IMG/VR virus record: IMGVR_UViG_3300027908_000003 | Span: 1-64,000 of that record | Strand: one strand, 5' to 3' | Length of the DNA: 64,000 nucleotides | Origin: a virus | Part shown: positions 1 to 64,000 of the stretch, piece by piece | Position numbering within the stretch: position 1 is the first letter of the stretch | Layout of the letters: every line of letters begins with the position of its first letter | Translations under genes and position numbers: made by a program | The notes under the pieces: model-generated | Told to the model about the DNA's origin: nothing | Databases searched by the model: none | Seen by the model: the letters and a program-made list of their open reading frames with translations, nothing else

Positions 1-174
1 AACATGATAATAAATGAAACCTTTTCGCGCAAAATCCCCTGATAAGTATTCGCATATGAAAGCTGTTCAAGAGCTAATTCGGCGCGAGAGAACTTCTCAA
101 AAAAGAATTGAAAAACGTATTAGAGAATACTATAAGAAAGAAGCTAAATATGATAATGGAGACGGAGCATTCTA

Positions 175-411
175 ATGTCTATTGAAGAAGGAGGGGGATT
201 TCCGCCAAAAGAGTTTGATACTTTTAGCGCAATAACTTATATGGAGCAAGCTTATTATAATTTGGAGCATATTCTTAGTGTGACTAAATACAATAAGAAA
301 ATTCTCAAAGATATTAATAATCTAGATGAAGAAAAATTCTCAGAAGTTCTAGCAATTCTAACTCCAATTTATGATAAGTGGAGTAGAGAAAAGCGTAAGT
401 GGGGGAATTAA
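175..411 (+). CDS. hypothetical small protein, tandem paralog of the next ORF
   Basis: 78-aa ORF. Its stop overlaps the next start (TAATG). N-terminus IEEGGGFPPKEF resembles VEEGDGIPPRNF of the next ORF. Confidence 0.5.
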   Translation: MSIEEGGGFPPKEFDTFSAITYMEQAYYNLEHILSVTKYNKKILKDINNLDEEKFSEVLAILTPIYDKWSREKRKWGN

Positions 412-740
412 TGGCTGTTGAAGAAGGGGATGGAATTCCACCACGAAATTTTCCCTCGCTAATAAATTCAGTAATTAATGAGACAGTACCAGATATCCCT
501 TTGGTACTGCGTAAAGAGATAATTAAGCTGTGTGCTATGGCAGGATTTGATCGGGAAGAATCTCTCTTTGCGCCTAATTCCCCCGAGAGTTGGGAGAATG
601 CACACAATGGTAAAGATGAGGAAGACATTACTGTTTCTGCAGCAGAGTCGGCCATAAGAAAGTTCTGTGAACTAGAAGGAATTAAACAAGAGTTTAAAGG
701 AGAGACTTACCGCCTCGCTGGCCCTTGGAGAAAGCCGTGA
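411..740 (+). CDS. hypothetical protein, tandem paralog of the preceding ORF
   Basis: ORF track gives a GTG at 399. An ATG at 411 overlapping the upstream TAA is the more likely start. Shares the EEGxGxPP(K/R)xF N-terminus. Confidence 0.5.
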   Translation: MAVEEGDGIPPRNFPSLINSVINETVPDIPLVLRKEIIKLCAMAGFDREESLFAPNSPESWENAHNGKDEEDITVSAAESAIRKFCELEGIKQEFKGETYRLAGPWRKP

Positions 741-946
741 CTGTTCCACAGATGCCAAAATGTATTGGGGTACTAGGTTTCATTTTTGGACACAAGTTTT
801 CTGGTGGTGGATATGTTGGATGGAATAATTGTCTTCGTTGTGGAATCTCAAAGAATAATTGCACTCAGAAAGATGATAAGAGAATGAAGTGAGTAATAAA
901 ATGACTGATAGATATATAATTGATATTATTTAGATTTGAGCAAGAT

Positions 947-1099
947 ATGAAAACAATAATTAAGCTAGACGAATTCAAGAAATTTCAATATTGCCCTCAA
1001 TGTAGAACTAAGAGTTTGTTTTCTCAATATGAAAAAGTATGTAAGAAATGTCAGATAGAAATTAGAACAGAAGAATCCAATGGTGAACAAAATGGCTGA
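947..1099 (+). CDS. small Zn-ribbon-like protein (50 aa)
   Basis: Hand translation ATG947-TGA1099 gives MKTIIKLDEFKKFQYCPQCR...VCKKCQ, with two CxxC pairs. Below the ORF-track size cutoff. Confidence 0.35.
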   Translation: MKTIIKLDEFKKFQYCPQCRTKSLFSQYEKVCKKCQIEIRTEESNGEQNG

Positions 1100-1188
1100 T
1101 ATATATACTCCAGCAGGAAATCGCGCGGAAATGATAACTAAACCTGCAGGAATATAAATAAATCTTCCTCGAATAAGAAAGAAAAACT

Positions 1189-1467
1189 ATGACAAATTCC
1201 GAGCTAGACCCGGCGGGACGCGACGTGGAGTTGCTGCGGGCTGCGGTAGAGCACCGCATCGTTTGGAACGACCACCATGAGTGCTGGGACCTCTGGCCGC
1301 GACTCGCAGGCAGAATCGAGGTCAGCGAGATCGTGCCCCTTGAGGCCGACGCACTCGACCATCTAGTGCACGTCGGCGTGATCATCCTGCGGTCCGATCA
1401 CCGCATCTGGGTTTCGGATCACAGTAAGCGAACCCTCGCGCAGTGGGAGGAGATGACCTGTGCCTGA
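1189..1467 (+). CDS. island ORF A, hypothetical (92 aa)
   Basis: The ATG and first four codons lie in AT-rich flank and the rest in GC-rich DNA. N-terminus MTNSELDPAG is paralogous to the starts of ORFs B and C. Confidence 0.6.
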   Translation: MTNSELDPAGRDVELLRAAVEHRIVWNDHHECWDLWPRLAGRIEVSEIVPLEADALDHLVHVGVIILRSDHRIWVSDHSKRTLAQWEEMTCA

Positions 1468-1858
1468 GCTAGACCCGGTAGGGCTGCCGAACGAACGGCC
1501 AGTACAGGAGCGCGGCACGACCGAGGCCGCGATTGAAGCGCTCATCCTTCACGACTGGCAGAGCGAGTGGCGTGCGGGCGTTGAGCACTACGCGGTCGGG
1601 CAGCACTTCGCCATCGCCGTGACCACACACCCGGAGAGTCCCGAGCCGTGGGAGCCCGATGCGCTGCTGGCGTTCGTGCCTTCGAGCGGGCACGGGGTGA
1701 CGATCGTGCCGTGCCTTCGTGCTGAAAACATCTGGTGCCCCCTGGGTACCTGCTGGCGCATCTTGTGTGCTTTGAAGGGAGAGCGGCCACTGCCCTACCG
1801 CTTCACGCTAAGCGAAGCGATGGAGAGCGCCCTCAGAGAGGCGGTGCCTGATGTCTGA
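1460..1858 (+). CDS. island ORF B, hypothetical (132 aa, GTG start)
   Basis: GTGCCTGA overlap with the ORF A stop. Begins (V)PELDPVGL, encoded by the 22-nt junction repeat. Confidence 0.6.
   Translation: MPELDPVGLPNERPVQERGTTEAAIEALILHDWQSEWRAGVEHYAVGQHFAIAVTTHPESPEPWEPDALLAFVPSSGHGVTIVPCLRAENIWCPLGTCWRILCALKGERPLPYRFTLSEAMESALREAVPDV
1464..1485 (+). repeat. 22-nt junction repeat CTGAGCTAGACCCGGTAGGGCT, copy 1
   Basis: Identical to 1855-1876. Begins at the stop codon of ORF A and encodes ELDPVG of ORF B. A degenerate copy, GAGCTAGACCCGG, sits at 1201-1213. Confidence 0.9.
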
Positions 1859-3029
1859 GCTAGACCCGGTAGGGCTAGAGGCAGCGGCACTGGACGAGGC
1901 GGTGGAGAGCTACCGCCATATGTTCGCCCCTGGCGTGTCGCGAGAGTCGACGTTTCGTAATGGCTGGGCCGCTCGCGCCGCCTACCTCTCAGTACAGGGA
2001 CGGGACGGCTCGGAGCTTGATCGCCTCCGAGATGGAATGGCCGAGCGCGGATTCATCGTGGGTTGTAACCCCGACGGTGTGGACGATTTGGTCGAGGCGA
2101 CGCTGTTGGTGGTTAGCGAGCTCCTCTCAGTACAGGAGCAGCCGCCACCTCGACTGGATCGGATTTCCTTTGAGAGCGGCTATGTCACGGCGATGAGCGC
2201 CGTGTGGTCCGGGGTCTATCCGGCGAATGAGTCAGCACTTGCACTGTTCGTGAAGAAAGCGTGGAAGGGGACGGGGGCCGATGCGTCAGTACAGGAGCAG
2301 CCAGACGAGCGGGAGATTTGGCGAGTCCAGCAGATCATCGTCGGCGATCTGAGGCCCTCTCGTAAGAAGGATGCGAGAGAGATCGCGATGGCGATTCTCG
2401 CCGTGCGGCAGAAGGAGACGACGAATCCTGCGGGTGCCCCAAAGCTGACCGATACCAAGCCCGGCGTAGAACCCGTCACCGAGACACCGCAGGAGCAATG
2501 GGCGCGGGAATCGAACGAGCATCAGGCCCAAGTCGAGCAGCGGCAGGAGCCAGACGAGCGGATGCGGGTCACGCTTCTGCGGTGCGGCCAGTGCAACAAG
2601 GTGGCGTCGAAGGAGGCGTGGGACAAGGAGTGGTGGGCTGAGCGGTCACGTCGGATGAGCGACAAAGAGGCCATCGCCGAGCACGAATGGAGCACCGAGT
2701 CCACGAGCGACTATGGCCTAGATGAACGTGACGTGTGCCCTCACTGCAGCTATGTACACTCCGACAACGAGGAAAGCCACGTCGAGGAAGTGGACGGCTC
2801 CGCTCTCGCCGTGTGGGACACCGAGCAGCAGCCCAAAGAGCCAGACGGGCGGTTGAGAAGGCTGGCGGAAGCGATCCACCGCCTCAACGTGGATTGGACT
2901 CACCTACGCACTGCCTGCGGCGATCCCCAGTGTCTCGGAGACTGTGAGTACGTGCAAACGATCAACCTCATTCTCAATGATGTTCTCGGCATTGAGCGGT
3001 CGGCTGAGCAGAAGGAGCAGGGGCGATGA
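1851..3029 (+). CDS. island ORF C, hypothetical modular protein (392 aa) with CxxC pairs
   Basis: ATGTCTGA overlap with the ORF B stop. Begins MSELDPVGL. Carries repeated SVQEQP / EQRQEPDER / DTEQQPKEPDGR linker motifs and a CGQC...CPHC Zn-ribbon-like segment. Confidence 0.6.
   Translation: MSELDPVGLEAAALDEAVESYRHMFAPGVSRESTFRNGWAARAAYLSVQGRDGSELDRLRDGMAERGFIVGCNPDGVDDLVEATLLVVSELLSVQEQPPPRLDRISFESGYVTAMSAVWSGVYPANESALALFVKKAWKGTGADASVQEQPDEREIWRVQQIIVGDLRPSRKKDAREIAMAILAVRQKETTNPAGAPKLTDTKPGVEPVTETPQEQWARESNEHQAQVEQRQEPDERMRVTLLRCGQCNKVASKEAWDKEWWAERSRRMSDKEAIAEHEWSTESTSDYGLDERDVCPHCSYVHSDNEESHVEEVDGSALAVWDTEQQPKEPDGRLRRLAEAIHRLNVDWTHLRTACGDPQCLGDCEYVQTINLILNDVLGIERSAEQKEQGR
1855..1876 (+). 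repeat. 22-nt junction repeat, copy 2
   Basis: Identical 22-mer spanning the ORF B stop and the ORF C start. Confidence 0.9.
2127..2143 (+). repeat. 17-nt repeat TCAGTACAGGAGCAGCC, copy 1
   Basis: Exact copy at 2286-2302. Related CAGTACAGG cores at about 1500 and 1990. Always read in frame as (S)VQ(E/G). Confidence 0.9.
2286..2302 (+). repeat. 17-nt repeat TCAGTACAGGAGCAGCC, copy 2
   Basis: Exact 17-mer. Followed by CCAGACGAGCGG, which recurs at 2550-2561. Confidence 0.9.
2815..2830 (+). repeat. 16-nt repeat GGGACACCGAGCAGCA, copy 1
   Basis: Exact copy at 3174-3189. Encodes (W/R)DTEQQ in ORF C. Confidence 0.9.
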
Positions 3030-3889
3030 GCGCGCCAGAGCTTACGCAAGACGAGCAACGCGCGATGGAGTCCGCGTGGGCCGCTTCACCGATGCGCGGG
3101 GCGAGCAAAGTCGGCTGGCCCTGGGCGTGGCGCGCTGCGCGCGACTACTACACCGAGGACGCTCTCACTGTGCGGGACACCGAGCAGCAAGAGCAGCCGA
3201 AGCCTGAATGGACCTGGGCGCGTCTATATACGCGGCTGGATGCCGCGATCCTTGAGCACAAACGGGCCACCGCGCCGCTTAGGTCACGCGACACGGACCG
3301 CGCGCTTTGGGCTGCCTACGAGGCGATAGACCGTGATCTGTTTGGTGTGCCCAAGCGGCGGGAGCTCAGGGCACCCACAGCATGGACTGACGATTCAGCC
3401 GAGACGTTGGACGCTGCGGCCGAGCAGCAGGAGCAACCAACGGCGCGTCTAGGTGGACATTGGGTTTGGGTCGAGGATGAGCCTACGAGCACTTGGGCAT
3501 CATGCCAGCGGTGCTCGCCGACCAAGGCCTGTCCGCAGCACCAGGAGGAGGCGAAGGCGTATTGGGAGGGCTTTCGCATACGCGAGGCCGAGCAGGGGGC
3601 GCGACCCTCTCAGCGCGTCACGCACGGCCGTCACTGCATCTGCTCGGCGTGTGCCGCTCAGGACTGGGCCGAACCGGGCCTCGCGTCGTGTGGGATGCAC
3701 GGCCCTTCTTGCCCTGCGGTTTACGCACCGCTCGGTGCTGCTGGTGACACGGTGTCCGCGCCGTCGGGGGAGCAGGAGCCAGCGGAGGCGGACCCGGTGC
3801 GTGCGGCTCTGATCGAGCTTGTGCGGCTCAAGGACTGTAAGGACGGTCGCGAGTCCGTCGGCGGTAGCCCGAAGATAGAGCTAAATTAA
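3026..3889 (+). CDS. island ORF D, hypothetical Cys-rich protein (287 aa)
   Basis: ATGA overlap with ORF C. Contains DTEQQEQP and AAEQQEQP linkers. The last codons and the stop (GAG CTA AAT TAA) lie in the AT-rich flank. Confidence 0.6.
   Translation: MSAPELTQDEQRAMESAWAASPMRGASKVGWPWAWRAARDYYTEDALTVRDTEQQEQPKPEWTWARLYTRLDAAILEHKRATAPLRSRDTDRALWAAYEAIDRDLFGVPKRRELRAPTAWTDDSAETLDAAAEQQEQPTARLGGHWVWVEDEPTSTWASCQRCSPTKACPQHQEEAKAYWEGFRIREAEQGARPSQRVTHGRHCICSACAAQDWAEPGLASCGMHGPSCPAVYAPLGAAGDTVSAPSGEQEPAEADPVRAALIELVRLKDCKDGRESVGGSPKIELN
3174..3189 (+). repeat. 16-nt repeat GGGACACCGAGCAGCA, copy 2
   Basis: Exact 16-mer in ORF D. A related CCGAGCAGCAGGAGCAACC sits at about 3420. Confidence 0.9.
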
Positions 3890-3917
3890 AGCAAGAAAAT
3901 AGAAAACTTCAGGATAA

Positions 3918-4193
3918 ATGTCGCGCAAGGTAAATTCCCCAAGAATAATAGATATAAATGAATTTGAATCATTTATATTCAGAACAAATGGATGCTGGTG
4001 GTGGACTGGTAGTGTTGATAAAAGAAGTGGTAGAGCTATGTATCATAATAGAAATGCTGCTACTATTGCTTATGAGCTATATTATAATACTAAATTGGAG
4101 CATAGCATGATTATTAAACAAATATGCAATAATGTAAAGTGTGTTAGAAAAGATCATCTCCAACTCGCGCGCAAAACTTTCCCTGGAAGATAA
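3918..4193 (+). CDS. HNH homing-endonuclease-like protein
   Basis: NGCWWWTGS...AATIAYELYY...QICNNVKCVRKDHLQL follows the phage HNH pattern (GCWxWxG ... H.C.N..C.....HL). Starts 29 nt after the island. Confidence 0.7.
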   Translation: MSRKVNSPRIIDINEFESFIFRTNGCWWWTGSVDKRSGRAMYHNRNAATIAYELYYNTKLEHSMIIKQICNNVKCVRKDHLQLARKTFPGR

Positions 4194-4194
4194 A

Positions 4195-4512
4195 ATGTAT
4201 AGATATGTATATAATAGAGATACTGACCGACACTATTTAATGAGCGATAAGGAAATAAATATGACTACTTCACTTCCGGCGCTAATCTCGCCAAAGGATA
4301 TTGCCAATAACCCTACTGACCCTTATAGAATAATACCTTTTCTTGAGGAAGTTAGAAGAATATGGGATACTGAATCGGGAAAAACTTTTGCGCAAATTCT
4401 ACGCCTGATTTTGAATGATGAATTTGTTTTAGCAGAATGGAACAACAATACTATTTTTGAATTGTCTGATGATGAATTTCTTGCTGCTCTGCAGAACTGT
4501 AGAAATGTCTGA
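4195..4512 (+). CDS. hypothetical protein
   Basis: In frame with track ORF 4141-4512. The ATG at 4195 just after the HNH stop is the likelier start. Confidence 0.5.
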   Translation: MYRYVYNRDTDRHYLMSDKEINMTTSLPALISPKDIANNPTDPYRIIPFLEEVRRIWDTESGKTFAQILRLILNDEFVLAEWNNNTIFELSDDEFLAALQNCRNV

Positions 4513-4696
4513 ACCTATCAAGTATACTATAACTGTTTCAGACGCTTCAAAAATATTTACTGACTCTTATGTAGTTGCATCAGACTTATTTACTACGTCT
4601 TTTAAAGCCCATACATGCTATATATGTGGAGCAATGGTGCGAGAAACTGCAACTATTTTGCATCAGAAATGGCATGAAACTAGAGGAGAGATTTAG
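4505..4696 (+). CDS. hypothetical protein
   Basis: Internal ATG of track ORF 4457-4696, with an ATGTCTGA overlap on the upstream stop. Confidence 0.5.
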   Translation: MSEPIKYTITVSDASKIFTDSYVVASDLFTTSFKAHTCYICGAMVRETATILHQKWHETRGEI

Positions 4697-4862
4697 TGCA
4701 CAGACCGGATACAATCAAAGGTGTACTTGAATTCTGTTCTTCTGAGGGTCAGCCTACTAATACTCTTGAAGAATTTCTTAAAAAACTTTCTCAACAATAT
4801 AAGACTAACAATGAAATTGCTGATCTTATTATTAGTGAACTTGAATATGAAAGCCCTTATTA

Positions 4863-5060
4863 ATGACTAAGAATGAAGCAATAGAATTAGTAAATAGCTG
4901 GGCAGAAGAAGCGGAAAATGGTAATTATCATGATCTAGCCACAATACTTTATTACTTGTCAGATACTTGCTCTTTTTCTCCAGGCAGGTATGTGATCATT
5001 AAGTCTGTTGATGAGAACCCTATTGCTAATAATATTGTAGAATTGGAGATCAATGAGTAA
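4863..5060 (+). CDS. hypothetical protein
   Basis: 65-aa ORF overlapping the LysRS start by 8 nt. Confidence 0.5.
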   Translation: MTKNEAIELVNSWAEEAENGNYHDLATILYYLSDTCSFSPGRYVIIKSVDENPIANNIVELEINE

Positions 5061-6294
5061 GTCTATCTCACGTCAACAAAAGCTAGAAAAACTGATTAAT
5101 CCTTACCCGCGCAATTTCCCCGACCGAGTTTCAATTCAATCTGTTCTTCATGAATTTAAGGTAGCAAGAGATCTAAGCCTTCTTGATGGCAATATAAAGA
5201 ACCAATCATATAAAATAGCAGGTAGAATATCTGCCAGAAGAGATATGGGTAAGAACATTTTCTTTGATTTATTCGATCAGACTGGATCTATTCAATTGCA
5301 TGTTAAACTACTAGATTTTGTAGAGAAAGATGATCTTGATCTAGAGATTGACCTTGGAGACTGCTACGGCGTAGAAGGCATATTAACTTCAAATCTTCGC
5401 GGAGAGCCACTACTGCTAATTCATAATTGGACTCTCCTAGCAAAGGCCCTCCGTGAGCCACCGGATAAATTCCACGGAATTTCTAAGCCTGAATCACGGT
5501 ATCGTCATAGGGAGTTGGATCTACTCTCCTCGCCCGATTCTCGCGCTGTGTTTAAGGCTAGAGCAGAAATTGTATTTGAGATCAGAAAGTGGCTAAATGA
5601 ACGAGACTATATTGAGATTGAAACTCCAGTTCTCCAACCAATCTATGGTGGAGCAACTGCTAGACCGTTTGTCACGAAACATAATGCGCTTGGACAAGAT
5701 TTCTTCCTCTCCATATCAAGCGAGCTGTATCTCAAGCGCGCCCTGGTGGGAGGTTATGATAGGGTTTATTCAATAAGTAGATGCTTCAGAAACGAGGGAA
5801 TTTCTCCAGAACATAATCCAGAGTTTACAAATGTAGAGATATTTGCTACTTGCGAGAATTATTTCACAATAGCAACACTTACTGAAAATCTATTACATCA
5901 TCTGTGTAAGAGATTTGATGTACCAATGTTTGAGATTGATCGAATGATGAATCTAAAATCTTCTGATTGGCCTCTCAGCAGAAAATACGCACAAAATGAA
6001 AATCTTGCAGAATCATGGGAGATGTTTGTAGACGGTATGGAGATTGCTAGCGGAGCATCTGATTTGAATGACCCTCGTGAGCAATACGAGAGGTGGCATG
6101 AAAGTTATAGTGAGGACCCAGCAACTTGTAATCCGTATGATGAAAATTACATAGAAGCACTAGAACAAGGGGCTTTGCCTTGGGCCGGAGTAGGAATTGG
6201 AATAGACAGACTATGTATGCTTCTACTAAATAAGAAGAACATTCGTGATACTATCATGTTTCCCCTTCTTCGCGCAAAATCTGCTGGAGATTAA
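5053..6294 (+). CDS. lysS: lysyl-tRNA synthetase, class II (compact, 413 aa)
   Basis: N-terminal OB-like domain. PPDKFHG...RYRHRELDL, ETPVLQPIYGGATARPF, SELYLKR, motif 2 CFRNEGISPEHNPEFTNVE and motif 3 GVGIGIDRLCMLL all match bacterial LysS signatures. Confidence 0.85.
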   Translation: MSKSISRQQKLEKLINPYPRNFPDRVSIQSVLHEFKVARDLSLLDGNIKNQSYKIAGRISARRDMGKNIFFDLFDQTGSIQLHVKLLDFVEKDDLDLEIDLGDCYGVEGILTSNLRGEPLLLIHNWTLLAKALREPPDKFHGISKPESRYRHRELDLLSSPDSRAVFKARAEIVFEIRKWLNERDYIEIETPVLQPIYGGATARPFVTKHNALGQDFFLSISSELYLKRALVGGYDRVYSISRCFRNEGISPEHNPEFTNVEIFATCENYFTIATLTENLLHHLCKRFDVPMFEIDRMMNLKSSDWPLSRKYAQNENLAESWEMFVDGMEIASGASDLNDPREQYERWHESYSEDPATCNPYDENYIEALEQGALPWAGVGIGIDRLCMLLLNKKNIRDTIMFPLLRAKSAGD

Positions 6295-6473
6295 ATTATG
6301 AGCTGGATGAGAGTTGATAAGAAAGAGTATTACAATATTTGTGAAGAAAGATTTCAAGCCATAAAATTGTTAGAAGAGTGGTTTATTGGAACAAAGGAGA
6401 AACCACATCTTAATGAAAGAACTGCTATTTTCCTAAAATTACAGGAGAAACCGTCTGCCGATGACTAGGAACA

Positions 6474-6504
6474 ATAAATAATGGAAAATAATTTTCCTTG
6501 GCCC
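6474..6504 (+). repeat. 31-nt exact repeat AATAAATAATGGAAAATAATTTTCCTTGGCC, copy 1
   Basis: Identical to 7845-7875. Covers the upstream stop region, the start codon and the first 7 codons. Confidence 0.9.
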
Positions 6505-6580
6505 TCTGAGACTGATTTTGTTCATCATATTCAATCTTGGATAAACACTGCAAAATACATTGGAGAAGATAAAAAATGAG
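6482..6580 (+). CDS. 32-aa mosaic mini-ORF
   Basis: MENNFPWPSETDFVHHIQSWINTAKYIGEDKK. The N-terminus matches the start of ORF 7853 and the C-terminus matches the end of ORF 7605. ATGA overlap with the next ORF. Confidence 0.35.
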
Positions 6581-6767
6581 TGGAGGAAATTGGAATTATC
6601 AATCATTTAGAATACAAGAAGAGGCTGACAGAATACATTCTTTTTTGAAAGCTGTTGGAGATTCAGAGCATATAATTGATTGGGCAGAGAGCTGTGATAC
6701 AAGCCGTGAACTGGCAGAAAAAGAATTATATGAACTATGGCTTAAAGTATTCGATGAATGGTATTAA
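6576..6767 (+). CDS. hypothetical protein
   Basis: 63-aa ORF in a tight array. Confidence 0.5.
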   Translation: MSGGNWNYQSFRIQEEADRIHSFLKAVGDSEHIIDWAESCDTSRELAEKELYELWLKVFDEWY

Positions 6768-6768
6768 A

Positions 6769-7032
6769 ATGAATGTTAGATACATAAATAAACCAATTCA
6801 TGGGGTTTCAAGTAAATTCAACACAGCAGGAATCGGCGAGGTAGTAGTATATTTCCCAGAAGGTGATGCTACTTCAGAGTTTATTAGAGAATTACAAGTT
6901 GAATTATCAGATGGCAGTTGGAAGGATATGTCTAAAGCATTTAGAGATAAAACTTTAATTCCCGATATTTACAACACTTGCTTCATGGAGTCTAGGACTG
7001 ATGAGGAACGGGAGAAAGGATATTATTTATAA
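6769..7032 (+). CDS. hypothetical protein
   Basis: Internal ATG (MNVRYINK) of track ORF 6676-7032, directly after the upstream stop. Confidence 0.5.
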   Translation: MNVRYINKPIHGVSSKFNTAGIGEVVVYFPEGDATSEFIRELQVELSDGSWKDMSKAFRDKTLIPDIYNTCFMESRTDEEREKGYYL

Positions 7033-7198
7033 TGTGTGCTTGTGAAGATGGTGATAGATGTATATATCACAATAAGATGCTAAAAGATTATCAAGAAATG
7101 TGGAAGGCTCTTATGAAGATCAATAAAGGTGAAGTTGAAGAAGATATTGGTAACTATGCTGGCAAAGTTATAGAGTCTAGTCCGAGATATTTACACCT

Positions 7199-7297
7199 AT
7201 GAATAATATACACAAGGCAGAAAAATTTGAGAAAGATTATACTATTTCTCCTCCCATGCCAAATTCTCCTCGTAACATTTCACCAACTAGGACATAA
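7199..7297 (+). CDS. 32-aa mini-ORF built from repeated segments
   Basis: MNNIHKAEKFEKDYTISPPMPNSPRNISPTRT. AEKFEKDY resembles the N-terminus of ORF 8774. The 3' part is the 47-nt repeat also found at 8271-8318. Confidence 0.3.
   Translation: MNNIHKAEKFEKDYTISPPMPNSPRNISPTRT
7247..7293 (+). repeat. about 47-nt repeat, copy 1 (tctcctcccatgccaaattctcctcgtaacatttcaccaactaggac)
   Basis: About 85 percent identical by eye to 8271-8318. Both lie just upstream of the next ORF start (7308 and 8325). Confidence 0.8.
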
Positions 7298-7307
7298 AAA
7301 AAAATAA

Positions 7308-7523
7308 ATGAAATCATATATTATTAAGATTATTGGATGTGACGATACTACATATATTTTAATTAAAGATATCTCAGATGATGAAATTCACACAATTAGA
7401 TACCTTGCAGATTTATCTAAAGAAATTTCTCGTTATTCATGTGAACCAATAATTGAAATAGTAGAAGAAGATGATTTACGACCAGATTTATATAAAGAAT
7501 CCAGAATGAACTTGCCCTTATGA
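7308..7523 (+). CDS. hypothetical protein
   Basis: 71-aa ORF. Confidence 0.5.
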   Translation: MKSYIIKIIGCDDTTYILIKDISDDEIHTIRYLADLSKEISRYSCEPIIEIVEEDDLRPDLYKESRMNLPL

Positions 7524-7604
7524 ATAAATGGCTAATAGCAATTCTAGATAATATATTAGATCAAATCCCAATGACATTTTGCGAAGATTTAGAAAAACCA
7601 GAGA

Positions 7605-7853
7605 ATGAATGTGCCAGATGATTTAACTAATCCAGATAAAAATGGTGTTTTGCATCCTCCAGATATGGTGATACATTGGGCTGGATATCCCACCGCTTGC
7701 TGCCATCTTTATAGATACTCAAATGGCGTAATGCCTAATGAAGTTGATAGAGATGATGATGTAGATTATCTGCATATTTGTGATCCAAATGATTTTATTC
7801 AAGATATTCAAGATTGGGTAAATACTACAAAATATATCGGAGAAAATAAATAA
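7605..7853 (+). CDS. hypothetical protein
   Basis: 82-aa ORF whose C-terminus DWVNTTKYIGENK is repeated in the 6482 mini-ORF. Confidence 0.5.
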   Translation: MNVPDDLTNPDKNGVLHPPDMVIHWAGYPTACCHLYRYSNGVMPNEVDRDDDVDYLHICDPNDFIQDIQDWVNTTKYIGENK

Positions 7854-7875
7854 TGGAAAATAATTTTCCTTGGCC
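7845..7875 (+). repeat. 31-nt exact repeat, copy 2
   Basis: Identical 31-mer at the junction of ORFs 7605 and 7853. Confidence 0.9.
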
Positions 7876-8119
7876 GTCTGATTTTGAAATAGATATAGCA
7901 CATTCTTCTGATAATTTAATCAATCATAGAAATTGGTCTTGCTATGACTTTAGTGTCTGTAAACATACTGTAATGAAAGTAGTTGATGTTGATCAATGGG
8001 AGTTACAAGTTTGTATTTCTTGCGGAGCTATGGTACACAAAATATGTAACCATATTATGATATGGAATGAGTCTGGCTCAATGTTAAGGTGCAGTAACTG
8101 TGGAATTGATGGTACTTAA
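7853..8119 (+). CDS. hypothetical Cys-rich protein
   Basis: 88 aa. The MENNFPWPS start is repeated at 6482. Contains CISCG...CSNCG. Confidence 0.5.
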   Translation: MENNFPWPSDFEIDIAHSSDNLINHRNWSCYDFSVCKHTVMKVVDVDQWELQVCISCGAMVHKICNHIMIWNESGSMLRCSNCGIDGT

Positions 8120-8270
8120 ATGTGCAATATTATAACAATTAATCTTCCAGATAAATGTACTGAAGGTGATTTAATGATGGCTCAAGGTGCTATAATTCAA
8201 GCTTCTACTAATTTTGTTGCATGGGAAGATTTATACGGAGAAGATTCCGGGAGGGAAAGATAATGCTATA

Positions 8271-8318
8271 TCTCCTCCAGGCCAAAATTCTCCTCGCAAT
8301 ATCTCACCAACTAGGAAC
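8271..8318 (+). repeat. about 47-nt repeat, copy 2
   Basis: tctcctccaggccaaaattctcctcgcaatatctcaccaactaggaac, lying just upstream of ATG 8325. Confidence 0.8.
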
Positions 8319-8324
8319 TATTAA

Positions 8325-8777
8325 ATGAGTAAAGATAAAAAATATGATCCATCTATGAACAAAACTTATGAGATTGAGATAAATTATTATAATGATCTAG
8401 AAGGTGCAAGAAAATGGTGCGCAGAATTACATTTAATAGAGAATCGTTATGGAGTTAATGATATTAATTTAAAGACACGTTTAAGTGTTCACACTGCTTC
8501 TAGTAAAGAAGAAGCATATAGACATGCAGTTATCGAAATGAACAATCATAGAAATAAAAAAAAAGAAGATACTGTGTTTGATAAGAAAAAATTTATTGTT
8601 CAAACTTTTTATCCGTTCGCTGAAGTCAATGCTTATGGTCCTGTAACTGGTATAGATAATGCTGAATTATTAAAAAATAAGTTAGAAGATCAAGCTAGAG
8701 TAAAGAGATTAGGACATGGATATAGTGCTCAGATAATTGAGCTTGAGTCTCCTGATATACCATCAATAACAGTATGA
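8325..8777 (+). CDS. hypothetical protein
   Basis: 150-aa ORF with an ATGA overlap on the next ORF. Confidence 0.55.
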   Translation: MSKDKKYDPSMNKTYEIEINYYNDLEGARKWCAELHLIENRYGVNDINLKTRLSVHTASSKEEAYRHAVIEMNNHRNKKKEDTVFDKKKFIVQTFYPFAEVNAYGPVTGIDNAELLKNKLEDQARVKRLGHGYSAQIIELESPDIPSITV

Positions 8778-8986
8778 ATAAAAAACTATTAAAAAGAACA
8801 GAAAAATTTGAGAAAGGTTATGCTGAAAGATGCGGCATTACTGTTGATGAGTTAAGAAATAAAAGAGAAAGAGTTGTTGTAAGATGTAGAATGGGAAAAG
8901 ATTGTGATTATGAAGGTTGTGAAGGATTTAATAGTATTAGTAGAAAATTTGCAGAACAAGATGAAATACCAATAATATTGCCCTAA
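8774..8986 (+). CDS. hypothetical protein
   Basis: 70-aa ORF. The N-terminal TEKFEKGYA segment shares DNA similarity with 7219-7243. Confidence 0.5.
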   Translation: MNKKLLKRTEKFEKGYAERCGITVDELRNKRERVVVRCRMGKDCDYEGCEGFNSISRKFAEQDEIPIILP

Positions 8987-9015
8987 AACATCACATTATC
9001 GTCTACAATTTGTAT

Positions 9016-9087
9016 GCCTCCGTAGCTGAGCGGAATTAGCACAGCCCTTCTAAGGCTGGGACGCGCGTTCGAGTCGCGCCGGGGGCA
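9016..9087 (+). tRNA. tRNA-Arg (anticodon UCU)
   Basis: Hand-folded cloverleaf. Acceptor GCCTCCG/CGGGGGC. D stem GCT/AGC with a GG loop. Anticodon stem CAGCC/GGCTG with loop CT-TCT-AA. T arm GCGCG-TTCGAGT-CGCGC. Discriminator A. 72 nt. Confidence 0.85.
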
Positions 9088-9229
9088 CTGAGGGCTCTCT
9101 CTATCTATCACCAAGGGACCAGAATCGCGCGAAATTCTCCCCGGTTCCTTGATATACTAACCAGCGCATATGCCGCGCCAGAATTGGCGCAATAGAAAAA
9201 GAAATACTTTCATGGAAGGTTTCAAATAA

Positions 9230-9496
9230 ATGGCGAATCGCTTAATCATCCGCACAAAGAACTTCGCAATGCCTGGTAATGTAGAAAAGATTTATGCTAC
9301 ATCTGTTGGTGGAGTAACTGCAACGCTTACTCATCTTCTGGAAAAAGCTAAAACAACTGTGAAGGAAGAATCTGGTTTACTTGAATTTGAATTAGCTGCA
9401 AATACTGAAGGTCCTGCTGGAGTCACTATGGGAAACTCTACTGCAGAGAAATATATTCTTGCTGTTTCTGAGATAAGCCAAGTAACAGAATACTAA
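9230..9496 (+). CDS. hypothetical protein, weak paralog of the next ORF
   Basis: 88 aa. PGNVEK and LLEKAKTTVKEESGLL resemble PGDVEN and FKEKAKTAKESEGSLL in ORF 9501. Confidence 0.5.
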   Translation: MANRLIIRTKNFAMPGNVEKIYATSVGGVTATLTHLLEKAKTTVKEESGLLEFELAANTEGPAGVTMGNSTAEKYILAVSEISQVTEY

Positions 9497-9500
9497 AACT

Positions 9501-9737
9501 GTGGCCTTAAGATATTATACAATGTCTTACGGTTCTCCAGGAGATGTTGAAAACAACCGTATAATTGTTCCAAATACTTTAACTGAATTTAAGGAAAAAG
9601 CAAAAACAGCTAAAGAATCTGAAGGTAGTTTACTAGCTTGCACTACTAGAGGTAGAGATGCAGCAGGAAATGAAGGAAAAAGTCAGCAGATTCTTCTTAA
9701 TCTAGAAGCTTTAGAATCGGTAGTTGAAGTAGAATGA
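9501..9737 (+). CDS. hypothetical protein (GTG start)
   Basis: 78 aa, tandem to 9230 with shared motifs. Confidence 0.45.
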   Translation: MALRYYTMSYGSPGDVENNRIIVPNTLTEFKEKAKTAKESEGSLLACTTRGRDAAGNEGKSQQILLNLEALESVVEVE

Positions 9738-9787
9738 TTTATATCCGGCAGGAAATCGCCAAAAGTTCTCAGATACGGTGATTTATA

Positions 9788-10243
9788 ATGCCTAATCCAA
9801 TCATAGGTAGAGAATTAGAAGTCCCATTCTACGTGGGAGAAGAAGCTGTAGAAAGGAGCCACATAATGGGGCTAGAAACTTATATTACCCCAACTTCTTC
9901 TGGGATAATTCCAGAAACATTGATTGAAACAAAAACTATTAACTATGAATATAATCCAGTTACAGGAAAACATGAAGCAGTAGAAAAAGTTAGTGAATTA
10001 GGAAAATATAAAGGTGGCAACTTCTTTGGATATAGCTTAAAATCCAAAGGTGCTGCTGAAGTTATTTTTTATGACAATGCAGAAAAAGCAGAAGGTAAAC
10101 CAATAGCTGGTCCTATTTATTTTACTGCTAAAGAAAGTAAATCATTTATGGACCCAACCCCTGTTAAGTTCAAAGAAGCTATATACATGAAAATTGTATC
10201 GGGGGAAATTGAATCAGGGGCAATTTGGGCGGATGTAGAGTGA
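9788..10243 (+). CDS. hypothetical protein
   Basis: 151 aa. N-terminus MPNPIIGRELEVPFYVGEE resembles the N-terminus of tail protein 49930-51603. Confidence 0.55.
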   Translation: MPNPIIGRELEVPFYVGEEAVERSHIMGLETYITPTSSGIIPETLIETKTINYEYNPVTGKHEAVEKVSELGKYKGGNFFGYSLKSKGAAEVIFYDNAEKAEGKPIAGPIYFTAKESKSFMDPTPVKFKEAIYMKIVSGEIESGAIWADVE

Positions 10244-10264
10244 AAAAGTAAAAGGAGAATTTAA

Positions 10265-10597
10265 ATGTGTTTTACATCTGCAGTGATGCGAGAATATGAT
10301 CCATTTATCCCTAGGCCGAATTATGATCAGTGGAAAACTCGGGAACCTTGGGAACCAACTAAATCTCCATCTAAAGGAACAATAAAATTAGATCCAACTC
10401 AGCTAAAAGAATTATTAGACTCTTTTCATAATGCAGTAAAAGCTGCTCAAACATTTGATCGTATTACTGGCCAACCAGATTGTGTTGATCCTGAGAAGGC
10501 AAAATTAGAAGATAGGGTTACAGGGCTTGAAGGGATTTTAAGTGACATAAAAAAAGTTTTAGTAAAGGAGTCTAATGGCACAAGTCGTAATGATTGA
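10265..10597 (+). CDS. hypothetical protein
   Basis: 110-aa ORF. Confidence 0.5.
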   Translation: MCFTSAVMREYDPFIPRPNYDQWKTREPWEPTKSPSKGTIKLDPTQLKELLDSFHNAVKAAQTFDRITGQPDCVDPEKAKLEDRVTGLEGILSDIKKVLVKESNGTSRND

Positions 10598-11324
10598 GAA
10601 CAAGACTTCACCGGGAGTTCTTCGCCCGAGTGAATTATCACAATTAGTAGAAGCACTACAGCATCAAGCAGGCGAATTCAATGAGTCTCCTTGGGTAGAG
10701 CATGGATACTGTAAGCCTATAGAAGTTAAAGAGCTTACCTCCGGCGCGCCTCCTGCCGGAGCTTATAACTTGATTTTTTTAGATGATACTTCAGTAAAGG
10801 GAGCATTAGGATTTCATGAAGATGAGAACGGTACTAATATCCCAGTATCATATTGTACTGTAAAAGAGGCAAGAGAAGATGACGTTGCTGTATCTGAAGT
10901 AGCTTCACATGAGCTTTTGGAGATGGTCGTAGATCCTCATGTGGAGTCAGAAAATGAAGTTAGAACTGTAGAGCATGATAATAAAACTTATATCGTAGAG
11001 GTTGCCGATCCTCTAGAGTCAGCAGGATATAAAGCCCCTAATGGCGCTGAGTTGGCAAACTTTGTCTGGCCTAAGTGGTTTGGTCTGGCACAAACTAGAC
11101 ATAATTTACTACAATACGGTGAGTTAAAAAATCCATTTGAACTTGCAGATCAAGGATATATATCAATCAAGGAAGTTGGGAAGGAATGGACTCAAATCTT
11201 CGGCTATAAGAGAACTTCTTTACCACCGTGGGCTGATAGACTTCTCAGAATTGAAGGTAAAAAAGTTTCAGATCACCCTTTGCCATTTGAGACAGAAAAT
11301 ATAATTGGAGGTGCCAGAGGATAA
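10575..11324 (+). CDS. hypothetical protein
   Basis: 249-aa ORF with an SHELLEMVVDP segment. Not a canonical HExxH, so no function is assigned. Confidence 0.55.
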   Translation: MAQVVMIENKTSPGVLRPSELSQLVEALQHQAGEFNESPWVEHGYCKPIEVKELTSGAPPAGAYNLIFLDDTSVKGALGFHEDENGTNIPVSYCTVKEAREDDVAVSEVASHELLEMVVDPHVESENEVRTVEHDNKTYIVEVADPLESAGYKAPNGAELANFVWPKWFGLAQTRHNLLQYGELKNPFELADQGYISIKEVGKEWTQIFGYKRTSLPPWADRLLRIEGKKVSDHPLPFETENIIGGARG

Positions 11325-11968
11325 TGTCTCATGATTTTGAGAGAAAAGAGGGCGAAGAATTCGAGTATTACATAGAAAGAGTTGTTCATAACTTCTATGC
11401 TTCGCAAACTGAAATAAACAATAACTTAAAAGAAATAATTGAAAGGTTGGACAAGTTGACTACATTAGCAGAACAGCTCGGAGTAGAGGAGACAACTCTC
11501 GCCGAAGTAGTACCGAAGCTTGCAACTGAGATTACTACTCTTCAGACTAATCTAACTACTAGGGAATCTGAACTTACTTCCGCGCAGGCTACCCTCTCTG
11601 CAGATTCAGCGGAACTGGCCACGAATAAGGCAGAATTAGCTGCAATTCAGAAGGTGCAGGAATCCCTTGCCCCAGTAGTAGAAAAAGCTAAGGAATTAGT
11701 CCCTGCGTCTCCTGTGACACCACCGGCCGAATCCCCGCCGGTTGAAACCCCCGTCACCGAAGCTCCAGTAGAAACAGCACCCGTTACTGAACCTACGCCA
11801 GTAGGCGAAAGCCCCGTGGTCGAAACTTCCGTGACTACGCCACCTGTTGAAACGGTCCCTCCGGCAGAAGTCGCGCCGAGTGAAGCCCCTGTAGAAACCA
11901 CTCCCCCCGTTACATCCCCCGAAGCACTGCCTGTTGAAGGTCCCACACCGCCGACGCCTAGCGTTTGA
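11324..11968 (+). CDS. coiled-coil protein with a Pro/Thr/Val/Glu-rich C-terminal tail
   Basis: 214 aa. The N-terminal half is heptad-like. The C-terminus is PVETPVTEAPVETAPVTEP-type low complexity. Confidence 0.55.
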   Translation: MSHDFERKEGEEFEYYIERVVHNFYASQTEINNNLKEIIERLDKLTTLAEQLGVEETTLAEVVPKLATEITTLQTNLTTRESELTSAQATLSADSAELATNKAELAAIQKVQESLAPVVEKAKELVPASPVTPPAESPPVETPVTEAPVETAPVTEPTPVGESPVVETSVTTPPVETVPPAEVAPSEAPVETTPPVTSPEALPVEGPTPPTPSV

Positions 11969-12030
11969 TATGATATAGGTGCTGTTGCATTAGGTCCTCA
12001 GCAGACCTGCTCGTTGTCTCTCCGAGAAAG

Positions 12031-12063
12031 GGGGTCACCTGAAAAGGTGGCCCTTTTTCTTTG
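12031..12063 (+). terminator. rho-independent terminator
   Basis: GGGTCACC-tgaaaa-GGTGGCCC stem with one mismatch, followed by TTTTTCTTT. Lies downstream of ORF 11324-11968. Confidence 0.6.
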
Positions 12064-12078
12064 CCTAATAAAGATTGC

Positions 12079-12107
12079 TTGACATCTTTCTTCTGATGCT
12101 ATAGTAT
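12079..12107 (+). promoter_or_regulatory. sigma70-type promoter
   Basis: TTGACA at 12079-12084, then TGcTATAGT/TAGTAT at 12097-12107. Followed by a leader of about 175 nt before ATG 12283. Confidence 0.55.
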
Positions 12108-12282
12108 CTCAGATACAGAGTGGTACTCTGTACGAGCTAGAAGATCGGTATAGAAAAATCTCTCCTCTTGATTTAGTCGCAAGGGTTTTGCTCTTAGGAC
12201 CAAAATGAAAAGACAAGCTTTCCTAACCAGAAACACCTATAGGGATCGACTCCTATAGGTTTACTAATAACTAGGAGACTTT

Positions 12283-12519
12283 ATGAAAAATAATCGTAGA
12301 AGTGTGAGAAGACATCATAGAGAAAGAATCTTAAATCGTCGTATCAAAATTCTTCGTTTTGGGTCTGGAATAGATATCGAAAATATGACTCATAAAATTA
12401 TGAATTGGCACATAAATTGTAATTGTATGGGAGTTGGAGATTATAAGAAACAAGAGCTTCGGCGCGAGAAGCGCCGATGGAAATCCTTTGAGTCAAAAGC
12501 TACTGGAATAGAGATATGA
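12283..12519 (+). CDS. highly basic small protein
   Basis: 78 aa, Arg/Lys-rich (RRSVRRHHRERILNRRIK). AGGAG lies 6 nt upstream of the ATG. Confidence 0.55.
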   Translation: MKNNRRSVRRHHRERILNRRIKILRFGSGIDIENMTHKIMNWHINCNCMGVGDYKKQELRREKRRWKSFESKATGIEI

Positions 12520-12755
12520 TTAAAAAAATTACAGATGCTCCCAAACCATGTATGTCACTCGAACATAATATACCTAATATGATGGTATTTACACCAGGTA
12601 CTTATGAACATACTTGTCCTAGTTGCGGTAAAAAGACTATATTCACAGTTCCTCAAATAACTTGTGAAGTTAATCCAGAAATACCTAGAAAAGGAATCAA
12701 TCTTCCTTTTAATACCCCTGAAATTAATAAATGGTATTCAACAACTAATCTGTAG
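12516..12755 (+). CDS. small Zn-ribbon-like protein
   Basis: 79 aa with CPSCG. ATGA overlap with the upstream ORF. Confidence 0.5.
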   Translation: MIKKITDAPKPCMSLEHNIPNMMVFTPGTYEHTCPSCGKKTIFTVPQITCEVNPEIPRKGINLPFNTPEINKWYSTTNL

Positions 12756-12775
12756 CACAACAGTATTTTTTGTTT

Positions 12776-13246
12776 TTATTTTGCTAGCCATAGACCATTA
12801 TAGAAATATCCTGGATAACCAATTTTAACTTGTTTATCCTCAATTAGTTTATGTAATTTATCAGAATTGTTACGATTTAAGTGTAACATATAAAATTTTC
12901 CATCGTAAATTGCTTTTGCGCCACCACGAGTAATTTTACTACCACCGTGGACATATATCTTGTAATTCTTGTCTGTAGGACCAATCTCAGCGCCAACAGA
13001 TATGGCAGAAAATAAATCATCCGGTTTCATAGATCCGCAATAAGAGCAACACCCACTATTATCCCAATAATCTTCTACAGGAATAATTTCTTCACTGTCA
13101 TTCATAATAAGATTATTTTCAGGATCAAGAGCTGCATCAATATAATCACTTAATTGAATACGGCTCATTTTTCTAACTGCTATTGCATATCTCTCAATAC
13201 GACGTGGGCATTCAAAAATTGGTTTTATATCAGTATTTTGTAGCAC
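12776..13246 (-). CDS. hypothetical protein
   Basis: 156-aa ORF, last gene of the long minus-strand block. Confidence 0.5.
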   Translation of the reverse strand: MLQNTDIKPIFECPRRIERYAIAVRKMSRIQLSDYIDAALDPENNLIMNDSEEIIPVEDYWDNSGCCSYCGSMKPDDLFSAISVGAEIGPTDKNYKIYVHGGSKITRGGAKAIYDGKFYMLHLNRNNSDKLHKLIEDKQVKIGYPGYFYNGLWLAK

Positions 13247-13261
13247 AATGTTTTCAAAATT

Positions 13262-13582
13262 TCAGTTTGGGGAATTTTCAGATTTCAAATTTTCAGTTAC
13301 ATTTTGAATATCTTTTTGCGTATCGCCAGTGACTAATGGATGGTGAATCTTACATAATTTAAGATGCCCATGAGGAAATTTTCCTAGTCTATGACAACCA
13401 TCTTCGTGACACTCTATATGTTTATATGCAGTTACAAATGCAGATATTAATATAGCAAGAGTTAACAGTTCTAAATAACTGTCTCCAAATACTTGTTCAC
13501 TGAGAAATTGAAAAGCTAAAATCTTAGTCCACCAGCATAAGATAAAATTGACAGAATCAATACAACTAAAAATACTATCCAT
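13262..13582 (-). CDS. hypothetical membrane/Cys-His-rich protein
   Basis: 106 aa with a hydrophobic segment and CHEDGCHRLGKFPHGH. An alternative overlapping 44-aa hydrophobic ORF starts at about 13650. Confidence 0.4.
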   Translation of the reverse strand: MDSIFSCIDSVNFILCWWTKILAFQFLSEQVFGDSYLELLTLAILISAFVTAYKHIECHEDGCHRLGKFPHGHLKLCKIHHPLVTGDTQKDIQNVTENLKSENSPN

Positions 13583-13657
13583 GATACATGGATAGCAAAT
13601 CCTGCACCTACCAAAATAAGTAATAATAACAATAATAGAATTGGTAACATTTATTTC

Positions 13658-14047
13658 CTATCGTAGGAGAATCGGAGTTTTTGCTGACTCACTTTTTTCA
13701 AGACCTTTACTTTGAAAAGACTCAGGTATCTTGACCTCTTTGAGAGCTTTTGCGAAATCACTTAATCTCATTACAATTAGTTCGCTATTCGTACCTGCAT
13801 CCTCTACCGCAAGAGTAGGAATATCTCCAGTTTGAAAAGCTAAATCAATAGCCTCTCTCAAGTAAGATTGTATTTCTGACCAAGTAAACTTCTGCTGAGA
13901 TTTGCAACTTGTCATAAGCCCATTTGCCGCTACATCAGACTTTGCGAAAAACTTATTACCTGATCCTGGCTGCAATGATCCTGATAATTGATTAGCTACT
14001 CGCGTCTCAAAATCAAATCCGCGGTCTATCGCCTCACGATCAGGCAT
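13658..14047 (-). CDS. putative PD-(D/E)XK-type nuclease (Hjc-like pattern)
   Basis: GFDFETRVANQL...GSGNK...KSDV...SCKS resembles the E...D...(E/S)xK layout of archaeal-type resolvases. Weak, by eye only. Confidence 0.3.
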   Translation of the reverse strand: MPDREAIDRGFDFETRVANQLSGSLQPGSGNKFFAKSDVAANGLMTSCKSQQKFTWSEIQSYLREAIDLAFQTGDIPTLAVEDAGTNSELIVMRLSDFAKALKEVKIPESFQSKGLEKSESAKTPILLR

Positions 14048-14156
14048 TATTTTAATACCATATGTCTATTAGACTCATGTTTAATATCTCTTTTTATATT
14101 TTTAATTGTTGCTACTAATATACAATCTATAATTCCTTGTGCCAATATAATATATA

Positions 14157-14579
14157 TCATTTTCTTCTCCGTGGTGAATAACCCTTAGTAGAAACTTCTT
14201 TATACCATCCACAGATTGTCCCTGTATGCGCAGCCATTGACCATCTAAATTGTTCTTCACCTAGAATCTTAAACTCCAAGAAACAGTGTTGTAATTCAGG
14301 ACCATTAATAACCCATACAGTCATAAACTCACCTTCGCCCGCCTCTCCCCAATTTAAAAACTCAGCAGTATCTAAAGCTACAGAAGAATCTAGCAACAAT
14401 CCATGCCTAAGAATATCTGATACCCAGCTAGAGCAATCATAATTTTTTGTATTAGACTTAATTCCATCTATATAACCTGGATAAGGATGTCCTGCTCCAA
14501 ATTGATATGGATCTCTATATTTAGCTAAATTCTTAGCTGCACCAAAACACAGCAATACTGAGTTAGGCACTGTCGTCAT
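14157..14579 (-). CDS. putative NlpC/P60-like cysteine peptidase (cell-wall hydrolase)
   Basis: NYDCSSWVSDIL resembles the DCSG catalytic Cys motif, with downstream His residues. Sits near the lysozyme gene. Confidence 0.35.
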   Translation of the reverse strand: MTTVPNSVLLCFGAAKNLAKYRDPYQFGAGHPYPGYIDGIKSNTKNYDCSSWVSDILRHGLLLDSSVALDTAEFLNWGEAGEGEFMTVWVINGPELQHCFLEFKILGEEQFRWSMAAHTGTICGWYKEVSTKGYSPRRRK

Positions 14580-14646
14580 GCTACATCTCTTTTATTTTCC
14601 TTCTTCCGGGGATAATTCTTTATTACTTTTCGGCACATTTTCTCCC

Positions 14647-15177
14647 TTAAGTGAATGAAGTAACTTCTCCCTGTGGAATAGTTTCTACACCAGGAGCTTC
14701 AGGCGAGGGTACTTCCCCACCAGCAGCAGCAGGGACTACTACAGGGACTTCTACCTGCGATGCTTCTACCAGTCCTTGCGGAGTCAGTGGAGCAGTCGAT
14801 TCTGGATTTGTTGGGGCTATTACAGGTTCGGTTGGGGAAACTGGTGCGGTGGGAATTTCTGTATTTTCTGGCGCGGTTTCTGCTGCCGGAGTTTCGAGCC
14901 CTTCCTGCGGCGGCAACGGGGCAGCGACAGGAGCGGAAGGAGGAACAGGTAAAGAAGTAATATATATATTAACTAAATCACCAGTTTCACCAGCAACAGG
15001 ATTAATATTCCCATTACAACTTAAACTTAAATATCCTCCTAAAGCTGTAACAATATGATCAATAGCTTTCTTTACTTCTCCTAATACAAATTCTTCTCTT
15101 TCATGAGCAGGTAAACCGTTAAGCTCAGATTCTAATTGTGATACTGTTCCCGCATTCGGTTTAAATTCAAACGACAC
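14647..15177 (-). CDS. hypothetical protein with a Pro/Thr-rich C-terminal tail
   Basis: 176 aa. The C-terminal half is PVPPSAPVAAPLPP...TAPVSPTEPVIAPTNPEST low complexity. Confidence 0.55.
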   Translation of the reverse strand: MSFEFKPNAGTVSQLESELNGLPAHEREEFVLGEVKKAIDHIVTALGGYLSLSCNGNINPVAGETGDLVNIYITSLPVPPSAPVAAPLPPQEGLETPAAETAPENTEIPTAPVSPTEPVIAPTNPESTAPLTPQGLVEASQVEVPVVVPAAAGGEVPSPEAPGVETIPQGEVTSFT

Positions 15178-15179
15178 TG

Positions 15180-15443
15180 TTATTCTCCTAAGCTTTTAAT
15201 TAATTTTCTAAACCTTGGTTTTAAGCTCACTATTTCAGGTTCATTCTCAACTGGGATATCTTGATTAAAATTTTCTAGTGGTCTAATCCAGAATTTAACA
15301 GGAGAACCATCCAGCTTTGAACCAGAAATTAATGGTTCATAAACAACTACTTGATATAACTCACTCTCATGCAAACCTATTCCATACACTTTATATTTGC
15401 CACCTTTATAATGTTCATATTCTCCAGGACCACTATAACTCAT
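15180..15443 (-). CDS. DUF1653-like protein
   Basis: YEHYKGGKYKVYG...VVVYEPL...FWIRPLENF matches the DUF1653 pattern (HYKGG.Y...VVY...W.RP...F). Confidence 0.6.
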   Translation of the reverse strand: MSYSGPGEYEHYKGGKYKVYGIGLHESELYQVVVYEPLISGSKLDGSPVKFWIRPLENFNQDIPVENEPEIVSLKPRFRKLIKSLGE

Positions 15444-16147
15444 GTAGTATACTTTCTCAATAGCTCATATCTTGCTTTACGATTTCTAATATTCCATCCA
15501 TTAGCAGTTTTCTGGCCGCTCTTTAATCTGCCATAAGTTGCAGCATCAAATATATTTCCTCTGAAATTAATCATCTGTTCTTTTGTCACTCTCAACCCAT
15601 GACGATGGAGCTTAGGGTGCTTTCTATAGGCGAGAAATGAATTTACCACTCTACGTTCATTTGGATATAGAACATCAAGAGGATTTGACGGGGAAGATTT
15701 CTTTACAGGAGTCATAAAAAGATTGTACTCTGCTCTCCTGCGCGCGGCTAGCCCTGGCAATACAACTCCACCAGCAGTATCATATTGAAGTAAGTCTAAT
15801 GCTGCTTGATGAAAATTTCCTGCGCGCAACTCTCGCCCAATATCCCACTCCATTGAACCAGGGCCTAAGTTCCATACTGCATCAGCTAAAGCAATGAACT
15901 GATTTTCATTTAAAGATACATTCAGATTATTGATAGCAGGAGCATAACTTCTATCAAACTCAGACTTTAAATTAGCTAAAGCCTCTGCGTGAGAAATACA
16001 CTTTCCGCCAAAGTTTCCAGACCAATCAGTTTCCCCAAACGCGCGAGTGTAAACCTTTCCATAAGGATCATAGAATGGACAATATCTACTTTCGTAGATA
16101 TTCTCGAATGGAGCTATGAATTCTACACCTCTCTGAGAAAGCTCCAT
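15440..16147 (-). CDS. endolysin, GH24-type lysozyme with a C-terminal extension
   Basis: The N-terminal segment GVEFIAPFENIY...YDPYGKVYTRAFGET resembles the phage lysozyme motif (fEG...Y.D..G..TiGyG). Confidence 0.65.
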   Translation of the reverse strand: MELSQRGVEFIAPFENIYESRYCPFYDPYGKVYTRAFGETDWSGNFGGKCISHAEALANLKSEFDRSYAPAINNLNVSLNENQFIALADAVWNLGPGSMEWDIGRELRAGNFHQAALDLLQYDTAGGVVLPGLAARRRAEYNLFMTPVKKSSPSNPLDVLYPNERRVVNSFLAYRKHPKLHRHGLRVTKEQMINFRGNIFDAATYGRLKSGQKTANGWNIRNRKARYELLRKYTT

Positions 16148-16151
16148 ATCT

Positions 16152-16352
16152 TCATCCTACTTTTATTAAGTGAGTGCGCATATACTCCATAACCTCATTT
16201 GGAGTCCATTTCTCAGGAACTGAGAACATACGATACTCTCGTTCAGGTGAAGCACCGGGTATTACTATATCATAAGCTATATTTTTTCTACCACGGTGCT
16301 TTGTATAAATATTAGTATCACTAGATTTAGGTTTTTTAGAAGCAATCGCCAT
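16152..16352 (-). CDS. hypothetical protein
   Basis: 66-aa ORF. Confidence 0.45.
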   Translation of the reverse strand: MAIASKKPKSSDTNIYTKHRGRKNIAYDIVIPGASPEREYRMFSVPEKWTPNEVMEYMRTHLIKVG

Positions 16353-16354
16353 AT

Positions 16355-16735
16355 TTACGCTCCAGCTACATTAACTTCAGTGGCAGAAATCGGCGCAGGC
16401 GAAATATTCCCCGGCCCATCAGGTTTAATAGCTGATTCTGGTCTTAATATTACATTAGGAGTACCAACCTCAAAACCACTCGGCGCGATTTGCGCCGAAG
16501 AAATAGAATTATTAATAGAGCTAACACTAATCAACTTATGTGCCTGAAAATATCTAGCAATCTGAGTAACCAAACCAGAAGCAATACCAAATATAGCTAA
16601 ATACTTTTCAGGACCATTAAAATCTGTTGCTCCTGTTTCAACTGCCTTAACAATTGCTGGTGCCAGCGCTCCAAGCGCGGAGAGCCAACCAAGAATTGAT
16701 GTAATACCTACTGAGACTTTAGGCTGAGTTTCCAT
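16355..16735 (-). CDS. membrane protein, possible holin
   Basis: 126 aa with two or more hydrophobic segments (ITSILGWLSALGALAPAIV, LAIFGIASGLVTQI). Lies upstream of the lysozyme. Confidence 0.4.
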   Translation of the reverse strand: METQPKVSVGITSILGWLSALGALAPAIVKAVETGATDFNGPEKYLAIFGIASGLVTQIARYFQAHKLISVSSINNSISSAQIAPSGFEVGTPNVILRPESAIKPDGPGNISPAPISATEVNVAGA

Positions 16736-16746
16736 CTATTTCCTTT

Positions 16747-16968
16747 CTATCCAATTTTATTTTGTGATAAAGGAATTGGAGGGACCTTATCGCGCCAAAT
16801 TTCCTCCCACATTTTTAGAGTACAAGAATAAGGTGTTTCATCATTTAAACTACCTTGTATCTCTCTTCCTAAACTATTTCTTATATCAATCTTATCTATA
16901 AATAATGATCTTTTAATAGCATCTTCATAGATTTCTCCTGGCTCAAGTTTATATTTTAATTTAGTCAT
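16747..16968 (-). CDS. hypothetical protein
   Basis: 73-aa ORF. Confidence 0.45.
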   Translation of the reverse strand: MTKLKYKLEPGEIYEDAIKRSLFIDKIDIRNSLGREIQGSLNDETPYSCTLKMWEEIWRDKVPPIPLSQNKIG

Positions 16969-17233
16969 ATAACATCGTGTGATCTAACCCAGCTTTCAGA
17001 AGAATTCTTTCTGCAGATTTACCCTTAATTTTTTTTACCCTTTTATTTATCATATTATATATAATCTTTGAATCAGACCCTCTAATCACAACTCCATTCA
17101 GAGTACTTGGCTGGTATTTAGTTTTACCTTTTACATAAAAAGGCATTATAATATTTAATAATTTATTTCTATCTACCCAGTCAGGTTCATATAACTTACG
17201 TCCACAATGAGGACAATGTATTGGATCGCTCAT
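16961..17233 (-). CDS. hypothetical protein
   Basis: 90-aa ORF with CPHCG at the N-terminus. Confidence 0.45.
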   Translation of the reverse strand: MSDPIHCPHCGRKLYEPDWVDRNKLLNIIMPFYVKGKTKYQPSTLNGVVIRGSDSKIIYNMINKRVKKIKGKSAERILLKAGLDHTMLYD

Positions 17234-17376
17234 CCACCAGGAAAAATTAGAGGTTGCTTGCTGAGAAATTCTTCTTTTTCTTTTTTAGCTTTTAAGACTA
17301 ATTCTTTATATTTGTTATCCTCAACTAAATTTAATTCTTTAGACAAAATATTCCCCTTATCATTTTCTAGTCGCAT
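17230..17376 (-). CDS. 48-aa hypothetical protein
   Basis: Hand translation gives MRLENDKGNILSKEL...LIFPGG. ATGA overlap with ORF 16961-17233. Fills a gap otherwise covered only by an antisense ORF. Confidence 0.35.
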   Translation of the reverse strand: MRLENDKGNILSKELNLVEDNKYKELVLKAKKEKEEFLSKQPLIFPGG

Positions 17377-17377
17377 A

Positions 17378-17575
17378 TTAATCAGCCGTTAACTGCCTAG
17401 CTGGAACAATCCTTGCATTGCATCCTCTTCCATGACGTTCTAAGCATTTCATTAAATAATGTTTACTCTGTTCATCTGTATAACAAGTTGTATACTTACG
17501 AATTCTATTTTGTGATGTAATATCCTCATAAGTAATAATATACTGATCGTTTGCTTTGAATTTAGTTTCAGGCAT
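17378..17575 (-). CDS. hypothetical protein
   Basis: 65-aa ORF overlapping the portal gene end by 8 nt. Confidence 0.45.
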   Translation of the reverse strand: MPETKFKANDQYIITYEDITSQNRIRKYTTCYTDEQSKHYLMKCLERHGRGCNARIVPARQLTAD

Positions 17576-20369
17576 ATTTTAATTTCTCACTTAATGCTAG
17601 TATAAATTTCTGTTCACTAATTGATGCTTCTGGTTTTATATAAAGAGTTTCTGTATTCACATCATATCCTGCTTGCATGTTTCCGGACAACTCCAAGCTC
17701 TCTGGGATATCGTCTGTTATCTCTACTGACAAATTAGAGGTTGTTAAGTAACTGAAATGTAAAGTGCAATTTGGATGTGAATTAGTTACCTCCTTCATAG
17801 CATCAGACAAGCTATAAACTTTAGCATTACGATTAATACAACGTTTGTCAGTATTAAGATTTGTACCATCAGAAGCATCATGCGCAATTACTTGATCTAT
17901 TCCCGCGTCAATTCCTGCCTGTAACATACCTTTATTATATGCATCTCTTGTCTGGGCGCGAACGGCGCGAGTGGAATAAGTCATAGGCATTTCAGCAAAA
18001 TGATCTTCTAATGCTTGTGCTACAACATCTGGATGTGAATTTTCCTGTAGCTGTTTTTCTAAGAAGTCTTTAAACACATCTTGAGTCGTATGATCCATCA
18101 AACTCAGATTTTCTTCTGCATACTTCTCTACCCAGTCTTTTAGAGTAGATGGATTAAATACACCGGGGTCAAGAGTTGCTAATTTCAATTCCCGCCGCCC
18201 TGCCGCCCCTGCAATCCTACTGAGAATTTCCTTGATGCTCAAGGACACTGCTGGCAGGGATTTGCTCTGATCGCTGAGCCATGCTGCCACAGCCCCCGCT
18301 GCAGCTATTTTCGCGTGCCCTGCGCCTAATCCCGGCTTGGATGGTTCTACCTGTTCAGGTTCAGCTAATTTCAACACAGTTTTATTACGAATTTGATTTG
18401 CAAAAGAAGTAAGCTGATTACGATACCGATCCATCAGCAGTTTTCTCATCTGTAAAGCTGCAGTCTTTACTGCTGCATCTTCATAAGGGGGGATTTTGGG
18501 CAAAGAAGAAAAGAAAGACTTAGCATCATAATGTCTACTTAAAGATTCAGCACCTAAATAAATCTCTCCTCCTGGCTGGAAATACACATGCTCTCCAGTC
18601 TCAGTTTTTTCTATCCCCGCATTTTCCCCTGCCATTCCTTCTTTCTTAGTAGGTGCCATAACAGGAGGTTTAGCATTTTCTTTTGCTTCTTCTTTTTTCT
18701 TCTCTTCCAGATGTTTCTGTTGAGCTTCAGTGGTGAGAGGAATCCCGTTTTGCCTAAGAAGTTCTCTCATATCTACTGGAATCTCCTCTGGATTTTTCTG
18801 CCCTAGAAGAGTTATAATTTGTTTGACAAGTTCTGAATTCTGGGAGCCATAAGCTCTAGTTGCTCGCTTGCAGGGTACATTTATTTTGTCAGGGAAATTA
18901 GCTGCAATAAATTCAGGTATCATATACTTATTAATATATTCATCATATTGATTAGAAAGAAGCTGTTGTGATTCCTGATAAATCTCACCCATCTGTGCTG
19001 CAACATATCTCTGACTAGATGTCTGTCCAGCCACAGTTGCGTCAACAAAAGCTTGTTCTGGGAGGAAACACGCTTGGATCATCATTATCTTTAATGTTGT
19101 AAAGCTCTGGTCTAATAGAGAAAAGTTCTCTCCACCCTCCATATATTTAGCATCCCACTTACGAGTATTGAGAGTTTTACCATCCTCACCAACCATAAAA
19201 TCACCAGGAAAAGCAACAGTAGTTCCTGACCTAATGCTATTTCCTATTTGAATAGCTTTCTGCTGAAGATTATAAACAGTTTCAGTTTCAGCATTATTTG
19301 CATCTAATGCCTCTGCTACCTCTGTAGGAAAATAAATAATTTTTGCAGGATCTGCCTTATTCTCAAAGCTTCTATCTGCAAGTGCCCACCGATACCAAAA
19401 GCTCCACCAAAATCTATATGCCCTTCTACTCCGAGGAGATCCATAAAGAGATCCATAATTGCGTGCTCTCTCATTAACTATCCACATACTCCACTCAAGA
19501 GGAATTGGATATCCACTAAGAACTTGTGGACCATATGTCTGAGCAACACCAAGCATCATAGGATTAGGAATAGGAACAGGTGAATACATAAAACCATTAA
19601 AGTTTCCTTGTTCATTCCATCTTGGCAAACAATTCTCTGGAGGCAGTGCGAGAAATGTCTTCCACATCAATGCATCTACATTATTAGATGGCCATATATC
19701 AAGATCTTTCTCTGGAGTTTCAGAAGACTTATCTCTATAAACTCCACCAAGTTTACCAAGTTTAAAACGTTTTACCATAGGCTGATAACCCATTTGTAAA
19801 CTCGTACAGAACTTCTCAATCAAATCTGAATTTATAGGTCGCAATGCTGAATCAACTGCAGCAGCTAATTGAGCATCTTCTGAATTCACGCTCCATGAAG
19901 CATTAATTAATGGAGTTTCTATATAGTAAAAAGCAAATGCAATAGTAGGATCAGCAGCCATATCACGCATAATGGAGAAAGGTAATCTTCTTACACTGAA
20001 TGGATTACCACCTAACTCTCTATGAAGAAGAACAAGATTTAGGATCTCGGCCTGAGTCTGCTGCCGAACAGAGGGACCAATCGCGCGAGCTTCCCTTAAT
20101 CTTTGAGCAACACCTTTATCAGTGTTTATTTCAAGTTCTCTCTCTTCTTCTGGACTTCCCTGTGGAAACTCATCAATTGAGAGGGGATTAAAGGTAAGCC
20201 TGTTACCTTCAGAACGTTTTTGAAATCCTTTTTCTGAATAAGTTTCAGCTTCTCCAGGCTTGGAATAACTTTCTTGTGTTTCTCTACGCGCCCGTTCTGA
20301 ATCAGGCGTCTGCATCTCTTTACCGCTAAGACGCTGTAATTCAGAACGTTCGTCTTTTTTATTAGGCAC
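17568..20369 (-). CDS. portal protein fused to a MuF/SPP1 gp7-like head morphogenesis domain (GTG start)
   Basis: 933 aa, positioned downstream of TerL. The C-terminus RAVRAQTRDAYNKG...CINRNAKVY...HPNCTLHF matches the Phage_Mu_F end motif (HPNCRC). The portal call for the N-terminal part rests on size and position. Confidence 0.6.
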   Translation of the reverse strand: MPNKKDERSELQRLSGKEMQTPDSERARRETQESYSKPGEAETYSEKGFQKRSEGNRLTFNPLSIDEFPQGSPEEERELEINTDKGVAQRLREARAIGPSVRQQTQAEILNLVLLHRELGGNPFSVRRLPFSIMRDMAADPTIAFAFYYIETPLINASWSVNSEDAQLAAAVDSALRPINSDLIEKFCTSLQMGYQPMVKRFKLGKLGGVYRDKSSETPEKDLDIWPSNNVDALMWKTFLALPPENCLPRWNEQGNFNGFMYSPVPIPNPMMLGVAQTYGPQVLSGYPIPLEWSMWIVNERARNYGSLYGSPRSRRAYRFWWSFWYRWALADRSFENKADPAKIIYFPTEVAEALDANNAETETVYNLQQKAIQIGNSIRSGTTVAFPGDFMVGEDGKTLNTRKWDAKYMEGGENFSLLDQSFTTLKIMMIQACFLPEQAFVDATVAGQTSSQRYVAAQMGEIYQESQQLLSNQYDEYINKYMIPEFIAANFPDKINVPCKRATRAYGSQNSELVKQIITLLGQKNPEEIPVDMRELLRQNGIPLTTEAQQKHLEEKKKEEAKENAKPPVMAPTKKEGMAGENAGIEKTETGEHVYFQPGGEIYLGAESLSRHYDAKSFFSSLPKIPPYEDAAVKTAALQMRKLLMDRYRNQLTSFANQIRNKTVLKLAEPEQVEPSKPGLGAGHAKIAAAGAVAAWLSDQSKSLPAVSLSIKEILSRIAGAAGRRELKLATLDPGVFNPSTLKDWVEKYAEENLSLMDHTTQDVFKDFLEKQLQENSHPDVVAQALEDHFAEMPMTYSTRAVRAQTRDAYNKGMLQAGIDAGIDQVIAHDASDGTNLNTDKRCINRNAKVYSLSDAMKEVTNSHPNCTLHFSYLTTSNLSVEITDDIPESLELSGNMQAGYDVNTETLYIKPEASISEQKFILALSEKLKYA

Positions 20370-20519
20370 TTATGTCACTCTCGGCCGAAATTTTGCTCCT
20401 GCTTCTTCTCTTCTCCTGATTCTTAAATCTGCTTCTTCATTGCTCTTAATTAATTCAGACATTTTCTGAATTGTTCTAATTAAGTCAAATCCAGGAGGAT
20501 AAATAATTCTATTAGGCAC
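20370..20519 (-). CDS. 49-aa hypothetical protein (GTG start)
   Basis: Hand translation gives VPNRIIYPPGFDL...RPRVT. The start context TAAGTGCCTAAT is identical to the portal start context. Confidence 0.35.
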   Translation of the reverse strand: MPNRIIYPPGFDLIRTIQKMSELIKSNEEADLRIRRREEAGAKFRPRVT

Positions 20520-20813
20520 TTATTTGTTATCTATCTCGGCTAACTTTGCTGCCGTAGAATCTTCTGATAGCTGATAAACTTTTTTAGCTTCACGCCATAT
20601 ATCTACGTCCATCAATTCAGTTTTATCTTCACGTGATACATGATTATGTGGTTTTCCACCATCTGATGTTACAATCTCAAATGTACTTCCGTCTTTCCAT
20701 TTTACAGGAGGAAAATCGCCTAAAGTTTCCCAATCATAAGGTTTCATTTTCATTTCCTCAATCATATAATCTAAATCATCCCAAGGATAATATATATTTT
20801 TCATGACTGCCAT
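20520..20813 (-). CDS. hypothetical protein
   Basis: 97-aa ORF. Confidence 0.5.
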   Translation of the reverse strand: MAVMKNIYYPWDDLDYMIEEMKMKPYDWETLGDFPPVKWKDGSTFEIVTSDGGKPHNHVSREDKTELMDVDIWREAKKVYQLSEDSTAAKLAEIDNK

Positions 20814-20989
20814 CTAAAATCTCTAACGAATATATCTGTAAGTTTGCCACCACTACTCATTTCCGATGCCTGTTTTATACGCTGTAAATACATCTCTCGA
20901 CGCTTATCTGGCATTGGATTAACTGTAGACTTATTTATTTTACCAAAATCAATTTTAGTTTTATCATTTGGCATAGGTAAAGTATTCAT
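20801..20989 (-). CDS. hypothetical protein
   Basis: 62-aa ORF. Confidence 0.45.
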   Translation of the reverse strand: MNTLPMPNDKTKIDFGKINKSTVNPMPDKRREMYLQRIKQASEMSSGGKLTDIFVRDFRWQS

Positions 20990-21264
20990 GGCCTAGTCGT
21001 AGCTCCATTCGCAGAAGGCTGATTCTCTGACTTAATTTCATAAAAAGTAAATGGTAATCTTGCGGTATGCTGAACGTTTTTATCAGCAGTACCATCTAGT
21101 ATAGCTGCACAATCCCAATATCCTTCAACAGGATTATTAGATTTAGTCATCTTTCCATATGCTAAACCAGATCCACACGGGCAGCGAGAATGTGCAGAGT
21201 AAGTTAACTTCTTTCTAATCTTGTCTACATCAGAAGATTTACTAGGAAATTTCACGGCTGCCAA
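20986..21264 (-). CDS. hypothetical protein
   Basis: 92-aa ORF overlapping the TerL end. Confidence 0.5.
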   Translation of the reverse strand: MAAVKFPSKSSDVDKIRKKLTYSAHSRCPCGSGLAYGKMTKSNNPVEGYWDCAAILDGTADKNVQHTARLPFTFYEIKSENQPSANGATTRP

Positions 21265-23147
21265 GGTTCCTTTCCTCTCCTACTCATGTCCCCAGCGCCA
21301 ACAGGCGCGCCGAGTGTCTGACGCCAATTTTCTGAGGCATACATATTCCCATCACCAGGAGAGGATACACCAACTGCTGCTAGAGCACCGGGGACATTTT
21401 GCGCGGAATCCCGCTGAACGACCACCGGCTGCAGCGCTACCCGAGTAGATACATTTTGATGGCGTTTCATTATAGTAGTTACATTCTTCAAGCAATAACG
21501 TGCGCTCGCTGGTCCGTGGCTCGATGAGTCGTGAACCTCTTTTCCATCCTTCTGCCGCCAACTCTCAAAATCATCACACAATGCAGGACAATTTTGATCA
21601 TCTACATATAAAAAATTGTCTGCTACTAAAGCTTGTAAGCAATCAACTGTCGGCTCAAAGTCGCGCGAAATATACCAAACAGTTCTTAATGGAGGATTGT
21701 GCTCTCTCCAATCCTCACGCTGTTGTCTTCCCGCCATATCAGCAAATCTAGCCTTTACTCTCCATCCTCCACCAAATCTATTTTTGTATTGAATCTCTTG
21801 TCTAACAACTTTATCAGCTAAACGAGTTGCACCCATTGCAACCTCATTAAGCTCCTTGAATGCAACAAAAGCACCTTGCGGAATAACAGTCTTAGTTCCA
21901 ATAGTATTATTAACTTGAATAGGCTGGTGCAATGGCCCCTGAATCCACACAACAAAAGATGCTTCTGCACCGCCCCAATCACAACCTAACCAAATTAATC
22001 CAAACTCAGGTCTAGGTTCATAGTTTCTTATTGCGTGCCTTTCACGAGAAAAAGTTGGCAAATAAAGACCATCCGCCATTGGCCTTCTACATTCCATCTG
22101 CGCAACCCATACTTGCGGACTATTTTGTGTAAACTTTCCAACAATATCATCATATCTCATCCAGCCCCTAGATCTAAAGAACTTACCTTTACAAATTGTA
22201 TCTAAAGTTCTAGGCACATTCTCTGCCCACTCACCTTTAGCGACTTTATCACATTCACATAGTTCACAAGGATCTTTTCCAAGTTCTTTTAATCTTGCTT
22301 CTCTTTTATCTTTAGGGGCAGTTCTGCAATTTGGTGTCTCTTGAGCTGTCTCGAAAACACAGCTACGGTAGATTCTCCAAGGTGGTTTCAAACCGTGTTT
22401 TTTGGCACTCTCTACTTCATTAACAATCTTCTGCATAAGCCCTTTATTAGACTTACGAGTTGAAGTAGCAATATCTTGTGCTTTAATTACAGTTCCATCA
22501 GGCAAAGTCTTTGAACTACTCATAGATCTTGACTCAAAGAATATCTCTTCATCCATAAGATCTATCTCATCCGCATGAACCTTTTGAGGATGCGGAGAGT
22601 TAACTCCACTTTTGCTGCCAATTATTACTTCAAGTTTCGATCCATTTTTAAAGTTAGTTTCTTTTCTTAAAGGATCACCAGCAACAGATGGTTTTAGGAC
22701 TTTTTCGCCTTTATCATTTCTGGTATACACAAAGTTTTTAATATAAGTATACGATTTGTTTGACTGAGCTTCGATGTCAGCGAAGGCACAGACCTCCAAA
22801 TTTGGCTTTGTCTCAGCGAAGATATAATTTATGATAGCCGTACCGCGCGTCTTCCCAGATTCTCTTGAAGACATAACAAGTATCGCTCGCTCACGTTCAA
22901 AGTAATAATCTTTCATAAAATCAAAAGGGGCATCATGATCATCGCACACAGCAATTCGCGGAATCTTGTCACCAATTTCTGTCGCTATATAATCCCACAG
23001 CTCATCATCAGTAGTAGGTGCAGGCAGCTTTGTAGAACCCTTTTTACCGCCAATACGGCGCATGGATAGGATCAGATCCCTTTTCTCTTGTTCTGAGAGT
23101 CGGGATAGATCTATATTATCTAAGTTTGGTTTTGTCTCTTGCGCCAT
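21252..23147 (-). CDS. terL: terminase large subunit
   Basis: 631 aa. Walker A-like SSRESGKT and Walker B-like KVHADEIDLMDE, with a C-terminal nuclease-sized domain. Confidence 0.8.
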   Translation of the reverse strand: MAQETKPNLDNIDLSRLSEQEKRDLILSMRRIGGKKGSTKLPAPTTDDELWDYIATEIGDKIPRIAVCDDHDAPFDFMKDYYFERERAILVMSSRESGKTRGTAIINYIFAETKPNLEVCAFADIEAQSNKSYTYIKNFVYTRNDKGEKVLKPSVAGDPLRKETNFKNGSKLEVIIGSKSGVNSPHPQKVHADEIDLMDEEIFFESRSMSSSKTLPDGTVIKAQDIATSTRKSNKGLMQKIVNEVESAKKHGLKPPWRIYRSCVFETAQETPNCRTAPKDKREARLKELGKDPCELCECDKVAKGEWAENVPRTLDTICKGKFFRSRGWMRYDDIVGKFTQNSPQVWVAQMECRRPMADGLYLPTFSRERHAIRNYEPRPEFGLIWLGCDWGGAEASFVVWIQGPLHQPIQVNNTIGTKTVIPQGAFVAFKELNEVAMGATRLADKVVRQEIQYKNRFGGGWRVKARFADMAGRQQREDWREHNPPLRTVWYISRDFEPTVDCLQALVADNFLYVDDQNCPALCDDFESWRQKDGKEVHDSSSHGPASARYCLKNVTTIMKRHQNVSTRVALQPVVVQRDSAQNVPGALAAVGVSSPGDGNMYASENWRQTLGAPVGAGDMSRRGKEPWQP

Positions 23148-23291
23148 ATTCCTGCCGAAATTATAGGACTAAATAATTTACTATTCACAATAAAATAGAT
23201 GCTATTCCAACTTTATATTGATGATTACTTATCTGGCATATACCATACACTGTAAATAATAATACTATTAAATATAAGAATAATTTATTAT

Positions 23292-23630
23292 TCATAATAC
23301 TAAAGCTGATAGAAATGTATTATTAAACTTTCCAATTCTTAGTGTCACAATGCCTTTAGAAGATTCTGTACTAAGCTTTAATTGAGCATTCTCACCGAAT
23401 AACATATCTGATAATTCTGAAATAAGCTTTAAACCATAATTATTTTTAGACTTCATTATACTATTAGCAACATCTATACCAAATTCTATTATTTCAGGAT
23501 AATATCCTGTATCAAATGCCATTCTTTTTTGCCACTCTCTTAAATCATCTATTGGTTCTGATTCTTCATAATTAGACCAATCCTTTTTAACTGATGCTTT
23601 GTATTCTGTTTCAAATTTATTAACTAACAT
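23292..23630 (-). CDS. hypothetical protein
   Basis: 112-aa ORF. Confidence 0.5.
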   Translation of the reverse strand: MLVNKFETEYKASVKKDWSNYEESEPIDDLREWQKRMAFDTGYYPEIIEFGIDVANSIMKSKNNYGLKLISELSDMLFGENAQLKLSTESSKGIVTLRIGKFNNTFLSALVL

Positions 23631-24198
23631 CTTCTACCTGATCTGGTGGTAAATCAATATCATATCCAATCCCATGTTCAGCCAAAACATCAGATAAAGC
23701 TTGATCTAATGATTTCCCTGAAAGTTTTCGCAGCTCTTTCTCGTCATCTCTCATATTTTTCTCAAGATCTTGTTCAAATTTATTTATTCTATCAATAGCA
23801 CCTAAATTAATAGAAGGACTTCTGTTATTTAGCGCAAGATCTACAAGCTTCGCTGCAATACGCTCTGCTTTCTCCGATGATTTTTCTGTTACTACTTCTG
23901 CTACTGATTTGTTTTTTCTTGGTCTACCCGCGCCCGGTCTAGCCCCGCCAATCAATCCTCTGCCTACAGCATCTTTTGCCCATAGTGACTTTGCTTCTCT
24001 ATTTGTTATAGATGGATCATCCTTATTTGGTTGATCCCACCAGCTCGGGTCAGCAAATCCTGATCTTCTTCTACCGGGAACAGGAATATCTCCCACTCGG
24101 CCAGATTCTGCCTCTGAATCATTATTCTCGGCGGCAGAATTGCGCGGGAAAATAGTATCTAACTCTTCCCCCGATCCACTCTCAGCAGCAGCGCTCAT
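23620..24198 (-). CDS. possible terminase small subunit / DNA-binding protein
   Basis: 192 aa, lying upstream of TerL. The GARPGAGRPRKNK segment resembles TerS N-terminal motifs. Weak. Confidence 0.3.
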   Translation of the reverse strand: MSAAAESGSGEELDTIFPRNSAAENNDSEAESGRVGDIPVPGRRRSGFADPSWWDQPNKDDPSITNREAKSLWAKDAVGRGLIGGARPGAGRPRKNKSVAEVVTEKSSEKAERIAAKLVDLALNNRSPSINLGAIDRINKFEQDLEKNMRDDEKELRKLSGKSLDQALSDVLAEHGIGYDIDLPPDQVEDVS

Positions 24199-24217
24199 AC
24201 GTCAATTATAACAAAAT

Positions 24218-24424
24218 CTAAGGTGTTCTTCTGCGCATTGTTCCTCCTCCGCGCCAAGTCTCTGTACCAGGAATTATTAATTGACGTTTTTGTAACATCG
24301 GTTCATATGGCTCATCATCCCCATGCAAAGGACAAAGCTTGCATACTCCAGCAGGAGTGCAAGAACATTCTTCACAACGAAGTTTGTGATACTCCCAAAA
24401 TACTTTCTCGCTCATGCTATTCAT
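24218..24424 (-). CDS. small Cys-rich protein
   Basis: 68 aa with CEECSC...CKLCP. Confidence 0.45.
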   Translation of the reverse strand: MNSMSEKVFWEYHKLRCEECSCTPAGVCKLCPLHGDDEPYEPMLQKRQLIIPGTETWRGGGTMRRRTP

Positions 24425-24894
24425 TTCTCAGCCAATGTAATTCCACCAATTGAAAGTACAACTGCGTCTGTTTCGTCTGCACCAGAGCTATCAAATCTTT
24501 TAAATTTATGATCAGGATATTTCTTCTTTATAATTTCAAAACACTCTTTCTTAGATAAGTTTCCTCTTCCAAGAGATGCTTTTCTAGCACTTGTGGCTCT
24601 TGCTTCTATAACCATTAAACCTCTTAACTTGCATACGCAACTTGAGATTGCTTGATAATGTGCGATTTTTCTTGTGGCTTCTGCATTTCTCACGACTGAC
24701 AAAAACTCTATTACTGCTACATCTGGTGCTGTTGATGCTAACCAATTCTGCAACCATAAGAAATATCCAACTAAATTCTCTGATGATGATTTATTTTTAT
24801 CCTTAAACCATGCATCGGTTAACAGAAGTTTTTGATCTTCTGTCAAAGCAACTCCGCAGACTGAGCTGCTCGGGTCTACTCCTGCTATTTTCAT
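24421..24894 (-). CDS. ruvC: RuvC-like Holliday junction resolvase
   Basis: MKIAGVDPSSSVCGVAL (the first catalytic Asp motif) and C-terminal DETDAVVLSIGG (the DAxDA-like motif). Confidence 0.7.
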   Translation of the reverse strand: MKIAGVDPSSSVCGVALTEDQKLLLTDAWFKDKNKSSSENLVGYFLWLQNWLASTAPDVAVIEFLSVVRNAEATRKIAHYQAISSCVCKLRGLMVIEARATSARKASLGRGNLSKKECFEIIKKKYPDHKFKRFDSSGADETDAVVLSIGGITLAEK

Positions 24895-25286
24895 TCAGAA
24901 AAATAGCTTTCATATTCCCATCTATCTAAAGAAATAGTTTTTGAACTAGAAATTTGTAAAGCTTTTATTAAAGAATTAATTGACTCAGCATCTGGCATAG
25001 AAGGAATCTTCATAAGATTAACCGCAATCTTCAAGCTAGTTTTCTTATTATAATCTTCACGACTTACTTCTGGAGGAATATAGCCTCTCTCAATTTTATC
25101 TGCTATTTTTCTAAGTTTGTCTGCAGTTTTCTTAAAACTTTTTATAGATTCATTTCTATATCTTATACAATAATTTTTATAAGTTTTATCTTCTCTCTCT
25201 CTCTTGTTTTCAAGCGCAGTTATAAAATCCTCCACCTTTACAGATATCTTCAAGCTATCTCGGCGCATCTGACTTCTCCATTTCAT
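24891..25286 (-). CDS. hypothetical protein
   Basis: 131-aa ORF. Confidence 0.5.
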   Translation of the reverse strand: MKWRSQMRRDSLKISVKVEDFITALENKREREDKTYKNYCIRYRNESIKSFKKTADKLRKIADKIERGYIPPEVSREDYNKKTSLKIAVNLMKIPSMPDAESINSLIKALQISSSKTISLDRWEYESYFSE

Positions 25287-27351
25287 ATTTACTCATCTGT
25301 CGAGAAAGTCGCTCACAATCAAGATGATAGTTATTTCTCAAAACTTTAAGATCAGTAACAACCTTTCTAGCCTCATGCTCTTTTTTACCTAATTCTAATA
25401 CTTCTATATCCCCACGAACTTGAGCCTCGCGATGCTCATTGGTGTTTCTCTTATTATCCTCGCCCATAAATGGAACTTCCTTAGCAACTACAGCTTCTCT
25501 ATAGGTTCTCATCTTTATATAATCATTCATTTCATCTTCATGCTGCATCAGAACCCAGTTCATTCTTGTCTCATATGCATGGAATCTGGCATGTAATGAA
25601 AACAGTTCATCTCTAGAACACAAAGAAACATCTATTGGGAATTGAGGAGCATTCTCATCACTATAATTAGGCGGCGTAGGAAAATTCTCTTTTTGAATAA
25701 TCTCCATCGCGCGATTTTGCGCCGAAAGTTTGTCATCGGTAACAGTAACTCCAGTTTGTGCTTCAAAGAACTTATCAAAATTACTCTGAGTAACAGGTTT
25801 AGAAACTACTTCAGGTGCTTGTACTGGCTGAGGTTTACTTACTGATTCTGCAGCTGCTTGTCCTATAGAACGATCTTTTTGTTCTTCCTCGCTAATTCTA
25901 ATTGGACCAGCTAAATTCTCCGGGGAAAATTCTTTATTATTCTCGGGCGAGATTTGCACCGGAACAGAAATCATAGCCTCAGTATTTATAGACTCAGGTA
26001 AGGCAATTTTAACTTTCTGTCCACTAGGAAGAGTTATTTCTGTAAGCGGTAGTTCCTCTTTTAATATTATCTCTTCTCTTTGATCATCAGAAAGAAAATG
26101 ATCAACTAATTCAGGACCCGGAACCTCTTTAGTAACAGCCATCTGAGACTCTTTCACAGCAGCAACAGACTCTGGATTATCCATTGCTTTAGCTCGCGCT
26201 AATTCCTCTGGAGAAACTTTTCCATCAGGATTGAGAACCATAAATCTAAGCTCATTATCTCCAATAGAGGGAATTTCTTTCCTACCTCGACCATAAGCTT
26301 TTAAGCAAGGTCCAGTTACTAAACTCTCAATCTTCTCTCTCTCGGCGGAAATATCGCCGGTAGTCTCCTCCTCAACATTCAATCCCAAATCAGCTTTAGT
26401 AACTACAGTCTCAGGAGCTTTTACCTCAGCAACAATTCCACCAATGCTTGTTCCACCTCTATCCGCCGAAATCGCCCCTGCTTCTACCTCACTCTCATTT
26501 ACTGGCATTTTGGTTGACTCTTCCTTTGGTCCATCTGGGTTTTCAACAATATATAGTAATTTCTCTGTAGGAACAGAATCTAATTTAGTGATATCTACTC
26601 CGTGCGCTTTTACCGCCGGAAGAGTCAACTGTGAAATTATTGCATCGCGTGTTCCATCTTCTTTAACCTTCGGGGCTTTAGATACTTTCCCTTCTGGCTG
26701 CGTCTCTGGAGTTTGTGCTCTGGCAAAAGCTCCGGCATCTTCATCTGTGTTTCCAGTTTGTCCTCCAGCTCCCCCATCTGGCGCAACTGCTCCGGTGTTG
26801 GGTCCTTCAGTCGCCTGAGCACGTTCGCCTGCTCCCTCATCTGCTGGCGTAGGACTCGCTGGCGTAATTTCTCCGGCTTTTTCCTCATCCGCGCTAGCTT
26901 CCGCTTGCGGTGTGATTTCTTGAATTTCTTGGGCCGGTTCATTGGATCGCCTTTCTTTCTCGGCTACATATGCCTTACGATCTTCTTCTACCTTCTCAGT
27001 TTGTGGGTAAGCATCTAAACCTGTAATTAATGCTTCTAGAATTCCATCAGTTAAAGTAGAAAGATCAAGACCATTGTGGATATGATCTACAATTTCTGTC
27101 TCAGCAGGAGCTTGTGCATGAGTAGCAACAGGGATTTCAGGAGCTAAATCAGTCTGAGCAATAAAGAGTATAGTATTAACATTGTCAGATTTATTACCGT
27201 TGTTAAAAGCAGCTTGAGCAGCAGCAACAATATCTGTTGCATCTTTCAATCTTTGTTTTTCATCAGTAGGTACAGCCGGCTCATAAATTCCGCGTGATAG
27301 ACTCTCGACAAGAATTGCTGTCGCTTGCTGGTCATTTAAAATTGCTGTCAT
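25255..27351 (-). CDS. large acidic protein with disordered and repeat segments
   Basis: 698 aa. Carries two related modules (LPAVKAHGVDITKL...IVENPDGPKEE and GPCLKAYGRGRKEI...MVLNPDGKVSPEE) and an acidic/Pro-rich middle. Function unknown. Confidence 0.55.
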   Translation of the reverse strand: MTAILNDQQATAILVESLSRGIYEPAVPTDEKQRLKDATDIVAAAQAAFNNGNKSDNVNTILFIAQTDLAPEIPVATHAQAPAETEIVDHIHNGLDLSTLTDGILEALITGLDAYPQTEKVEEDRKAYVAEKERRSNEPAQEIQEITPQAEASADEEKAGEITPASPTPADEGAGERAQATEGPNTGAVAPDGGAGGQTGNTDEDAGAFARAQTPETQPEGKVSKAPKVKEDGTRDAIISQLTLPAVKAHGVDITKLDSVPTEKLLYIVENPDGPKEESTKMPVNESEVEAGAISADRGGTSIGGIVAEVKAPETVVTKADLGLNVEEETTGDISAEREKIESLVTGPCLKAYGRGRKEIPSIGDNELRFMVLNPDGKVSPEELARAKAMDNPESVAAVKESQMAVTKEVPGPELVDHFLSDDQREEIILKEELPLTEITLPSGQKVKIALPESINTEAMISVPVQISPENNKEFSPENLAGPIRISEEEQKDRSIGQAAAESVSKPQPVQAPEVVSKPVTQSNFDKFFEAQTGVTVTDDKLSAQNRAMEIIQKENFPTPPNYSDENAPQFPIDVSLCSRDELFSLHARFHAYETRMNWVLMQHEDEMNDYIKMRTYREAVVAKEVPFMGEDNKRNTNEHREAQVRGDIEVLELGKKEHEARKVVTDLKVLRNNYHLDCERLSRQMSKYEMEKSDAPR

Positions 27352-27352
27352 T

Positions 27353-28381
27353 TTAACTCCACCGCTCTAGAACTTCCTCTCGTATTTTAATAGGATCATA
27401 AGAAGGATATAGTTTTTTTGCATTCTCTACTAACATCGATTCTGATAATTTTTTACGTTTCTCTTTGAAGTCTATTTTGCAGTGAGGCTTTTCACTACAG
27501 TATTTGCATTCTCCAACAGACCACTTTGCACTCTCTCCTTCTCGAACATGCGGTGGAATCTCATCTCTTTCAAAATATCCACGCCAATCTTTCAATCTTT
27601 CTCGACCTATCTTATCTACCTCAGAATCAAGTGAAACATAATAACTAGCAGTACAAGTAAGAGGTTCCTCCCTGCTGGCATAAAACAATGTACCATCATC
27701 AGGAGGTTCTACTTTTAAGACTCTAGGTTTACATTTACCATTATGATCAACTGGGCAGATATCTTTTCCATTTTTTATCAACAAGCCGCTTATACCGCAT
27801 GTAACAACAGTAGGAGAAAATTTTTTATTAGCTTCTGCAATATAAGATTTAAGCTGTCTAATATACTTTTTATGTGAATAAATCGTTGATTCAGGATTTT
27901 GTCTCATAGCCAAAACTTTTTCATGTGAAGTTGTCTTCACATCTGTAACTGTTGATTTATTATAAAATGGAGGCAACAGTATAGCATCTGGCGAGCCAGT
28001 TAGCCAACAATCACGATCTTCAAAATAAGTTTGTGCATCATCGGCACCAGTTACATCTGCAGAAAGCAAAACACCATAATCAGACCAACGCTTGACAAAT
28101 AAATGCTCAATCATAGTACCTAAATCAAATAGCATTCTAGTTTTAGGATCTAAAGGTTTAGGGTCTATTGGCCGCATTAAATTGTAAACTTGTGCTCTAC
28201 CGCACACGACAGGATCATCGCCGGGAAATTTAGAATAATTAAAGCTAGTATGCCCTTTTTTATTGTTAAATCCCTCCCGCCATATCTTCCTCTCTTCATT
28301 TTCATATGCAGATATTAGTGTTGCCTCCACGGGCGTAATCCCGCTGAGGCTTCCCCACAGTGCTGCTCTTGTCATACCCAC
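27353..28381 (-). CDS. Cas4/RecB-like PD-(D/E)XK exonuclease with a Cys cluster
   Basis: GSPD...TDVKT...QLKSY (D, ExK-like and QxxxY motifs), plus an N-terminal Cys and C-terminal CKYCSEKPHC (CxxCx5C), as in Cas4-family 4Fe-4S nucleases. Confidence 0.6.
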   Translation of the reverse strand: MGMTRAALWGSLSGITPVEATLISAYENEERKIWREGFNNKKGHTSFNYSKFPGDDPVVCGRAQVYNLMRPIDPKPLDPKTRMLFDLGTMIEHLFVKRWSDYGVLLSADVTGADDAQTYFEDRDCWLTGSPDAILLPPFYNKSTVTDVKTTSHEKVLAMRQNPESTIYSHKKYIRQLKSYIAEANKKFSPTVVTCGISGLLIKNGKDICPVDHNGKCKPRVLKVEPPDDGTLFYASREEPLTCTASYYVSLDSEVDKIGRERLKDWRGYFERDEIPPHVREGESAKWSVGECKYCSEKPHCKIDFKEKRKKLSESMLVENAKKLYPSYDPIKIREEVLERWS

Positions 28382-28857
28382 AATGTCATTCCTAATCCAG
28401 AGCTGCGAATAGCATCGGCATTGTCTTTTCCATATGCGATTAAAGCAGAAGGTCCCCCAGAATTACCTGGAGCAGATTGTCCAGCACCAGAAATAAATGT
28501 GATTCTTCCCCTAACAAAACAAATTGCAGTAGCGTTGCTAACCGTTGAATGCCACCATTTAACATCGGTTCTAGAAAACACCAAGGCAATTCCATTTCCA
28601 TGTTTAGCAAGCTTTTCCATCCATTTACCTGTTTCTCTACCGTATGGTGGATTCATCCATACTCTTCCAAACCATTCTTTTAATAATCCGTCATCAACAA
28701 AATCATAAGATTGCTTAACAGGTATATAAGAAATTTTTTGTTCCGGCATACACGGATCTAAATCAAATTGCAAATCTATTTTGTCAAAAATATATTTAGG
28801 AGTCCACCACTCATCAGACTTTCCTTGATTAGGTATATGAGGATGATCCCAAGGCAT
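28372..28857 (-). CDS. DNA N6-adenine methyltransferase (phage Dam family)
   Basis: SDEWWTPKYIF...FDLDPC...VWMNPPYG matches the phage Dam (DEWxTP, DLDPC, NPPY) signature. Confidence 0.75.
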   Translation of the reverse strand: MPWDHPHIPNQGKSDEWWTPKYIFDKIDLQFDLDPCMPEQKISYIPVKQSYDFVDDGLLKEWFGRVWMNPPYGRETGKWMEKLAKHGNGIALVFSRTDVKWWHSTVSNATAICFVRGRITFISGAGQSAPGNSGGPSALIAYGKDNADAIRSSGLGMTLWV

Positions 28858-28859
28858 TA

Positions 28860-29081
28860 TTATCTTCTTTCATCCATCAACTTATTTATGTGATTAATTA
28901 TATCTAGCATACATCGCTTATTCCAGATTGTGTCACCCATAGGCCAAAAAGTATATTGCCTCCAAGCACCATACCATTTAATTTGTCCTAGCGGTTCAGA
29001 TGTTCTCTTACTTACAACTACAATTAATTTTGTTTTACCAGGATAATGATCATCCTCTTCAAAGTTTAAATACTCACTCAT
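28860..29081 (-). CDS. hypothetical protein
   Basis: 73-aa ORF. Confidence 0.45.
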   Translation of the reverse strand: MSEYLNFEEDDHYPGKTKLIVVVSKRTSEPLGQIKWYGAWRQYTFWPMGDTIWNKRCMLDIINHINKLMDERR

Positions 29082-29284
29082 TTTTTATTTCTCAATCTAG
29101 TTTTTATTTCAAGTAATTCTTGTGGAGTTACATATGTATCAACATATTTTCTATCTACAGAATCCCATATATCAAAATGAGAACCATAATAATCAGAAGT
29201 AAACAATAATGCCTCATCTAAATCATCTGTGCTACCAGGACCACTAACTTCTGGAGCTACACAAATAAATTCATATCTACTCAA
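29078..29284 (-). CDS. hypothetical protein
   Basis: 68-aa ORF. Confidence 0.45.
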   Translation of the reverse strand: MSRYEFICVAPEVSGPGSTDDLDEALLFTSDYYGSHFDIWDSVDRKYVDTYVTPQELLEIKTRLRNKK

Positions 29285-29486
29285 CTGTAGTCACCTTGAT
29301 TTTCTTACCTTGCATTGGATAACTCCATTTGTTTCTACTCCACCAGTAACCATTAAAGTCACAATCAGGAATCTCATCATCTCTAGAGAAATATTGTCCG
29401 CATCCTCTACACCGGGCGCGAAACGCGCCGGAAGGTAACTCATATTCTTCGCATGTAGGACACACTACAATAGTAAATTCTTTCAT
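29277..29486 (-). CDS. small Zn-ribbon-like protein
   Basis: 69 aa with CPTC...CRGCG. Confidence 0.45.
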   Translation of the reverse strand: MKEFTIVVCPTCEEYELPSGAFRARCRGCGQYFSRDDEIPDCDFNGYWWSRNKWSYPMQGKKIKVTTVE

Positions 29487-29872
29487 AGCTTTCTAGGATC
29501 TCCATTTTTAGGCCAACCTTCTGTGCGCCATTTATCCCAAAACTTTAGCTCACTTTCTGGTGGCAGTGAATAGCCATAATCAGGTTCATATGGAGACGTA
29601 ATATCAGTTATGACTTTACAGATCCTACAAACCTTGCTAGGCCAATAGAATGTAGCACCGTAATTACTAAATAATATTGCTCTTTGATGGAATTTAACAT
29701 CACAAGTACAATCTTTATAGCCTAAAAAATATGGTTTCTGTCCTTTAATTTCATTGTAGTTAATTACAAATTCAGACGGCACAGAATCGCTGGTTCCATT
29801 ATACTCACCATAGCCAATTGTATCTAAGGAAACAATATCTAATATTTCAAGTATAGCGCTACTCACTACCAC
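29483..29872 (-). CDS. hypothetical protein
   Basis: 129-aa ORF. Confidence 0.5.
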   Translation of the reverse strand: MVVSSAILEILDIVSLDTIGYGEYNGTSDSVPSEFVINYNEIKGQKPYFLGYKDCTCDVKFHQRAILFSNYGATFYWPSKVCRICKVITDITSPYEPDYGYSLPPESELKFWDKWRTEGWPKNGDPRKL

Positions 29873-30054
29873 ATAGACTTTCTATCAGGCGGTTCTTTCT
29901 CTGGATAATAATCTACAACAGCATTATCCTCTGGCCTCTTTAGCGTGCACCAATCTTCATCTATCTGTTTTAGCTCAAATTGATTTTCAATATATATAAG
30001 TAATTTTTTAGCATCTTCATCAGGAAGAACAATTTTTATTCCACACCAAGTCAT
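29866..30054 (-). CDS. hypothetical protein
   Basis: 62-aa ORF. Confidence 0.45.
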   Translation of the reverse strand: MTWCGIKIVLPDEDAKKLLIYIENQFELKQIDEDWCTLKRPEDNAVVDYYPEKEPPDRKSMW

Positions 30055-30056
30055 AG

Positions 30057-31154
30057 TTAGGTTCCTGCTAACATAGCTTTACGAATCATATCTGCTAAAT
30101 CTTTATCAGCATCAATCATTTGTCTCAAAGATCTCTCACCCTGCAACTTTTGCCCTGACGGAAGAGTAACCCAGCCACCTTGTTTTGACTTTCCTCTATC
30201 TGCTATTGCTGGTTGACCACTCCTATGCGCGACATTCCCCTGCTTATCAAGATATTCTGCACCCTCCATAAGCTCGAATGTATGGTCAAATTGGTGAGTA
30301 TTTAAATCCAATCTGAGATGAGCTTTTCTGAATGGCCTACACACACGGCTTCTAGAAACATTAACTACAATTTCCTGCCCGTCTGCCTCTTTCATTCCTG
30401 CAATCCCAATAATCCCTTTCTCTTTTAATTTATCTTCAGTTTGCAATAGCCCTTCATCATCATAATAAAGCCATTTTGTTTGTTTTACTTGGAGATTTAA
30501 TCCAGATTGGTGTTCTAACTCCTTACCGCCAAGGGGTTTTTCTGACTTCGTTTTAAAGTTCTGAGAAGCGTGATCAATCGTTACAATTGCATTTTCTTGC
30601 TTGTCCATTGCATTTGTTATATATTCAAAAGCCTTTTCCCAAACACGGACCTTCAGCCCTACATCCCAATCACCAGCATCTTTATTTAATCTATCCTGTG
30701 GCTTACCTTCAGAAACTGAATCCAATATATGAACATGGCAGCTTCCTAAAAGTAACTGAAGCTCTCGTGCAACATCCTCTATTATATCACCTTCTCTAAT
30801 TAGAAGAGTATTAATGTTTAACCCAAGAAATTCAGCATACTCTTTACTATATACAGCCTCTATATCATGCCAACATACCATTAGACCAACAGGAAAGTTT
30901 GGTCCTCTAAGATCTTGTGAAGCTTTCGCAATCAAATATGCAATTCGCGACTTCCCCCCTCCGGGTCCTCCCCAAACTCTGGTAATTCTTCCAAGGGGGA
31001 TTCCGCCGGAAGTAATTCTCATTAAAGCAGGAGACTCTAAAGGTATCTTAGTAATGGGTGGTTCTTCAGCACCAGTATGTATAGAATGCTTCCCGCGTCT
31101 CTTTCTTATGACCTCAATATCTCTATCAAGATTCTCAATTAAGACAGGGCTCAT
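30057..31154 (-). CDS. RecA-family ATPase / recombinase-like protein
   Basis: GGIPLGRITRVWGGPGGGKSRIAYLIA (Walker A in a RecA-like context) and HVHILDSVSEG (Walker B-like). Confidence 0.6.
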   Translation of the reverse strand: MSPVLIENLDRDIEVIRKRRGKHSIHTGAEEPPITKIPLESPALMRITSGGIPLGRITRVWGGPGGGKSRIAYLIAKASQDLRGPNFPVGLMVCWHDIEAVYSKEYAEFLGLNINTLLIREGDIIEDVARELQLLLGSCHVHILDSVSEGKPQDRLNKDAGDWDVGLKVRVWEKAFEYITNAMDKQENAIVTIDHASQNFKTKSEKPLGGKELEHQSGLNLQVKQTKWLYYDDEGLLQTEDKLKEKGIIGIAGMKEADGQEIVVNVSRSRVCRPFRKAHLRLDLNTHQFDHTFELMEGAEYLDKQGNVAHRSGQPAIADRGKSKQGGWVTLPSGQKLQGERSLRQMIDADKDLADMIRKAMLAGT

Positions 31155-31629
31155 AAAAAGTGATCACCATGAAATTCTGTTACTATTTCATGACATTTAT
31201 TCCAATTCTTAGGCTTTCTCCCATATCGTCTTTCTCTTATTTCATTTGAACTAAAACATAATGGACATTCATAAATAGTAATAAAATACCAATGATTTTT
31301 CAATGTGGATCTCCCTCTGGGCCAGAATCCTGCCTGAGTTTTCCTTCATCTTGTAATTGTTTTACACTAGGACTAGCAGGAAATCTATTATGTGGACAAA
31401 AAGTAAGATGATCAAAATCATCGTAACTTAATTTGCATTTATCACATTTAACAATCATTGATTTCACTCGCGTAATCACTCGTGGAATCGATCATATTGC
31501 CTTTTGATCCAATTATTTTACCAAATACATATGGCGCATGTTTTCCCAATCCTAACCCAGTTTTCTCAGATAAATTCCATATCAACTTCCAAAATTTATT
31601 CATGCCCCCACCAATTCCTCAACCGAAGG

Positions 31630-34600
31630 TTAACCTTGTGCTCCACGCATCTCTGCTGCCCAATCCTCTACTTTCATCATGCTATTTACCTTAATCCCTC
31701 TATCATCTTTTGTCCCAGTACACATTACATTACTTCCTACATAAAGAAGTGATTTGTTAGCAGCCCAGGCCGAGGGAAAAAGAGTACACTGAAATGAATC
31801 TAATCCTAAACTTATCTTTATAAAACCCATCTCTTGGCCCGGATTCGCCCCTTTCTTTGTTTTCGTAGACTTCTTCTCTGATATTTGTCCACCTATTACT
31901 ACACTAGAACCAGAGGGCAATTCATTATATTCTTCTTCCGAATGAGTTTTAGAAACTACTAGGGACTCATTCTCGCCCAAAGTTCCCCCCGCAGATAACG
32001 CCATACCGAGCAACTCCATCTCGGCAGCAGCTTTTTCACTATCGCTCCAATTAGCACGGCCACCAAGAGAATCAAGTGCTCCAACTTTTAGTAACTTCTC
32101 TTTGTGTCCTTTGTTAACTTTAGAGTACTTGAATGTCATTTTATTATCAAAATCTTCCAGAGAGGAATACGGCCGAAGTTTCATTACTTGTTCAGAAGAA
32201 GTCTCAGCAATACCTTTAATACCTATCATTCCATATCTCAAAGCGTTACTATCAAAATCAGCTGTATATTCTGAATTAGAAATATTTACATCAGGCGGTA
32301 ATATCTTAACTCCAAAATACTTTGCCTCTTTGATAGCAGCTTTTACAAACCTTTCCTTTTCAGCTTTCTTCTTAGATTTAAATTCTGATAGCAAGACTGT
32401 ATAAAACTCTAGTGCTCCTTTATTCTTTAGAAACCAGTCCTTATAAGCATGAATGCTATAGCAACCACTATGCGGCCTATTGAATCCATATCCAGTCCAA
32501 GGAACTATTGCATCCCATATAATATTTGAGTCATCTAAACCAATTTTTTCTGAAGCTTTTTCGATAAATTCTTTCTTTAAAGAAGCTAATTTTGCTCGAC
32601 CAGCTTGATTCTTTGCCCTATTTTCCTTATCAATAGTCTTACGCACATCATCAGCTTTACCAGCAGAATATCCCATCAAAACTTGAAATATCTCCATTAC
32701 CTGCTCTTGAAAAGCCATCACTCCATATGTATCACTTAGAGTATCTACTAATGCATCTGGAATAGAAAATTCTTCTCTTCCATTCTTTCTTTCAGCAAAA
32801 TGTAAATGTCCCTTCTCGCCCATTCCTCCAGGTCTATAAAGAGCATTGGCAGCAGTTAAATCAATTATATTATTTGGATGCAACTTTTTTAGATAGTTAG
32901 ATATCCCATTCCCTGAAAATTGATTAACCCCCAAATTAACACCAGTCTGCGCTAACTCCATAACTCTAGGATCAACATCATAAGGATTTTTCAAACATGG
33001 AAGATTATCAATATCTATTTTTTCTCCAGTATGAACATAAACTAAATCTATAATAGCTTCATGCTGGTCAAGACCATTGATTCCAAGAGCATCAATCTTT
33101 ATTATTCCCAGTTCTTCCACTATAGAATTTTTTGAAGTCTCTGACCAAGCAGTTCTAAAACCTACTTCTTTTTCATCAGCCCTAATAGTCGCCATATAAT
33201 CTGTGATTAACCCTGGGGTGATAGCTACACCTGCCGCATGTTTAGTTAAACGCATTACCCACGGATCTCCACCATTCTCCATACGCACTGCCTGTTCCCA
33301 AGCATAAGGCCATCTATTAGCCCATTCACCTAACTCAATAATTCTCAATTTCATTTTTTCTAAATCTATATCATGAACAGCATCTATTAATCCAGATTCA
33401 TCATGACATATTTCTGATATCGTTTTGTACGCATCACTATCAAATCCATATAAAACCTTTGTTACTCCCTTTAATGCAGCTCTCGGCTGAAAGTGCTGCT
33501 GAGCCATAATGTCAGCAATGCTATCTCTACCATATTTGATTGCTAAATATTCCTTTGCTTCACCACGCCTACGACTAGGCAAATCAATATCAATATCAGG
33601 CAAACCTTTTCGTTCTGGATTAATAAATCGCTCGAACTTGAATTTATGAGCTATAGGATCAATAGCTGTGATATTTGTTAAATAGCATACAATCGATGCA
33701 GCAGCAGATCCGCGGCAAGTAAGAAGCATAGGACGCTTTTTATCTTCTTTACCTGGTAATGGTTCATCACTTTTCAGCCATCGTACCCAATCTGCGACCA
33801 ACATCAAATAATCAAAATTCTTCCTATTACGGATTACTCCCAGCTCATACTCTAATCTCTTTTCATATACTTCATCCCCTAATTTTCCGATACGTGATAG
33901 ACCATCTTTACACCATTGAATGACTTGTTTCTCTGCATCTCCCGGCGATTTTCCTGCCCGTGGCATCTTTGTTGATCTGTCAATGATGAATGGTTCGATT
34001 TTGCCACCAATGTAATCAGTGTTTCTGACAGCTTCATCGACCACTGTGCTAGGTATATCAGGGTGATTTCGCGCAAAGGTTTCACATACTTCTTTTTCAT
34101 CCATAATATGAAGACCATCATGCCAAAGCTCATATATCTCTTCATTATTTTCTATCCTCTTTTTATTCTTTTCCTCGGCCTCAGCTACTGTGGAATTCAT
34201 ACCAATTAAAATAGCTATCTTTTGAGTATCTACCCAACCTTTTTTAGGGTAATGTGAATCACCCTCATAAACAATTGGTACTCCAAATTTATTTGCTAAT
34301 GAAATAAGCTCTAAATTTACAGCTCTTTGCCTATCGAAATCATGAGGCATAATTGAGAAATATAAATCTTCTCCAAAGATAGATATAGCTCTTTTAACCC
34401 ACCTATCTACTTCTGATTCACTTCCATTCTCTATCAAGAATGCAAGAGGACCAAGAATGCACGAGGTACTAGCAATCAATCCCTCATGATAAGTTTCCAT
34501 CAAATCCCAGTCTATACAAGGAAACTGATACATTCCATCCGCGAATGCAGCGCTAGATATCTTTATAAGATTGTGCCAACCCTTTAAATTTTTAGCTAAA

Positions 34601-34860
34601 AGAAGAAAATGCCACTTTCTGAATCTCCACTCTTTATCTCTTACTAATCTATTAGGACGCCAATACGTCTCAATTCCACATATAGGAAGTATACCTACTC
34701 TATTACATGCCTTTATATGCTTCAGTGATCCTGAAAGTACTCCGTGATTAGTCTCTGAAAGTGCAGTCTGTCCATATGATGCTGCTACTTCTGCATTTTG
34801 TAACTGAGTTCCAAGACCATCAAGAATTGAATCAGAATTGTGTACATGAAGTGAAATCAT
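31630..34860 (-). CDS. dnaE: DNA polymerase III alpha subunit (DnaE-type)
   Basis: 1076 aa. N-terminal PHP motif (SLHVHNSDSILDG), central GLPDIDIDL, and NRPHSGCYS/AYKDWFLK regions typical of DnaE. Confidence 0.85.
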   Translation of the reverse strand: MISLHVHNSDSILDGLGTQLQNAEVAASYGQTALSETNHGVLSGSLKHIKACNRVGILPICGIETYWRPNRLVRDKEWRFRKWHFLLLAKNLKGWHNLIKISSAAFADGMYQFPCIDWDLMETYHEGLIASTSCILGPLAFLIENGSESEVDRWVKRAISIFGEDLYFSIMPHDFDRQRAVNLELISLANKFGVPIVYEGDSHYPKKGWVDTQKIAILIGMNSTVAEAEEKNKKRIENNEEIYELWHDGLHIMDEKEVCETFARNHPDIPSTVVDEAVRNTDYIGGKIEPFIIDRSTKMPRAGKSPGDAEKQVIQWCKDGLSRIGKLGDEVYEKRLEYELGVIRNRKNFDYLMLVADWVRWLKSDEPLPGKEDKKRPMLLTCRGSAAASIVCYLTNITAIDPIAHKFKFERFINPERKGLPDIDIDLPSRRRGEAKEYLAIKYGRDSIADIMAQQHFQPRAALKGVTKVLYGFDSDAYKTISEICHDESGLIDAVHDIDLEKMKLRIIELGEWANRWPYAWEQAVRMENGGDPWVMRLTKHAAGVAITPGLITDYMATIRADEKEVGFRTAWSETSKNSIVEELGIIKIDALGINGLDQHEAIIDLVYVHTGEKIDIDNLPCLKNPYDVDPRVMELAQTGVNLGVNQFSGNGISNYLKKLHPNNIIDLTAANALYRPGGMGEKGHLHFAERKNGREEFSIPDALVDTLSDTYGVMAFQEQVMEIFQVLMGYSAGKADDVRKTIDKENRAKNQAGRAKLASLKKEFIEKASEKIGLDDSNIIWDAIVPWTGYGFNRPHSGCYSIHAYKDWFLKNKGALEFYTVLLSEFKSKKKAEKERFVKAAIKEAKYFGVKILPPDVNISNSEYTADFDSNALRYGMIGIKGIAETSSEQVMKLRPYSSLEDFDNKMTFKYSKVNKGHKEKLLKVGALDSLGGRANWSDSEKAAAEMELLGMALSAGGTLGENESLVVSKTHSEEEYNELPSGSSVVIGGQISEKKSTKTKKGANPGQEMGFIKISLGLDSFQCTLFPSAWAANKSLLYVGSNVMCTGTKDDRGIKVNSMMKVEDWAAEMRGAQG

Positions 34861-35201
34861 CCCCAGTACACCCAGTCATTCTCTATTTCTATATATTTGT
34901 TTTGGTTACTATCCCCCCCACCATATTTTTTCTTAAACCAAAAATGTATTCCCTTATTAAACTTGCTGCAGTCCCAAAGATATTCACCATCTTTGTCTAC
35001 ATTTCCCTTATGAACTTCCCACCATAAATGAATTCCACGTTTACCAAAAATAAATTCAAATCTTCCAATACTAAATCTGAACTCCGTTGTTTTCTTATGA
35101 AAGGAAAAATTTAAAAGTCTACTATAAAAATGAATTAAGCATCCTTCTCTATTAACTTGAAACTTAAATGCTCCTAAAGGTTCGATACAAAAAGAAATCA
35201 T
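34857..35201 (-). CDS. hypothetical protein
   Basis: 114-aa ORF overlapping the dnaE start. Confidence 0.45.
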   Translation of the reverse strand: MISFCIEPLGAFKFQVNREGCLIHFYSRLLNFSFHKKTTEFRFSIGRFEFIFGKRGIHLWWEVHKGNVDKDGEYLWDCSKFNKGIHFWFKKKYGGGDSNQNKYIEIENDWVYWG

Positions 35202-35222
35202 AATAATATCTTATATTAAAAT

Positions 35223-36032
35223 CTATTTACTAAATGCACTAGACCTCATTGGCTGACCACCGTTGAAAACATCTGACTGATCGGGAACAATACCTACTGG
35301 TTGATAACCTTGAGGACTATTTTGCGCGATATTCCCCTGACCATTTAACAAAGCCACCATTTCCTCATAAGTACCAGGAGTAGTAAGCTTCACTACATCA
35401 AACTTACCTTGCACGAGATTCTGGTCCGCAACAGTAAGAGGTTCTGGCCCACCATCAATCACTGCAGGCTCAATTGCATACATAGTATTCTCCAAGCCCG
35501 CGCCTTTCCTGCTGATCAGGAAATCACGAGACATAACACCTTTATATACTTTGTCCTTTGTTAAAATCTGTTCAAAGACAGTCTTTGAGCACTTCCACAT
35601 CCAAACAGAATCTTCTAAAGCAACAATAACTTTCTGTCCATTAGTTGACTTCTCAACAAAACCTTTATCATTCTTTTTATAAACTGGAGCGCGAGAATAC
35701 GGAGACTCTTCAGTACCTCTCCAAATTAGATTTACATAACCCTTAGTAGAACGAGAACGAATCTCTTTAATATCTGACTGGCAAGCAGGACAAGAAGTTC
35801 CTTCATCATCTTGATCTAAACAAATAACATCTTGTGGCCACTGAAGACCAGGAGTTTTAATACGGTGAGAGATTGCCCAAGTAAGATTCTCACCTTGCTC
35901 TAGAAACCTCACCCGCGCCGATTCTCCGTCCTTCAGGGTGAAGTAGCTGACTGGCGTGAAGTCCGTGCTACTGCGCTTCGCGCTAATAACGCTCTGGTGT
36001 TTTTCAAATTGACCGGCTCCGCTGGGGGACAC
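35223..36032 (-). CDS. putative ssDNA-binding protein (gp32-like, Zn-binding), GTG start
   Basis: ARVRFLEQ...H...C...CPAC resembles the gp32-type Zn motif. Lies between primase and polymerase. AAAGGA sits 8 nt upstream of the GTG. Confidence 0.4.
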   Translation of the reverse strand: MSPSGAGQFEKHQSVISAKRSSTDFTPVSYFTLKDGESARVRFLEQGENLTWAISHRIKTPGLQWPQDVICLDQDDEGTSCPACQSDIKEIRSRSTKGYVNLIWRGTEESPYSRAPVYKKNDKGFVEKSTNGQKVIVALEDSVWMWKCSKTVFEQILTKDKVYKGVMSRDFLISRKGAGLENTMYAIEPAVIDGGPEPLTVADQNLVQGKFDVVKLTTPGTYEEMVALLNGQGNIAQNSPQGYQPVGIVPDQSDVFNGGQPMRSSAFSK

Positions 36033-36231
36033 TTATCCCATCCTTTAATTGAATTTATTTTAGCGTCCCTCTCGGCACGGCTAGTGCCGAGAGGGAAAAA
36101 TGTTCCACTAGCCACGTCAGGGACCACATGTAGCCACACTGACCCTTCCCGCCTTTCTCGGTATTCCGCAGGACAAGCCGCAGTTCTAGAAACTGGCCTG
36201 TTTCCTACCAAGCTGCTCAACGTACATTTTA
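36033..36231 (-). promoter_or_regulatory. GC-rich structured intergenic spacer (candidate cis-regulatory RNA / ncRNA)
   Basis: A 199-nt non-coding gap, conspicuously GC-rich. Has a perfect 13-bp hairpin (36066-36078 with 36084-36096), a competing 8-bp pairing (36079-36086 with 36106-36113), and an 11-bp bulged hairpin further upstream. Confidence 0.45.
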
Positions 36232-37260
36232 TCAGATTTTCCCCTGAGCTTGTAGAAGCAATAATGGTTCTGCAGATGACATTAACTCTCTAATAGTATG
36301 AGTATCTAGATCTGCTGCATCACCAGGAGCATTCTGTACTACCTTAATAGGCATATGCGGGGAAAGCATTTCTATTACCTTTCTCGTGCCCTTTTCTCCT
36401 GCCTTATCATTATCTAGATATATAGTTACTTCATTACATCTCTGTCTAATAATTTCACATTGCTTCTCTGAAAACTCGCTTCCGGCGATTCCTGCCGCAT
36501 AGTATCCATGTTGTGCCATTGCTAAAACATTTAGCTCACCCTCAACTAATACATAATTAAATGTTTTAGACGATCTATGCTGAGGATCTAACCCATATAC
36601 ATAGTGGGACTTTCTATAAGGTTGAAATTTGTATCTAGCTTGATTATTATAATCTCCAAGTATCATGTACTTTGGAATAGTATTCTCGCGCCAAGCACGA
36701 CCCTTGAATCCAACTAAATTATCATCTGTATCCCATATGGGAATAGTAATACGATCTGATATTTTGTCATATCCTATATTCCACTGTGATAATATTTCTG
36801 GAGAGAATTCTCTATCCATCATATATTTATATCCTGGTACTAAATCTTCAGTAAACCAATTTACTTCAAACTCTTGCAGCCAGGAATCGTCGGGAGAAAT
36901 TCTCTTCTCTTCTTCTACGATTCCTGGATTCATAATTCTTTTAACCTCTTCTTCTAAAGTTCCTACTCCGGCTGAAATTCCCCCGCCGCCATATCTTTCT
37001 TCAAGTAATCTCCTAGCTACAGTTTCAGGCAGAGATTTATGCCAAGCAAGAAAAGTAATTGCATTTCCTCTTTGGCCACAGTTATGACACAACCATGCAG
37101 ATGTTCGGGAGTTCATTCGCGCGGAAGGTGATCTATCACCATGAAAATGCTCACTTGAAGGACAAGAAAATGATATCTCACCACCAGATTCAGAGATATT
37201 GGATATGCCAGTTGACTCCAATAAGTCCTTGCAGTTTATATAAGAAAGATCCTCAAGCAT
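36232..37260 (-). CDS. dnaG: DnaG-type primase
   Basis: Zn finger CPSSEHFHGDRSPSARMN...CHNCGQRGNAITFL and TOPRIM VLVEGELNVLA...YLDNDKAGEKG. Confidence 0.8.
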   Translation of the reverse strand: MLEDLSYINCKDLLESTGISNISESGGEISFSCPSSEHFHGDRSPSARMNSRTSAWLCHNCGQRGNAITFLAWHKSLPETVARRLLEERYGGGGISAGVGTLEEEVKRIMNPGIVEEEKRISPDDSWLQEFEVNWFTEDLVPGYKYMMDREFSPEILSQWNIGYDKISDRITIPIWDTDDNLVGFKGRAWRENTIPKYMILGDYNNQARYKFQPYRKSHYVYGLDPQHRSSKTFNYVLVEGELNVLAMAQHGYYAAGIAGSEFSEKQCEIIRQRCNEVTIYLDNDKAGEKGTRKVIEMLSPHMPIKVVQNAPGDAADLDTHTIRELMSSAEPLLLLQAQGKI

Positions 37261-37465
37261 ATAAATACTCTAGAAATTTTCTAGCATCTTTTATAATTAT
37301 TGGATCTCTCTCATAATATTCAGGATGTTCAGTAATATAAATTAATTTTTTAATCCAATTAGCAACAGTATCTATATCTACTACTTTAATTTTTCCAGAC
37401 GGAGTTTTTATCTCTGGTCCGTCAGCAATAATCTCATTTGTAGTTTCTAATAAAGTCCATATCAT
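37253..37465 (-). CDS. hypothetical protein
   Basis: 70-aa ORF. Confidence 0.45.
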   Translation of the reverse strand: MIWTLLETTNEIIADGPEIKTPSGKIKVVDIDTVANWIKKLIYITEHPEYYERDPIIIKDARKFLEYLYA

Positions 37466-37621
37466 ATTAATCAGAAGACACAGATAGCTTTTCTAAATCT
37501 TCACGTAATAAACTCAATGCTACTTGCCCACCATCTGACAATTTATCTTTCTCTTTCTCAACAATTTCTAACCACGCCCATAAACCCATAGAAAACATTC
37601 TATTTTGTGCAGACTCACTAA

Positions 37622-37849
37622 TCATAATTTAATATTCTCCATAGGGTCTAGCCAAATAAGATCAGGACGCATATCACTAGGATTCAATCCAGCATAATTA
37701 GTTGATACATGAGTATAGATAGCATGACAACCCTCTTTTGAAACAGGTTTATAACCTAATGTAGTATCGTGCTGTTCCTCATATGGATCACAGTCTTGCC
37801 CGCAAGCCCCACACTTAGAATTCCAACTATTTATATATAAAATAACCAT
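37622..37849 (-). CDS. hypothetical Cys-containing protein
   Basis: 75-aa ORF. Confidence 0.45.
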   Translation of the reverse strand: MVILYINSWNSKCGACGQDCDPYEEQHDTTLGYKPVSKEGCHAIYTHVSTNYAGLNPSDMRPDLIWLDPMENIKL

Positions 37850-37990
37850 TCTATCACCTACTAGAGTTATCTACATCTGCACCAATAGCAAATATTAATG
37901 TTCCAGTCCACCAATTTATAGGATCAAATAATAATCCTCCATGTCTGCCACCACTAGAAACTACCACATAGACTAATAACCAAATAAAAG

Positions 37991-38404
37991 TCATATCCGG
38001 CCTCTTTCTTTTTCACAAGCAATACAATATCTTCTGCCACGTTTTATTATAGTGTTCTCATCATCAAAAGGATGCCAAAATTTACAATGAGTTTTTCTTT
38101 TATTTATAGCAGAAGCAGAATTAGATCTTTCATTATTTTTTATGCCTGTAAGTAACTGTAAATGATTAGGATTAACACAGCTAGTGTTATTGCAACGATG
38201 ATCCACTTGAAGACCAGCAGGAATTGAGCCAAAATGTAATGTCCAACTAAACAAATGCGCCTTCCTCGTTTTATATGGAGCACAAGTAAAATTTCCGTAT
38301 CCTTTTTGATCCCTTGCTGCAAGCCAATTCCAACACTGATCTTCTAATCCAACATCTACCTTGTTCCAGAAAAGCAAGATCCTAACTGGGTTGTCAATTT
38401 CCAC
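37991..38404 (-). CDS. HNH endonuclease
   Basis: QCWNWLAARDQKGYGNF...AHLFSW...VDHRCNNTSCVNPNHLQL is the canonical phage HNH pattern. Confidence 0.8.
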   Translation of the reverse strand: MEIDNPVRILLFWNKVDVGLEDQCWNWLAARDQKGYGNFTCAPYKTRKAHLFSWTLHFGSIPAGLQVDHRCNNTSCVNPNHLQLLTGIKNNERSNSASAINKRKTHCKFWHPFDDENTIIKRGRRYCIACEKERGRI

Positions 38405-38767
38405 TTAACTCTCCCACATCCAGAAGTACTTCCACAACATGGACAAGTGTGACACGATCCCGTTGGCCGCATTAAGTTTCCACAAATACGACAGATCATT
38501 TTATTCTCCTATTATTTGACCTCTGTCTTAACGCTTGTGTAGCTGTCGGCAGCTTTCATAATCTCAGTCTCAATCGGGAATTCTAATTCATTATCTTCCC
38601 AGTTATTTGTATTCTCAATGGCAAAATTTGCACCTGCAATAAACGCTGCCTCTAATTCCTCCTGGACATTCATGATTTCCTCCAAGTAATTTTATTAAGA
38701 CCCGTGATAGGAAAGAAAACTCGTATTGCAATAAGTAATACAACTATTTGTGCGACTAATTCCCAGC

Positions 38768-38992
38768 TCATACAATTCCCCAATCTTCTGCCAACATATC
38801 TGTCTGGCTAGCAAGCCACGGTACTAAATCTGCTTGTGCTGTATACATATAAATATAAGGCAACGTCATCTTAGAATTCTCGTCTGGTACTTGTAGAGCT
38901 AACCACATATTCTTTCCATTCCATCCCTCTCGCGCGACTCTCGCGCCGATCTCCTTCATATGAAGAATTGCTTCACCAAAATTCATAGCCAT
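38768..38992 (-). CDS. DUF2829-family protein (family that includes the Thoeris anti-defence protein Tad2)
   Basis: MNFGEAILHMK..G.RVAREGWNGKNMWL...LPYIYMYTAQADLVPWLASQTDMLAEDWGIV matches the DUF2829 pattern across the whole 74 aa. Confidence 0.65.
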   Translation of the reverse strand: MAMNFGEAILHMKEIGARVAREGWNGKNMWLALQVPDENSKMTLPYIYMYTAQADLVPWLASQTDMLAEDWGIV

Positions 38993-39189
38993 CCAATATC
39001 CTTTGCAAAATGAAAAATTAAACTATTAACAGCTCTTAACTCTTGAATCTGAATGTCATCCTTATCAGGAGCACTAGATAACTCAGCAGCTAGATTATGC
39101 AGCCACGCACTACTCTTAATTAACGGATTGCCCGCATCAAAACAATCTTCAAATACTTCTCTAGCTTCAGAAAACTCCATAACCTCCAT
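38983..39189 (-). CDS. hypothetical protein
   Basis: 68-aa ORF. Confidence 0.45.
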   Translation of the reverse strand: MEVMEFSEAREVFEDCFDAGNPLIKSSAWLHNLAAELSSAPDKDDIQIQELRAVNSLIFHFAKDIGWL

Positions 39190-40445
39190 TACACTACTGC
39201 TCCTTTTTCAAAATTACTTACACCAGCATTCCACTCATGAAATTCCATAAATTCTGGATTGCAGTACATATTAGCCTCACTTGGAGCACCACGTCTATTC
39301 TTGATTAATCTAATATTCAATTTTTTCTGTGCTCGCATTTCCTCGTCTTGCATCATACCTATATATAAATCAGACGCTTGAAGAATCGAGATAGATCCTC
39401 CCATGTTAGCCTCTGTAGATCCCTCATTGGCCGAATTCCGCTGATCCTGTGAAACCATAATTATTGCTGAATCAGTAGCCAATGCAATTGACTTCAATTC
39501 ATTTGTGATCTCTACAAGACCCTCCCATTTAGCCATAGAAGATTTAGATCCATTCATCAACTGAACATAATCTACACAAGTGATATCAGGCTTATATCTA
39601 TTAATTTCTGCGTAAACACGATCGACTGTACAATTCATCATCTTATCGTTTACGATCAAATCATTTTTCACATTTTTGTATTTATCAGCAGCTTTTCTCC
39701 AAGCATCTACCTCAACTTCAGATAACTGTTTATCTCTTAATAGTTTATGACTACAATTAGTTGCTAGCGTATCGAAGCGTCTAGCAATCTCTTTTGCACT
39801 CATCTCTAGTGACATCAACAGAGCAGTTTTCTCCTGCTCGACTGCTCCTGCTAGAAAGTGAGAGCTAGTTAAGCTCTTGCCACGACCCGAGAATCCCGCC
39901 ACAGTAATTACATCTCCAGGCTGGAATCCTCCGGTAAGATCATCAAACACAGGAATCATCATCTTGATTCCAGCAGATGTACCCTCTTCTTTTTCAATTT
40001 CATATTGGTCAATACGCTCATGCATTTCAGAATAAATACGAGAGACTTGTCCGGAGGGAATTACCGTGGCCAAATCTCTCGCCGCATCTAGCATTATCTC
40101 ATCTAACCTTGACCAGTTAGAGGGATTGCTTTCTGCTTGTGCTAACTCTAATACCTTTGCCGCGAAATATCGCCGACGCACATCATTCAGAAACTCATCT
40201 ATTAATGCCTCTAATGGATCTGATGATGGTTCTCCTCTCCATTCAGGGAAATTATTTTTCACTAACTGCAAAGATGGACAGACGCCATATTTTCGCGCGT
40301 GCTTCGCTGCCCAAATAAAAACAGAACGGCATTCTTCTCCACTCTTAGTATTGCTATAATGCTTTGCTTCAACCCCGCGAGCTAGGAGAGTAGATACTTG
40401 ACCTGTTGTAAGTGCAGAGGTAAGAACTGCACGCTCACTGTCCAT
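39189..40445 (-). CDS. dnaB: DnaB-like replicative helicase
   Basis: N-terminal ERAVLTSAL, Walker A GFSGRGKSLTS, and the RecA-like C-terminal domain (IMVSQDQR). Confidence 0.8.
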   Translation of the reverse strand: MDSERAVLTSALTTGQVSTLLARGVEAKHYSNTKSGEECRSVFIWAAKHARKYGVCPSLQLVKNNFPEWRGEPSSDPLEALIDEFLNDVRRRYFAAKVLELAQAESNPSNWSRLDEIMLDAARDLATVIPSGQVSRIYSEMHERIDQYEIEKEEGTSAGIKMMIPVFDDLTGGFQPGDVITVAGFSGRGKSLTSSHFLAGAVEQEKTALLMSLEMSAKEIARRFDTLATNCSHKLLRDKQLSEVEVDAWRKAADKYKNVKNDLIVNDKMMNCTVDRVYAEINRYKPDITCVDYVQLMNGSKSSMAKWEGLVEITNELKSIALATDSAIIMVSQDQRNSANEGSTEANMGGSISILQASDLYIGMMQDEEMRAQKKLNIRLIKNRRGAPSEANMYCNPEFMEFHEWNAGVSNFEKGAVV

Positions 40446-40725
40446 TGTTACTCAATTCCAAAAGTACATCTGCATGGCACGGCAGCGGAGCACACCAGCA
40501 AACTAAATCCTTACCCTTCAACTTACCTTTAATATTTTCTAATAGCCCACGATTCTCTAGTTTAAGAATCCACTCTCGATATAGCTCTACACACTCTCCC
40601 TGCTTACCATCTTTTCCTACAATAAAAGGATTACCAAATGCAGTAGGTCTACCTACATAGACTGCATCTGAAGGAGGAGGAATGGCCCCTTTTCGTTTTG
40701 AATAAACTTTAGGAATATCACTCAT
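40435..40725 (-). CDS. DUF4326-like protein
   Basis: VYVGRPTAFGNPF...LYREWIL...LKGKDLVCWCAPLPCHADVL matches the DUF4326 pattern. Confidence 0.6.
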   Translation of the reverse strand: MSDIPKVYSKRKGAIPPPSDAVYVGRPTAFGNPFIVGKDGKQGECVELYREWILKLENRGLLENIKGKLKGKDLVCWCAPLPCHADVLLELSNNGQ

Positions 40726-40742
40726 CTAATCTCCTTATTAAG

Positions 40743-41525
40743 TTATCTCTTCCCAATAGCTGCTCTGATATCATTTTTCTTATCAGTAACACAAAATACA
40801 GTTGGGAATCCACTCGACCGGATCAGCTCAGTCACGTCTAGCTCCTGGCCGATTCCAACCTCTAATGCTATCAGGCGCACAGACTTGCGGGGCTGCACCT
40901 GGGCGAGCAGGCGGCGGGTGAGATCAAAGCCATCAGAGCCGCCCCACAGAGCCACCTGGGGCTCATGCTCCACCATCTCCGGCGCATAGCTGTCCCTTTT
41001 AGTGGTAGGTAAATACGGCAAATTAGCGAGCACACAATAAAAATCACCCTTCACGCCCTCTAGTAAATCAGCATCCTTCCAATCTACATCTAGCTCTAGA
41101 TTAACTGAATTAATAGAAGCTACATCAAGCGCATCTTTTGAGATATCTACTCCTAATATACTTAGATCATGACGCTCATTCTTTACTGCTAGTGACACTG
41201 CGCCGCTTCCAGCGCCGACATCGACCAAAGAAACTTCTGAAGGACACTCACTAACAGCAATTTCTACTAACGGTTCTGTCTCAGTACGAGGGATCAAAAC
41301 ACGTTCATCAATATACAGATCTAGCCCTCTAAACTTAGCATGTTTAGTTATATAAGCAACTGGTTCATGCTGGTTAACTCTACGAGTAAGAAGAACATTA
41401 AACTCACTAGAGTTATTTGTCTTAGCAAGCAACTCTTCTGCTTCTGCAATCGGATCAAAACCATTTACATCTGCAATAAGTGATGCAGCTTCTTCCAAAG
41501 TATAATTCACAGTTGTAGTACTCAT
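40743..41525 (-). CDS. prmC: PrmC/HemK-family methyltransferase (variant NLPY motif)
   Basis: FRGLDLYIDERVLIPRTETEPLVE, SAM motif VDVGAGSGAVSLAV, and ANLPYLP in place of NPPY. The 3' third carries a GC-rich patch at about 40815-40995. Confidence 0.7.
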   Translation of the reverse strand: MSTTTVNYTLEEAASLIADVNGFDPIAEAEELLAKTNNSSEFNVLLTRRVNQHEPVAYITKHAKFRGLDLYIDERVLIPRTETEPLVEIAVSECPSEVSLVDVGAGSGAVSLAVKNERHDLSILGVDISKDALDVASINSVNLELDVDWKDADLLEGVKGDFYCVLANLPYLPTTKRDSYAPEMVEHEPQVALWGGSDGFDLTRRLLAQVQPRKSVRLIALEVGIGQELDVTELIRSSGFPTVFCVTDKKNDIRAAIGKR

Positions 41526-41860
41526 GCTTGATATCTTCCTTCAGTAGATTGACGTGTAAGAGCATGAACTGATTGTCTATCTTCTGCTACAGCTTCCTCA
41601 CATATACTTTGAGTTAGCCGAATATTTTTCTTTAAATCATCATCTGTAGTATCATCAAAATATCTTGTTACAGACACGGGTCCCACATTCACATTGCCAT
41701 ATTGAACTGTAGGTATCAACTCTGATGCTGCACAAGATATTCTAACTAATGGCTTACCGTTAGATCCTATAAATGATATATCTTCTGTATTCTTCAAACC
41801 ATTCTCTAAAGCTAACTTATTCTGCGGTCCGCTACCAGACCCTACATCAATAGCTGCCAT
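41522..41860 (-). CDS. hypothetical protein
   Basis: 112-aa ORF. Confidence 0.5.
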   Translation of the reverse strand: MAAIDVGSGSGPQNKLALENGLKNTEDISFIGSNGKPLVRISCAASELIPTVQYGNVNVGPVSVTRYFDDTTDDDLKKNIRLTQSICEEAVAEDRQSVHALTRQSTEGRYQA

Positions 41861-41862
41861 AT

Positions 41863-42045
41863 TTAATCTTCCTCGCTATCAAGTTGTCTTTCCAATAAGT
41901 CATTCCTTCTTTTCATTTCATCAACCATGTAAATGAAAGTATTTGCCAAAGAACCTAGAATCTGAAGTTCATTCTCATCTTTAGTTCCCTTAGCTAATTG
42001 TTTTACGGCATTTACTCTGTTTATATTCTGTCCAGAGAAATTCAT
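41863..42045 (-). CDS. hypothetical protein
   Basis: 60-aa ORF, the first gene of this minus-strand operon segment. Confidence 0.45.
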   Translation of the reverse strand: MNFSGQNINRVNAVKQLAKGTKDENELQILGSLANTFIYMVDEMKRRNDLLERQLDSEED

Positions 42046-42191
42046 TTTTTCTTTTATATTTCCTTCTTTTAGATTTTATAATGAATGTTCAACCGATACA
42101 TCGGTATCAGCCCTACAGCCTAGCAAAGATCAAGCAGAACCATGATGTCCTTTAGGCTCTTGAAGGTCTTCAAAAAGTTTCTGCAGAAGTC

Positions 42192-42221
42192 TTGACAAGA
42201 TCATTCGATAGCTGCTATAGT
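42192..42221 (+). promoter_or_regulatory. sigma70-type promoter
   Basis: TTGACA at 42192-42197, an 18-nt spacer, then TGcTATAGT at 42213-42221. About 40 nt upstream of GTG 42263, which is preceded by AGGAGA. Confidence 0.55.
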
Positions 42222-42262
42222 GATCTATACGCTCTTATAAACACTAGACACAGGAGAAAATT

Positions 42263-42607
42263 GTGAGCGCAACTGATGCAATTGTACGTTTGACTGAAGA
42301 GTCCCTTGCTGAGAAGATCAAGGAACGTGACGAGAAGGTTGGTCCTCTGGTAACTGAAATCAAGGATCTTGAGGCTGCCCTAAAGAAGCTTACTAGGGGT
42401 AGTGGTAGTGGACCTTCCGCGCCGACTGTCGCCGAGGATGACCTGCTCGCTGCTGTAGCGCATGTTTCAAAAGAGGGTCCTGCTTCATCTAAAGACATTG
42501 CTAAATTCCTTGGGACTGACACGCGGAACATCGCGCGCCGCCTGTCCTCCTTTGCTTCTGACGGTAAGATTAGTGGAGATAAGGATACTGGCTACTCCGT
42601 AGCATAA
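42263..42607 (+). CDS. putative DNA-binding protein (coiled coil plus winged-helix-like C-terminus), GTG start
   Basis: 114 aa. The only plus-strand gene within about 50 kb of minus-strand genes. The C-terminus SSKDIAKFLGTDTRNIARRLSSFASDGKI looks wHTH-like. Visibly higher GC than its neighbours. Confidence 0.5.
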   Translation: MSATDAIVRLTEESLAEKIKERDEKVGPLVTEIKDLEAALKKLTRGSGSGPSAPTVAEDDLLAAVAHVSKEGPASSKDIAKFLGTDTRNIARRLSSFASDGKISGDKDTGYSVA

Positions 42608-42614
42608 TTCTAGG

Positions 42615-42664
42615 AAATGGCCGGGGAGAATGTTTTCATTATATTCTCTCCGGCCATTTTTCTG
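42615..42664 (+). terminator. rho-independent terminator (possibly bidirectional)
   Basis: AAATGGCCGGGGAGAAT ... ATTCTCTCCGGCCATTT long stem with one G-T pair, followed by TTTTTCTG. Confidence 0.65.
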
Positions 42665-42786
42665 CCGTTAACTTATAACTGGATAGAATCCAAACTCGTC
42701 TTGAGGGCTCCAGCATTCGCTACAAAGATTTTCGTAATACGAATTCTTTGCTAGGAATCTTCCGCAAGATGAGCATCTTTTCTTTT

Positions 42787-42870
42787 GCCCCAATGATGAA
42801 ATCGGTAAACATAGGGGACTTAAAATCCCCGGCTTGTAAAAGCTTGTAGGTTCGAGTCCTACTTGGGGCA
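42787..42870 (+). tRNA. tRNA-Leu (anticodon UAA), class II with a long variable arm
   Basis: Hand-folded. Acceptor GCCCCAA/TTGGGGC. D stem ATG/CAT with a GG loop. Anticodon stem GGGGA/TCCCC with loop CT-TAA-AA. Variable arm GGCTT-gtaa-AAGCT. T arm GTAGG-TTCGAGT-CCTAC. 84 nt. Confidence 0.85.
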
Positions 42871-43080
42871 TGACGAATTTTCCTCCCATATAGTCATCCA
42901 ATCATTCATACACGGCTTGCATAGATATCCTGCAGGCTGTCCCATTATGAAAACAGAATGAGTAGCTTGCTTATTCATTTCTCGTCTTTGATGCTGTGTA
43001 TTACAAAAATGCATTTGATCATTTCTTAGAGACTTCAACTCCAATATCCCTATAGACTTAGATGCGTATTTCTTAGGCAT
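42859..43080 (-). CDS. hypothetical Cys-containing protein
   Basis: 73-aa ORF overlapping the helicase stop. Its 3' end overlaps the tRNA-Leu 3' end by 12 nt, so the true extent is uncertain. Confidence 0.35.
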   Translation of the reverse strand: MPKKYASKSIGILELKSLRNDQMHFCNTQHQRREMNKQATHSVFIMGQPAGYLCKPCMNDWMTIWEENSSCPK

Positions 43081-44494
43081 CTATTTTATATTCTCGCTTA
43101 GAATATATTCTTTGTGATCTATCTCTAAATTGTGAATTCAATAGCGGGACTTTGTAATCTCTGAAGTCATATACTATAGCATCTTTCTTTTGAGGGTGCG
43201 GCCTCATGATACGGCCTATTGATTGTTCGAACCCGCGCAACTTTCTCCCCGGGTATGCTAAAAACAATCGATCTAGCCTAGGAATATCCGTACCCTCCTC
43301 TGCAAGAGTCGAAAATAATACTGATCCTTCAAAACCAATTTGTTTATCTATTCTGTATGAAATTTTTTGTGCTTGACTAGAATTATCACCTGTCAAAAAT
43401 TGTATAGGTCCATTAAAAATAGTTGGACATTTCTCTATAAAAATCTTTGTTAGCTCTTTAAGATGCTCTTTACGTTTAGATACTATCAAGCACTTACCAA
43501 TATTACTACCACCCCAACACTCTTCCAAAACACAATCAATTATTAATTCATTTCGCGCTCTATTTTTTTCCAACGCTGCCATCATATCATTATAATTATT
43601 TCGTAGTACCCTACCATTCTGCAGGCGCTCAGTCGGGCGGTAAGGAAACTCAAACTCTGTCTTAATAACCCTTACTGAGGGAATTACTAGGTGCTCTCCT
43701 ATTTCCTCTACCAGGGTAGAATGAACCACCGGCCCGATTACCGCCCGACTAATTGGAAATAAATCCTCATCGCTATCTGGCGTCGCTGAGCAGCCAAAGC
43801 GGTAGTATGCAGGAAAGCGGCCGAGAAGTTCAAAGTTAGTTTCACTCGACGCATGATGTTGCTCATCAAGTACAACACATCCAAATTCATCAAACCATAT
43901 TGGACCATAATTAGCTGCTAATATAGTTTGTCTCAAGCATATAAGTAACTCTTTACCTATTTCAAATCCAAAATTTATAGCAATATCTTCCCATTGACTT
44001 GCTATATCTAGCTTTTCACATATAACTAAAGTTCTCTGTCCACAGCATCTTATAAGCTCCAGCATAGTCCTAGTCTTGCCACTGCCTGTGGGACTTTTAT
44101 ATACTCCACTACCATATGAAAATAGTTCTGATACAGCTTCATCTTGATAATCTCTTAGATCAATGGGATTTATATTTTTCTGGGCACTACAGCTATAATC
44201 TTTTATCGTTTCATTTTTATACTTAACATAAATATCATTATCATTCAGTATCTTCTCAAATTCAAATACGAATCCTCTAGGCAATACTAATTCATGATGA
44301 CCATTATATTTCCAAAGATCTATAAACTCAGGGATTTTGTTAGCATTCCTTAGCATCTCCCTAACCGCCATCTTCTTCTGCGGATTAGGCACTCTCAGAC
44401 GAGAAAGAACTTTATTCTTTACATCAAGAGGAAGATCATTTGGATTTAAATTTATAGTTGAAGAAATACTACAATTGATTTGCATATTAGACAT
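43073..44494 (-). CDS. SF2 DEAD/DEAH-box (Res-subunit-like) helicase
   Basis: Motif I SPTGSGKT and motif II VVLDEQHH, with a C-terminal helicase domain (TLAEEGTDIPRLD, GRIMR). Confidence 0.75.
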   Translation of the reverse strand: MSNMQINCSISSTINLNPNDLPLDVKNKVLSRLRVPNPQKKMAVREMLRNANKIPEFIDLWKYNGHHELVLPRGFVFEFEKILNDNDIYVKYKNETIKDYSCSAQKNINPIDLRDYQDEAVSELFSYGSGVYKSPTGSGKTRTMLELIRCCGQRTLVICEKLDIASQWEDIAINFGFEIGKELLICLRQTILAANYGPIWFDEFGCVVLDEQHHASSETNFELLGRFPAYYRFGCSATPDSDEDLFPISRAVIGPVVHSTLVEEIGEHLVIPSVRVIKTEFEFPYRPTERLQNGRVLRNNYNDMMAALEKNRARNELIIDCVLEECWGGSNIGKCLIVSKRKEHLKELTKIFIEKCPTIFNGPIQFLTGDNSSQAQKISYRIDKQIGFEGSVLFSTLAEEGTDIPRLDRLFLAYPGRKLRGFEQSIGRIMRPHPQKKDAIVYDFRDYKVPLLNSQFRDRSQRIYSKREYKIDA

Positions 44495-44536
44495 CCTATC
44501 ACGGAATGACGCCTAGGTCAAGAGAAGTTCCTATAG

Positions 44537-44860
44537 CTAATGGCTTGTTAAAATATTAGCAATAACAATAACAAAACCGATTATAGCTACAGCAATAGTC
44601 ACTGCTATTGCAGTCCATCTAATTGAAGCTGCCTTATCACCACGTCTTTCAGATAATTCATCATTCACTCTGCTACTAAAATCATCAAATTTCTCCTGTG
44701 TTACATAGGTATGTTGAACCTCGACTGCTTTCTCATGAGCATGATTTAAAACATCTAGCCTTCTAGAATTTTCCTTGAACTGTAATTCAACAGCTTTATC
44801 TCTTTCTGATAAAAGAGATTCAAAATATACTTTAATAGTCTTTATCGTCCACTCAGACAT
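44537..44860 (-). CDS. tail-anchored membrane protein with a coiled coil
   Basis: 107 aa with a C-terminal TM segment, WTAIAVTIAVAIIGFVIVIANIL. Confidence 0.5.
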   Translation of the reverse strand: MSEWTIKTIKVYFESLLSERDKAVELQFKENSRRLDVLNHAHEKAVEVQHTYVTQEKFDDFSSRVNDELSERRGDKAASIRWTAIAVTIAVAIIGFVIVIANILTSH

Positions 44861-44881
44861 TGCTTCACCTACAAAGTTCCA

Positions 44882-45274
44882 CTACACTTTATCATGTGGC
44901 TTTGGACATTTCACACCAGAATATCTGCTGCTTTGTAAATGCACATATGATTCAAGCGGCATTTGAACAGTAGGTATTTTCTCAAGCAAAGGGGCTACAT
45001 TCTTCATAGCGTCTAGCAAACATACTGCAACTGGGCCACCAGCAATCTGAACTTCCTTGGTATGCTTCTCTTCTCTATTACCTTTAAGAACATTCTTCTC
45101 AGTAATGTAAAATGTAACTATAATAGCAACAAACAGAATTAAATACCCTCTAGCCATTAATTTCACATAATGTGATAAATAACTAACACGAGTTTCTAAA
45201 TTATTTATTCTGTCTTCATCAGATAAATTTTCTTCATTGTTTTTATACTCTCTTTTAAATAGTTTCATTTCCAA
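44882..45274 (-). CDS. membrane protein
   Basis: 130 aa with a central TM segment, GYLILFVAIIVTFYI. Confidence 0.5.
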   Translation of the reverse strand: MEMKLFKREYKNNEENLSDEDRINNLETRVSYLSHYVKLMARGYLILFVAIIVTFYITEKNVLKGNREEKHTKEVQIAGGPVAVCLLDAMKNVAPLLEKIPTVQMPLESYVHLQSSRYSGVKCPKPHDKV

Positions 45275-45588
45275 GTTACCATAGCGAAAATAGCTGCTGT
45301 AACTATTACTGTTATATACAAAGCAGTAAATGCATCAACTATATGATGCTTATTTATTTTTTTGGGTCCTCTATTTCGTTTTCTACTTGTCGCTTTATCG
45401 AATGCCGGTATCCAAGTACATCTGGCAACCCAGCTAATCCCCCCAACACTACTATAGCTGTAGGATTGTCCAAATGATTTACAAAAATCTCGTATAGAGT
45501 TCCAACGATTCCTACTATCCGAGCTAACGTCGAAATCCATTCGTCTAGGGTTCTGCGAGATATCATCCATACAACTCGCCAGCACCAA
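45265..45588 (-). CDS. membrane protein (start uncertain)
   Basis: The frame ends with a C-terminal TM segment and a TGA overlapping the next ATG (ATGA). The likely start is the internal ATG (MDDISQ). A 70-aa alternative frame (45354-45566) also exists. Confidence 0.4.
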   Translation of the reverse strand: MVLASCMDDISQNPRRMDFDVSSDSRNRWNSIRDFCKSFGQSYSYSSVGGISWVARCTWIPAFDKATSRKRNRGPKKINKHHIVDAFTALYITVIVTAAIFAMVTWK

Positions 45589-45755
45589 TATCGCTCCTAA
45601 CTTGAAAACTACATAAAGCTCTACTCATTATAAGAACCTCTTCTCTGCTCTCTTGCCCGCGCTCGCCTTGGCCTGTTGGGGATTGATCCCTACAGTCTAC
45701 CCTGTTTTATCGGGGGAAAATCATTCCACTAGCCGCGCACCTTACTGAGAAATTT

Positions 45756-46574
45756 TCAATAACCCAGCGAAATCCATGATATTTGTGATCCCAAATATGA
45801 ACCACCAGATTTTGCTTCTACTCTAGCTAATCCAATTTCTTTTCCATCCGGTTCACCAGCAGTATAAAATAACTGATTCCCAGAATTAGCATTACATAAA
45901 AAGCTTACATGAGAATTGGGCCATGCAAATGGTAATGTAATTTTTACTGACACATATTCTCCACCATAAGTGCCTAAGCTATGAATCCCGGTTTGAACCA
46001 ATAATCCAGCAGTTCCATTTGTATTAATAGCAGTAGACCTTGCATCTTTTATATAATATTCAGTAGAAGTAATAGCATTTTTTGGCACTAATACATACGC
46101 TAATCTTAATACACTAGTAGGTAAAGGTGAATAAGATCCAAGATAAATTCCTTCTCTCATCTGCGCTTCAGTAATGCCAGAAGTTGGTGTACCATTTAAC
46201 CATTCTATTTGTGCATAACTACTGCCGCCAATTCCTAATTCTTCTACATCATAGACTCTTAGAACAATCTGAGCAATCTGTGGATTAGTAGCGCTTACTA
46301 CAACTTCATTTGATGGATTTTGTTCAACTGGATTTAATACATTATATAATCCATTATAAAAAATATTACTAGATTCTTGTTTAGCTTTAGTCTGTTCAAC
46401 TAAAGCCTTACCAGCCTTTACATTTACTTGCTTTCCAGAGCCAGCAGAAACTTTGAAATCTTCTGACCCAATCACACCAGCTTGAACTCCCAATGACTTC
46501 ATTAAAAGTCTATCTTGATATGCTGGAAAATCTAAGTCTGTTGTATAACTCGGAATCAATAATTTCCCAGCCAT
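45756..46574 (-). CDS. minor tail / receptor-binding-like protein
   Basis: 272 aa. The pattern GV..gdfkVsA...V.aGkAlv...Y...v...v.rvyD...g...i..l.G.P...lrLAyVlVp...t..i.DaR resembles minor tail proteins common in actinobacteriophages (recalled, not searched). Confidence 0.4.
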   Translation of the reverse strand: MAGKLLIPSYTTDLDFPAYQDRLLMKSLGVQAGVIGSEDFKVSAGSGKQVNVKAGKALVEQTKAKQESSNIFYNGLYNVLNPVEQNPSNEVVVSATNPQIAQIVLRVYDVEELGIGGSSYAQIEWLNGTPTSGITEAQMREGIYLGSYSPLPTSVLRLAYVLVPKNAITSTEYYIKDARSTAINTNGTAGLLVQTGIHSLGTYGGEYVSVKITLPFAWPNSHVSFLCNANSGNQLFYTAGEPDGKEIGLARVEAKSGGSYLGSQISWISLGY

Positions 46575-46584
46575 CTATTTTCTC

Positions 46585-46866
46585 CTATAAAGGTTCGGTT
46601 TTAACAGAACGCCATTCGCCATTCTGACGAATAAGCATTAAATTATTTGTTGGATCAGAAATTGATATTCCATTTAATTCTGAAAGAGGAATTTCAGAAG
46701 CAGCAGGAGCGACTTCATTATCAATTTCTTTACTAGTCTTTCCTGAAGTACTTTTCACTTCAAGATGTTTTGATATGACCCTAGCTGTCTTACCAAGAGT
46801 TAATACTTTTTTTTGTAATCCTTTGAATTCACCAAAATAATTATATTTTACTAATGATTTCGACAT
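46585..46866 (-). CDS. hypothetical tail-module protein
   Basis: 93-aa ORF. Confidence 0.45.
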   Translation of the reverse strand: MSKSLVKYNYFGEFKGLQKKVLTLGKTARVISKHLEVKSTSGKTSKEIDNEVAPAASEIPLSELNGISISDPTNNLMLIRQNGEWRSVKTEPL

Positions 46867-48096
46867 CTAATACACTGTTTGTATTGAACTAATTTTCTCA
46901 ACGCCATTCTCATCACATTCGAGTGTCAAACCGTATATCCTAACAGCTTGCGGACTAGACAAGCCAATCTGTAATCTAGGACCCTTCTTCACAACTGCAT
47001 AAACAATATCTCCTATTTCATATTCTTCACCGAACTGAGGAACTGATCTGCTACCGGCTTTATTAACTGATCTAGGAGTGAATGTTACAATAGTAAAAGG
47101 TTTTTCTAGAGTTAAAGTTTCTACTGTAGCAAATGCAATAAGAATATTTTGATTAACTACTTCAGGTGCAGATACCGTTCCCTCGAATAGTCCGTTTTCC
47201 TGCACACTCTGAATGCTTTCTGATTTTCCTATGGAGTACTGTCCTATCGCCTCGGTACGGTTCTGAGTTTTAGTTCCTTCTGCTTTTCTATTTACATTTA
47301 GACAATTACCGGGGTAAGTAAATCTAATTCCTGTTCCTCTATCTACACCTTTGCCCGCGATTCCTCCCTTAATTTCTTCTCTATAAGTATTAAACTTTCT
47401 AGTAAGAGGATCTATTTCAAAGTCAAAACCAGATTCAATAGCAGTTAACTTCGTAATCTGTTCTCCCACATTCTGAAACTGTTGAATCGTTAAGTTAATC
47501 GAATTTGTAGGTGCAACATTACCAACAGTAATTAAAGTAGGAGAATCGATATTTGCTCTGATTATTAGATCATTAGCAATTTCTGCCATCGGCGTATCTG
47601 CATAGAAAAGTTGCTGAGCTGATTCTGTCGCAACCGGAACATAAAATTTTTCTGCTAGTACTTCATCATACTGTTTTTCTATCTCTTCTAATTCTTTTTC
47701 GTGTTCTTCAGAAGAATATCTTACAATTTCCCTACCGCTGGCTTTGACCGCCATTTCAAACCACTCAAAACCAGTATGAACATCGCGCCTATTCAAAATC
47801 TCAAACCAGCCCATAGCAGTAATTTTCAATTGAAGAGATTCAGTACTCTCTTCACAATTGAATATCTCTCCAGACCACTGCGCCTTACCATTTCTGTAAT
47901 ATAAAATAGAAGTTTTATGTTCTTCTACTAAAGCGCACTTAGTATCTTCTAAATGCATCCATCCAGATACAGTACCACCTTGATTTAACATTAGCTGAGA
48001 TTGCTTATCATGAAATCTAGAAGTTATATCAGCTATCTGACCCATATTGGAAGTTTTTACCAACCAATACCTATAATTTACAGAATTTTCAGACAT
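46867..48096 (-). CDS. tail-associated structural protein
   Basis: 409-aa ORF in the tail module. No motif recognised. Confidence 0.45.
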   Translation of the reverse strand: MSENSVNYRYWLVKTSNMGQIADITSRFHDKQSQLMLNQGGTVSGWMHLEDTKCALVEEHKTSILYYRNGKAQWSGEIFNCEESTESLQLKITAMGWFEILNRRDVHTGFEWFEMAVKASGREIVRYSSEEHEKELEEIEKQYDEVLAEKFYVPVATESAQQLFYADTPMAEIANDLIIRANIDSPTLITVGNVAPTNSINLTIQQFQNVGEQITKLTAIESGFDFEIDPLTRKFNTYREEIKGGIAGKGVDRGTGIRFTYPGNCLNVNRKAEGTKTQNRTEAIGQYSIGKSESIQSVQENGLFEGTVSAPEVVNQNILIAFATVETLTLEKPFTIVTFTPRSVNKAGSRSVPQFGEEYEIGDIVYAVVKKGPRLQIGLSSPQAVRIYGLTLECDENGVEKISSIQTVY

Positions 48097-48103
48097 ACTC
48101 TAT

Positions 48104-49174
48104 TTAAGCAATCGACCTTACAGCTTCGCCGACTGCAACTGCAGAAGACTTCTCTACAAACTGTTCACTCCACAATCCAAAGGGGCCAAGCGCAGCGAAA
48201 ATATATACAGCCTCCAATCCCTCAATCTTTGCTGCTCCTTCAATACGAGCCTTTAAATTAACTGCTTGTTCTGCTTCTGTTACCTGCCCCGGCGCGGTCT
48301 GCCCTGTCTCAGTAATCCACAGTGGAGCAGAGATCTTGTGTTCAGCCCGGTAAGCCTGCATCGTGGCAATACTCGCCCAACCCTGCTGCCCGCTACCGCC
48401 CAATACGCCGCTGCCTGTCTGCGTCCCGTAATAATGCTCAGCCCAAGCCCAGGGCACGCCGCCAATGGAATTACAAAAATCTACACACCATCCCCTACCG
48501 GCAGCACACTGTGACCAGGAACCACCATCATCATAATCTCCCCAGCCCTTAGCAAGAACATTAATTCCAGTTCCCTCAAGAGCTTTTACCATAGCTTGAT
48601 AACGAACAGCATATTCTGCAGCAGTAAGATTACCTTCATATTCAAAGTAAGGCTCATTGCTGCACTCTATAACCGTAAGTTTTAGCTTCTGTAAAACAGG
48701 AATTAATACTTTTATATCAGCTTCAATCTCTGCTGGAGTCTTACCATTAAATGGTCTTGGATCATAAATCGGCAAGATACTCGCACCAGACACTACTGCT
48801 GCTTCTAATCCTAAAATTTCATTCTTTCCAGATCCCATTACATCAATTCGGTCAGCCTTGATTCCCGTAACAGTTTCCATCGTATGCTGTTGTTCATTAT
48901 TAAAACCGTGATAATACCCGCACAGACCAATCAATCCAACTAATAGAGAAGATTTCGTTGGTGGTTCTTCTTTCTTAGGCAGTTCTTCTTTCGGTACTTC
49001 AGCAGGAGCAGAAAACCCTTTTATAACTTCTAATACATTCTGTTTAGTTAATTTCAATTCAGGACGATATTCTTTATTACCAGTTAATTTAATATCTCCA
49101 GAACCATCACTATTTAATGTAGTATCTACTCCTAGGTTCTTCAAGTCTTTGTGTATTGCTAAAAGTTCTGCCAT
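48104..49174 (-). CDS. clan GH-A (TIM-barrel) glycoside hydrolase, tail-associated
   Basis: IECSNEPYFEY (the NEP acid/base motif) and PLWITETGQ (the nucleophile Glu motif). GC-rich patch at about 48265-48545. Confidence 0.55.
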   Translation of the reverse strand: MAELLAIHKDLKNLGVDTTLNSDGSGDIKLTGNKEYRPELKLTKQNVLEVIKGFSAPAEVPKEELPKKEEPPTKSSLLVGLIGLCGYYHGFNNEQQHTMETVTGIKADRIDVMGSGKNEILGLEAAVVSGASILPIYDPRPFNGKTPAEIEADIKVLIPVLQKLKLTVIECSNEPYFEYEGNLTAAEYAVRYQAMVKALEGTGINVLAKGWGDYDDGGSWSQCAAGRGWCVDFCNSIGGVPWAWAEHYYGTQTGSGVLGGSGQQGWASIATMQAYRAEHKISAPLWITETGQTAPGQVTEAEQAVNLKARIEGAAKIEGLEAVYIFAALGPFGLWSEQFVEKSSAVAVGEAVRSIA

Positions 49175-49182
49175 TATTCTCC

Positions 49183-49923
49183 TTATGAATAGCTTGGAAT
49201 ATCGTACTGAGGATAATACGGCTTTTGATAAATTATTTTTCTTCCGAGAGCAAAATGTTCTTTTGCTGCCGCCACTGAAAGATTGTTATAAATGGCTAGC
49301 TCTCCAATGTTACCAACAAATCTGTTTGTATTATTTCCCAATTCTCCTACAAATACTGGCTGTGCACCATCAGTAATTTTTTGTGTTCCTAATTCTCCAG
49401 AAGCAACTTCATTACCATCAACTAATAATTTTATTGCACCATTAAAGTCTAAAGCAACAATGTGTATAGGAACACCAACAGATATTTCAGAAGAGCTTGT
49501 AAAAGCAGTTTTAGTAGTTCCATTTCCTCTAGCAAAAACTAATTTACCGCTTTCCAAACTTAGGTGATATGAATTTGGAAAAGTAAAAGCGCTATTCATC
49601 TTACCAACTAAATTACAAGTCTGGCTCACATTAGCAATTATAGCCCACATCTCAATTGCCATATTATTAATAAGTTGCAATGGACTAGCAGTAGGAACTT
49701 CCATATTCTGATTTTCACCATCGAAAAACTTTGACCCTGCAGCGGAATCTTCTTCGATTAACGGATAATTTCTTTCAAGAGAAATACCATCATATATCCC
49801 ATTAAGATCATACTTAGCGGCCCAATCAACAGCTCTAGTTCCGCTGGACTCGTTCATGCGCCAGTAACATATAATTTCAGAATATCTACGAATAACAGAA
49901 TAATATGAAGTAGAAACTGTCAT
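49183..49923 (-). CDS. LamG / concanavalin-A-like lectin domain protein
   Basis: YWRMNESSG...FDGENQNMEVP...MEMWAI...HIVALDFNG..KLLVDG...FVGNIGELAIYN is typical of Laminin_G_3-type domains. Confidence 0.6.
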   Translation of the reverse strand: MTVSTSYYSVIRRYSEIICYWRMNESSGTRAVDWAAKYDLNGIYDGISLERNYPLIEEDSAAGSKFFDGENQNMEVPTASPLQLINNMAIEMWAIIANVSQTCNLVGKMNSAFTFPNSYHLSLESGKLVFARGNGTTKTAFTSSSEISVGVPIHIVALDFNGAIKLLVDGNEVASGELGTQKITDGAQPVFVGELGNNTNRFVGNIGELAIYNNLSVAAAKEHFALGRKIIYQKPYYPQYDIPSYS

Positions 49924-49929
49924 CTGGTA

Positions 49930-51603
49930 TCACATAAATCCATGTCGCCATCCAGCGCCAAATTTAGTAGTAGCACCAAACTTGGATCCTTGTATATATA
50001 AATCATTCCACATAGGCTCTAACTTCATCCATTCAACAGTAGGGGAAAGAGGTTCTAAGTAATTTGATCCTAATGAATTTTCTATAGTTTCTTCATTACA
50101 GTCAATAATAATATAATCACCTTCCGCCACTATTCCAAGCCATTCTAATTTTTGTCCATTCGTCAAAGACTGAATAAGAACATTTTCAGCAGGACCATAT
50201 AAATATAAAATAGGCTCAACAAACACAGATCCCTTATTATTTATACTGAGCAAATTAGAATTCTTAGTTAGTATAGCATCTGTGTATGATCTATATTTTA
50301 ATGGGTATGATCTAGGATATTTTCTACCTAATACTCCAGTACTTTCTTCACTAGTAGGAGTAATAAATCTAGTTAGTTTTACAGAAGAAAAAGCTCTATA
50401 ATCAGAAGTTTTCATAGGTATCTGGAAAGCGCGTTTAAATCTAGTAAGACTAGTCTGTTCATCTTTAATAGATATAGAACTTAGCTTACGGGCCATAAAC
50501 TCTACGTCACCGGGGTAAATAGATTCTATTCTAAAATTATCAAATGACCATTTGGTCAACTTTTCCCCGACAATTCCTACCTGAGACAATATTTCATTAC
50601 CAAATAATTCTTCATATTCTCCAACTAAATATGATGTTGCAGATATTATTGGTTGCCCTTCCGAAGAGGGTTCTTCCTTCCAAAACTGTAGTATGCATTC
50701 ATTATCTTTCTTAATTCCTCTTATCCAAAAAGGTTGTCCTGCTTTCGGTCTTTGAGAAGAATTTAGCAATTCACTTTTAATAATTCTTCTTTCCCCTTTA
50801 ACAAAGGCTATAATGTTTAAAGAAGGATAAAAGGATTTTTCTTCTACAAAATTAACCATTAAATAATTTTCACTATTTTTAGCGCATAATATGAATCCAA
50901 TTTCATTTTCATTTAAAGATCCAGATACACACTTAATATCCATTTGAACATCACAATAAGTTCTTTTCTCAGATGCTCTTAGAAAAGCAACTTTTTCTTC
51001 ATTCTTCCATTGTAAATATCCGTTTTCAGCCTTTAAACTGCTCATAGATCCTAATAGCGGGATATAATTACCACCACTATTTTCTACTGTAGAATTAGGA
51101 TTATATTCTAATATAGTCTTAGGATCATCAAACGGGTCATATATATCAAACCATCTAAACTTCAGTGGAGACTCTTCTAAGGGGGCAAAAGCGGCCTTGA
51201 GGTTTTTTTCTAAATACTTCAATACTTGTAGGCTACCTGCTTCTATGAATCCTGTAAGCATGACGTTGCGTCCACCGTAAAAAGCGTCATATGCCCATTC
51301 GCCCGATTTTCCCGCCCGAGCCTCGCGACTATCTCTAACTTCAGCATCATCTAAACCAGAAATAGAAGTGACACGAATCAGATCAGATTGATACCTATCA
51401 TTGATAATTTGCCCATTATATTCAATTAGCGACTGAACTCCAAAAGAAAGCGGAGAATCCCAAGGAAAAGCTAGATGATAATATCGTACATTAGCTACAG
51501 TACCTAATATTTCTTTTTCTGATTTTCTATATTCTAATTCAAATATTTCCCTCTCATCACCTACTAAGAATGGAATCTCAAGTTCTGATCCTATAACTGG
51601 CAT
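49930..51603 (-). CDS. tail protein (possible distal tail / baseplate component)
   Basis: 557-aa ORF in the tail module. Assignment is by position only. Confidence 0.4.
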   Translation of the reverse strand: MPVIGSELEIPFLVGDEREIFELEYRKSEKEILGTVANVRYYHLAFPWDSPLSFGVQSLIEYNGQIINDRYQSDLIRVTSISGLDDAEVRDSREARAGKSGEWAYDAFYGGRNVMLTGFIEAGSLQVLKYLEKNLKAAFAPLEESPLKFRWFDIYDPFDDPKTILEYNPNSTVENSGGNYIPLLGSMSSLKAENGYLQWKNEEKVAFLRASEKRTYCDVQMDIKCVSGSLNENEIGFILCAKNSENYLMVNFVEEKSFYPSLNIIAFVKGERRIIKSELLNSSQRPKAGQPFWIRGIKKDNECILQFWKEEPSSEGQPIISATSYLVGEYEELFGNEILSQVGIVGEKLTKWSFDNFRIESIYPGDVEFMARKLSSISIKDEQTSLTRFKRAFQIPMKTSDYRAFSSVKLTRFITPTSEESTGVLGRKYPRSYPLKYRSYTDAILTKNSNLLSINNKGSVFVEPILYLYGPAENVLIQSLTNGQKLEWLGIVAEGDYIIIDCNEETIENSLGSNYLEPLSPTVEWMKLEPMWNDLYIQGSKFGATTKFGAGWRHGFM

Positions 51604-51609
51604 GAAAAA

Positions 51610-54216
51610 TTATCCAGACTGATATGTAGCGTGCAATTCAGCGAGAGCACCTTTAGTAACTTTAACTTCCCATTTTGCCTTTGCCCTGCCTCTAAATGGA
51701 AATGCAATATCAACTCCTGCTACAGTTGGAGTCTCTTCTGCAAACTTATAAATTGGTTTGGTTTCAAGTAAAACTTCAAAAATAGTTGCTTCAGCTTTTG
51801 CTTTGATAGATAAATACACTGTAGTAGTTTCTGCTGGGAGTTCGTGTTCTTCATTCGCATTATAAGAAGTATATGATCCCGGTGTCCCTACAAGCGATCC
51901 AGATAATGATAATAATACCCATGTTGCTACACCATAATCTGTTTTTAGAAAAGTTACATTTTCTCCTTCTGACAATTCGATTGATGTTTTTCCGCCTAAG
52001 TATAGATTACCGCCTGTTTCAAACTTAGTTTTCGCAGTAGTAGCGCGAATCGTGATCGTCTCACCTGTACCATGAAATCCAAGTATTTGTTTGACAGTGC
52101 TTGCTGCACTTGTCAACACAACCTCGCGTTGACGATAAATCGTAAGCTTTTCTGTAGGAGCTAATGCATATGTAACATTATGACTTGACTTCGTTGCTTC
52201 AGCCGTTACAAGATCAATACCATTTACTCTTACGCTACCTCCCTGATTGAATGTAGTATCAACCCAGCGATCAGAATACGTCTGTGAATACCCATTAACC
52301 TCGCCAGTAGATTTTGTTTCATAGGCAGCTATATAACCTTCTCCATTACCACCCTTATAAAGACTTATAACGCCTCCACTAGTTAACCCATTTTCTTCTG
52401 CTGCATTGGATATTGTGATTGTAGAACCTTCACCTGTCACAATAGTATTGGGAGGTATTCCTGGAGCACTGATCTTTTCATTTAATAGCCATGTTTTCGT
52501 AGTGCCAGAAATTGAACTAGAACCAGCCGTTATAACTCCTTGCCCATTTACGGTGCCTTCTGTGGCACCAGTATAATGACAATCATGTAAATTAACCATT
52601 CTAGCACCATTGCGGACTCGCAAAACACGATTCTGATTCTCAAAATCAGTACCTATGAAATTAATAGTATATGCTCCAGCACCGCTTGATGCTCCTGACC
52701 CAGTAACAATAGCTTGCAAGTCTGCATTTTGGATCGCGCCACCTTGAAAAATCACCTCTACCGAAGAAAGAGTAGCCGGTGAAGCAACTGTTCCTGATAG
52801 TAAATATACATTGGTACCTTCCGCATGAGCCCATCGTAATGTTTCACCAGTTTCTAATATTACTTCTTTTCCAGTAATTTCTTTCACTGTATGAATCTCG
52901 TTAAAGGCTCCCTCACCAATACTAATAACCTTTGCTGCTTCTAGCCCAACAGGTATTGATTCTAAAGTGAATTTAGTACCAGCAACAGCAGATTCTGCTG
53001 TAATTTTCGATCCAAACAAATACTCAGTGCCAATCTCAATAGCAGTTCCAACGAATGATGTGCTAGTTCCATTGAAGGTGCATGATTGATCAAAAAAGAA
53101 CTTTGCACACTGTCCAGTCATCTTTAAATTCCTGCTTGTTAATGCTTGAGCGCCAGTATTAGCTCTATACGAAAGAATATTTTTAAATGACAAGAATTGA
53201 TGCGGGTTATTGTGATTTGTTGCTCCTCCGCGCCACCACATAGCGTTACGTTGAACAGGGAAACCACTAGTACCAAGAACAAGATTTTCAAAATTACAGT
53301 TCCAAACACCACCTTGACTTGATAGTTCTTGCGCATACATATAAAAAATATCCTGTTCAGGATTACCTGCACACTTAAAAGCAATATTCTTCCAACTAGC
53401 ATTCTGAACAACTCCTGGATTAAGCATAACCATACCAGAATTAGAAGATCCAGAAACAGCCTTAAGTCTCGTGCCAATAAGATTGTTTTGTGAACGCCCT
53501 TCCCAACTAACTCCAGTTTCCCATATCAAACCATCAACTACATATTCTTTAGAAGACAATCTAACTATTCCACCACCACCAGCGGCTACAGCTTCACTAG
53601 CTTTCTGAAAAGCAACCGTATCATTTGTTACTCCGTTGCCTACAGCACCATATTCCTCTGGCCGTACACCATAATCTCCAGTCGCACTTCTAACAACAAC
53701 TGCTGTAGTCTGACGTTCTTCCCATACTTGAGCAGTAGTACCAATTATAACAGATCCAGTTGTACTTAAAATCCATTCCGATCCCTTATATTTTTCTCCA
53801 GAAATAACATCAACTGTACGTGATTTTACAGATATACCTACCGCAAATTCTGTAGGTCTTGTCCAAGCTGTAGTAGATTGATTCCATAAACCATTATTTT
53901 TTGATTCTGTCTGGGCAGTTAACAAAACAAGCTTTAATTCTTCTTCGCCTGCTCCAGGTGTAATCCCATCAATAGCTTGCAACCCAGATAAAGTAGAAAT
54001 ATTGGTGGTTGCAACAGCAAGAACGGGAGTTAGAGAAGGAATATGAATATTTGCCCTGCTGCTACCAGCATCGGCCACATCTTCTAAGTTTTTTTGTTTA
54101 GATAGCTTTAAATTCGATTCAGCCAGCGCTTCTTCTATCCCTAATTCCTCATTGTTAAAACGGGCAGCCACGGCTTTAGTGACATTTTCTACCCATGTGT
54201 ATTTAGACCAAGCCAT
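51610..54216 (-). CDS. tailspike / tail fiber with a pectate-lyase-like beta-helix
   Basis: 868 aa. PEEYGAVGNGVTNDTVAFQKASEAVAAGGGGIVRLSSKEYVV matches the Pectate_lyase_3 N-terminal motif (GA.GDG.tDDT.A.Q.A). Confidence 0.65.
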   Translation of the reverse strand: MAWSKYTWVENVTKAVAARFNNEELGIEEALAESNLKLSKQKNLEDVADAGSSRANIHIPSLTPVLAVATTNISTLSGLQAIDGITPGAGEEELKLVLLTAQTESKNNGLWNQSTTAWTRPTEFAVGISVKSRTVDVISGEKYKGSEWILSTTGSVIIGTTAQVWEERQTTAVVVRSATGDYGVRPEEYGAVGNGVTNDTVAFQKASEAVAAGGGGIVRLSSKEYVVDGLIWETGVSWEGRSQNNLIGTRLKAVSGSSNSGMVMLNPGVVQNASWKNIAFKCAGNPEQDIFYMYAQELSSQGGVWNCNFENLVLGTSGFPVQRNAMWWRGGATNHNNPHQFLSFKNILSYRANTGAQALTSRNLKMTGQCAKFFFDQSCTFNGTSTSFVGTAIEIGTEYLFGSKITAESAVAGTKFTLESIPVGLEAAKVISIGEGAFNEIHTVKEITGKEVILETGETLRWAHAEGTNVYLLSGTVASPATLSSVEVIFQGGAIQNADLQAIVTGSGASSGAGAYTINFIGTDFENQNRVLRVRNGARMVNLHDCHYTGATEGTVNGQGVITAGSSSISGTTKTWLLNEKISAPGIPPNTIVTGEGSTITISNAAEENGLTSGGVISLYKGGNGEGYIAAYETKSTGEVNGYSQTYSDRWVDTTFNQGGSVRVNGIDLVTAEATKSSHNVTYALAPTEKLTIYRQREVVLTSAASTVKQILGFHGTGETITIRATTAKTKFETGGNLYLGGKTSIELSEGENVTFLKTDYGVATWVLLSLSGSLVGTPGSYTSYNANEEHELPAETTTVYLSIKAKAEATIFEVLLETKPIYKFAEETPTVAGVDIAFPFRGRAKAKWEVKVTKGALAELHATYQSG

Positions 54217-54426
54217 GAATACCTTTCTTAATTATTCTTTACCGGGGATAATACCTTGGCCGAAATCTGCCCTGTAATTTAATTCTTAGATTCCATAGGA
54301 ATATTCTGTTCTTTCAATAATTCTTTAATATTTACAGGATAATTCTTCTTTTTAGGGTGTATCGGATGTAATAAGTTAACAATCTTTTTACTATGTTCCT
54401 TAAACATTATTTTCTCCTAATAGCTT

Positions 54427-57400
54427 TTAACCCATTGAAGGTGTTGTACCGATATGATAAGAGAGTTGCTCTCCTAATAATGCAGGATCAAGCTTCTCTA
54501 CAGGATGCGTGAGATTCAGTGTACCGATTGCTGGACCTCCGCGCGAGGGTCCTGCCGCTGCTTCACCGTATTTAGGCATTTCTGTAGGGGCTGAACCGGC
54601 GGGGAGAACAGAGGAATACTGAGGTAATAGATTTCCCATTCCGCCGAAAAATGCCCCCCGGAAATTCTGCCAAGCAGTAGTGGACCAAGTTTGAGGTTGA
54701 TTTAGTTGACCATTTAGCTTAGCAATTTCTTCACTATTTTTCAAGATAGCAGTTGAGTTTCCCTCCACAGCAGAAAGCCATTTATTCAAACTAGCTTTTT
54801 CTCCTTCAGTACCGCTAGTCTCAACTTTAGAAATAATTGATTGAGCTTCAGCAGACGACAAATATTGAAGTAATGATTGTGGTGTCAGACCTTCTGTCTT
54901 AAATCCAAATTCATTACCAGTCTTCTCATATTCAGATTGAGCACCTTCTCTAGTAGATCTTTCTGACTTCACCGCGCCAAGCTCGCCGCTAACATTGACA
55001 TATCCAGTAGTTGATCCTAATATTTCATAAGCTTGTTTTAGACTTCCAGCGATTCCTGTCTTTACTCCCTCATTATTAGCAATCTGATTCAGTACTAATT
55101 CTCTAATAACATTTTTATTTTCTATCAAAGCAAGATTATTTTCTTTTATTTCTGCAGTGTTCTTATTCAATTCCTCAGTCAAAGAAATTACAGCAGAAGT
55201 ATCACCTTTCTCTTCAGCCTGTCTCTTAAGAGCCTCCTCAGCTGATTTTGTAGAAAGCAAACTAATATTTTTGCTTTCTAAAGCTTGTTTTTCAAGATAG
55301 CCAGATTCAGAATATTTACCTTCCTGAGCAGCAACTTTCGACAACGATTGCAAAAGAGAAGTTTTTGATTCTGCTAAGCCAGATTCGCGTTGAATAAGAG
55401 TTTGAGCATTTGTAATATTTTCTACAATAGCATTAGTAATAGCCTGCCGCAGATTTGTCATTTCTTGTTTCAAAGTAGCCTGAAGTTCTGTATTACCAAG
55501 TCTTTCAGCTTCCTTTAATAACGGTGCAAGACTATTCAATTGAGATTCAGCAGACTGTTTTATTTGCTGCTCAAGTCCACCGACTGCACCAAGATTACCT
55601 AGTTGCTGAGCACTACTAATTGAAGTCTGCTGTTCTTGAGAAATAGTCTGATAAGCATTATTAGCTTCAGTAATTTTATCTTGTAAAGTTTGTACCTCTA
55701 CTTGATATCTTTCTTCAATATTTGTTACAGCTAATTCAGCTAATTCTTTCTGTTTCTTTACAAGAGAGTTATACTCAGCTTTAAACATAGCAGTAGCAGT
55801 CTTACTTTTACTATGTTTTATATCTTCTTTTATTTTAGCTTTATCATTATTCAAAGATTGCTGTTCTTTTTCTAGATAAATATTTTCTTCTCTAAGAGCT
55901 TTAAATCTTTCCTCAGATATTTTAGTTTCTCCACCAGCTCCAAGCGCAACAGTTCCCTGATTGCCACTAGATTTAAATCCTTTTCCAGAACTAATAAATT
56001 TACCAGTTTCTACATACTCTCTACTAACTGCACTTTTAGAAAGTTTAGATTTGAGATATTCTCTACCTTCATTCATTGCTTCAAAAGCTTTTTCTATATT
56101 TTCAAAGAAAGATAAAATCTCTGATTTATACTTCTCAGGAGTTTTCTCTTTTCCGATCTTTGAGAATCCTTCAGCAATAGCTTTAATAACTTTAATCAAA
56201 GAATTGATACTACCAATTTCACCAGCATTAATTCCCAAGGCAGAAATGCCGGGAAGAGATAGGGTAGAAGAAGCGCTACCAGAAATAGGTTGAGCCTTAT
56301 GTCCTACTACTACAGGGCCACCATCGGCGAAAGATTGCCGGGGAGAAGAGTCATAACCAAGATGATGATCTAACCCTCCCGGCGAAGTTCCTGCCAGTCG
56401 AGCAGTCTCACGATACTGAGAGGGATTCATAATTCTCTCTCCCTCATGAGCAATAATCGGTACTGGTGAACCTCCCCACGGCGCGCGCCCGCCCGTAGCA
56501 AATTTAAGTATTTTCTTACGAAGATGTCTAACAGCTAATCTTCTTACTTGATCACCAATTACTCCACCAGTTGCAAAAGCTTTTCCAATTAATCCACCAA
56601 TATCATACCATCCAAAACTTTCCTCATGTGCTAAAGCTCCACTAGGGGTACCATAATCATTAGCTATATACTGAGCCATTGCCTCAATTTGCTTATCAGG
56701 ATTAGAAGAATCAGCACCGTACTTAGAATACTCAGTATAAGTTCCTCCCAAGAATTGACCAAGTCCGTATGCTCTAGACAGACCTTTAGCATCACTGCCA
56801 GGAATAGTAGGAGAGCCAAGAGCTTTAGGGTTTCCACCACTCTCTCTATTAATTACATTACGCCAAGCAGCAATACTCCAATGTTTTGCTCTAGCAATCT
56901 GTTCCATAATCTGAACCCATGAACCAGTCCAAGCAGTGCCGATTGTTCCAGCAGGACCAGAAATAGAGCTAGTAAGCTTTCCTGCAGCACTACTTATTTG
57001 CGCATGCAAACCTTGTAATTTACTCAGATATGTATTAGCACCGATTGCATCAATATCTAGAGAGGCTTGTCCAACTCTACCAACAGAGCTTCCGCCAACC
57101 AATCTAGGAGCTTTGATTTCTCCACCTTCAGCCATGTGCGGCGCAGCGCGAAAATATTGACCAAGAATTTGTCTAGATCTAGTTGCATGAGCAGGATCAG
57201 TTGAAAGAATCGCCTCACCATGACCAGCCTCAGCAACTATTGCATGATGGCCACCAGCAGTAGGAGGTATATATGCACCAGCAGCATGCTGTTGACCAGA
57301 TAGATTTTCCTTACTCCCAACACTATGCTTATTTAGATGATTACCAAGATCGCCTTCAATTTCAGAAGGCTTTACACCATATTTATCAAGAGCTTGTGAT

Positions 57401-60400
57401 ACAAGTTTCTTAATTCTGTCCATACCTATCGAGGTAGACATAGCGCCTTTTTCAATCGATTCTTCAATTTTTTTCTGAGCCTCGGCGAAGTTCGCAGTTA
57501 TTGCTTCCTTACCTTTTTTAGAGCTATCTCCGAGATTTTCTCTAATAGCTTCAAGATTTTCTTTCATTACATTTTTAATATTCATCCAGATACGACCAGT
57601 TGAAACACTAACTGATTCAAAGCTTTTAGCAACTTCAGAAACAACAGGACTTACCTTCTTTAGATTTTCAACCATTGATTCGGTCAGTTCTTTGAACGAC
57701 CTCTTCATCGGATTGAATTCTTCAGCTATTTTTGCAAGCTGATTTTTATATTCTCCAAGCGCAGGGTTTCGTGCAAGCTCAGTAGCTTCTTTAGAGATTT
57801 TTTCAAATACATCTCCACCAGCAAATTTATCGGAGCTAACTTCTTTTACCTCAATACCAAATTTAGTAATTTCTGCATTAGCCCTACTTTTATAGTCCTC
57901 ACGTTCTGTCGGAAGACCCTTATACTTATTTTCTCCGGGAGTAGTTGCATTTATTAACTCTCCTAGTCCTGCTATCCCCGCGACTCCGGCCCCTGCAATT
58001 CCCAAAGTACCTAACCCTGCTCCACCTATTCCGCCGAGCCCAAGCCGCGCGAGAAGCCCCCCAATAATTCCTGAGCCGCCTGCTCCCTCGGCCACACCAC
58101 CTGCCACTCCTGCAGCTCCAGCTCCGGCCTCAGCGGTTCCTAACTCAGCCTGTGCAGCAGTGTCAGCCTCAGCAGCACCAGCGCCGATAGTCTCAGCAGT
58201 ACCCAAATCCTCTACAGCAACTTTTGCACCAGCAGCTTTCAATCTCACATTCTCAAACACATCAGCCATTGCAGACCAAGCTTGTCTGAAACTCCCAGTG
58301 CTTTTCATAACTGTCATAAATGTCCACAAAGCTTTAAGACTTGTATAAAGTGTTTTAACAGGACCAACTATCCTAGTTAAGATCTCAAGCCCAGCAAAAG
58401 CTGCTACTAAACCAATAAGAATATCTTTAGCTCCTGGTATATCATCAATCAATTTCATTACAGTTCTAGTGAACAATCCAAGAACTTCTACAGCTAAACG
58501 CACAGCAGGAAGAAGAATCTGCTGAATAAACGAGCTAAATACTTTCAAAGACTCTAAACTAAATACTTGTAGAAGTGATTTTCCAACACCAAATAGAAGC
58601 TGTCCAATTACCTCAAGACCTTCTCTAGCTTCCTTGAAGAACTTAGTTACCTCTGGACCATGAGATTTAACCCATTCAGTAGCACTTTTAACAGCTTCAG
58701 TAAAACTACTTACAGTTGATATACCTTGAGGCGCAGCATCATGACCTATTTCTCTAAATAAGTCATATATCGCTACGCCAAGTTTGCCAAATTTTTCTGC
58801 ATATTCAGCACCTTTGTTAAAGAATTCTTCTAGTCGAGTAAGCCCCTGAGCAGAAGAATCTTTTTTATCAAGAGATGCCCAGAAATTATCCCATGATTCA
58901 CTAAGTTTGTGGAATGCTGGATCTGCAGCTTTAGCAATATCCTCAAACAAGTGCATAAGGTGTTCAATAGCTTCAACAACAATCGGAATATTCTGGCTAG
59001 CATCTTTAGCCATCTGCTCAAAGAAGCTTGTACCTTTAGGACCATAAGTAGCTTTCTCAAGCTTCCCAAGTCCAGCACCCATCGACTTTGCTAATTCATC
59101 AATCGGTTCAAGAAATGAAGTATTTTTAAGAAGTCCTCTAATATGCTCAACTGCATCTGTAAATGGTTCTACAAAATAATCAGTTATTTTCTTCAACGGT
59201 GAATCAGGAGATTTGAGTTCTTTCTCTATACCAATCAGGGATTCAGTTAAACCAAGCTCAGTAGGAGACATTCCTTTTTTCAGGAATTTCAACTGAGATT
59301 CATAAGTTGTTTCTTTAGATGATCTAGCAGCCTCTTGAAGTTTTGTTATCTGCTCTTGTCTTTCGGCCGCTTCTCCTGCCTGTTTTGCTTGAAGTACTGC
59401 TACTTTCGCGCCTTCTAACCCCTCTACTGCACTTATTACTGAAGGTGCTCCACTTACTCCACGTTGCCGGGCAAGACGTGCTTCTCTAGACGCTTTAGGT
59501 ATTTCATACTCTGCTTTTCTTTTACTTAGTTCTGCCTCCTTTACCGCCAATTCCGCCTGCTGAATTCCAGCAGAATCACCTTTCTGAATCGCAATAGTAA
59601 GAGCACGTCTAGATTCAGCAAGAGAAAGATTCGCGCCTTCAGCCTCAAGTCGAGCATTTTTTTCAGCAAGAGACAGTTCAGTTATTTGACGTTGCGCTGT
59701 ATAGCGAGCTTCAGTTAACTGAATTTGTGAATCTCTTACTCTCTGCTGTGCCTCATAAAGTTGAATAGATGAATTAGAAAGCTGCTGCTGAGCACTAATT
59801 AACTGACTTATATTTTGTAACTGGGTTACTTGCTTTTCAGTCGGATCATAGAAGTGCTGCTGTTCTGCTTGCCCGGCAACAGAAACAGCTTGAAGTATAT
59901 TTTTAAATCTCTCAAGTGAAGCAATTACAATTGAAATCATTGGGATTGCTTGACCCAAGCCAGATATAAACACTCCACCTAAAGCTACTCCTGCTTGCAC
60001 AGCAGCAGATGCGACCGAAATAAGTCCCCCAGCTAAAGAAGCAATACCAGTAATTAACTGCTGAGAAAGACCAATTTTTGCAAGATCAAAGAACCCTCTA
60101 AGGAAAGAAGATACTCCAGTTATACGAACTCCAAGATCATCAAATTTAGTACTAAGCGCTTCTAGTCCTTCTCCAATATCTCCCCGACTGATAGCTCTTA
60201 AACCGCTTAACCCCCCAGTTGACTCAACAAAAGCATTTTTTGCTTTTTTAGAAGCCTCCTCTGCTTTTGTTCCCCATTCAAGAGCATCTTGTCCGCCAAG
60301 CTCAAACTGTTTGCTAAGCGATGAAAACTCACTAGCAAAATCTCTATATCCTCTTTTTACCTCATCCTCACTAGCCGCACCAGATCTTACAGTTTTATTC

Positions 60401-61215
60401 CAGTCATCATAAGCAACAGTAGCTGTAGATATTCTTGTCTCAAGCTCGCGTTTAGCATTTGCTGCTGCTTCGTCTGCTTTCTTTTGAGCAACTATTGCAG
60501 CAGTATCTACTATAGTCGGTTGTCTAGAAGCAGGTACTAATTTCTGTAACCTGTCAACCTCAGCGTGCATTCGCGCTGCTTCAACAAATCCCTCTTCAGC
60601 CTTCTTAATTGCGTCAGTTTTAAGAGACTCTTCGCCCTCTTTTCTAGCAGTTGCAAACCTAGAATAAGAATTAGATATAGATTTTATTTGTCTATCTAAA
60701 TCTGCATATGCTTCACGCTGCTTATTTAATCCATTAACATCATCTGGGAGAAATGATTTTTCTCCTAATTCATCTCTGCGCTCTGCCAGAGACTTCATTC
60801 TTGTATCTAAATCTTTAAGCGATTCTCCTGTTTTATCAGATTCTTTTCTAACTTTTGCTAAAGCCTCTACTACCTCTTGATGGCCCCTTGCGCTACTACT
60901 TGCACTTTCTCCAGCTTTTGCATGAGATTTGCCAACTCTATCTATTTTTTCTGCTGCATTCTCTGCTGCTCTACCAGAATCTTTAGTTACTCTCGCGCCA
61001 CGTTCCTCCTCAGTACGTCTAGCAGCATGCTTCTGTCTAGCCTTCTCTGACTCGTCTCCAGTATCTTTAATCGCATTACCTAAATCCTTCTCTGCGCTCT
61101 GAGCATCCTGAGATGCCTTTAAAGAATTTATCTCAGCCTTCAGTTTAGCAATGCCTGGAGAAGCATCATCGCGTAATTTCGCGACAATCTCCAAAATGTA
61201 GTCAATATCGGCCAT
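54427..61215 (-). CDS. tape measure protein with an embedded lytic transglycosylase-like motif
   Basis: 2262 aa, long coiled-coil and Ala/Gln-rich. Has a Gly/Ala-rich hydrophobic block and RESGGNPKA...AYGLGQF...Y (SLT-like). Lies directly downstream of the frameshifted chaperone pair. Confidence 0.85.
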   Translation of the reverse strand: MADIDYILEIVAKLRDDASPGIAKLKAEINSLKASQDAQSAEKDLGNAIKDTGDESEKARQKHAARRTEEERGARVTKDSGRAAENAAEKIDRVGKSHAKAGESASSSARGHQEVVEALAKVRKESDKTGESLKDLDTRMKSLAERRDELGEKSFLPDDVNGLNKQREAYADLDRQIKSISNSYSRFATARKEGEESLKTDAIKKAEEGFVEAARMHAEVDRLQKLVPASRQPTIVDTAAIVAQKKADEAAANAKRELETRISTATVAYDDWNKTVRSGAASEDEVKRGYRDFASEFSSLSKQFELGGQDALEWGTKAEEASKKAKNAFVESTGGLSGLRAISRGDIGEGLEALSTKFDDLGVRITGVSSFLRGFFDLAKIGLSQQLITGIASLAGGLISVASAAVQAGVALGGVFISGLGQAIPMISIVIASLERFKNILQAVSVAGQAEQQHFYDPTEKQVTQLQNISQLISAQQQLSNSSIQLYEAQQRVRDSQIQLTEARYTAQRQITELSLAEKNARLEAEGANLSLAESRRALTIAIQKGDSAGIQQAELAVKEAELSKRKAEYEIPKASREARLARQRGVSGAPSVISAVEGLEGAKVAVLQAKQAGEAAERQEQITKLQEAARSSKETTYESQLKFLKKGMSPTELGLTESLIGIEKELKSPDSPLKKITDYFVEPFTDAVEHIRGLLKNTSFLEPIDELAKSMGAGLGKLEKATYGPKGTSFFEQMAKDASQNIPIVVEAIEHLMHLFEDIAKAADPAFHKLSESWDNFWASLDKKDSSAQGLTRLEEFFNKGAEYAEKFGKLGVAIYDLFREIGHDAAPQGISTVSSFTEAVKSATEWVKSHGPEVTKFFKEAREGLEVIGQLLFGVGKSLLQVFSLESLKVFSSFIQQILLPAVRLAVEVLGLFTRTVMKLIDDIPGAKDILIGLVAAFAGLEILTRIVGPVKTLYTSLKALWTFMTVMKSTGSFRQAWSAMADVFENVRLKAAGAKVAVEDLGTAETIGAGAAEADTAAQAELGTAEAGAGAAGVAGGVAEGAGGSGIIGGLLARLGLGGIGGAGLGTLGIAGAGVAGIAGLGELINATTPGENKYKGLPTEREDYKSRANAEITKFGIEVKEVSSDKFAGGDVFEKISKEATELARNPALGEYKNQLAKIAEEFNPMKRSFKELTESMVENLKKVSPVVSEVAKSFESVSVSTGRIWMNIKNVMKENLEAIRENLGDSSKKGKEAITANFAEAQKKIEESIEKGAMSTSIGMDRIKKLVSQALDKYGVKPSEIEGDLGNHLNKHSVGSKENLSGQQHAAGAYIPPTAGGHHAIVAEAGHGEAILSTDPAHATRSRQILGQYFRAAPHMAEGGEIKAPRLVGGSSVGRVGQASLDIDAIGANTYLSKLQGLHAQISSAAGKLTSSISGPAGTIGTAWTGSWVQIMEQIARAKHWSIAAWRNVINRESGGNPKALGSPTIPGSDAKGLSRAYGLGQFLGGTYTEYSKYGADSSNPDKQIEAMAQYIANDYGTPSGALAHEESFGWYDIGGLIGKAFATGGVIGDQVRRLAVRHLRKKILKFATGGRAPWGGSPVPIIAHEGERIMNPSQYRETARLAGTSPGGLDHHLGYDSSPRQSFADGGPVVVGHKAQPISGSASSTLSLPGISALGINAGEIGSINSLIKVIKAIAEGFSKIGKEKTPEKYKSEILSFFENIEKAFEAMNEGREYLKSKLSKSAVSREYVETGKFISSGKGFKSSGNQGTVALGAGGETKISEERFKALREENIYLEKEQQSLNNDKAKIKEDIKHSKSKTATAMFKAEYNSLVKKQKELAELAVTNIEERYQVEVQTLQDKITEANNAYQTISQEQQTSISSAQQLGNLGAVGGLEQQIKQSAESQLNSLAPLLKEAERLGNTELQATLKQEMTNLRQAITNAIVENITNAQTLIQRESGLAESKTSLLQSLSKVAAQEGKYSESGYLEKQALESKNISLLSTKSAEEALKRQAEEKGDTSAVISLTEELNKNTAEIKENNLALIENKNVIRELVLNQIANNEGVKTGIAGSLKQAYEILGSTTGYVNVSGELGAVKSERSTREGAQSEYEKTGNEFGFKTEGLTPQSLLQYLSSAEAQSIISKVETSGTEGEKASLNKWLSAVEGNSTAILKNSEEIAKLNGQLNQPQTWSTTAWQNFRGAFFGGMGNLLPQYSSVLPAGSAPTEMPKYGEAAAGPSRGGPAIGTLNLTHPVEKLDPALLGEQLSYHIGTTPSMG

Positions 61216-61228
61216 ATACTTTTTTAGT

Positions 61229-61549
61229 CTATTCTAGTGAATCTAGAATATTATCCTCGTTTGGCATTTTCGCTGGAGTAATTCTTTCTAAGTTACGTTT
61301 GCCAGCTCTTAAGAATGGATCAGCATCCTCAAGGGCTTTCATTTCTTTATTCTCACGATCAGCTTTTTTCGGGTCCCAAACTATATCCTTCAATAACTCG
61401 TAATAATTTTCTACACTTTCTATTGCTTCTTCTTGATCTCCAGCTTCCTTCCATTCAGTAACTCCCTGTAAAGCAGAAACATGCAAATTCTTTCGCTTCT
61501 CAATTTCATCTACTGCATTTCTCTTCTGCCAAGCTCCAAAAGCCTTCAT
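61229..61549 (-). CDS. tail assembly chaperone, T portion (expressed by -1 frameshift from the upstream ORF)
   Basis: This frame stays open upstream of its first ATG through the stop of ORF 61633-62337 and back to the slippery site. Verified codon by codon. Confidence 0.65.
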   Translation of the reverse strand: MKAFGAWQKRNAVDEIEKRKNLHVSALQGVTEWKEAGDQEEAIESVENYYELLKDIVWDPKKADRENKEMKALEDADPFLRAGKRNLERITPAKMPNEDNILDSLE

Positions 61550-61632
61550 GAATCTTCTGTATGGCCACTCTAATAACTCCTCGAAAGTCTCCGAATGAAA
61601 GCTTGAATAAGCCTCTAGTGCCTCTAGTGATG

Positions 61633-62337
61633 TTAGTCTTCGCTGAGATTTACTCTCTTGCGCATCTTCTGCACGACGTTTTTGACCCTCGCGTACCGCT
61701 TTAAAAAACCATTAAGCTCATCATAGTTTTGTTCAATGAATATCTCAAGCATTTCCTCACCAGCATCCATTGACATTCCTCCCTCATCTACTGGTCGAGA
61801 CCAAATATCAATTAACAATCCCCTCTCACTGCGCGGAACTCTCAGCCAAATACACTGAGCTTCCCCCATAAGATCAGGAACATACTCAGCTAATTTTGCA
61901 ATTCCTTGAATAATAGGATCAATTAAATCACTACCAGTATCAGCTAATGATATTTTGCCCTCACTATATTCAAGTGGGAGGCTAGCGCCGCCGGGGGTAA
62001 GCTTATCTAGAGATAACCCATCTGGACCTCTCATTGCCTCTGCTAACTTGCGCCCGATTAGCCCTGTAAATTCTCCAAAGGCATGATAAGAAAGAGGTTT
62101 CTGAATATAAGTTCTTTTGAAAATCTCAGTTTTCATCTCTCCGCGAAAGTTAATGTCATACTCAGCCTCAAAAGTCCAGTCTTTATGACCAACTACCTTT
62201 TCAATATCATCCTCATCAGTTGCAACGGTATTCTCTGGCACAACGGGAGCACCTAATTTCTCAGCAAGAATCTCCTGAGCTTTTTTCTCATCATTCTGTA
62301 TATCATCCATTAACTTCATTGTAGGACTGTCTGCCAT
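61633..62337 (-). CDS. tail assembly chaperone (G-like)
   Basis: 234-aa acidic protein immediately upstream of the T portion and the TMP, with the slippery site near its 3' end. Confidence 0.65.
   Translation of the reverse strand: MADSPTMKLMDDIQNDEKKAQEILAEKLGAPVVPENTVATDEDDIEKVVGHKDWTFEAEYDINFRGEMKTEIFKRTYIQKPLSYHAFGEFTGLIGRKLAEAMRGPDGLSLDKLTPGGASLPLEYSEGKISLADTGSDLIDPIIQGIAKLAEYVPDLMGEAQCIWLRVPRSERGLLIDIWSRPVDEGGMSMDAGEEMLEIFIEQNYDELNGFLKRYARVKNVVQKMRKRVNLSED
61702..61708 (-). promoter_or_regulatory. -1 programmed ribosomal frameshift slippery heptamer T_TTT_TTA
   Basis: The zero frame reads GGT TTT TTA AAG. The -1 frame has no stop from here to 61229. Sits at the canonical position upstream of the tape measure gene. 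Confidence 0.65.
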
Positions 62338-62370
62338 TACTATACCTTTCTTGTATCGATATCTAATCGA

Positions 62371-62904
62371 TTAGGTCAACGTCTTATCTACATCTAATTT
62401 AGCTGTTAACTCAGTCTTCCATGCCTCACCATTAATTTGAAGCATATTTATCATCACGGCAAAAGTTGCAGCCATAAAGTGCTTGCCCTCTTGACCTTTA
62501 GACTGTTTCAAGAACATCGGATACTCAGTTCCACCACCGCGCGATGCAGGAATATGCATAAAGTCATGCTCTTTCGCAAAAATAGTTCCATGATCAGCAA
62601 ATATACCAGTACCACTATCTACAAATATAGGGTATTTACCTGAAGAAGGATCTGACTCATCCGGGGTATGAATCTCAGGTATACCTACATATGCTGTTAT
62701 CTCTAAACCCTCATCATATGGACCTTTGTGCCCGGCCGCTGCCGCCATTGCCATACTTCTCTTAGGAACCAAAGCCTTTAGAGCAACCTCACCCATTAAA
62801 GCCTCATTCCTAACAAATGAAACTAGAGTATCATGTATAGCTCGCTCGCTCAGCGCGTCAGTATTACTTTTAATACTGACAATCTCAATTTCTGGCTCAG
62901 CCAT
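62371..62904 (-). CDS. tail/neck structural protein (possibly HK97 gp10-like)
   Basis: 177 aa. YPIFVDSGTGIF and GQEGKHFMAATF loosely resemble the gp10-family pattern. Weak. Confidence 0.3.
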   Translation of the reverse strand: MAEPEIEIVSIKSNTDALSERAIHDTLVSFVRNEALMGEVALKALVPKRSMAMAAAAGHKGPYDEGLEITAYVGIPEIHTPDESDPSSGKYPIFVDSGTGIFADHGTIFAKEHDFMHIPASRGGGTEYPMFLKQSKGQEGKHFMAATFAVMINMLQINGEAWKTELTAKLDVDKTLT

Positions 62905-63035
62905 TTAAGCTACTTTCAGGGCGATTGTTATCGGCAACTTGTATCTCGATTCTCTCAGCGCTGATCGCGCCGGAATGGGCTCGAAATCACAAGCGCGGCC
63001 TCGCCCTACGCTCAAGACGTTAATTCTAGCAGAAA

Positions 63036-64000
63036 TCAGATCAGCATAGGCAAAAAACTAATAACAGTGCCACCAGTGGTGGCCGATACCTTAACTGCTG
63101 ACGCTACACCCAACCATAAAGTAACAGTTCCATATGTAGCTTTAGCTACAACTTCTGTGTTTTCTGCAGGAGAACCATTGAATAACACTCCAAAAGCCCC
63201 AGTAGAAGTAACTTGTTCGTGACCTATATATCCGCTACCAAAAGTAATTGTTCCCGTTCCTATAAATAATAATGAAGCTACAACAAAATCTCCGTTTGTA
63301 CTTCTTGTTTTTGAAGTTGTTATTTCTGCAGTTGTAAGAGTTCCATTGCCTGTATTGCCTACATCTAAAGGAGACGATAATACATATTCAGTTATTGATT
63401 GAAGAGAGATATAAACAGTAGTTGAAAGGGTAACACCATTAATTATGAATGTTCCTGTGCTGCCTAATGATTTAACAGCATATTGTTGCACAGTATGAGT
63501 TTCTACTGTTTTTTCTCCGAGCTTTACAAAAGTAACTTTTGATTCTTCTTCAAAAGATAATAATGCTCCAGAAGACCCTATATAGGATATTGAGAGAATA
63601 TAATATCCAGTTGCAATTCCTGTAAAACTAGCTTTTCCTTCTAATGAAGCAGTAGCACTTTCATATCTATTTAATAGATTATTCCAAACTACTTTTTCGG
63701 TTTCTGTTGTTACAACAGCACATATCTCATATATCTTAGATTCTTTAGTATTTAATTGTTCAACTACAACTTCAATATTTTCTTCTTCTAACTTCTTATA
63801 ATTAGTTTCCAATTCCCTCGCAGTATATATAGCAATTTTCTGCCACGATGTTGCAGTACCTGAATAAGTATGTTCAAATGTTGCTGCTCCAATAGTAGAC
63901 TTAACCTTTATTTCTGATGTCCCAGCAGAAAAATATACCCATACATATAGTACAGAAGGAAATTCATATGCTGCAAAAGTAGCTTTTTTTAATTTTACTT
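63036..64000 (-). CDS. beta-rich structural protein, 5' end beyond the window
   Basis: The track ORF 63036-63812 starts at a TTG. The same frame has no stop up to position 64000 (checked by hand), so the gene is probably truncated by the window edge. Confidence 0.5.
   Translation of the reverse strand, partial: VKLKKATFAAYEFPSVLYVWVYFSAGTSEIKVKSTIGAATFEHTYSGTATSWQKIAIYTARELETNYKKLEEENIEVVVEQLNTKESKIYEICAVVTTETEKVVWNNLLNRYESATASLEGKASFTGIATGYYILSISYIGSSGALLSFEEESKVTFVKLGEKTVETHTVQQYAVKSLGSTGTFIINGVTLSTTVYISLQSITEYVLSSPLDVGNTGNGTLTTAEITTSKTRSTNGDFVVASLLFIGTGTITFGSGYIGHEQVTSTGAFGVLFNGSPAENTEVVAKATYGTVTLWLGVASAVKVSATTGGTVISFLPMLI

Follow-up and report, generated by a model that had tools for sequence, protein, structure and literature searches.

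The window, i.e., the whole stretch of 64,000 nt that was analysed, comes from an AT-rich tailed soil phage of ~93.6 kb and 38% G+C. Within a block of small + strand genes, it contains a GC-rich island with four overlapping open reading frames, followed by a small AT-rich gene. The main features are as follows.

1189..1467, + strand: ORF1, 92 aa, with an ELDPAG leader (ORF translation, homology search)
1189..1200, + strand: AT-rich resident start of ORF1 (ATG ACA AAT TCC), read from the sequence
1201..3877, + strand: high-GC island, probably an imported block of a mosaic gene locus (G+C, GC3, tetranucleotide signature)
1460..1858, + strand: ORF2, 132 aa, GTG start, leader MPELDPVGLPNERPVQER and then a conserved module (homologues P0159 and P0160)
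1851..3029, + strand: ORF3, 392 aa, a mosaic of at least seven modules (module comparisons)
3026..3889, + strand: ORF4, 287 aa, a mosaic protein with its final two codons and stop AT-rich (sequence, module comparisons)
3605..3778, + strand: conserved Cys/His domain of ~50 aa, (I/V)THGRHCxCxxC..DW..CGMHGxxCP..YxPxG (profile matches, alignment)
3878..3889, + strand: right junction, GAGCTA and then AT-rich AAT TAA, read from the sequence
3918..4193, + strand: HNH_3-like small gene, resident and AT-rich (tblastn to the related contigs L013 and L014, E about 1e-15)

The G+C content of the island (1201-3877) is 0.644 versus 0.382 for the remainder of the window, and a two-state HMM sets the high-GC bounds at 1199-3871. 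The sequence-only reading had described a sharp change at both ends; determined in 20-nt steps, the full switch indeed takes ~10 nt at each of them. The last stretch before the left switch is ATGACAAATTCC (4/12 G+C) and AATTAA follows the right one, so ORF1 starts and ORF4 ends in AT-rich DNA as that reading had it. GC3 is 0.73-0.77 in the four ORFs and 0.23-0.36 in the flanking genes. The composition-normalised tetranucleotide signature of the island correlates with that of high-GC phage contigs (r = 0.55-0.76), the value against the rest of the window being only 0.09-0.10. The overlaps proposed to couple the ORFs translationally lie where they had been placed and read, in order along the island, GTGCCTGA, ATGTCTGA and ATGA. 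A purine-rich resident leader, AAGAAAGAAAAACT, is found 5' of the ORF1 start. Neither promoter-like nor terminator-like sites were seen within the island or at its edges, except for one weak hairpin on the - strand (1199-1213). The four ORFs include no transposase, as a transposon or IS element would. The sole inverted repeat flanking the island, a 15-nt, 87% AT-rich pair (1150-1164 / 3966-3980), is probably due to chance. Other GC-rich patches of the window had also been taken for signs of exchange, and this holds for about 4/10 of them: four short patches (18191-18336, 35907-36032, 40810-40996, 48283-48463) show GC3 of 0.59-0.74 versus 0.24-0.30 in the remainder of their own genes. Of the others, five owe their G+C to the amino acids encoded (P/A/T/G/E-rich, GC3 0.33-0.48) and the last is a tRNA.

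An assembly chimera, in which reads of a high-GC phage were misjoined into an AT-rich contig, had been named as a case that could overturn the finding. A high-GC phage with related genes (L001) is present in the study of the window contig, and the assemblies of this exact phage, all of them 100% identical, could stem from overlapping read sets, so that they are perhaps not independent. However, exact ORF1 and ORF4 occur in identical context in ENA ERZ28653432 (93,565 bp), ERZ27314126 (93,651 bp) and one Logan contig (two samples). Five contigs were read, and the junctions are identical in at least three assemblies (three assemblers or sources); in the protein table the longest contig is 106 kb and JGI is among the sources. 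At ≤6 nt, the sequence shared at the joints would not suffice for a join in a de Bruijn graph, and the ORFs are intact across both junctions. Moreover, in independent datasets a GC-rich family gene is likewise flanked left and right by AT-rich DNA (L014, L079, L119) or lies at a contig end (L017). A chimera therefore appears exceedingly unlikely.

None of the four ORFs has a significant profile match in Pfam, PHROGs, NCBIfam, PADLOC or PDB, and tblastn against 50,697 GenBank phage records gave no match. That no family could be assigned to them earlier is thus correct for curated libraries. Beyond these, the ORFs are members of a large mosaic family that is so far undescribed and otherwise occurs in uncultivated soil phages of uniformly high G+C (0.56-0.67). 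Outside AT-rich phages, all family matches are in uniformly high-GC contigs (L001, L005, L015, L016, L075-L077, L080, L081 and L118). The homologue search with ORF1 returned only itself. ORF2 has homologues P0159 (68%) and P0160 (55%) from high-GC phage contigs L080 and L081, both without the leader, and every module of ORF3 is common to a different protein of a different phage. The Cys/His domain of ORF4 (THGRHCxCxxC...CGMHGxxCP) was detected in at least 173 cluster representatives at E<1e-10, with 18 invariant columns; it has no match in Pfam, NCBIfam, PDB, INPHARED or 185,579 GTDB species genomes. A widespread uncharacterised zinc-type domain of ~50 aa is thereby brought to notice.

The modules are separated by short repeated motifs, which are listed below along with the modules best matched in other phages.

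1201..1219, + strand: leader motif copy 1 (GAGCTAGACCCGGCGGGAC), exact 13-nt repeat, 95% identity to L016 5414-5432
1461..1485, + strand: leader motif copy 2 (TGCCTGAGCTAGACCCGGTAGGGCT) across the ORF1 stop and ORF2 start, 25/25 identity to L001 9724-9748
1850..1888, + strand: leader motif copy 3 across the ORF2 stop and ORF3 start, 26/26 identity to L001 10013-10038
2123..2147, + strand: in-frame linker LSVQEQPP (TCA GTA CAG GAG CAG CC), 25/25 identity to L001, flanks unrelated
2285..2316, + strand: in-frame linker SVQEQPDERE, 30/30 to L016 and 29/29 to L001, flanks unrelated
2408..2476, + strand: mini-module TTNPAGAPKLTDTKPGVEPV, 97.1% nt identity to L001 10777-10845; the linker before it has an internal deletion
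2481..2561, + strand: mini-module TPQEQWARESNEHQAQVEQ plus linker RQEPDER, 96.7% nt to L016 6773-6833, linker 96% to L001
2562..2806, + strand: zinc-ribbon-like module (CGQC...CPHC), aa identity of 72% to P0002 and 62% to P0004, 82.6% nt to L015
2807..2852, + strand: linker AVWDTEQQPKEPDGR, 24/24 identity to L001 11024-11047, a low-pLDDT segment
3170..3198, + strand: linker VRDTEQQEQP, 20/20 to L001 and L016, 18/18 to L005, 16/16 to the L014 island gene
3370..3438, + strand: mini-module APTAWTDDSAETLDAA plus linker AEQQEQP, 95.3% nt identity to L001 10852-10915
3756..3790, + strand: linker PSGEQEPAEA, 23/23 to L001, 94% over 32 nt to L016

The leader M-x-ELDP(V/A)GL, whose DNA GAGCTAGACCCGGTAGGGCT is nucleotide-identical in consecutive island genes, forms an exact repeat of 13-25 nt that opens ORF1-3 (1201, 1466, 1857). 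Coded by GAGCTAGACCCGG(Y)AGG, it stands at gene starts in ORF1-3 and twice each in L001 and L016, and every true leader has a start codon plus one codon just before it. The in-frame linkers (16-30 nt) are identical down to rare codons and the adjoining modules are unrelated or 81-97% identical, a comparison that is biased since best matches were picked. Synonymous sites are fixed in the linkers, including the rare codons GTA, CTA and TCA, and the types with fixed codons (SVQEQP, RDTEQQ, PSGEQE, EPDER) separate modules common to different proteins. There are three copies of the leader and about ten linkers, and it is at these that most similarity blocks begin or end. Most module joints carry a linker or the deleted remnant of one, the joint at L001 10845/10846 being without a linker. 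Exact internal repeats were found in other lineages too. AlphaFold2 models are poor (pLDDT 52-62), with drops at the linkers and the top value within ORF3 in the zinc-ribbon-like module. The conservation of the linkers could partly reflect a function at the peptide level.

GAGCTA had been reported at both junctions, and it is indeed found at 1201 and 3878. The left copy, however, opens the repeated leader motif; it is part of the element's own leader, and GAGCTA as a target-site duplication was rejected. The right copy could represent microhomology or be fortuitous: GAGCTA occurs 25 times in 64 kb, and the probability of finding it only a few nt from the right edge is ~0.5%. The in-frame 3' end of the island is weak evidence, because stops are soon met in any frame of AT-rich DNA. 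The reading in which GAGCTA microhomology guided one precise insertion into a very small resident ORF (ATGACAAATTCCGAGCTAAATTAA), or in which a circular cassette integrated there, draws on this rarity, and direct leader repeats could recombine out a circle with one GAGCTA, as in the PeSL mini-circles of T4-like phages. Yet the right GAGCTA lacks the start codon and the one codon seen before every true leader, and the 24-mer expected of an empty site is absent from IMG/VR. No common repeat was found at the junctions of the GC-rich islands in L014, L079 and L119. The relatives of the phage have full-length family genes at this very site and no mini-ORF, which speaks against a one-off event in a seven-codon ORF. 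This reading is therefore unlikely.

In the relatives L013, L014 and L017, the site filled with family genes is a fixed locus directly upstream of the HNH_3-like gene. It holds a GC-rich family gene of 235 aa in L014 (7818-8525), the end of such a gene in L017 (1-97), and in L013 (8646-8963) a 105-aa gene of about 42% G+C. The latter starts with ATGACCGATTTTTCC and has a weakly similar N-terminus; it resembles ORF4 only slightly (E of 6e-5 in a pairwise comparison and 9e-4 against a small database). The L014 gene starts in a context like AAGAAAGAAA followed by a 12-nt AT-rich start. Module content is wholly different between the relatives, which are deeply diverged (LysRS, 56-62% aa identity). 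Since relatives have family genes at the exact site and the 24-mer is missing from IMG/VR, the locus appears to be a conserved hot spot with repeated replacement.

An unrelated AT-rich lineage gives a similar picture. L079 and its 73%-identical relative L119 carry GC-rich family genes (islands of 2.5 kb and 0.6 kb, respectively) at one shared fixed site, between LuxR-like and Rpf-like genes. Their flanks are 72% identical at the nucleotide level, and the island patch 94.6%.

The gene next to the locus brings homing into consideration. The HNH_3-like endonuclease might cut co-infecting genomes, with break repair making the locus a conversion hot spot. The gene lies directly 3' of the variable locus in 4/4 relatives, and an HNH gene is also found 3' of the ORF2 homologue in L080. 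With 36.1 bits, the L013 orthologue exceeds the gathering score of Pfam HNH_3 (PF13392, cut-off 24.8); those of L017 and L014 score E of 6e-4 and 0.026. The window copy, however, has no match and its first catalytic His seems, by eye, to be replaced. Furthermore, the hot spot of L079 and L119 has no HNH gene, and the gene is missing at most donor loci. Homing is thus a rather doubtful explanation.

In the best nucleotide matches of the island to high-GC phages, three mini-modules reach 95-97% identity and seven linkers or leaders reach 100%. This bears out the proposed capture from a high-GC donor pool, together with the donor-like GC3 and tetranucleotides. The donor homologues are closer than the divergence among the recipient genomes would predict, as in a horizontally acquired island. 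A single donor with long contiguous identity was not found. Alternatively, the genes could be ancient residents made GC-rich by selection on peptides or on DNA or RNA structure, the linkers being functional peptides, e.g., protease sites, and the leader a targeting signal. The sharing of a fixed locus by deeply diverged relatives would fit, as would leaders and linkers that are in frame without exception and the T4 precedent of a shared N-terminal targeting leader. Nevertheless, amino-acid content cannot account for the GC3 and the donor-like tetranucleotides, the resident flanking genes of relatives are far more diverged than the 95-100% identity to high-GC phages, the relatives' module content is completely different, and the linkers have fixed rare synonymous codons. 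Ancient residence is accordingly improbable.

High-GC IS1595 and IS5-like elements are located within L013 and L014, and the IS transposase shares just 50-65% identity with copies from Bryobacterales and Dormibacterota. The phage has two tRNAs, for AGA and UUA, which are the codons it uses most often for Arg (50%) and Leu (34%), and it codes for its own LysRS. These data suggest a mismatch in G+C between host and phage, the host probably being high-GC. As for recombination genes, the window phage has a RecA-like one, and donor-type phages have Erf and PD-(D/E)XK nucleases.

We consider it likely that the island is what at present fills a hypervariable locus kept by the lineage and repeatedly refilled by recombination with high-GC phages. 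The AT-rich lineage would keep a fixed locus directly upstream of the HNH_3-like gene while the filling changes, the present one being a contiguous mosaic block of a kind typical of uncultivated high-GC soil phages, with two or three leader-starting genes and then long beads-on-a-string genes. The present block seems to have been imported recently, since its composition is still foreign, near-identical modules occur in high-GC phages, the locus is differently filled in relatives and a second AT-rich lineage is alike. Import without amelioration would have gone through recombination in a mixed infection of a shared, probably high-GC host. The modules (~20-130 aa) are joined by in-frame 16-30-nt linkers and by leaders conserved at the DNA level. 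These may serve as short-homology joints, through which phage recombinases would shuffle modules, add or remove them, and transfer them among otherwise unrelated genomes. The 5' joint would retain the resident ribosome-binding context and ATG, so that the block is expressed within the resident transcription unit with its ORFs translationally coupled; precision would be unnecessary at the 3' joint. The broader proposal is made tentatively: the in-frame leaders and linkers might form a portable "grammar" of recombination joints for combinatorial shuffling and for exchange of the entire locus among unrelated, host-sharing phages that differ widely in base composition, with AT-rich phages keeping a dedicated landing locus that is continually refilled from a high-GC pool. 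Speculatively, the genes encode proteins for early host takeover or counter-defence, made up of small independent, partly zinc-binding modules.

Phage mosaicism is usually ascribed to rare illegitimate recombination followed by selection. To our knowledge, conserved boundary sequences have proved elusive except for the intergenic PeSLs of T4-like phages. The joints of the island are visible, numerous and inside coding sequence, and the GC contrast provides a natural label for imported DNA, for crossover positions and for the fixed locus in two unrelated AT-rich lineages. The minimum homology used by phage recombinases in nature, the domain-level shuffling of early (possibly counter-defence) proteins and gene flow among unrelated host-sharing phages now become testable.

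Several known systems resemble the island in part. Morons are reportedly blocks of differing composition between neighbour genes of lambdoid and other tailed phages, with their own promoter and terminator. The island is likewise an extra block of foreign nucleotide composition. In contrast, it uses a start codon of the resident DNA, is coupled in translation and lacks its own promoter and terminator, and the relatives' site holds other family genes, with no empty junction. The modular theory, including work on HK620, is said to have proposed that short conserved gene-boundary sequences target homologous recombination. The island similarly has short conserved sequences between otherwise unrelated modules. 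The boundary or linker sequences of this theory are discussed in PMC3029335 and PMC3233612. Those of lambdoid phages are reportedly rare and weak, and none is said to have been found in mycobacteriophages, whereas the ones in the island are numerous, exact, intragenic and in frame.

The T4 internal-protein (IP) locus comprises consecutive, quickly exchanged early genes that have a common N-terminal capsid-targeting leader of ~10 residues and differ among close relatives. The island genes are also consecutive, share an N-terminal leader and lie at a locus that varies between relatives; however, they show no sign of capsid targeting or prohead-protease cleavage and no sequence similarity to that locus. 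Polyvalent proteins of phages and conjugative elements are reported to fuse shuffled small modules in one early-acting protein, a logic ascribed to counter-defence. Many small, independently shuffled modules in one protein are likewise seen in the island. The known polyvalent proteins, by contrast, have recognisable enzymatic or anti-restriction domains, none of which was detected in the island ORFs, and DNA-level conserved linkers are not a described feature there.

The PeSLs of T4-like phages are short conserved intergenic motifs, each consisting of a sigma-70-like early promoter and a stem-loop terminator. They lie on either side of dispensable ORFan cassettes in hypervariable early regions (Arbiol et al. 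2010, PMC2839356; Comeau et al. 2014, PMC4122927). Recombination at PeSLs swaps, inserts and deletes genes between phages, and nearby direct copies can yield mini-circles, possible horizontal gene carriers (PMC2839356; PMC4122927). The repeated motifs of the island also lie beside variable cassettes, and most breaks in similarity coincide with them, one joint being without a motif. Unlike the intergenic PeSLs, they are coding, in frame, GC-rich and 16-30 nt long, and lack sigma-70-like hexamers and terminators. Furthermore, not only genes but also modules within genes are joined by them, and the phages that they connect differ widely in base composition. If true, the joints would be the coding-sequence counterpart of the T4 PeSLs.

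The window is a fragment of a tailed-phage genome. Its products include a terminase, a portal-like protein, DnaB, DnaG, a polymerase of the DnaE type, a RecA-like protein, a class II LysRS and a tape-measure-like protein of 2262 aa. Megablast of positions 1-6000 found no close relative of this phage among 50,697 GenBank phage records. The G+C content is 0.644 within 1201-3877 vs. 0.382 outside. A two-state HMM sets the limits of this island at 1199-3871, and the switch in composition is complete in about 10 nt at each edge. The island ORFs show GC1/2/3 of ~0.69/0.4-0.57/0.73-0.77, as usual for high-GC coding DNA, against a GC3 of 0.23-0.36 in the genes on either side. In its composition-normalised tetranucleotide signature, the island resembles high-GC phage contigs (r=0.55-0.76) but not the remaining window (r=0.09-0.10). 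The sharply bounded high-GC island claimed in the sequence-only reading is upheld by the G+C profile, the HMM, GC3 and the tetranucleotide signature. The four coupled, overlapping ORFs it described were found as well:

1189-1467, + strand, island gene ORF1
1460-1858, + strand, island gene ORF2
1851-3029, + strand, island gene ORF3
3026-3889, + strand, island gene ORF4

Successive genes overlap by GTGCCTGA, ATGTCTGA and ATGA, and that reading had also placed ATGACAAATTCC, AATTAA and both copies of GAGCTA correctly. No promoter or terminator was found within the island. A 15-nt AT-rich inverted repeat (1150-1164 / 3966-3980, 87% complementary) surrounds it, its arms lying 25 nt before the ORF1 ATG and 77 nt past the end of ORF4; the repeat is probably a chance occurrence in AT-rich DNA.

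Five contigs on record carry the exact ORF1 and ORF4 proteins, among them a Logan contig present in two samples and two ENA scaffolds (93,565 and 93,651 bp), each from its own assembly. All these copies match the window at 100% identity over the two junctions, and with no population variants among the assemblies they give no evidence of indels. Since identical assemblies of the window phage may share reads, the comparative argument is the stronger one. GC-rich family genes turned out to be embedded both in relatives of the phage and in a second AT-rich lineage, and this, together with the repeated junctions, makes an assembly artefact very unlikely. Confidence is high that the island is at once authentic and foreign.

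A LysRS-based search identified three relatives from other datasets, L013 and L014 in IMG/VR and L017 in ENA, at 56-62% amino-acid identity in LysRS. They share a conserved synteny: an FtsK-like gene, small ORFs, the variable locus X, a small HNH_3-like gene, small ORFs and LysRS. In L014, X is one 235-aa gene of 63% G+C (GC3 0.69) whose first four and last ~six codons are AT-rich, and which carries a zinc ribbon and the linker VVRDTEREHEP. The L017 contig starts within a GC-rich gene that has an EDTER linker and whose end coincides with the start of the HNH_3-like gene. The X gene of L013 encodes 105 aa at 42% G+C and starts with ATGACCGATTTTTCC (vs. ATGACAAATTCC in the window); its N-terminus resembles that of ORF4 only weakly (E 6e-5 in a pairwise comparison, 9e-4 against a small database). 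Beyond this weak match, no ameliorated family members were found elsewhere in the AT-rich phages. The locus is filled differently in each relative. A 7-codon relic, which the sequence-only reading had expected at the empty site, does not fit the full-size family genes that the relatives hold there, and a search for the empty-site 24-mer showed it to be absent from IMG/VR. The 5' joint of the island keeps the resident purine-rich leader and ATG, and the L014 gene also has a 12-nt AT-rich start, which suggests selection for expression from resident signals. The in-frame 3' ending is uninformative because any frame soon hits a stop in AT-rich DNA.

The second AT-rich lineage, unrelated to the window phage in protein comparison, shows the same pattern. 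Its member L079, a 95.8-kb contig, has 32-42% G+C in the flanks of a 2.5-kb island at 65% G+C. The island is bordered by a LuxR-like gene on one side and by a gene for an Rpf-like transglycosylase on the other. In L119, a 73%-identical relative of L079, the same site holds a single 200-aa GC-rich family gene, whose start ATGCCTGA overlaps the resident stop and whose tail is AT-rich. The nucleotide identity of the two is about 72% in the resident flanks vs. 94.6% in a patch within the islands; therefore, island content was exchanged after L079 and L119 diverged.

The statement that the island genes belong to no assignable family holds for Pfam, PHROGs, NCBIfam, PADLOC and PDB, in which ORF1-4 have no match; an Rfam search of the island gave nothing, and tblastn of ORF3 and ORF4 against 50,697 GenBank phage records found no match. 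Metagenomic protein collections do contain relatives, and comparison with these brings out a striking architecture. ORF3 is a patchwork in which each piece recurs in a different protein of a different phage. Residues 96-150 match protein P0003 (67%) and residues 150-185 match P0005 (64%), a 23-aa piece has 97% DNA identity to L001 and the next 20-aa piece 97% DNA identity to L016 (both high-GC phage-like contigs), and the zinc-ribbon module is shared with P0002 (72%) and P0004 (62%). Another protein, P0001, is a 97% variant of ORF3 with G-biased differences and a frameshift; it looks like a noisy copy, and no recorded contig carries it. ORF4 contains a mini-module that shares 95% DNA identity with L001, as well as a Cys/His domain of 50 aa, (I/V)THGRHCxCxxC..DW..CGMHGxxCP..YxPxG, with 18 invariant positions. 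Searching with ORF4 yielded 173 cluster representatives at E<1e-10, almost all of which aligned over this domain, and the motif is present in 147 of the 157 proteins retrieved. A pattern scan for the domain gave no confirmed match in 185,579 GTDB species genomes and only 3 loci in IMG/VR. ORF2 has two homologues (68% and 55%), both devoid of the ORF2 leader, and none was found for ORF1 in the metagenomic protein collections.

All non-AT-rich contexts examined are uniformly high-GC (0.56-0.67) phage-like contigs (L001, L005, L015, L016, L075-L077, L080, L081 and L118), and the gene order of the island is that of donor-type loci, in which leader genes come before long mosaic genes. The capture from a high-GC pool that was first proposed is supported by both composition and the piecewise match to high-GC phages. 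In L005, a 67-kb high-GC phage (IMGVR_UViG_3300038457_000086), the ORF3-type module IWRVQQ..DLRPSRKKDAREIAMAIL occurs in two different genes, and there is a separate Cys-domain gene (module and domain loci: L106 2868-3014, L108 6413-6571, L074 5001-5129). Modules are therefore duplicated within a single genome, in addition to being exchanged between genomes. AlphaFold2 models of ORF3 and ORF4 (pLDDT 52 and 62, pTM 0.3) are too poor for a fold search; their pLDDT dips fall on the linkers, which is consistent with beads on a string. One may speculate that such small acidic, partly zinc-binding, combinatorially shuffled modules in a small-gene block would fit best with host-takeover or counter-defence proteins.

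ORF1-3 all start with the same DNA, GAGCTAGACCCGG, exact in 3/3. This leader extends to 25-28 nt, being 96-100% identical to gene starts of L001 and 91-93% to those of L016, where it heads unrelated proteins, one of them in L016 acetyltransferase-like by eye. Its motif TGAGCTAG has stop codons in two frames and E-L-D-P in the third, and therefore doubles as a coupling junction. Module boundaries within ORF3 and ORF4 carry in-frame linkers:

SVQEQP, encoded by TCA GTA CAG GAG CAG CC
VRDTEQQ, encoded by GTG CGG GAC ACC GAG CAG CA
PSGEQE, encoded by CCG TCG GGG GAG CAG GAG
EPDER, encoded by GAG CCA GAC GAG CGG

The linker codons are fixed over about 40 instances in six loci, even GTA, CTA and TCA, for which these genes otherwise have little use. 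Where variation is present, it mostly changes the amino acid or affects the last proline codon. For seven linkers or leaders, the window matches L001 or L016 at 100% identity over 20-30 nt, with unrelated sequences either side. Shared modules have 81-97% identity vs. 100% for linkers and leaders, a comparison biased by best-match picking. Two joints seemingly devoid of a linker hold internally deleted remnants, AVR[DTEQ]QKE and [D]TE[QQE]TPQ, and one L001 joint has neither linker nor remnant. Other sub-lineages of the family have different, equally exact internal repeats, CGCCCCGTAGTAGAGGCGA twice in L077 and CGATGCCTAGCGAGCACG at two gene starts in L079. Exact linker 16-18-mers in IMG/VR gave single matches in unrelated contigs, at a chance-level rate, and the loci already known. 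On balance, the chances that the linkers act as recombination joints appear to be even. Resident AT-rich DNA offers a parallel: the adjoining small genes 175-411 and 399-740 (+) have a common N-terminal leader, M(S/A)(I/V)EEG.G(F/I)PP(K/R)(E/N)F, and then diverge. The motif CGCGCAA(N3-7)T(T)CCC lies near gene starts or ends at 22-48, 3919-3949 and 4168-4200 (reading FRAKSP, SRKVNSP and ARKTFPG), and a similar one ends the HNH_3-like genes of L013, L014 and L017; it may be either a peptide motif or a DNA signal.

The block is foreign in composition, piecewise related to high-GC phage genes and placed at a variably filled locus. We infer that its content was imported by recombination in mixed infections. 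Leaders and linkers would supply exact homology over 16-30 nt, which suffices for phage recombinases of the single-strand-annealing or RecA type; the window phage has a RecA-like gene, and donor-type phages have Erf and PD-(D/E)XK nucleases. The GAGCTA copies also speak against the 7-codon relic, the left one being part of the family leader and the right one lacking the start codon plus one codon found before every true leader. The outer joints could possibly derive from GAGCTA microhomology or from integration of a leader-to-leader mini-circle. A transposon, an integron-like cassette and a DGR were considered and rejected: the neighbourhood has no transposase, integrase or reverse transcriptase. 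A further contribution may come from the small HNH_3-like gene directly 3' of the variable locus in 4/4 of these phages (window 3918-4193 (+), L013 8977-9261, L014 8633-8920, L017 96-371), which could add double-strand breaks and create a hot site. The L013 copy scores above the Pfam threshold; however, the window copy is degenerate, being too diverged to score and with the first catalytic His absent by eye, and the second AT-rich lineage is devoid of such a gene.

The sequence-only reading also took other GC-rich patches of the window as signs of exchange. This may hold for four patches with high GC3, all in - strand genes (125-190 nt, GC3 0.59-0.74):

18191-18336, - strand, high-GC3 patch
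35907-36032, - strand, high-GC3 patch
40810-40996, - strand, high-GC3 patch
48283-48463, - strand, high-GC3 patch

The genes concerned are core genes that are AT-rich outside the patches, and they encode a portal-like protein, a 269-aa protein, a methyltransferase and a 356-aa protein. The patches are not low-complexity and may be genuine gene-conversion tracts from high-GC homologues. The reading does not hold for one patch that is a tRNA or for five that are P/A/T/G/E-rich low-complexity coding sequence with ordinary GC3. The amino-acid-driven patches at 11580-11968, 14690-14943, 26689-26910 and 57976-58186 have GC3 of only 0.33-0.44; patches of this kind encode Pro/Thr/Ala/Glu-rich linkers and a Gly/Ala-rich stretch of the tape-measure-like protein.

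Several features suggest that the window phage and the donor phages share a high-GC host, namely IS elements, the tRNAs and LysRS, and the Rpf-type transglycosylase of L079. High-GC (0.57-0.63) IS elements reside within the AT-rich relatives (L013 1-1267; L014 14028-15131 and 16381-16971), their types being an IS1595-family transposase, an IS5/IS1182-like transposase and an IS1595-like fragment. The L013 IS1595 transposase does not name the host, the best genomic copies (Bryobacterales, Dormibacterota and Anaerolineales MAGs) being only 50-65% identical. The relevant translation genes of the window are:

9016-9088, + strand, tRNA Arg(TCT), reading AGA
42786-42871, + strand, tRNA Leu(TAA), reading UUA
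5053-6294, + strand, class II LysRS

The phage has no tRNAs other than these two. AGA makes up 50% of the phage Arg codons and UUA 34% of its Leu codons, the commonest in each case, vs. 5% and 0% in the island; AAA accounts for 65% of phage Lys codons. The set appears to compensate for a host whose translation machinery has few AT-rich decoders, as expected if the host is high-GC. Beside their islands, L079 (10414-10716, - strand) and L119 (about 6031-6471, - strand) encode an Rpf-type transglycosylase-like domain (PF06737, E 3.6e-8), which hints at an actinobacterial host. The window contig and L001, which have near-identical modules, come from one study, WILH17-1. L014 and L119, from unrelated AT-rich lineages, occur together in IMG/VR sample 3300043787. 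Both co-occurrences are consistent with a shared community or host.

The island is a real, recent import into a conserved hypervariable locus, and its value is that of a naturally GC-labelled system for studying how short joints work. It is not a transposon, and the lack of autonomous signals, together with replacement rather than insertion, sets it apart from a moron. Its conceptual relatives are the boundary sequences of modular theory, the T4 internal-protein locus with a shared leader, and polyvalent proteins. Among described systems, the closest is the modular shuffling by PeSLs in the hyperplastic regions of T4-like phages, mini-circles included (PMC2839356, PMC4122927). Both follow one logic, with short conserved motifs serving as exchange points around ORFan cassettes; in contrast to PeSLs, the island motifs are coding and in frame, occur inside genes and at their starts, and carry no promoter or terminator. 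The kind is already known, phage mosaicism via short conserved joints, and the island is a variant of it.

Follow-up and report, generated by a model that had tools for sequence, protein, structure and literature searches.

Results

A high-GC island of modular genes in a low-GC phage

The window (the whole stretch analysed here, 64,000 nucleotides of virus record IMGVR_UViG_3300027908_000003) contains an island of 2.7 kb, at ~1201-3885, that holds four co-oriented ORFs, i1 to i4. Its GC content is 0.644 over 1201-3878, compared with 0.357 in the left flank and 0.352 in the right flank, and the switch on the left falls exactly at 1200/1201. The features of the locus are given below; handles beginning with L stand for the loci and contigs used in the comparisons.

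1189..1467, + strand: i1, 92 aa, with no homologue but itself
1189..1200, + strand: AT-rich native start, ATGACAAATTCC, preceded by AAGAAAGAAA; gives i1 its start codon and first four codons
1201..1213, + strand: left island boundary, motif A core GAGCTAGACCCGG, continuing as GCGGGACGC (ELDPAGR)
1460..1858, + strand: i2, 132 aa, with a module behind a 20-aa leader that consists of motif A and a degenerate VQE linker
1461..1485, + strand: motif A copy 1 (22-mer at 1464-1485), with the i1 stop TGA (1465-1467) and i2 codons 2-9
1499..1516, + strand: degenerate internal linker CCAGTACAGGAGCGCGGC (PVQERG), in the i2 leader
1851..3029, + strand: i3, 392 aa, six modules with in-frame linkers between them
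1855..1876, + strand: motif A copy 2, with the i2 stop TGA (1856-1858) and i3 codons 2-9; likeness to relatives lasts until ~1888 (LEAAA)
1986..2001, + strand: linker B variant CTCTCAGTACAGGGAC (LSVQGR), in i3
2124..2148, + strand: linker B CTCTCAGTACAGGAGCAGCCGCCAC (LSVQEQPP); the copies in L004 and L086 are 100% identical
2286..2315, + strand: linker C TCAGTACAGGAGCAGCCAGACGAGCGGGAG (SVQEQPDERE); L004 and L234 match it at 100% identity over 29-30 nt
2544..2561, + strand: linker CAGGAGCCAGACGAGCGG (QEPDER)
2808..2831, + strand: linker D GCCGTGTGGGACACCGAGCAGCAG (AVWDTEQQ)
3026..3889, + strand: i4, 287 aa, overlapping i3 by ATGA (3026-3029) and lacking motif A
3167..3190, + strand: second copy of linker D (TVRDTEQQ)
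3419..3438, + strand: linker F GCCGAGCAGCAGGAGCAACC (AEQQEQP)
3758..3788, + strand: linker E GCGCCGTCGGGGGAGCAGGAGCCAGCGGAGG (APSGEQEPAE)
3878..3883, + strand: GAGCTA hexamer at the right GC-to-AT transition, four nt before TAA
3918..4193, + strand: AT-rich HNH endonuclease gene, directly downstream of the island

The genes are modular: each module of i3 matches different small proteins, often free-standing, and the i2 module is found elsewhere as stand-alone proteins that lack the leader. The island holds at least six classes of short repeat conserved at the nucleotide level, motif A at gene starts and the others (SVQEQP, VQEQPDER, AVWDTEQQ, AEQQEQP, PSGEQE) in frame within the ORFs, and all junction copies are direct and in frame. 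Searches of i1-i4 against Pfam and PHROGs returned nothing, and Pfam found no domains in the proteins P0001-P0007. AlphaFold models, with a pLDDT of 39 for i3 (single sequence) and 53 for i2 (five sequences), were too weak for fold searches; in them the leader and the linkers are predicted as coil or with low confidence. No promoter- or terminator-like site was found on the + strand inside 1201-3885, and no AT-rich paralogue of the modules at E <= 1e-3 in the rest of the window, L001, L237 or L238, the island of L238 excepted.

The right end of the island has no junction motif; it lies inside a module, which is truncated, and the last codons and the stop of i4 are in AT-rich DNA. The GAGCTA proposed earlier as a crossover core at this edge is indeed present at 3878-3883, but with 25 copies of the hexamer on the + strand of the window its placement is merely suggestive; together with 1201-1206 it possibly represents a 6-bp microhomology of modest significance. 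The protein of ORF 1851..3029 occurs on five contigs, the island is the same in the two loci that were read (an ENA scaffold and a Logan contig), and three short contigs of other assemblies and samples also have the right junction; they start at 3785 or 3798, that is, at the last bases of linker E or ~10 nt beyond. With five contigs, two assembly sources and the right junction in three more contigs, the island is not an assembly chimera.

The HNH gene is the conserved neighbour of a variable locus. At the same place upstream of it, the relative L238 carries a different module gene of 64% GC with a VVRDTEREHEP linker, preceded by a similar AAGAAAGAAA-ATG start region, and the relative L237 carries an AT-rich ORF homologous to the first module of i4. 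These are the sole relatives found for the low-GC phage (56-60% amino acid identity, tRNA synthetase), too distant to provide an empty site, and none was found; a second flank protein used as query returned no locus. Further upstream in the window, the AT-rich neighbours 175..411 and 411..740 have an N-terminal peptide in common, presumably through duplication, with ~73% nucleotide identity and synonymous changes.

Motif A marks gene starts

The repeat that the earlier note had placed at the stop/start junctions is there: CTGAGCTAGACCCGGTAGGGCT occurs identically at 1464-1485 and 1855-1876 on the + strand. There is no third copy in the window at <=3 mismatches, and 0/100 shuffles had any match. 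A 13-nt core, GAGCTAGACCCGG, is exact at 1201, 1466 and 1857; these three copies all lie within 700 bp of island sequence, and the rest of the window and the upstream locus L001 have none. What had been described as a degenerate copy at the left boundary (1201-1213) is thus an exact core, and it sits on the jump from 36% to 64% GC. The upstream stops fall inside the repeat as had been noted, with TGA 1465-1467 ending ORF 1189..1467 and TGA 1856-1858 ending ORF 1460..1858. The peptide ELDP(V/A)G had been assigned to residues 3-8 of the downstream genes, which holds for ELDPVG in ORFs 1460..1858 and 1851..3029, whereas ELDPAG in ORF 1189..1467 occupies residues 5-10. The decayed copy suggested for the start of the fourth gene (3035-3053) is weak, with only ~10/19 nt in common (the 'PEL' codons), although SAPEL precedes the motif in two relatives.

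Motif A lies just past the start codon, the 22-mer beginning 4 nt after its first base; it lacks AGGAG, and is translated as the leader (x)ELDP(V/A)GL. It contains stops in both other frames (one TGA and three TAG), so that an upstream ORF entering it in either of them ends inside, giving an 8-nt start/stop overlap. These off-frame stops are limited to motif A and are absent from the in-frame linkers. Stop/start overlaps of 4 and 8 nt are the norm in these phages, whether the motif is present or not. The leader heads i1, i2 and i3 as well as L004_a, L004_b, L234_a, L234_b and L235_a, the bodies of which are unrelated, and for one body (i2) the homologues are stand-alone proteins in which motif A is absent.

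The motif contains an imperfect palindrome, CTAGaCCC-GGTA-GGGCTAG, that is weak (7 bp), belongs to one allele only and is weaker in the GCA/GGA allele. Junction RNAs folded no better than shuffles (z from +0.35 to -1.0) and had no Rfam match. We also rejected a hairpin that would pair the 22-mer with the end of i2, since the 76% complementarity of its arms (1792-1812/1855-1875) does not exceed that of other chance pairs and its fold has z = -1.0.

Junctions are conserved at the codon level

The junction data set is small (~7 independent contigs) and its copies share common descent, so that the fixation of codons could stem from a recent spread and not from selection. Within it, Val is GTA in 15/15 VQEQP linkers and 5/5 motif A Val codons (9% of Val codons elsewhere), Leu is CTA in 18/30 junction codons (10% elsewhere), and only one codon is used for Asp (GAC, 23/23) and for Glu (GAG, 53/53). 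Synonymous positions of the junctions are thus almost fixed, rare codons included. The few substitutions in the LDPxGL core are mostly synonymous (~4/6), a bias suggestive of some constraint on the leader at the level of the peptide, while the residue ahead of LDP changes radically (E, D or R). Had the 22-mer been only part of a paralogous N-terminal coding sequence, synonymous variation would be expected in relatives; we found unrelated bodies and nearly fixed synonymous sites.

Relatives share the junctions and break at them

Junction sequences are found at 93-100% identity in phage contigs of 58-66% GC, one of them from the same soil project, where they flank unrelated or reordered modules. 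In that contig, L004, a phage scaffold of 59% GC and 107 kb, the 25-mer TGCCTGAGCTAGACCCGGTAGGGCT (1461-1485 of the window) is present identically at L004:9724-9748 and starts a different gene; its variant L086 also has the 25-mer. When the island was compared by blastn with five high-GC loci, almost only the junctions matched (93-100% over 16-33 nt), with a few module bodies common to both sides at 81-93% identity. Each genome compared has its modules and linkers in a different number and order.

The coincidence between junctions and breakpoints can be observed directly. L004 and L086 are 96-98% identical in their flanks, and their likeness ends 44 nt into the modular gene, after motif A and LEAAAKA, to return 2.1 kb further on; the content between is unrelated, so that the whole modular gene is replaced. 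A module common to the window (2128-2315) and L235 has linkers on both sides and unrelated sequence directly outside them, and the homology blocks between L234 and L235 end at linkers. The L012 copy of the motif is found ~28 codons inside an ORF, where it overlaps no stop. An exhaustive phmmer search gave 62 matches, each covering one module, and many of the matched proteins are free-standing, with lengths of 56-160 aa. Linker peptides in the wider superfamily are lineage-specific and repeated within the lineage (for example AAREEP, VRDTEREHEP, SSAPE and ASPVAxERT).

Other searches delimit how widespread the junctions are. INPHARED had no match to flanks or island by megablast and blastn, and IMG/VR had 0 matches to a 20-mer of motif A and 1 match, in L012, to TCAGTACAGGAGCAGCC. 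The pattern CTRGACCCGGTAGGGCT is too short: it had at least ~220 matches in collections of metagenomes and genomes, and among the matches listed only L066 and L086 are not due to chance, the others having neither a start context nor other linkers nearby. A 16-mer of linker D had 29 matches in IMG/VR, of which a few clearly belong to the family (L238, the L008 contig, L012 and possibly L252) and the remainder are indistinguishable from chance.

Comparison with known systems

The start-associated sequences (SAS) of Cluster K mycobacteriophages are a 13-bp sequence, GGGATAGGAGCCC, that lies 3-7 bp upstream of starts, where the ribosome binds, holds the Shine-Dalgarno core AGGAG and is present in 11-19 copies per genome, spread over its non-structural half (Pope et al. 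2011, PMC3203893). Like SAS and ESAS, motif A is a short asymmetric repeat at the starts of non-structural genes of different families, and the upstream stop is sometimes inside the repeat. However, the 22-mer is translated, lies downstream of the start, is unrelated in sequence and has three copies confined to the island; the SAS consensus has 0 matches in the 64-kb window at <=2 mismatches.

In gp38 adhesins of the T2/T6 type, glycine-rich motifs (GRMs) separate hypervariable segments (Tetart et al. 1998; Trojet et al. 2011, PMC3157838), and the exchanges that form chimeras occur within or near them (PMC3157838). The island likewise alternates conserved short coding motifs with hypervariable coding segments. 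GRMs, however, are strictly ordered and thought to be the structural core of one domain, whereas the units of the island are independent small-protein modules of variable order and number, and its junctions look like unstructured linkers, one type of which doubles as gene start. Promoter-early stem-loop cassettes (PeSLs), found in hyperplastic regions of T4-type phages (Arbiol et al. 2010, PMC2839356; Comeau et al. 2014, PMC4122927), border non-essential ORFs, and the breakpoints of indels and replacements among relatives lie at the repeats (PMC2839356, PMC4122927), which points to homologous recombination between repeats. Replacement breakpoints at repeats are also what we see here (L004 versus L086, the window versus L235, L234 versus L235), but PeSLs are intergenic and carry a sigma-70 promoter and a terminator hairpin, whereas the island motifs are coding and have neither signature.

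In the internal proteins of T4, a short conserved N-terminal peptide is the sole common part of diverse, fast-evolving small proteins (PMC3012670), a likeness with ELDP(V/A)GL, which also heads otherwise unrelated proteins. The T4 leader is cut by the prohead protease and the protein packaged in the capsid; island-type loci are not near virion genes, and their leader is conserved at the nucleotide level along with internal linkers, which T4 internal proteins lack. Polyvalent proteins are large and hold several recognisable enzymatic domains related to conflict, often along with an embedded peptidase (Iyer et al. 2017, PMC5512222), and the text of that paper has the word 'linker' 0 times. They resemble the island genes in that unrelated units are concatenated in one polypeptide of mobile elements, possibly for joint deployment, and differ in that i3, i4 and P0001-P0007 contain no Pfam domain.

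Integrons and shufflons differ from the island: the gene tables of L001, L004, L008, L234 and L235 gave no adjacent dedicated tyrosine or serine recombinase, and the junctions do not form a single family of inverted-repeat or hairpin sites. In Rhs and other polymorphic toxins, the sequence PxxxxDPxGL demarcates the end of the Rhs/YD-repeat core, before the variable toxin tip. We regard the likeness to motif A as a coincidence: only DPVGL matches, i1-i4 have no YD/Rhs Pfam domain, and the motif is N-terminal in small proteins. In the modular theory of lambdoid phages, short conserved boundary or linker sequences at module borders would direct homologous recombination and thereby reassort modules; in these phages they are rare and mostly intergenic. 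The island has in common with them the short conserved sequences at module borders that may steer homologous recombination, but its junctions are abundant, in frame and fixed at the codon level. The modular theory of lambdoid phages reportedly goes back to Susskind and Botstein in 1978, and Clark et al. in 2001 are said to have treated it for HK620.

Discussion

We regard as somewhat probable that the 22-mer is the gene-start member of a set of junctions that serve as homology patches for the exchange of modules and genes. Junctions of 16-35 nt, conserved at the nucleotide level, would separate interchangeable modules, each of ~50-100 codons, in small-protein genes that form a hypermosaic family in soil phages of 58-66% GC. 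Recombination between phages in one cell would start or resolve in identical stretches of 17-30 nt, possibly catalysed by short-homology phage recombinases, and modules or whole genes would be swapped with no loss of the reading frame or of a working start junction: internal junctions would join modules in frame, producing multi-module ORFs, and the stops of motif A in other frames would close the upstream ORF. In the window, a 2.7-kb block of such genes would have entered a siphovirus-like phage of 36-38% GC and landed at the variable locus just upstream of the HNH gene, its left joint coinciding exactly with the start of the motif A core, its right joint lying inside a module. We infer that the donor was met by co-infection of a shared high-GC host, and that the junctions may be maintained for exchange. 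A high-GC host is plausible for the low-GC phage, since its relatives carry insertion-sequence transposases of 55-65% GC. Next to the locus we identified no recombinase, and neither recombination intermediates nor population polymorphism were seen directly.

The alternatives account for part of these data. The junctions could act at the level of the protein, ELDP(V/A)GL being an N-terminal tag for targeting or processing and the E/Q/P-rich linkers cleavage sites of a polyprotein, with nucleotide identity as a by-product of recent duplication and exchange. One short leader on unrelated proteins, leader and linkers predicted as coil or with low confidence in weak models, modules that are free-standing elsewhere and the mostly synonymous substitutions of the LDPxGL core are all compatible with this, as are lineage-specific, internally repeated linkers, which are expected with a co-evolving protease; embedded peptidases do process polyvalent proteins (PMC5512222). 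Yet there is no peptidase among the listed neighbours or in the modular proteins, which lack Pfam domains, the residue preceding LDP varies radically (E, D, R), the loci lie among small genes of early type and not among virion genes, and a protein signal alone leaves unexplained the fixed rare codons (GTA 15/15) and the blocks that end at junction edges. We consider this unlikely, and a dedicated site-specific system still more so. In the latter the junctions would be sites of a recombinase or homing-type nuclease, as in integrons, shufflons or homing endonucleases, with GAGCTA as crossover core. The sharp edges of identity, the imperfect palindrome, GAGCTA at both ends of the island and the HNH gene that abuts it, and abuts the equivalent variable locus in L237 and L238, would all be natural in such a system. 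However, the low-GC HNH family is missing from the motif-bearing high-GC loci; the only locus that lists a tyrosine recombinase is L236, where it lies two genes upstream of the modular gene, and the gene tables of L001 (the window's own contig), L004, L008, L234 and L235 gave no match to an integrase. In addition, the junctions are of at least six different sequences and not one site, every copy is direct and in frame, the right end truncates a module, the palindrome is weakened in the GCA/GGA allele and GAGCTA is common (25 in the window). The cassette-delimiting recombination site that the earlier note had envisaged survives in part: content does vary among relatives, with breakpoints at the motif, but neither a dedicated recombinase nor a hairpin site was found, and the motif types are several, most of them in frame within ORFs. 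Homology-mediated exchange at short conserved patches fits the evidence better than a site-specific cassette system.

The earlier note had also proposed translational re-initiation, like that of the Cluster K SAS, and a termination-reinitiation or coupling element at stop/start overlaps would explain why in all three or four xTGnCTGAGCTAGAC copies the TGA is the upstream stop, 5 nt after the start codon, and why a Shine-Dalgarno-like GGAGG or GAGG lies 9-12 nt upstream. We now consider it very improbable: the motif lies downstream of the start, inside coding sequence and without AGGAG, the SAS consensus is absent from the window, folds are no better than those of shuffles and match no Rfam family, start/stop overlaps are common without the motif, the L012 copy sits ~28 codons into its ORF with no stop overlap, and related internal linkers have no start or stop context. 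That the repeat has no function at all, and stems from faulty assembly or from the recent duplication, in place, of the 5' end of a gene, could be argued from the mere two full copies in the window and from the N-terminal peptide also shared by the AT-rich ORFs 175..411 and 411..740. This seems to us extremely improbable, as the same 25-mer is present in a different phage of different composition, the i3 protein is on five contigs, the island comes from two assembly sources with its right junction in three more contigs, edges of identity are sharp against unrelated flanks, and the AT-rich pair, at ~73% nucleotide identity with synonymous changes, is unlike the perfect 22-mer.

The exchange of modules through homology patches could also be part of something broader, although we hold this extension to be rather doubtful: an organised module-exchange system across unrelated phages of one soil host range, whatever their base composition, with junctions selected for conservation at the nucleotide level. 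A pool of small modules, probably for host takeover or anti-defence, would be kept exchangeable, and modules would be concatenated, split and moved between phages of 37% GC and of 60-66% GC. Junctions would keep the frame when internal, and provide a start and two other-frame stops when at a gene boundary; their upkeep beyond descent would then reflect second-order selection for evolvability or some dedicated enzyme.

Mosaic joints in phages are usually put down to rare illegitimate recombination followed by selection. To our knowledge, clear cases in which short conserved sequences guide phage exchange are few (gp38 motifs, PeSLs), and the locus would offer a compact and testable case of guided exchange, in which the guiding sequences lie within coding DNA, keep the frame, and allow small independent genes to be fused, split and reassorted. 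It also suggests very recent flow of DNA from phages of ~60% GC into one of 37% GC: the transferred segments are 90-100% identical, with no amelioration, which implies a shared host and that base composition is no barrier. Should the modules prove to serve in host takeover or anti-defence, their junctions could be handles for mining them. There are practical consequences as well, as annotation pipelines will read multi-module ORFs as single hypothetical proteins, and the junction repeats fragment metagenome assemblies, with contigs that begin at or just past the repeats.

A repeated start/stop junction in a high-GC island

The 22-mer CTGAGCTAGACCCGGTAGGGCT is present in exact copies at 1464-1485 and 1855-1876, with no further copy in the window at up to three mismatches (0 in 100 shuffles), and its 13-nt core, GAGCTAGACCCGG, occurs exactly once more at 1201-1213. 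The repeat described in the earlier note is real, and it is more interesting in its context than alone. The window comes from a tailed phage (2262-aa tape measure protein, terminase, DnaB, DNA polymerase, class II tRNA synthetase and two tRNAs) of about 36-39% GC, except for an island at 1201-3885 of 64% GC. This island carries four ORFs in the same orientation, whose stops overlap the next starts:

1189..1467, + strand, i1 (ORF call)
1460..1858, + strand, i2 (ORF call)
1851..3029, + strand, i3 (ORF call), the gene of a multi-module protein
3026..3889, + strand, i4 (ORF call)

Within each full repeat, hereafter motif A, lies the TGA that ends the upstream ORF; read as coding sequence, the repeat gives residues 2-9 of the downstream one. 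Codons 1-4 of i1 are AT-rich, as are the final codons of i4 together with its stop. An assembly artefact as the origin of the island is ruled out: the i3 protein is present on five contigs, the island is seen in both loci read (two different assembly sources), and its right junction recurs in three short contigs from other assemblies or samples. That the repeat reflects a trivial duplication or an artefact is hardly credible. As a side observation, short contigs from other samples (L241, L242 and L243) begin at window 3785 or 3798, in the last bases of linker E (3758-3788) or some 10 nt past it; the junction repeats that genomes share apparently break metagenome assemblies. Also, two versions of i3 in other assemblies (P0001 and P0008) switch mid-way into an alternative frame (e.g. 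...QYRSSRHLDW), which reflects frameshifts from assembly or sequencing, or else genuine variation.

Further short direct repeats are abundant in the island, all of them in frame and within i2-i4, where they form linkers between modules. Examples of longer, more specific patterns are GACCCGGTAGGGCTAGAGGCAGC, CAGTACAGGAGCAGCCAGACGAGCGG and GCCGTGTGGGACACCGAGCAGCAG.

Table. Linker repeats in frame in the island, with the encoded peptide.
TCAGTACAGGAGCAGCC: SVQEQP
CAGCCAGACGAGCGG: QPDER
GTGTGGGACACCGAGCAGCAG: VWDTEQQ
GCCGAGCAGCAGGAGCA: AEQQEQ
CCGTCGGGGGAGCAGGAGCC: PSGEQEP

Codon choice at the junctions

Codon choice at the junctions is nearly fixed, often on rare codons. Valine is GTA in 15 of 15 VQEQP linkers and in all motif A valine codons, versus 9% of valines elsewhere in these genes; leucine is CTA in 18 of 30 junction codons (10% elsewhere), aspartate is always GAC (23/23) and glutamate always GAG (53/53). 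Motif A has two alleles, CCG GTA GGG CTA and CCG GCA GGA CTA, and the residue preceding LDP is E, D or R. Read in its other two frames, motif A holds one TGA and three TAG, and the internal linkers have no off-frame stops; long stretches of the linker DNA (window 1960-2196) have an open alternative frame.

Motif A does not belong to a conserved protein family. The i2 body has homologues that stand alone and are without the 20-aa leader; residues 1-22 of i2 are unstructured in a weak predicted model. Elsewhere in the window, two adjacent AT-rich small genes (175-411 and 411-740) resemble each other only over their first ~13 residues, M(S/A)(I/V)EEG(G/D)G(F/I)PP(K/R)xF, with ~73% nucleotide identity and synonymous changes there, the remainder of the proteins being unrelated: this is the same phenomenon of a shared leader, without nucleotide fixation. 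A common N-terminus is also found in a 151-aa protein (9788-10243, +) and a 557-aa Dit-like distal tail protein (49930-51603, -), as MPNPIIGRELEVPF and MPVIGSELEIPF.

Modules and breakpoints among relatives

Large scans restrict motif A to a small group of phages, all other matches to a 17-nt pattern lacking both start context and other linkers. In L004, a 107-kb phage scaffold of 59% GC from the same ENA project as the window, the exact 25-mer TGCCTGAGCTAGACCCGGTAGGGCT opens a 93-aa gene, and here too an unrelated gene upstream has its stop inside the motif; P0006, the gene that follows, opens with the variant ATGACCGACCTGGACCCGGTAGGGCTAGAGGCAGCGGCG. When the island is compared by blastn with L004 and four other high-GC loci (L086, L234, L235 and L012; all five 58-66% GC), the matches are almost only junctions, of 16-33 nt at 93-100% identity, and the few module bodies in common reach 81-93%. 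A 63% GC ORF with CGKPCEKVAPVVRDTE lies inside a locus of 54% GC in IMGVR_UViG_3300031823_000012 (about 1640-1880), which may be another lower-GC phage with a module of this family.

The i3 homologues are few and strongly mosaic, with the same modules reordered and the same linker peptides in between. When i3 was searched exhaustively with phmmer, there were 62 matches of one module each, many of them free-standing proteins of 56-160 aa. Distant multi-module relatives have linkers of their own, lineage-specific and repeated internally; P0012, P0020, P0021, P0030, P0047, P0051, P0053 and P0061 each carry one, the peptides being SSAPE, AAREEP/REDTERP, ASPVAxERT, VEASGE, LPSEP, VVRDTEREHEP and SAEHPE.

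The earlier note had asked whether cassette content between the copies varies among relatives, and it does: in three comparisons the breakpoints fall at the motif or the linkers. Between L004 and L086, whose flanking genes are 96-98% identical, similarity stops 44 nt into the modular gene, directly after motif A and LEAAAKA, and returns after 2.1 kb, at the final seven codons before the stop (SDLEGEA); between those points L086 carries different modules, 1.6 kb in all, with the same linkers joining them. The module common to window 2128-2315 and L235 has a body ~91% identical and identical linker sequence on both sides, outside of which the sequences are unrelated at once. Blocks common to L234 and L235 begin and finish at linkers, and one module that stands as its own ORF in L234 is an in-frame fusion in L235. 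Another, end-type junction, GCCCCTACCGTCTGGCCTTGAG (PLPSGLEG), closes ORFs that otherwise differ in L004 (11800-11845), L234 (7430-7464) and L235 (1752-1793), lying at their C-termini with 90-100% identity over 29-42 nt. In a similar way, SDLEGEA is all that L004 and L086 have in common ahead of the stop.

How the junctions may work

We consider it somewhat better than an even bet that the junctions are homology patches for the exchange of modules and genes, with motif A also a portable start/stop junction. Exchange of modules and of whole genes would take place at these patches, and motif A would travel as a ready-made junction between a stop and a start; we infer this mechanism from about seven independent contigs. 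An explanation at the protein level, in which the leader is a tag and the linkers are cleavage sites, is unlikely. Within one lineage the linkers appear to evolve in concert, and their being lineage-specific and internally repeated fits either concerted evolution of recombination patches or cleavage sites that co-evolve. A dedicated site-specific system we regard as improbable; the GAGCTA that the earlier note proposed as a crossover core may be microhomology at the two island ends, but the hexamer is common in the window.

Another proposal of the earlier note, a translational re-initiation element like the start-associated sequences (SAS) of Cluster K mycobacteriophages, seems very improbable. 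The repeat does sit at overlapping stops and starts, but such overlaps are the general rule in these phages, motif or not; the Cluster K consensus is absent from the window, and the junction RNA folds no better than shuffles. Neither an Rfam family for the junctions nor a promoter or terminator signature at the junctions or the island was found, and nothing points to an RNA or regulatory element.

The closest analogues by mode of working are the conserved motifs of gp38 (PMC3157838), a T2/T6-type adhesin, and the promoter-early stem-loop (PeSL) cassettes of T4-type phages (PMC2839356); that of the common leader peptide is the T4 capsid targeting sequence (PMC3012670). The 22-mer falls outside these three families and is no Cluster K SAS either. 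Conserved junctions that guide recombination are known; those of this set lie in frame within coding sequence, are codon-fixed, and link independent small-protein modules.

Entry of the island into a low-GC phage

Phage DNA has recently crossed a large GC difference, and the junctions mark this transfer. On its left side the island joins at the first base of the motif A core; on its right the joint cuts a module whose homologue is the gene downstream of the L004/L086 locus. Two low-GC relatives, L237 and L238, retain the HNH gene and the genes downstream of it. In L238 a different 64% GC island, a single ORF with the VVRDTEREHEP linker (7818-8525), occupies the same place upstream of the HNH gene; its C-terminus is like P0053, and its start and stop are again in AT-rich DNA. 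In L237 that position is taken by an AT-rich ORF, similar at its N-terminus to the module with which i4 begins (pairwise E = 6e-5). The HNH family of the window is not shared with the donor-type phages, and a role for it in making breaks at this locus would be speculation. A second, distant HNH-like sequence lies at window 38153-38335 (-), with 29% identity to the HNH at 3918-4193 (tblastn).

Both low-GC contigs (~40% GC) contain insertion-sequence transposase genes of 55-65% GC, of IS1595-like zinc-ribbon and DDE type (L237 185-1162; L238 14028-15131 and 16381-16971). A high-GC host is therefore probable for the low-GC phages, and in it they could meet donor phages. There is precedent in phiKZ (about 37% GC), which infects Pseudomonas aeruginosa (about 66% GC). 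The window also has a class II (Asp/Asn/Lys-type) aminoacyl-tRNA synthetase (5053-6294), tRNA-Arg(TCT) (9016-9088) and tRNA-Leu(TAA) (42786-42871), as would fit a phage with a codon usage unlike that of its host. An FtsK/SpoIIIE-type ATPase gene occupies 6098-7249 of the window's own contig (L001), ~2 kb ahead of the window start region; its neighbours are the small early-type genes upstream of the island locus, and L238 has a homologue at 6683-7453.

Follow-up and report, generated by a model that had tools for sequence, protein, structure and literature searches.

LysRS is among the best-studied aminoacyl-tRNA synthetases (aaRSs) and a drug target, and its lysine pocket is regarded as fixed. 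Here we ask what kind of enzyme is encoded by a compact LysRS-type gene of a soil phage, where the gene came from, and whether its product still charges tRNA-Lys with lysine. The window analysed comprises 64,000 nucleotides of record IMGVR_UViG_3300027908_000003, which is the whole genome of a phage of ca. 94 kb and 40% GC (93,609 bp, CheckV 100%), with direct terminal repeats of 99 bp at its ends and genes for a terminase, a portal protein, a DnaE-like polymerase, a primase, DnaB and UvsX. The LysRS-type gene is the single aaRS gene of this phage. A nucleotide search of the phage collection with the genome returned no match, and cultured phages gave no usable host call because the DnaE-like polymerases of the nearest ones are just 27–31% identical.

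Table 1. Features of the 64,000-nt window considered in the text. Residue numbers are those of the phage protein, with LysU equivalents in brackets.
Feature	Position	Strand	Remarks
ORF of 123 aa without assigned function	4141..4512	+	5' of the LysRS gene also in two related phages
Shine-Dalgarno GGAG	5045..5048	+	4 nt 5' of the LysRS ATG
Variant class II LysRS gene, compact, with remodelled pocket	5053..6294	+	ATG start, 413 aa
OB-fold anticodon-binding domain, residues 54-128	5212..5436	+	PF01336, 41.7 bits
Class II catalytic core, residues ~146-407, motifs 1-3	5488..6273	+	Pfam tRNA-synt_2 PF00152, 229 bits
F264 codon (Y280)	5842..5844	+	Ordinary LysRS: Y in 263/263
Junction, residues 286-305, in place of the ~90-residue LysRS insertion subdomain (~303-388)	5908..5967	+	
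W306 codon (S397)	5968..5970	+	Ordinary LysRS: S in 89%
S321 codon (R412)	6013..6015	+	Ordinary LysRS: R 95%; phage clade: A 97%
S333, A335 and D337 codons (N424, F426, E428), EIASGASD segment	6049..6063	+	
tRNA-Arg(TCT)	9016..9088	+	Found in 4/4 related phages
HemK/PrmC-family methyltransferase, NLPY motif	40743..41525	-	Found in 4/4 related phages
tRNA-Leu(TAA)	42786..42871	+	Found in 4/4 related phages

The start of the LysRS ORF overlaps by 8 nt the stop of the preceding ORF (4863–5060). An earlier reading of this DNA from its letters alone (hereafter the sequence-only reading) had proposed a phage-encoded class II LysRS homologue, and this was borne out: the class II motifs and ATP-site residues are intact, both Pfam and LysRS models match, and every LysS-like segment quoted at the time was found in the translated ORF, which contains PDKFHG, RYRHRELDL, GGATARPF, ELYLKR, FRNEGISPEHNPEFT, DWPLS, EMFVDGME and GIGIDRL. 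The best profile and structure matches of the protein were LysRSs by a wide margin, and an AF2 model of the 413 residues (pLDDT 80) yielded only LysRSs as top Foldseek matches. Scores fell under both curated LysRS cut-offs, with 410.6 for PRK00484 (cut-off 468) and 366.1 for TIGR00499 (cut-off 427.6). Assignment to another class II family, a possibility raised by the same reading, found no backing, as the AspRS/AsnRS and EpmA models scored far lower. Models of AspRS and AsnRS gave at most 150 bits against cut-offs above 340, and the specificity position holds Asp, not a basic residue. The suggestion of an EpmA-like role had to be abandoned, since EpmA/GenX scored 148.1 bits (TIGR00462, cut-off 286.9) against 410 for LysRS, the OB domain is present, and E. 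coli EpmA keeps the canonical Y/N/F/E pocket.

Alignment with LysU showed that the ligands of ATP and Mg are kept in the phage protein (R246, E248, H254, N255, F258, E323, E330 and R386, corresponding to LysU R262, E264, H270, N271, F274, E414, E421 and R480), as are the alpha-amino ligands E224 and E262 (LysU E240 and E278). Residues R63, F70, Q81 and E118 align with R136, F144, Q155 and E195 of human LysRS, which read U35 and U36. Catalytic and alpha-amino residues were unchanged in all 56 aligned sequences, and the motif 2 loop reading C74/C75 and the anticodon readers were strictly conserved across 47–71% divergence. The frame was unbroken in the 39 compact members of the family, and 97 positions, all catalytic residues among them, were invariant over the 33 members aligned. 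Judged by these alignments, in which 39 compact members at 47–71% identity keep all catalytic, alpha-amino and anticodon-reading residues, the phage gene is under purifying selection. Its product looks active, as predicted from the retention of the ATP, Mg and alpha-amino ligands and of the U35/U36 readers.

Two traits set the protein apart from ordinary LysRSs. One is its length, which the sequence-only reading had attributed to the loss of some 90 residues between motif 2 and DWPLS; HMM and PDB alignments placed the loss at the same site. They split in two, with query residues 8–288 matching model positions 8–290 and residues 306–410 matching positions ~390–494, so that about 90–95 residues are gone from the stretch linking motif 2 to the core strand after it. 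In human LysRS the insertion subdomain makes the CCA entry channel narrower and provides two contacts with the acceptor arm (PMC11878792). This deletion is the lesser feature; the more important one is the remodelling of the lysine pocket.

In LysU numbering, the pocket replacements are Y280F, S397W, R412A/S, N424S, F426A and E428D. In the phage protein they read as the signature string FCWSSADL, with F264, W306, a residue other than Arg at 321, small side chains at 333 and 335, and D337 where all 263 ordinary LysRSs sampled have E. The signature was carried by all 39 compact phage-type members and by none of ca. 263 ordinary LysRSs. It was also absent from E. coli LysS, LysU and EpmA, all three of which keep Y280 and E428, and from one huge-phage and one giant-virus LysRS. 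In human LysRS, the equivalent residues hold the lysine chain by stacking on it and by binding the epsilon-amine (PMC11878792). The sequence-only reading had also considered a mutated active site. This turned out to be true of the lysine side-chain residues, which are replaced throughout the clade, and not of the ATP, Mg and alpha-amino residues. Could such a pocket be a common trait of viral or compact LysRSs? This was discarded, since Y/N/[FY]/E is kept in huge-phage LysRS LR756504, in a GVMAG LysRS and in a partly shortened LysRS of Bryobacteraceae; as other viral LysRSs hold a canonical pocket, the remodelling is not general to viral copies.

Relatives of the gene were found in phages and in cells. 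The gene was present in 4/4 related phage genomes, and nine of the 39 compact members sit on contigs of 87–106 kb. Full-length proteins with the same pocket signature are encoded in chromosomes of Solirubrobacterales, and each of the five genomes of this order that were checked contained one canonical and one variant LysRS gene. The full-length cellular variants exceed the NCBI LysRS equivalog cut-off (450–568 bits). Across the lineage, the signature is Y280F, S397W, R412A/G/S, N424S/G, F426A/S/G/C and E428D. Phage and cellular variants, including vA, vB and P0091, formed one clade (SH-aLRT 100) within the LysRSs of Solirubrobacterales (SH-aLRT 99) in a 39-row site-heterogeneous tree with cellular variants, and a smaller LG+G4 tree recovered the variant clade as well; in an 85-row tree the placement of P0091, a full-length variant, was unresolved. 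The contig of P0091 was absent from IMG/VR, and a scan of metagenomes gave canonical relatives only, at no more than 59% identity. The phage protein thus belongs to the variant lineage both by its signature and by its grouping with vA, vB and P0091. On this phylogenetic and signature evidence, the variant is an undescribed LysRS paralog lineage that some actinobacteria hold beside the normal enzyme. Since the variant clade is nested inside the LysRSs of Solirubrobacterales, the phage gene is a captured and later miniaturised member of this lineage.

The genes near the cellular variants are argF, lgt and prmC, and vB genomes have a second PrmC copy that is coupled to the variant LysRS. The phage too has a gene of this kind: what had been described as release-factor-methyltransferase-like scored 150 bits with TIGR00536 (cut-off 115.5), which places it in the HemK/PrmC family, and 189.9 bits with TIGR03534 (cut-off 199.1). 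Joint transfer of variant LysRS and variant PrmC into the phage was unsupported, as the phage methyltransferases cluster instead with a canonical PrmC of Solirubrobacterales, an order in which the NLPY motif is general among PrmCs. The neighbours of the phage LysRS gene gave no family matches, and an HNH endonuclease adjoins it. The homologue of the 123-aa ORF adjoins the LysRS gene in one related phage (G002) and lies ca. 200 nt away in another (G001). The early region around the LysRS gene is hyperplastic, with many small and poorly conserved ORFs, and the LysRS gene is one of the few genes of this region common to all four related phages. Both tRNA genes announced for the window were confirmed, tRNA-Arg(TCT) sharing the variable early region with the LysRS gene; a third phage tRNA, Gln-TTG, lies beyond the window.

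Codon usage bears on what such an enzyme might provide. Lys codons make up 6.8% of the phage codons versus 2.5% in sampled Solirubrobacterales genes (2.8 times), AAA accounts for 4.3% versus 0.5%, and AGA, UUA and CAA, decoded by the phage tRNAs, are 6- to >100-fold rarer in the sampled Solirubrobacterales genes. No tRNA-Lys gene was present in any of the four related phages, so the acceptor would have to be a host tRNA. tRNA-Arg(UCU) was weighed as another acceptor and dismissed, given the unaltered U35 readers. The ancestry of two genes, those of LysRS and the PrmC-like methyltransferase, points to Solirubrobacterales as the probable host. A 40%-GC phage in a host of ca. 70% GC would be unusual, which counts against this call. 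To our knowledge, almost no phages of Solirubrobacterales are known.

The explanation that we favour, and to which we give an even chance, is that of a working LysRS-type enzyme that charges host tRNA-Lys with lysine and is encoded by a captured and trimmed paralog. A class IIb aaRS of LysRS type would be produced early in infection, bind host tRNA-Lys via its unchanged anticodon-reading OB domain, and form the aminoacyl-adenylate in its unchanged ATP, Mg and alpha-amino site. L-lysine would most likely still be the amino acid attached, giving extra charging capacity to a Lys-rich, AT-rich phage in what is likely a GC-rich, Lys-poor host clade. The gene would descend from the distinct paralog lineage born in Solirubrobacterales, not from housekeeping lysS, and would have lost the insertion subdomain of ~90 residues after its capture by phages. 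In favour of this explanation are the LysRS family and fold, the kept catalytic and anticodon-reading residues, the purifying selection, the paralogy in Solirubrobacterales and the Lys demand of the phage; the phage PrmC-like methyltransferase, with its NLPY motif, shows affinity to Solirubrobacterales as well. Counting against it are the replacement of the otherwise invariant Y280 and E428 together with four neighbours, the retention of a canonical LysRS by cells that have the variant, which speaks against equivalence of the two, the scores under the curated LysRS cut-offs, the loss of a region that in human LysRS carries acceptor-arm contacts (PMC11878792), and the fact that limiting Lys decoding might predict a tRNA-Lys(UUU) gene, which the phage lacks. 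Canonical lysine charging is therefore the leading reading for the phage enzyme, and not a secure one.

The pocket itself invites another interpretation, which we regard as possible but doubtful: that its rebuilding confers a different amino-acid specificity in some Solirubrobacterales and in phages of ca. 90 kb. The lineage might activate a cationic amino acid other than lysine and load it on tRNA-Lys, or admit lysine through an antimetabolite-proof channel that excludes an analogue poisoning the canonical enzyme. In the phage, this would put another amino acid at Lys codons or sustain Lys-tRNA charging while the host enzyme is blocked; if true, the phage re-tunes or protects the decoding of its abundant Lys codons. 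Six or seven positions are replaced together and invariantly across the clade, two of them otherwise 100% invariant, with a net loss of a hydrogen-bonding hydroxyl, an Arg and an aromatic wall, a shorter acidic residue and the gain of a Trp. In E. coli LysRS, substitutions Y280F and F426W weaken the binding of thialysine and cause resistance to it (PMC12546413), and aaRS duplicates with new specificity or drug resistance are documented (PMC9437257). The canonical pocket of other viral LysRSs fits this interpretation too, as does the co-residence of variant and canonical LysRSs in the same cells. Against it, S397W, R412A and F426A could swap space and leave a lysine-sized pocket, the change from E to D is conservative, no gene nearby in phage or cells hints at a special amino acid, and replacing Lys proteome-wide would be costly.

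A role outside translation appears unlikely. The enzyme might make a signalling nucleotide of the Ap4A type or transfer its amino acid to something other than tRNA, and loss of the insertion would open the entrance of the active site. LysU, a LysRS duplicate, does have Ap4A synthase activity (PMC9437257), and the deleted insertions narrow the entrance in human LysRS (PMC11878792); however, the strict conservation of the anticodon readers and of the C74/C75-reading motif 2 loop would make little sense if the enzyme had no tRNA substrate, and EpmA, the known protein-modifying relative, lost its OB domain. That the gene is a decaying or neutral passenger without function in the phage, as its hyperplastic surroundings of small ORFs and the HNH endonuclease beside it might suggest, is very improbable and was already disfavoured by the intact frame in 39 members, the 97 invariant positions with the catalytic residues included, and the retention of the gene in all four related phages.

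Whichever amino acid is attached, this naturally occurring lineage changed six pocket positions jointly, two that are invariant elsewhere and four near them, while the rest of the catalytic and tRNA-reading machinery stayed untouched; a family of ordinary-sized phages captured a member of it and cut it to ~410 residues. The lineage offers a test case for amino-acid specificity in class IIb and for the need for the insertion between motifs 2 and 3. It may represent a natural analogue-insensitive or re-specified LysRS, whose small size appeals for genetic-code engineering. It is also a rare case of a lone aaRS in a 94-kb phage, with a gene ancestry hinting at a Solirubrobacterales host.

Among known systems, the aaRSs of huge phages (>200 kb) are related to the enzymes of their hosts' clade and believed to aid phage translation (Al-Shayeb et al. 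2020, PMC7162821). The genome studied here is of 94 kb, and LR756504 (378 aa), the only LysRS of a huge phage that was examined, differs in how it is shortened and has a canonical pocket. IleRS2, SerRS2 and ProRSx (PMC9437257) resemble the variant in being second copies beside a housekeeping enzyme with changes in the active site; unlike these, the variant LysRS has no known inhibitor and no known alternative substrate. The LysRS duplicates listed in the same aaRS review are LysU, PoxA and LysX only, none of this kind (PMC9437257). The EF-P beta-lysine ligase EpmA/PoxA/GenX is likewise a LysRS-derived paralog with a non-housekeeping function, but it has no anticodon domain and keeps Y/N/F/E and most of the insertion. 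The AspRS core of yeast and archaeal type, also of class IIb, is free of the inserts by which LysRS narrows its CCA channel (PMC11878792), whereas the sequence, anticodon domain and acidic specificity residue of the phage protein are those of a LysRS, and AspRS models score at most 150 bits. The closest comparison is with LysS/LysU (TIGR00499, PRK00484), which share with the phage protein the N-terminal helix, OB domain and class II core, the motifs, ligands, anticodon readers and fold; the phage protein differs from them in lacking ~90 residues, in the replacement of six pocket positions, in scoring below the cut-offs, and in belonging to a lineage that cells hold as a second copy.

The phage lysyl-tRNA synthetase (LysRS) gene has a GGAG sequence four bases 5' of its ATG and overlaps a preceding small ORF by 8 nt. 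Pfam recognized a class II D/K/N core and an OB anticodon domain in its product. The top NCBIfam models were those of LysRS (PRK00484, 410.6 bits; TIGR00499, 366.1 bits; both scores below the curated cut-offs), ahead of AspRS models (at most 149 bits) and the EpmA model (148 bits). An AlphaFold2 model computed from a 56-sequence alignment (mean pLDDT 80; low confidence at the C-terminus and at residues 194-221, 358-361 and 246-255, the last stretch including the motif 2 loop) found LysRS structures as its best Foldseek matches throughout. Reference sequences always matched in two pieces, query residues 8-288 and 306-410, with about 90-95 reference residues between them. The sequence-only reading, a compact phage-encoded LysRS, was thus confirmed: the ORF is intact, every LysRS motif string quoted there is present, and the family call was right. 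That reading missed the main feature of the protein, a rebuilt side-chain pocket.

Features discussed in the text, with coordinates (window numbering unless a handle is given)
Feature	Position	Strand	Remarks
Phage LysRS gene	5053-6294	+	Intact ORF, ATG start, 413 aa
GC-rich block	1189-3889		~62% GC within 37-40% GC surroundings
HNH endonuclease gene	3918-4193		Follows the GC-rich block
HemK/PrmC-family methyltransferase gene of the phage	40743-41525	-	Present in all four related phages
385-aa ORF	G000 (whole phage record):91452-92609	+	Outside the window; early region; 48-63% identity in all three related phages
tRNA-like gene, 97 nt, anticodon not assigned	G001 (related phage):44120-44216	-	ARAGORN; adjoins tRNA-Leu(TAA)
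Cluster argF - lgt - second prmC - variant lysS	L217:6118-10204 (genome G203)		Conserved in loci L214, L215, L216 and L219
LysRS of 378 aa	L183:1492-2628		LR756504.1, uncultured 636-kb phage

In human LysRS the lysine chain is stacked between Y341 and Y499, and its epsilon-amine is bound by E501 (PMC11878792). For residue mapping, the phage protein was aligned with E. coli LysU (1e1o; chain numbering equal to the published one) and also directly with the LysS, LysU and EpmA sequences of E. coli from NC_000913. The three human residues correspond to LysU Y280, F426 and E428, where the phage enzyme has F264, A335 and D337. When 39 compact members were set against 263 ordinary LysRSs, nine positions proved to be fixed differently, two of them at query residues 223 and 375 and the others listed below. 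Six of these seven are taken as lining the side-chain pocket or adjoining it; the last sits immediately ahead of motif 3.

Fixed differences between ordinary LysRSs and the phage clade
LysU position	Ordinary LysRS	Phage clade
Y280	Y 100%	F
Y283	Y 86%	C
S397	S 89%	W
R412	R 95%	A (S in this phage's protein)
N424	N 95%	S
F426	F or Y	A
E428	E 100%	D

The residues that bind ATP and Mg (R262, E264, H270, N271, F274, E414, E421 and R480 in LysU) and those that bind the alpha-amino group (E240 and E278 in LysU) are all kept in the phage enzyme and invariant throughout the compact family. In the human LysRS-tRNA structure, U35 and U36 are read by R136, F144, Q155 and E195 (PMC11878792), which are R63, F70, Q81 and E118 in the phage protein, invariant or nearly so in the family. 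Given this conservation, the phage LysRS looks catalytically competent and still looks built for holding a tRNA with a UU-containing anticodon.

The source record in IMG/VR (93,609 bp, GC 39.7%), whose initial 64 kb make up the window, has 99-bp direct terminal repeats and a CheckV completeness of 100%. It encodes a terminase, portal, DnaE-like polymerase, primase, DnaB, UvsX and lysozyme; the nearest cultured phages show only 27-31% identity in the polymerase. Three IMG/VR relatives (91.4, 91.3 and 60.4 kb) have 73 of about 161 ORFs, as crudely called, in common with it, and all carry the LysRS gene in a variable early region; its distance from a tRNA gene is at most about 4 kb in the three near-complete genomes. 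tRNA-Arg(TCT) and tRNA-Leu(TAA) are present in all related phages, and the relative G002 carries tRNA-Ile(TAT). The ORFs of the GC-rich block had no Pfam or PHROG match. Among 5.8 billion proteins searched, compact homologues formed a tight group (403-477 aa, 46-71% identity to the query), nine of them on 87-106 kb contigs. In a 50%-identity representative library this group reduced to two full-length representatives and fragments, after which the score fell from 494 bits to 454, the level of the first ordinary LysRSs.

A full-length homologue of 516 aa, P0091, has six of the nine signature positions in common with the phage clade. Searching with it yielded ten further full-length proteins (498-546 aa, signature F..W..S.S.D), one labelled as coming from a Solirubrobacteraceae MAG and two on contigs of 252 and 277 kb. 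In the order of this MAG, 193 of 201 genomes had a LysRS match and about 28 had at least two; the sample includes two unpublished genomes, G041 and G062, used only in the LysRS and PrmC tallies and for one canonical signature (L203). The label Solirubrobacterales rests on the names of L052 and L054 and on the source names of homologue matches. Each of five two-copy genomes inspected carried one canonical and one variant gene, mostly on megabase contigs. Canonical copies had the pocket Y/N/[FY]/E, with the signature YYSRNFEP or one differing from it at one or two residues, and variant copies had F-[YGC]-W-[AG]-[SG]-[SG]-D-[LP]. Catalytic and anticodon residues are kept in all variants, with two exceptions: one anticodon reader has changed from E to D or Q, and the cellular forms carry E414D. 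The full-length variants score above the NCBI LysRS cut-off, so that pipelines name them lysine-tRNA ligase.

Under a site-heterogeneous model, eight phage sequences formed one clade (SH-aLRT 100) with P0091 and two groups of cellular variants, vA and vB; this clade was nested within Solirubrobacterales LysRS (SH-aLRT 99). An 85-row tree without the cellular variants tied the phage clade to the same actinobacterial group (SH-aLRT 97) and did not place P0091. Further divergent LysRS-like paralogs, with pockets M..F..S.D.E and A..R..A.N.E, occur in the same Solirubrobacteraceae MAG (L184 and L188 of genome G005; P0216), so that both the duplication of LysRS and the alteration of its pocket may be recurrent in this order.

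In vB the variant lysS is overlapped by a co-oriented second PrmC-family methyltransferase gene, upstream of which lie lgt and the ornithine carbamoyltransferase gene argF, as judged from crude gene calls in these high-GC loci. Three vB genomes had two PrmC genes and two single-LysRS genomes had one; where the cluster is present, LysRS and PrmC genes are both found in two copies. The LysRS-linked copy was found at 58% identity or more in 8 of 201 genomes, all eight with at least two LysRS matches; no second-PrmC neighbour was found at vA loci. Nearly all sampled Solirubrobacterales PrmCs, canonical copies included (L221-L259), have NLPY in place of the catalytic NPPY, as does the phage methyltransferase. 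In a PrmC tree with long branches the latter grouped with a canonical PrmC of Solirubrobacterales and apart from the LysRS-linked copy. Transfer of a two-gene LysRS-PrmC module to the phage is thus unsupported, and the methyltransferase is read as a probable second phage gene of Solirubrobacterales ancestry.

The segment missing from the phage enzyme (about LysU residues 303-388) comprises a beta-hairpin and a helical subdomain between the post-motif-2 helix and the next core strand. Three LysRS-specific insertions (371-381, 388-396 and 417-438 in human numbering) constrict the channel through which CCA enters and impose an order on catalysis, and R442 and K446 contact the acceptor arm (PMC11878792). 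All map within the deletion span by offset (+61 before the gap, +73 after; R442 and K446 fall in it with either). The subdomain was lost stepwise. In P0030, a compact member of 477 aa, the PTFV strand motif and some of the hairpin remain, and in some other members the junction is occupied by unrelated Cys-rich sequence. Inserts that are Cys-rich (CxxC) or of low complexity lie exactly at the loss site in P0020, P0028, P0029 and L004. The OB domain of P0030 is extended by some 45 inserted residues that include two CxxCxGxG motifs resembling a DnaJ-type zinc finger.

The most defensible reading is that the phage LysRS would be a catalytically intact, tRNA-Lys-directed synthetase from a previously undescribed LysRS paralog lineage with a rebuilt pocket, whose gene a family of ~90-kb soil phages would have acquired before the insertion subdomain was lost from it. 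Two phage genes appear to point to a Solirubrobacterales-like donor or host. Against 96 genes from sampled Solirubrobacterales genomes, the phage uses more Lys codons (6.8 versus 2.5% in total; AAA, 4.3 versus 0.5%), AGA (2.1 versus 0.2%), UUA (2.5 versus 0.02%) and CAA (1.8 versus 0.3%). The three tRNAs of the whole phage genome (Arg-TCT, Leu-TAA and Gln-TTG) read exactly AGA, UUA and CAA. An added capacity for Lys-tRNA charging would fit the same logic; the GC gap to a Solirubrobacterales-like host (67-73% GC in sampled loci) would be large, and a tRNA-Lys(UUU) gene would offer a simpler remedy, tRNA-Lys being absent from the whole phage genome and its three IMG/VR relatives.

Synthesis of Lys-tRNA-Lys has about an even chance of still being the main job of the enzyme, whose anticodon readers are kept. 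A different amino-acid selectivity, for another cationic amino acid or for the exclusion of an analogue, is a less probable alternative that the altered pocket brings to mind; thialysine is bound less well by the Y280F and F426W forms of E. coli LysRS, which confer resistance (PMC12546413). A mainly non-translational role is improbable for a protein with these anticodon readers.

A 2022 review of aaRS duplicates listed only LysU, PoxA and LysX for LysRS (PMC9437257). Unlike the phage LysRS, E. coli EpmA retains the pocket Y/N/F/E. Chromosomal LysRSs of Bryobacterales (L007-L015, L020-L026; Bryobacteraceae/Terriglobia) are shorter by about 30 residues in the helical part of this insertion, an independent partial reduction in which the canonical pocket residues are kept. 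The LR756504.1 enzyme represents another way of arriving at a small viral LysRS: the N-terminal helix is absent, as is part of the OB domain, and the insertion is shortened. The pocket of this enzyme, like that of a giant-virus LysRS, is canonical.
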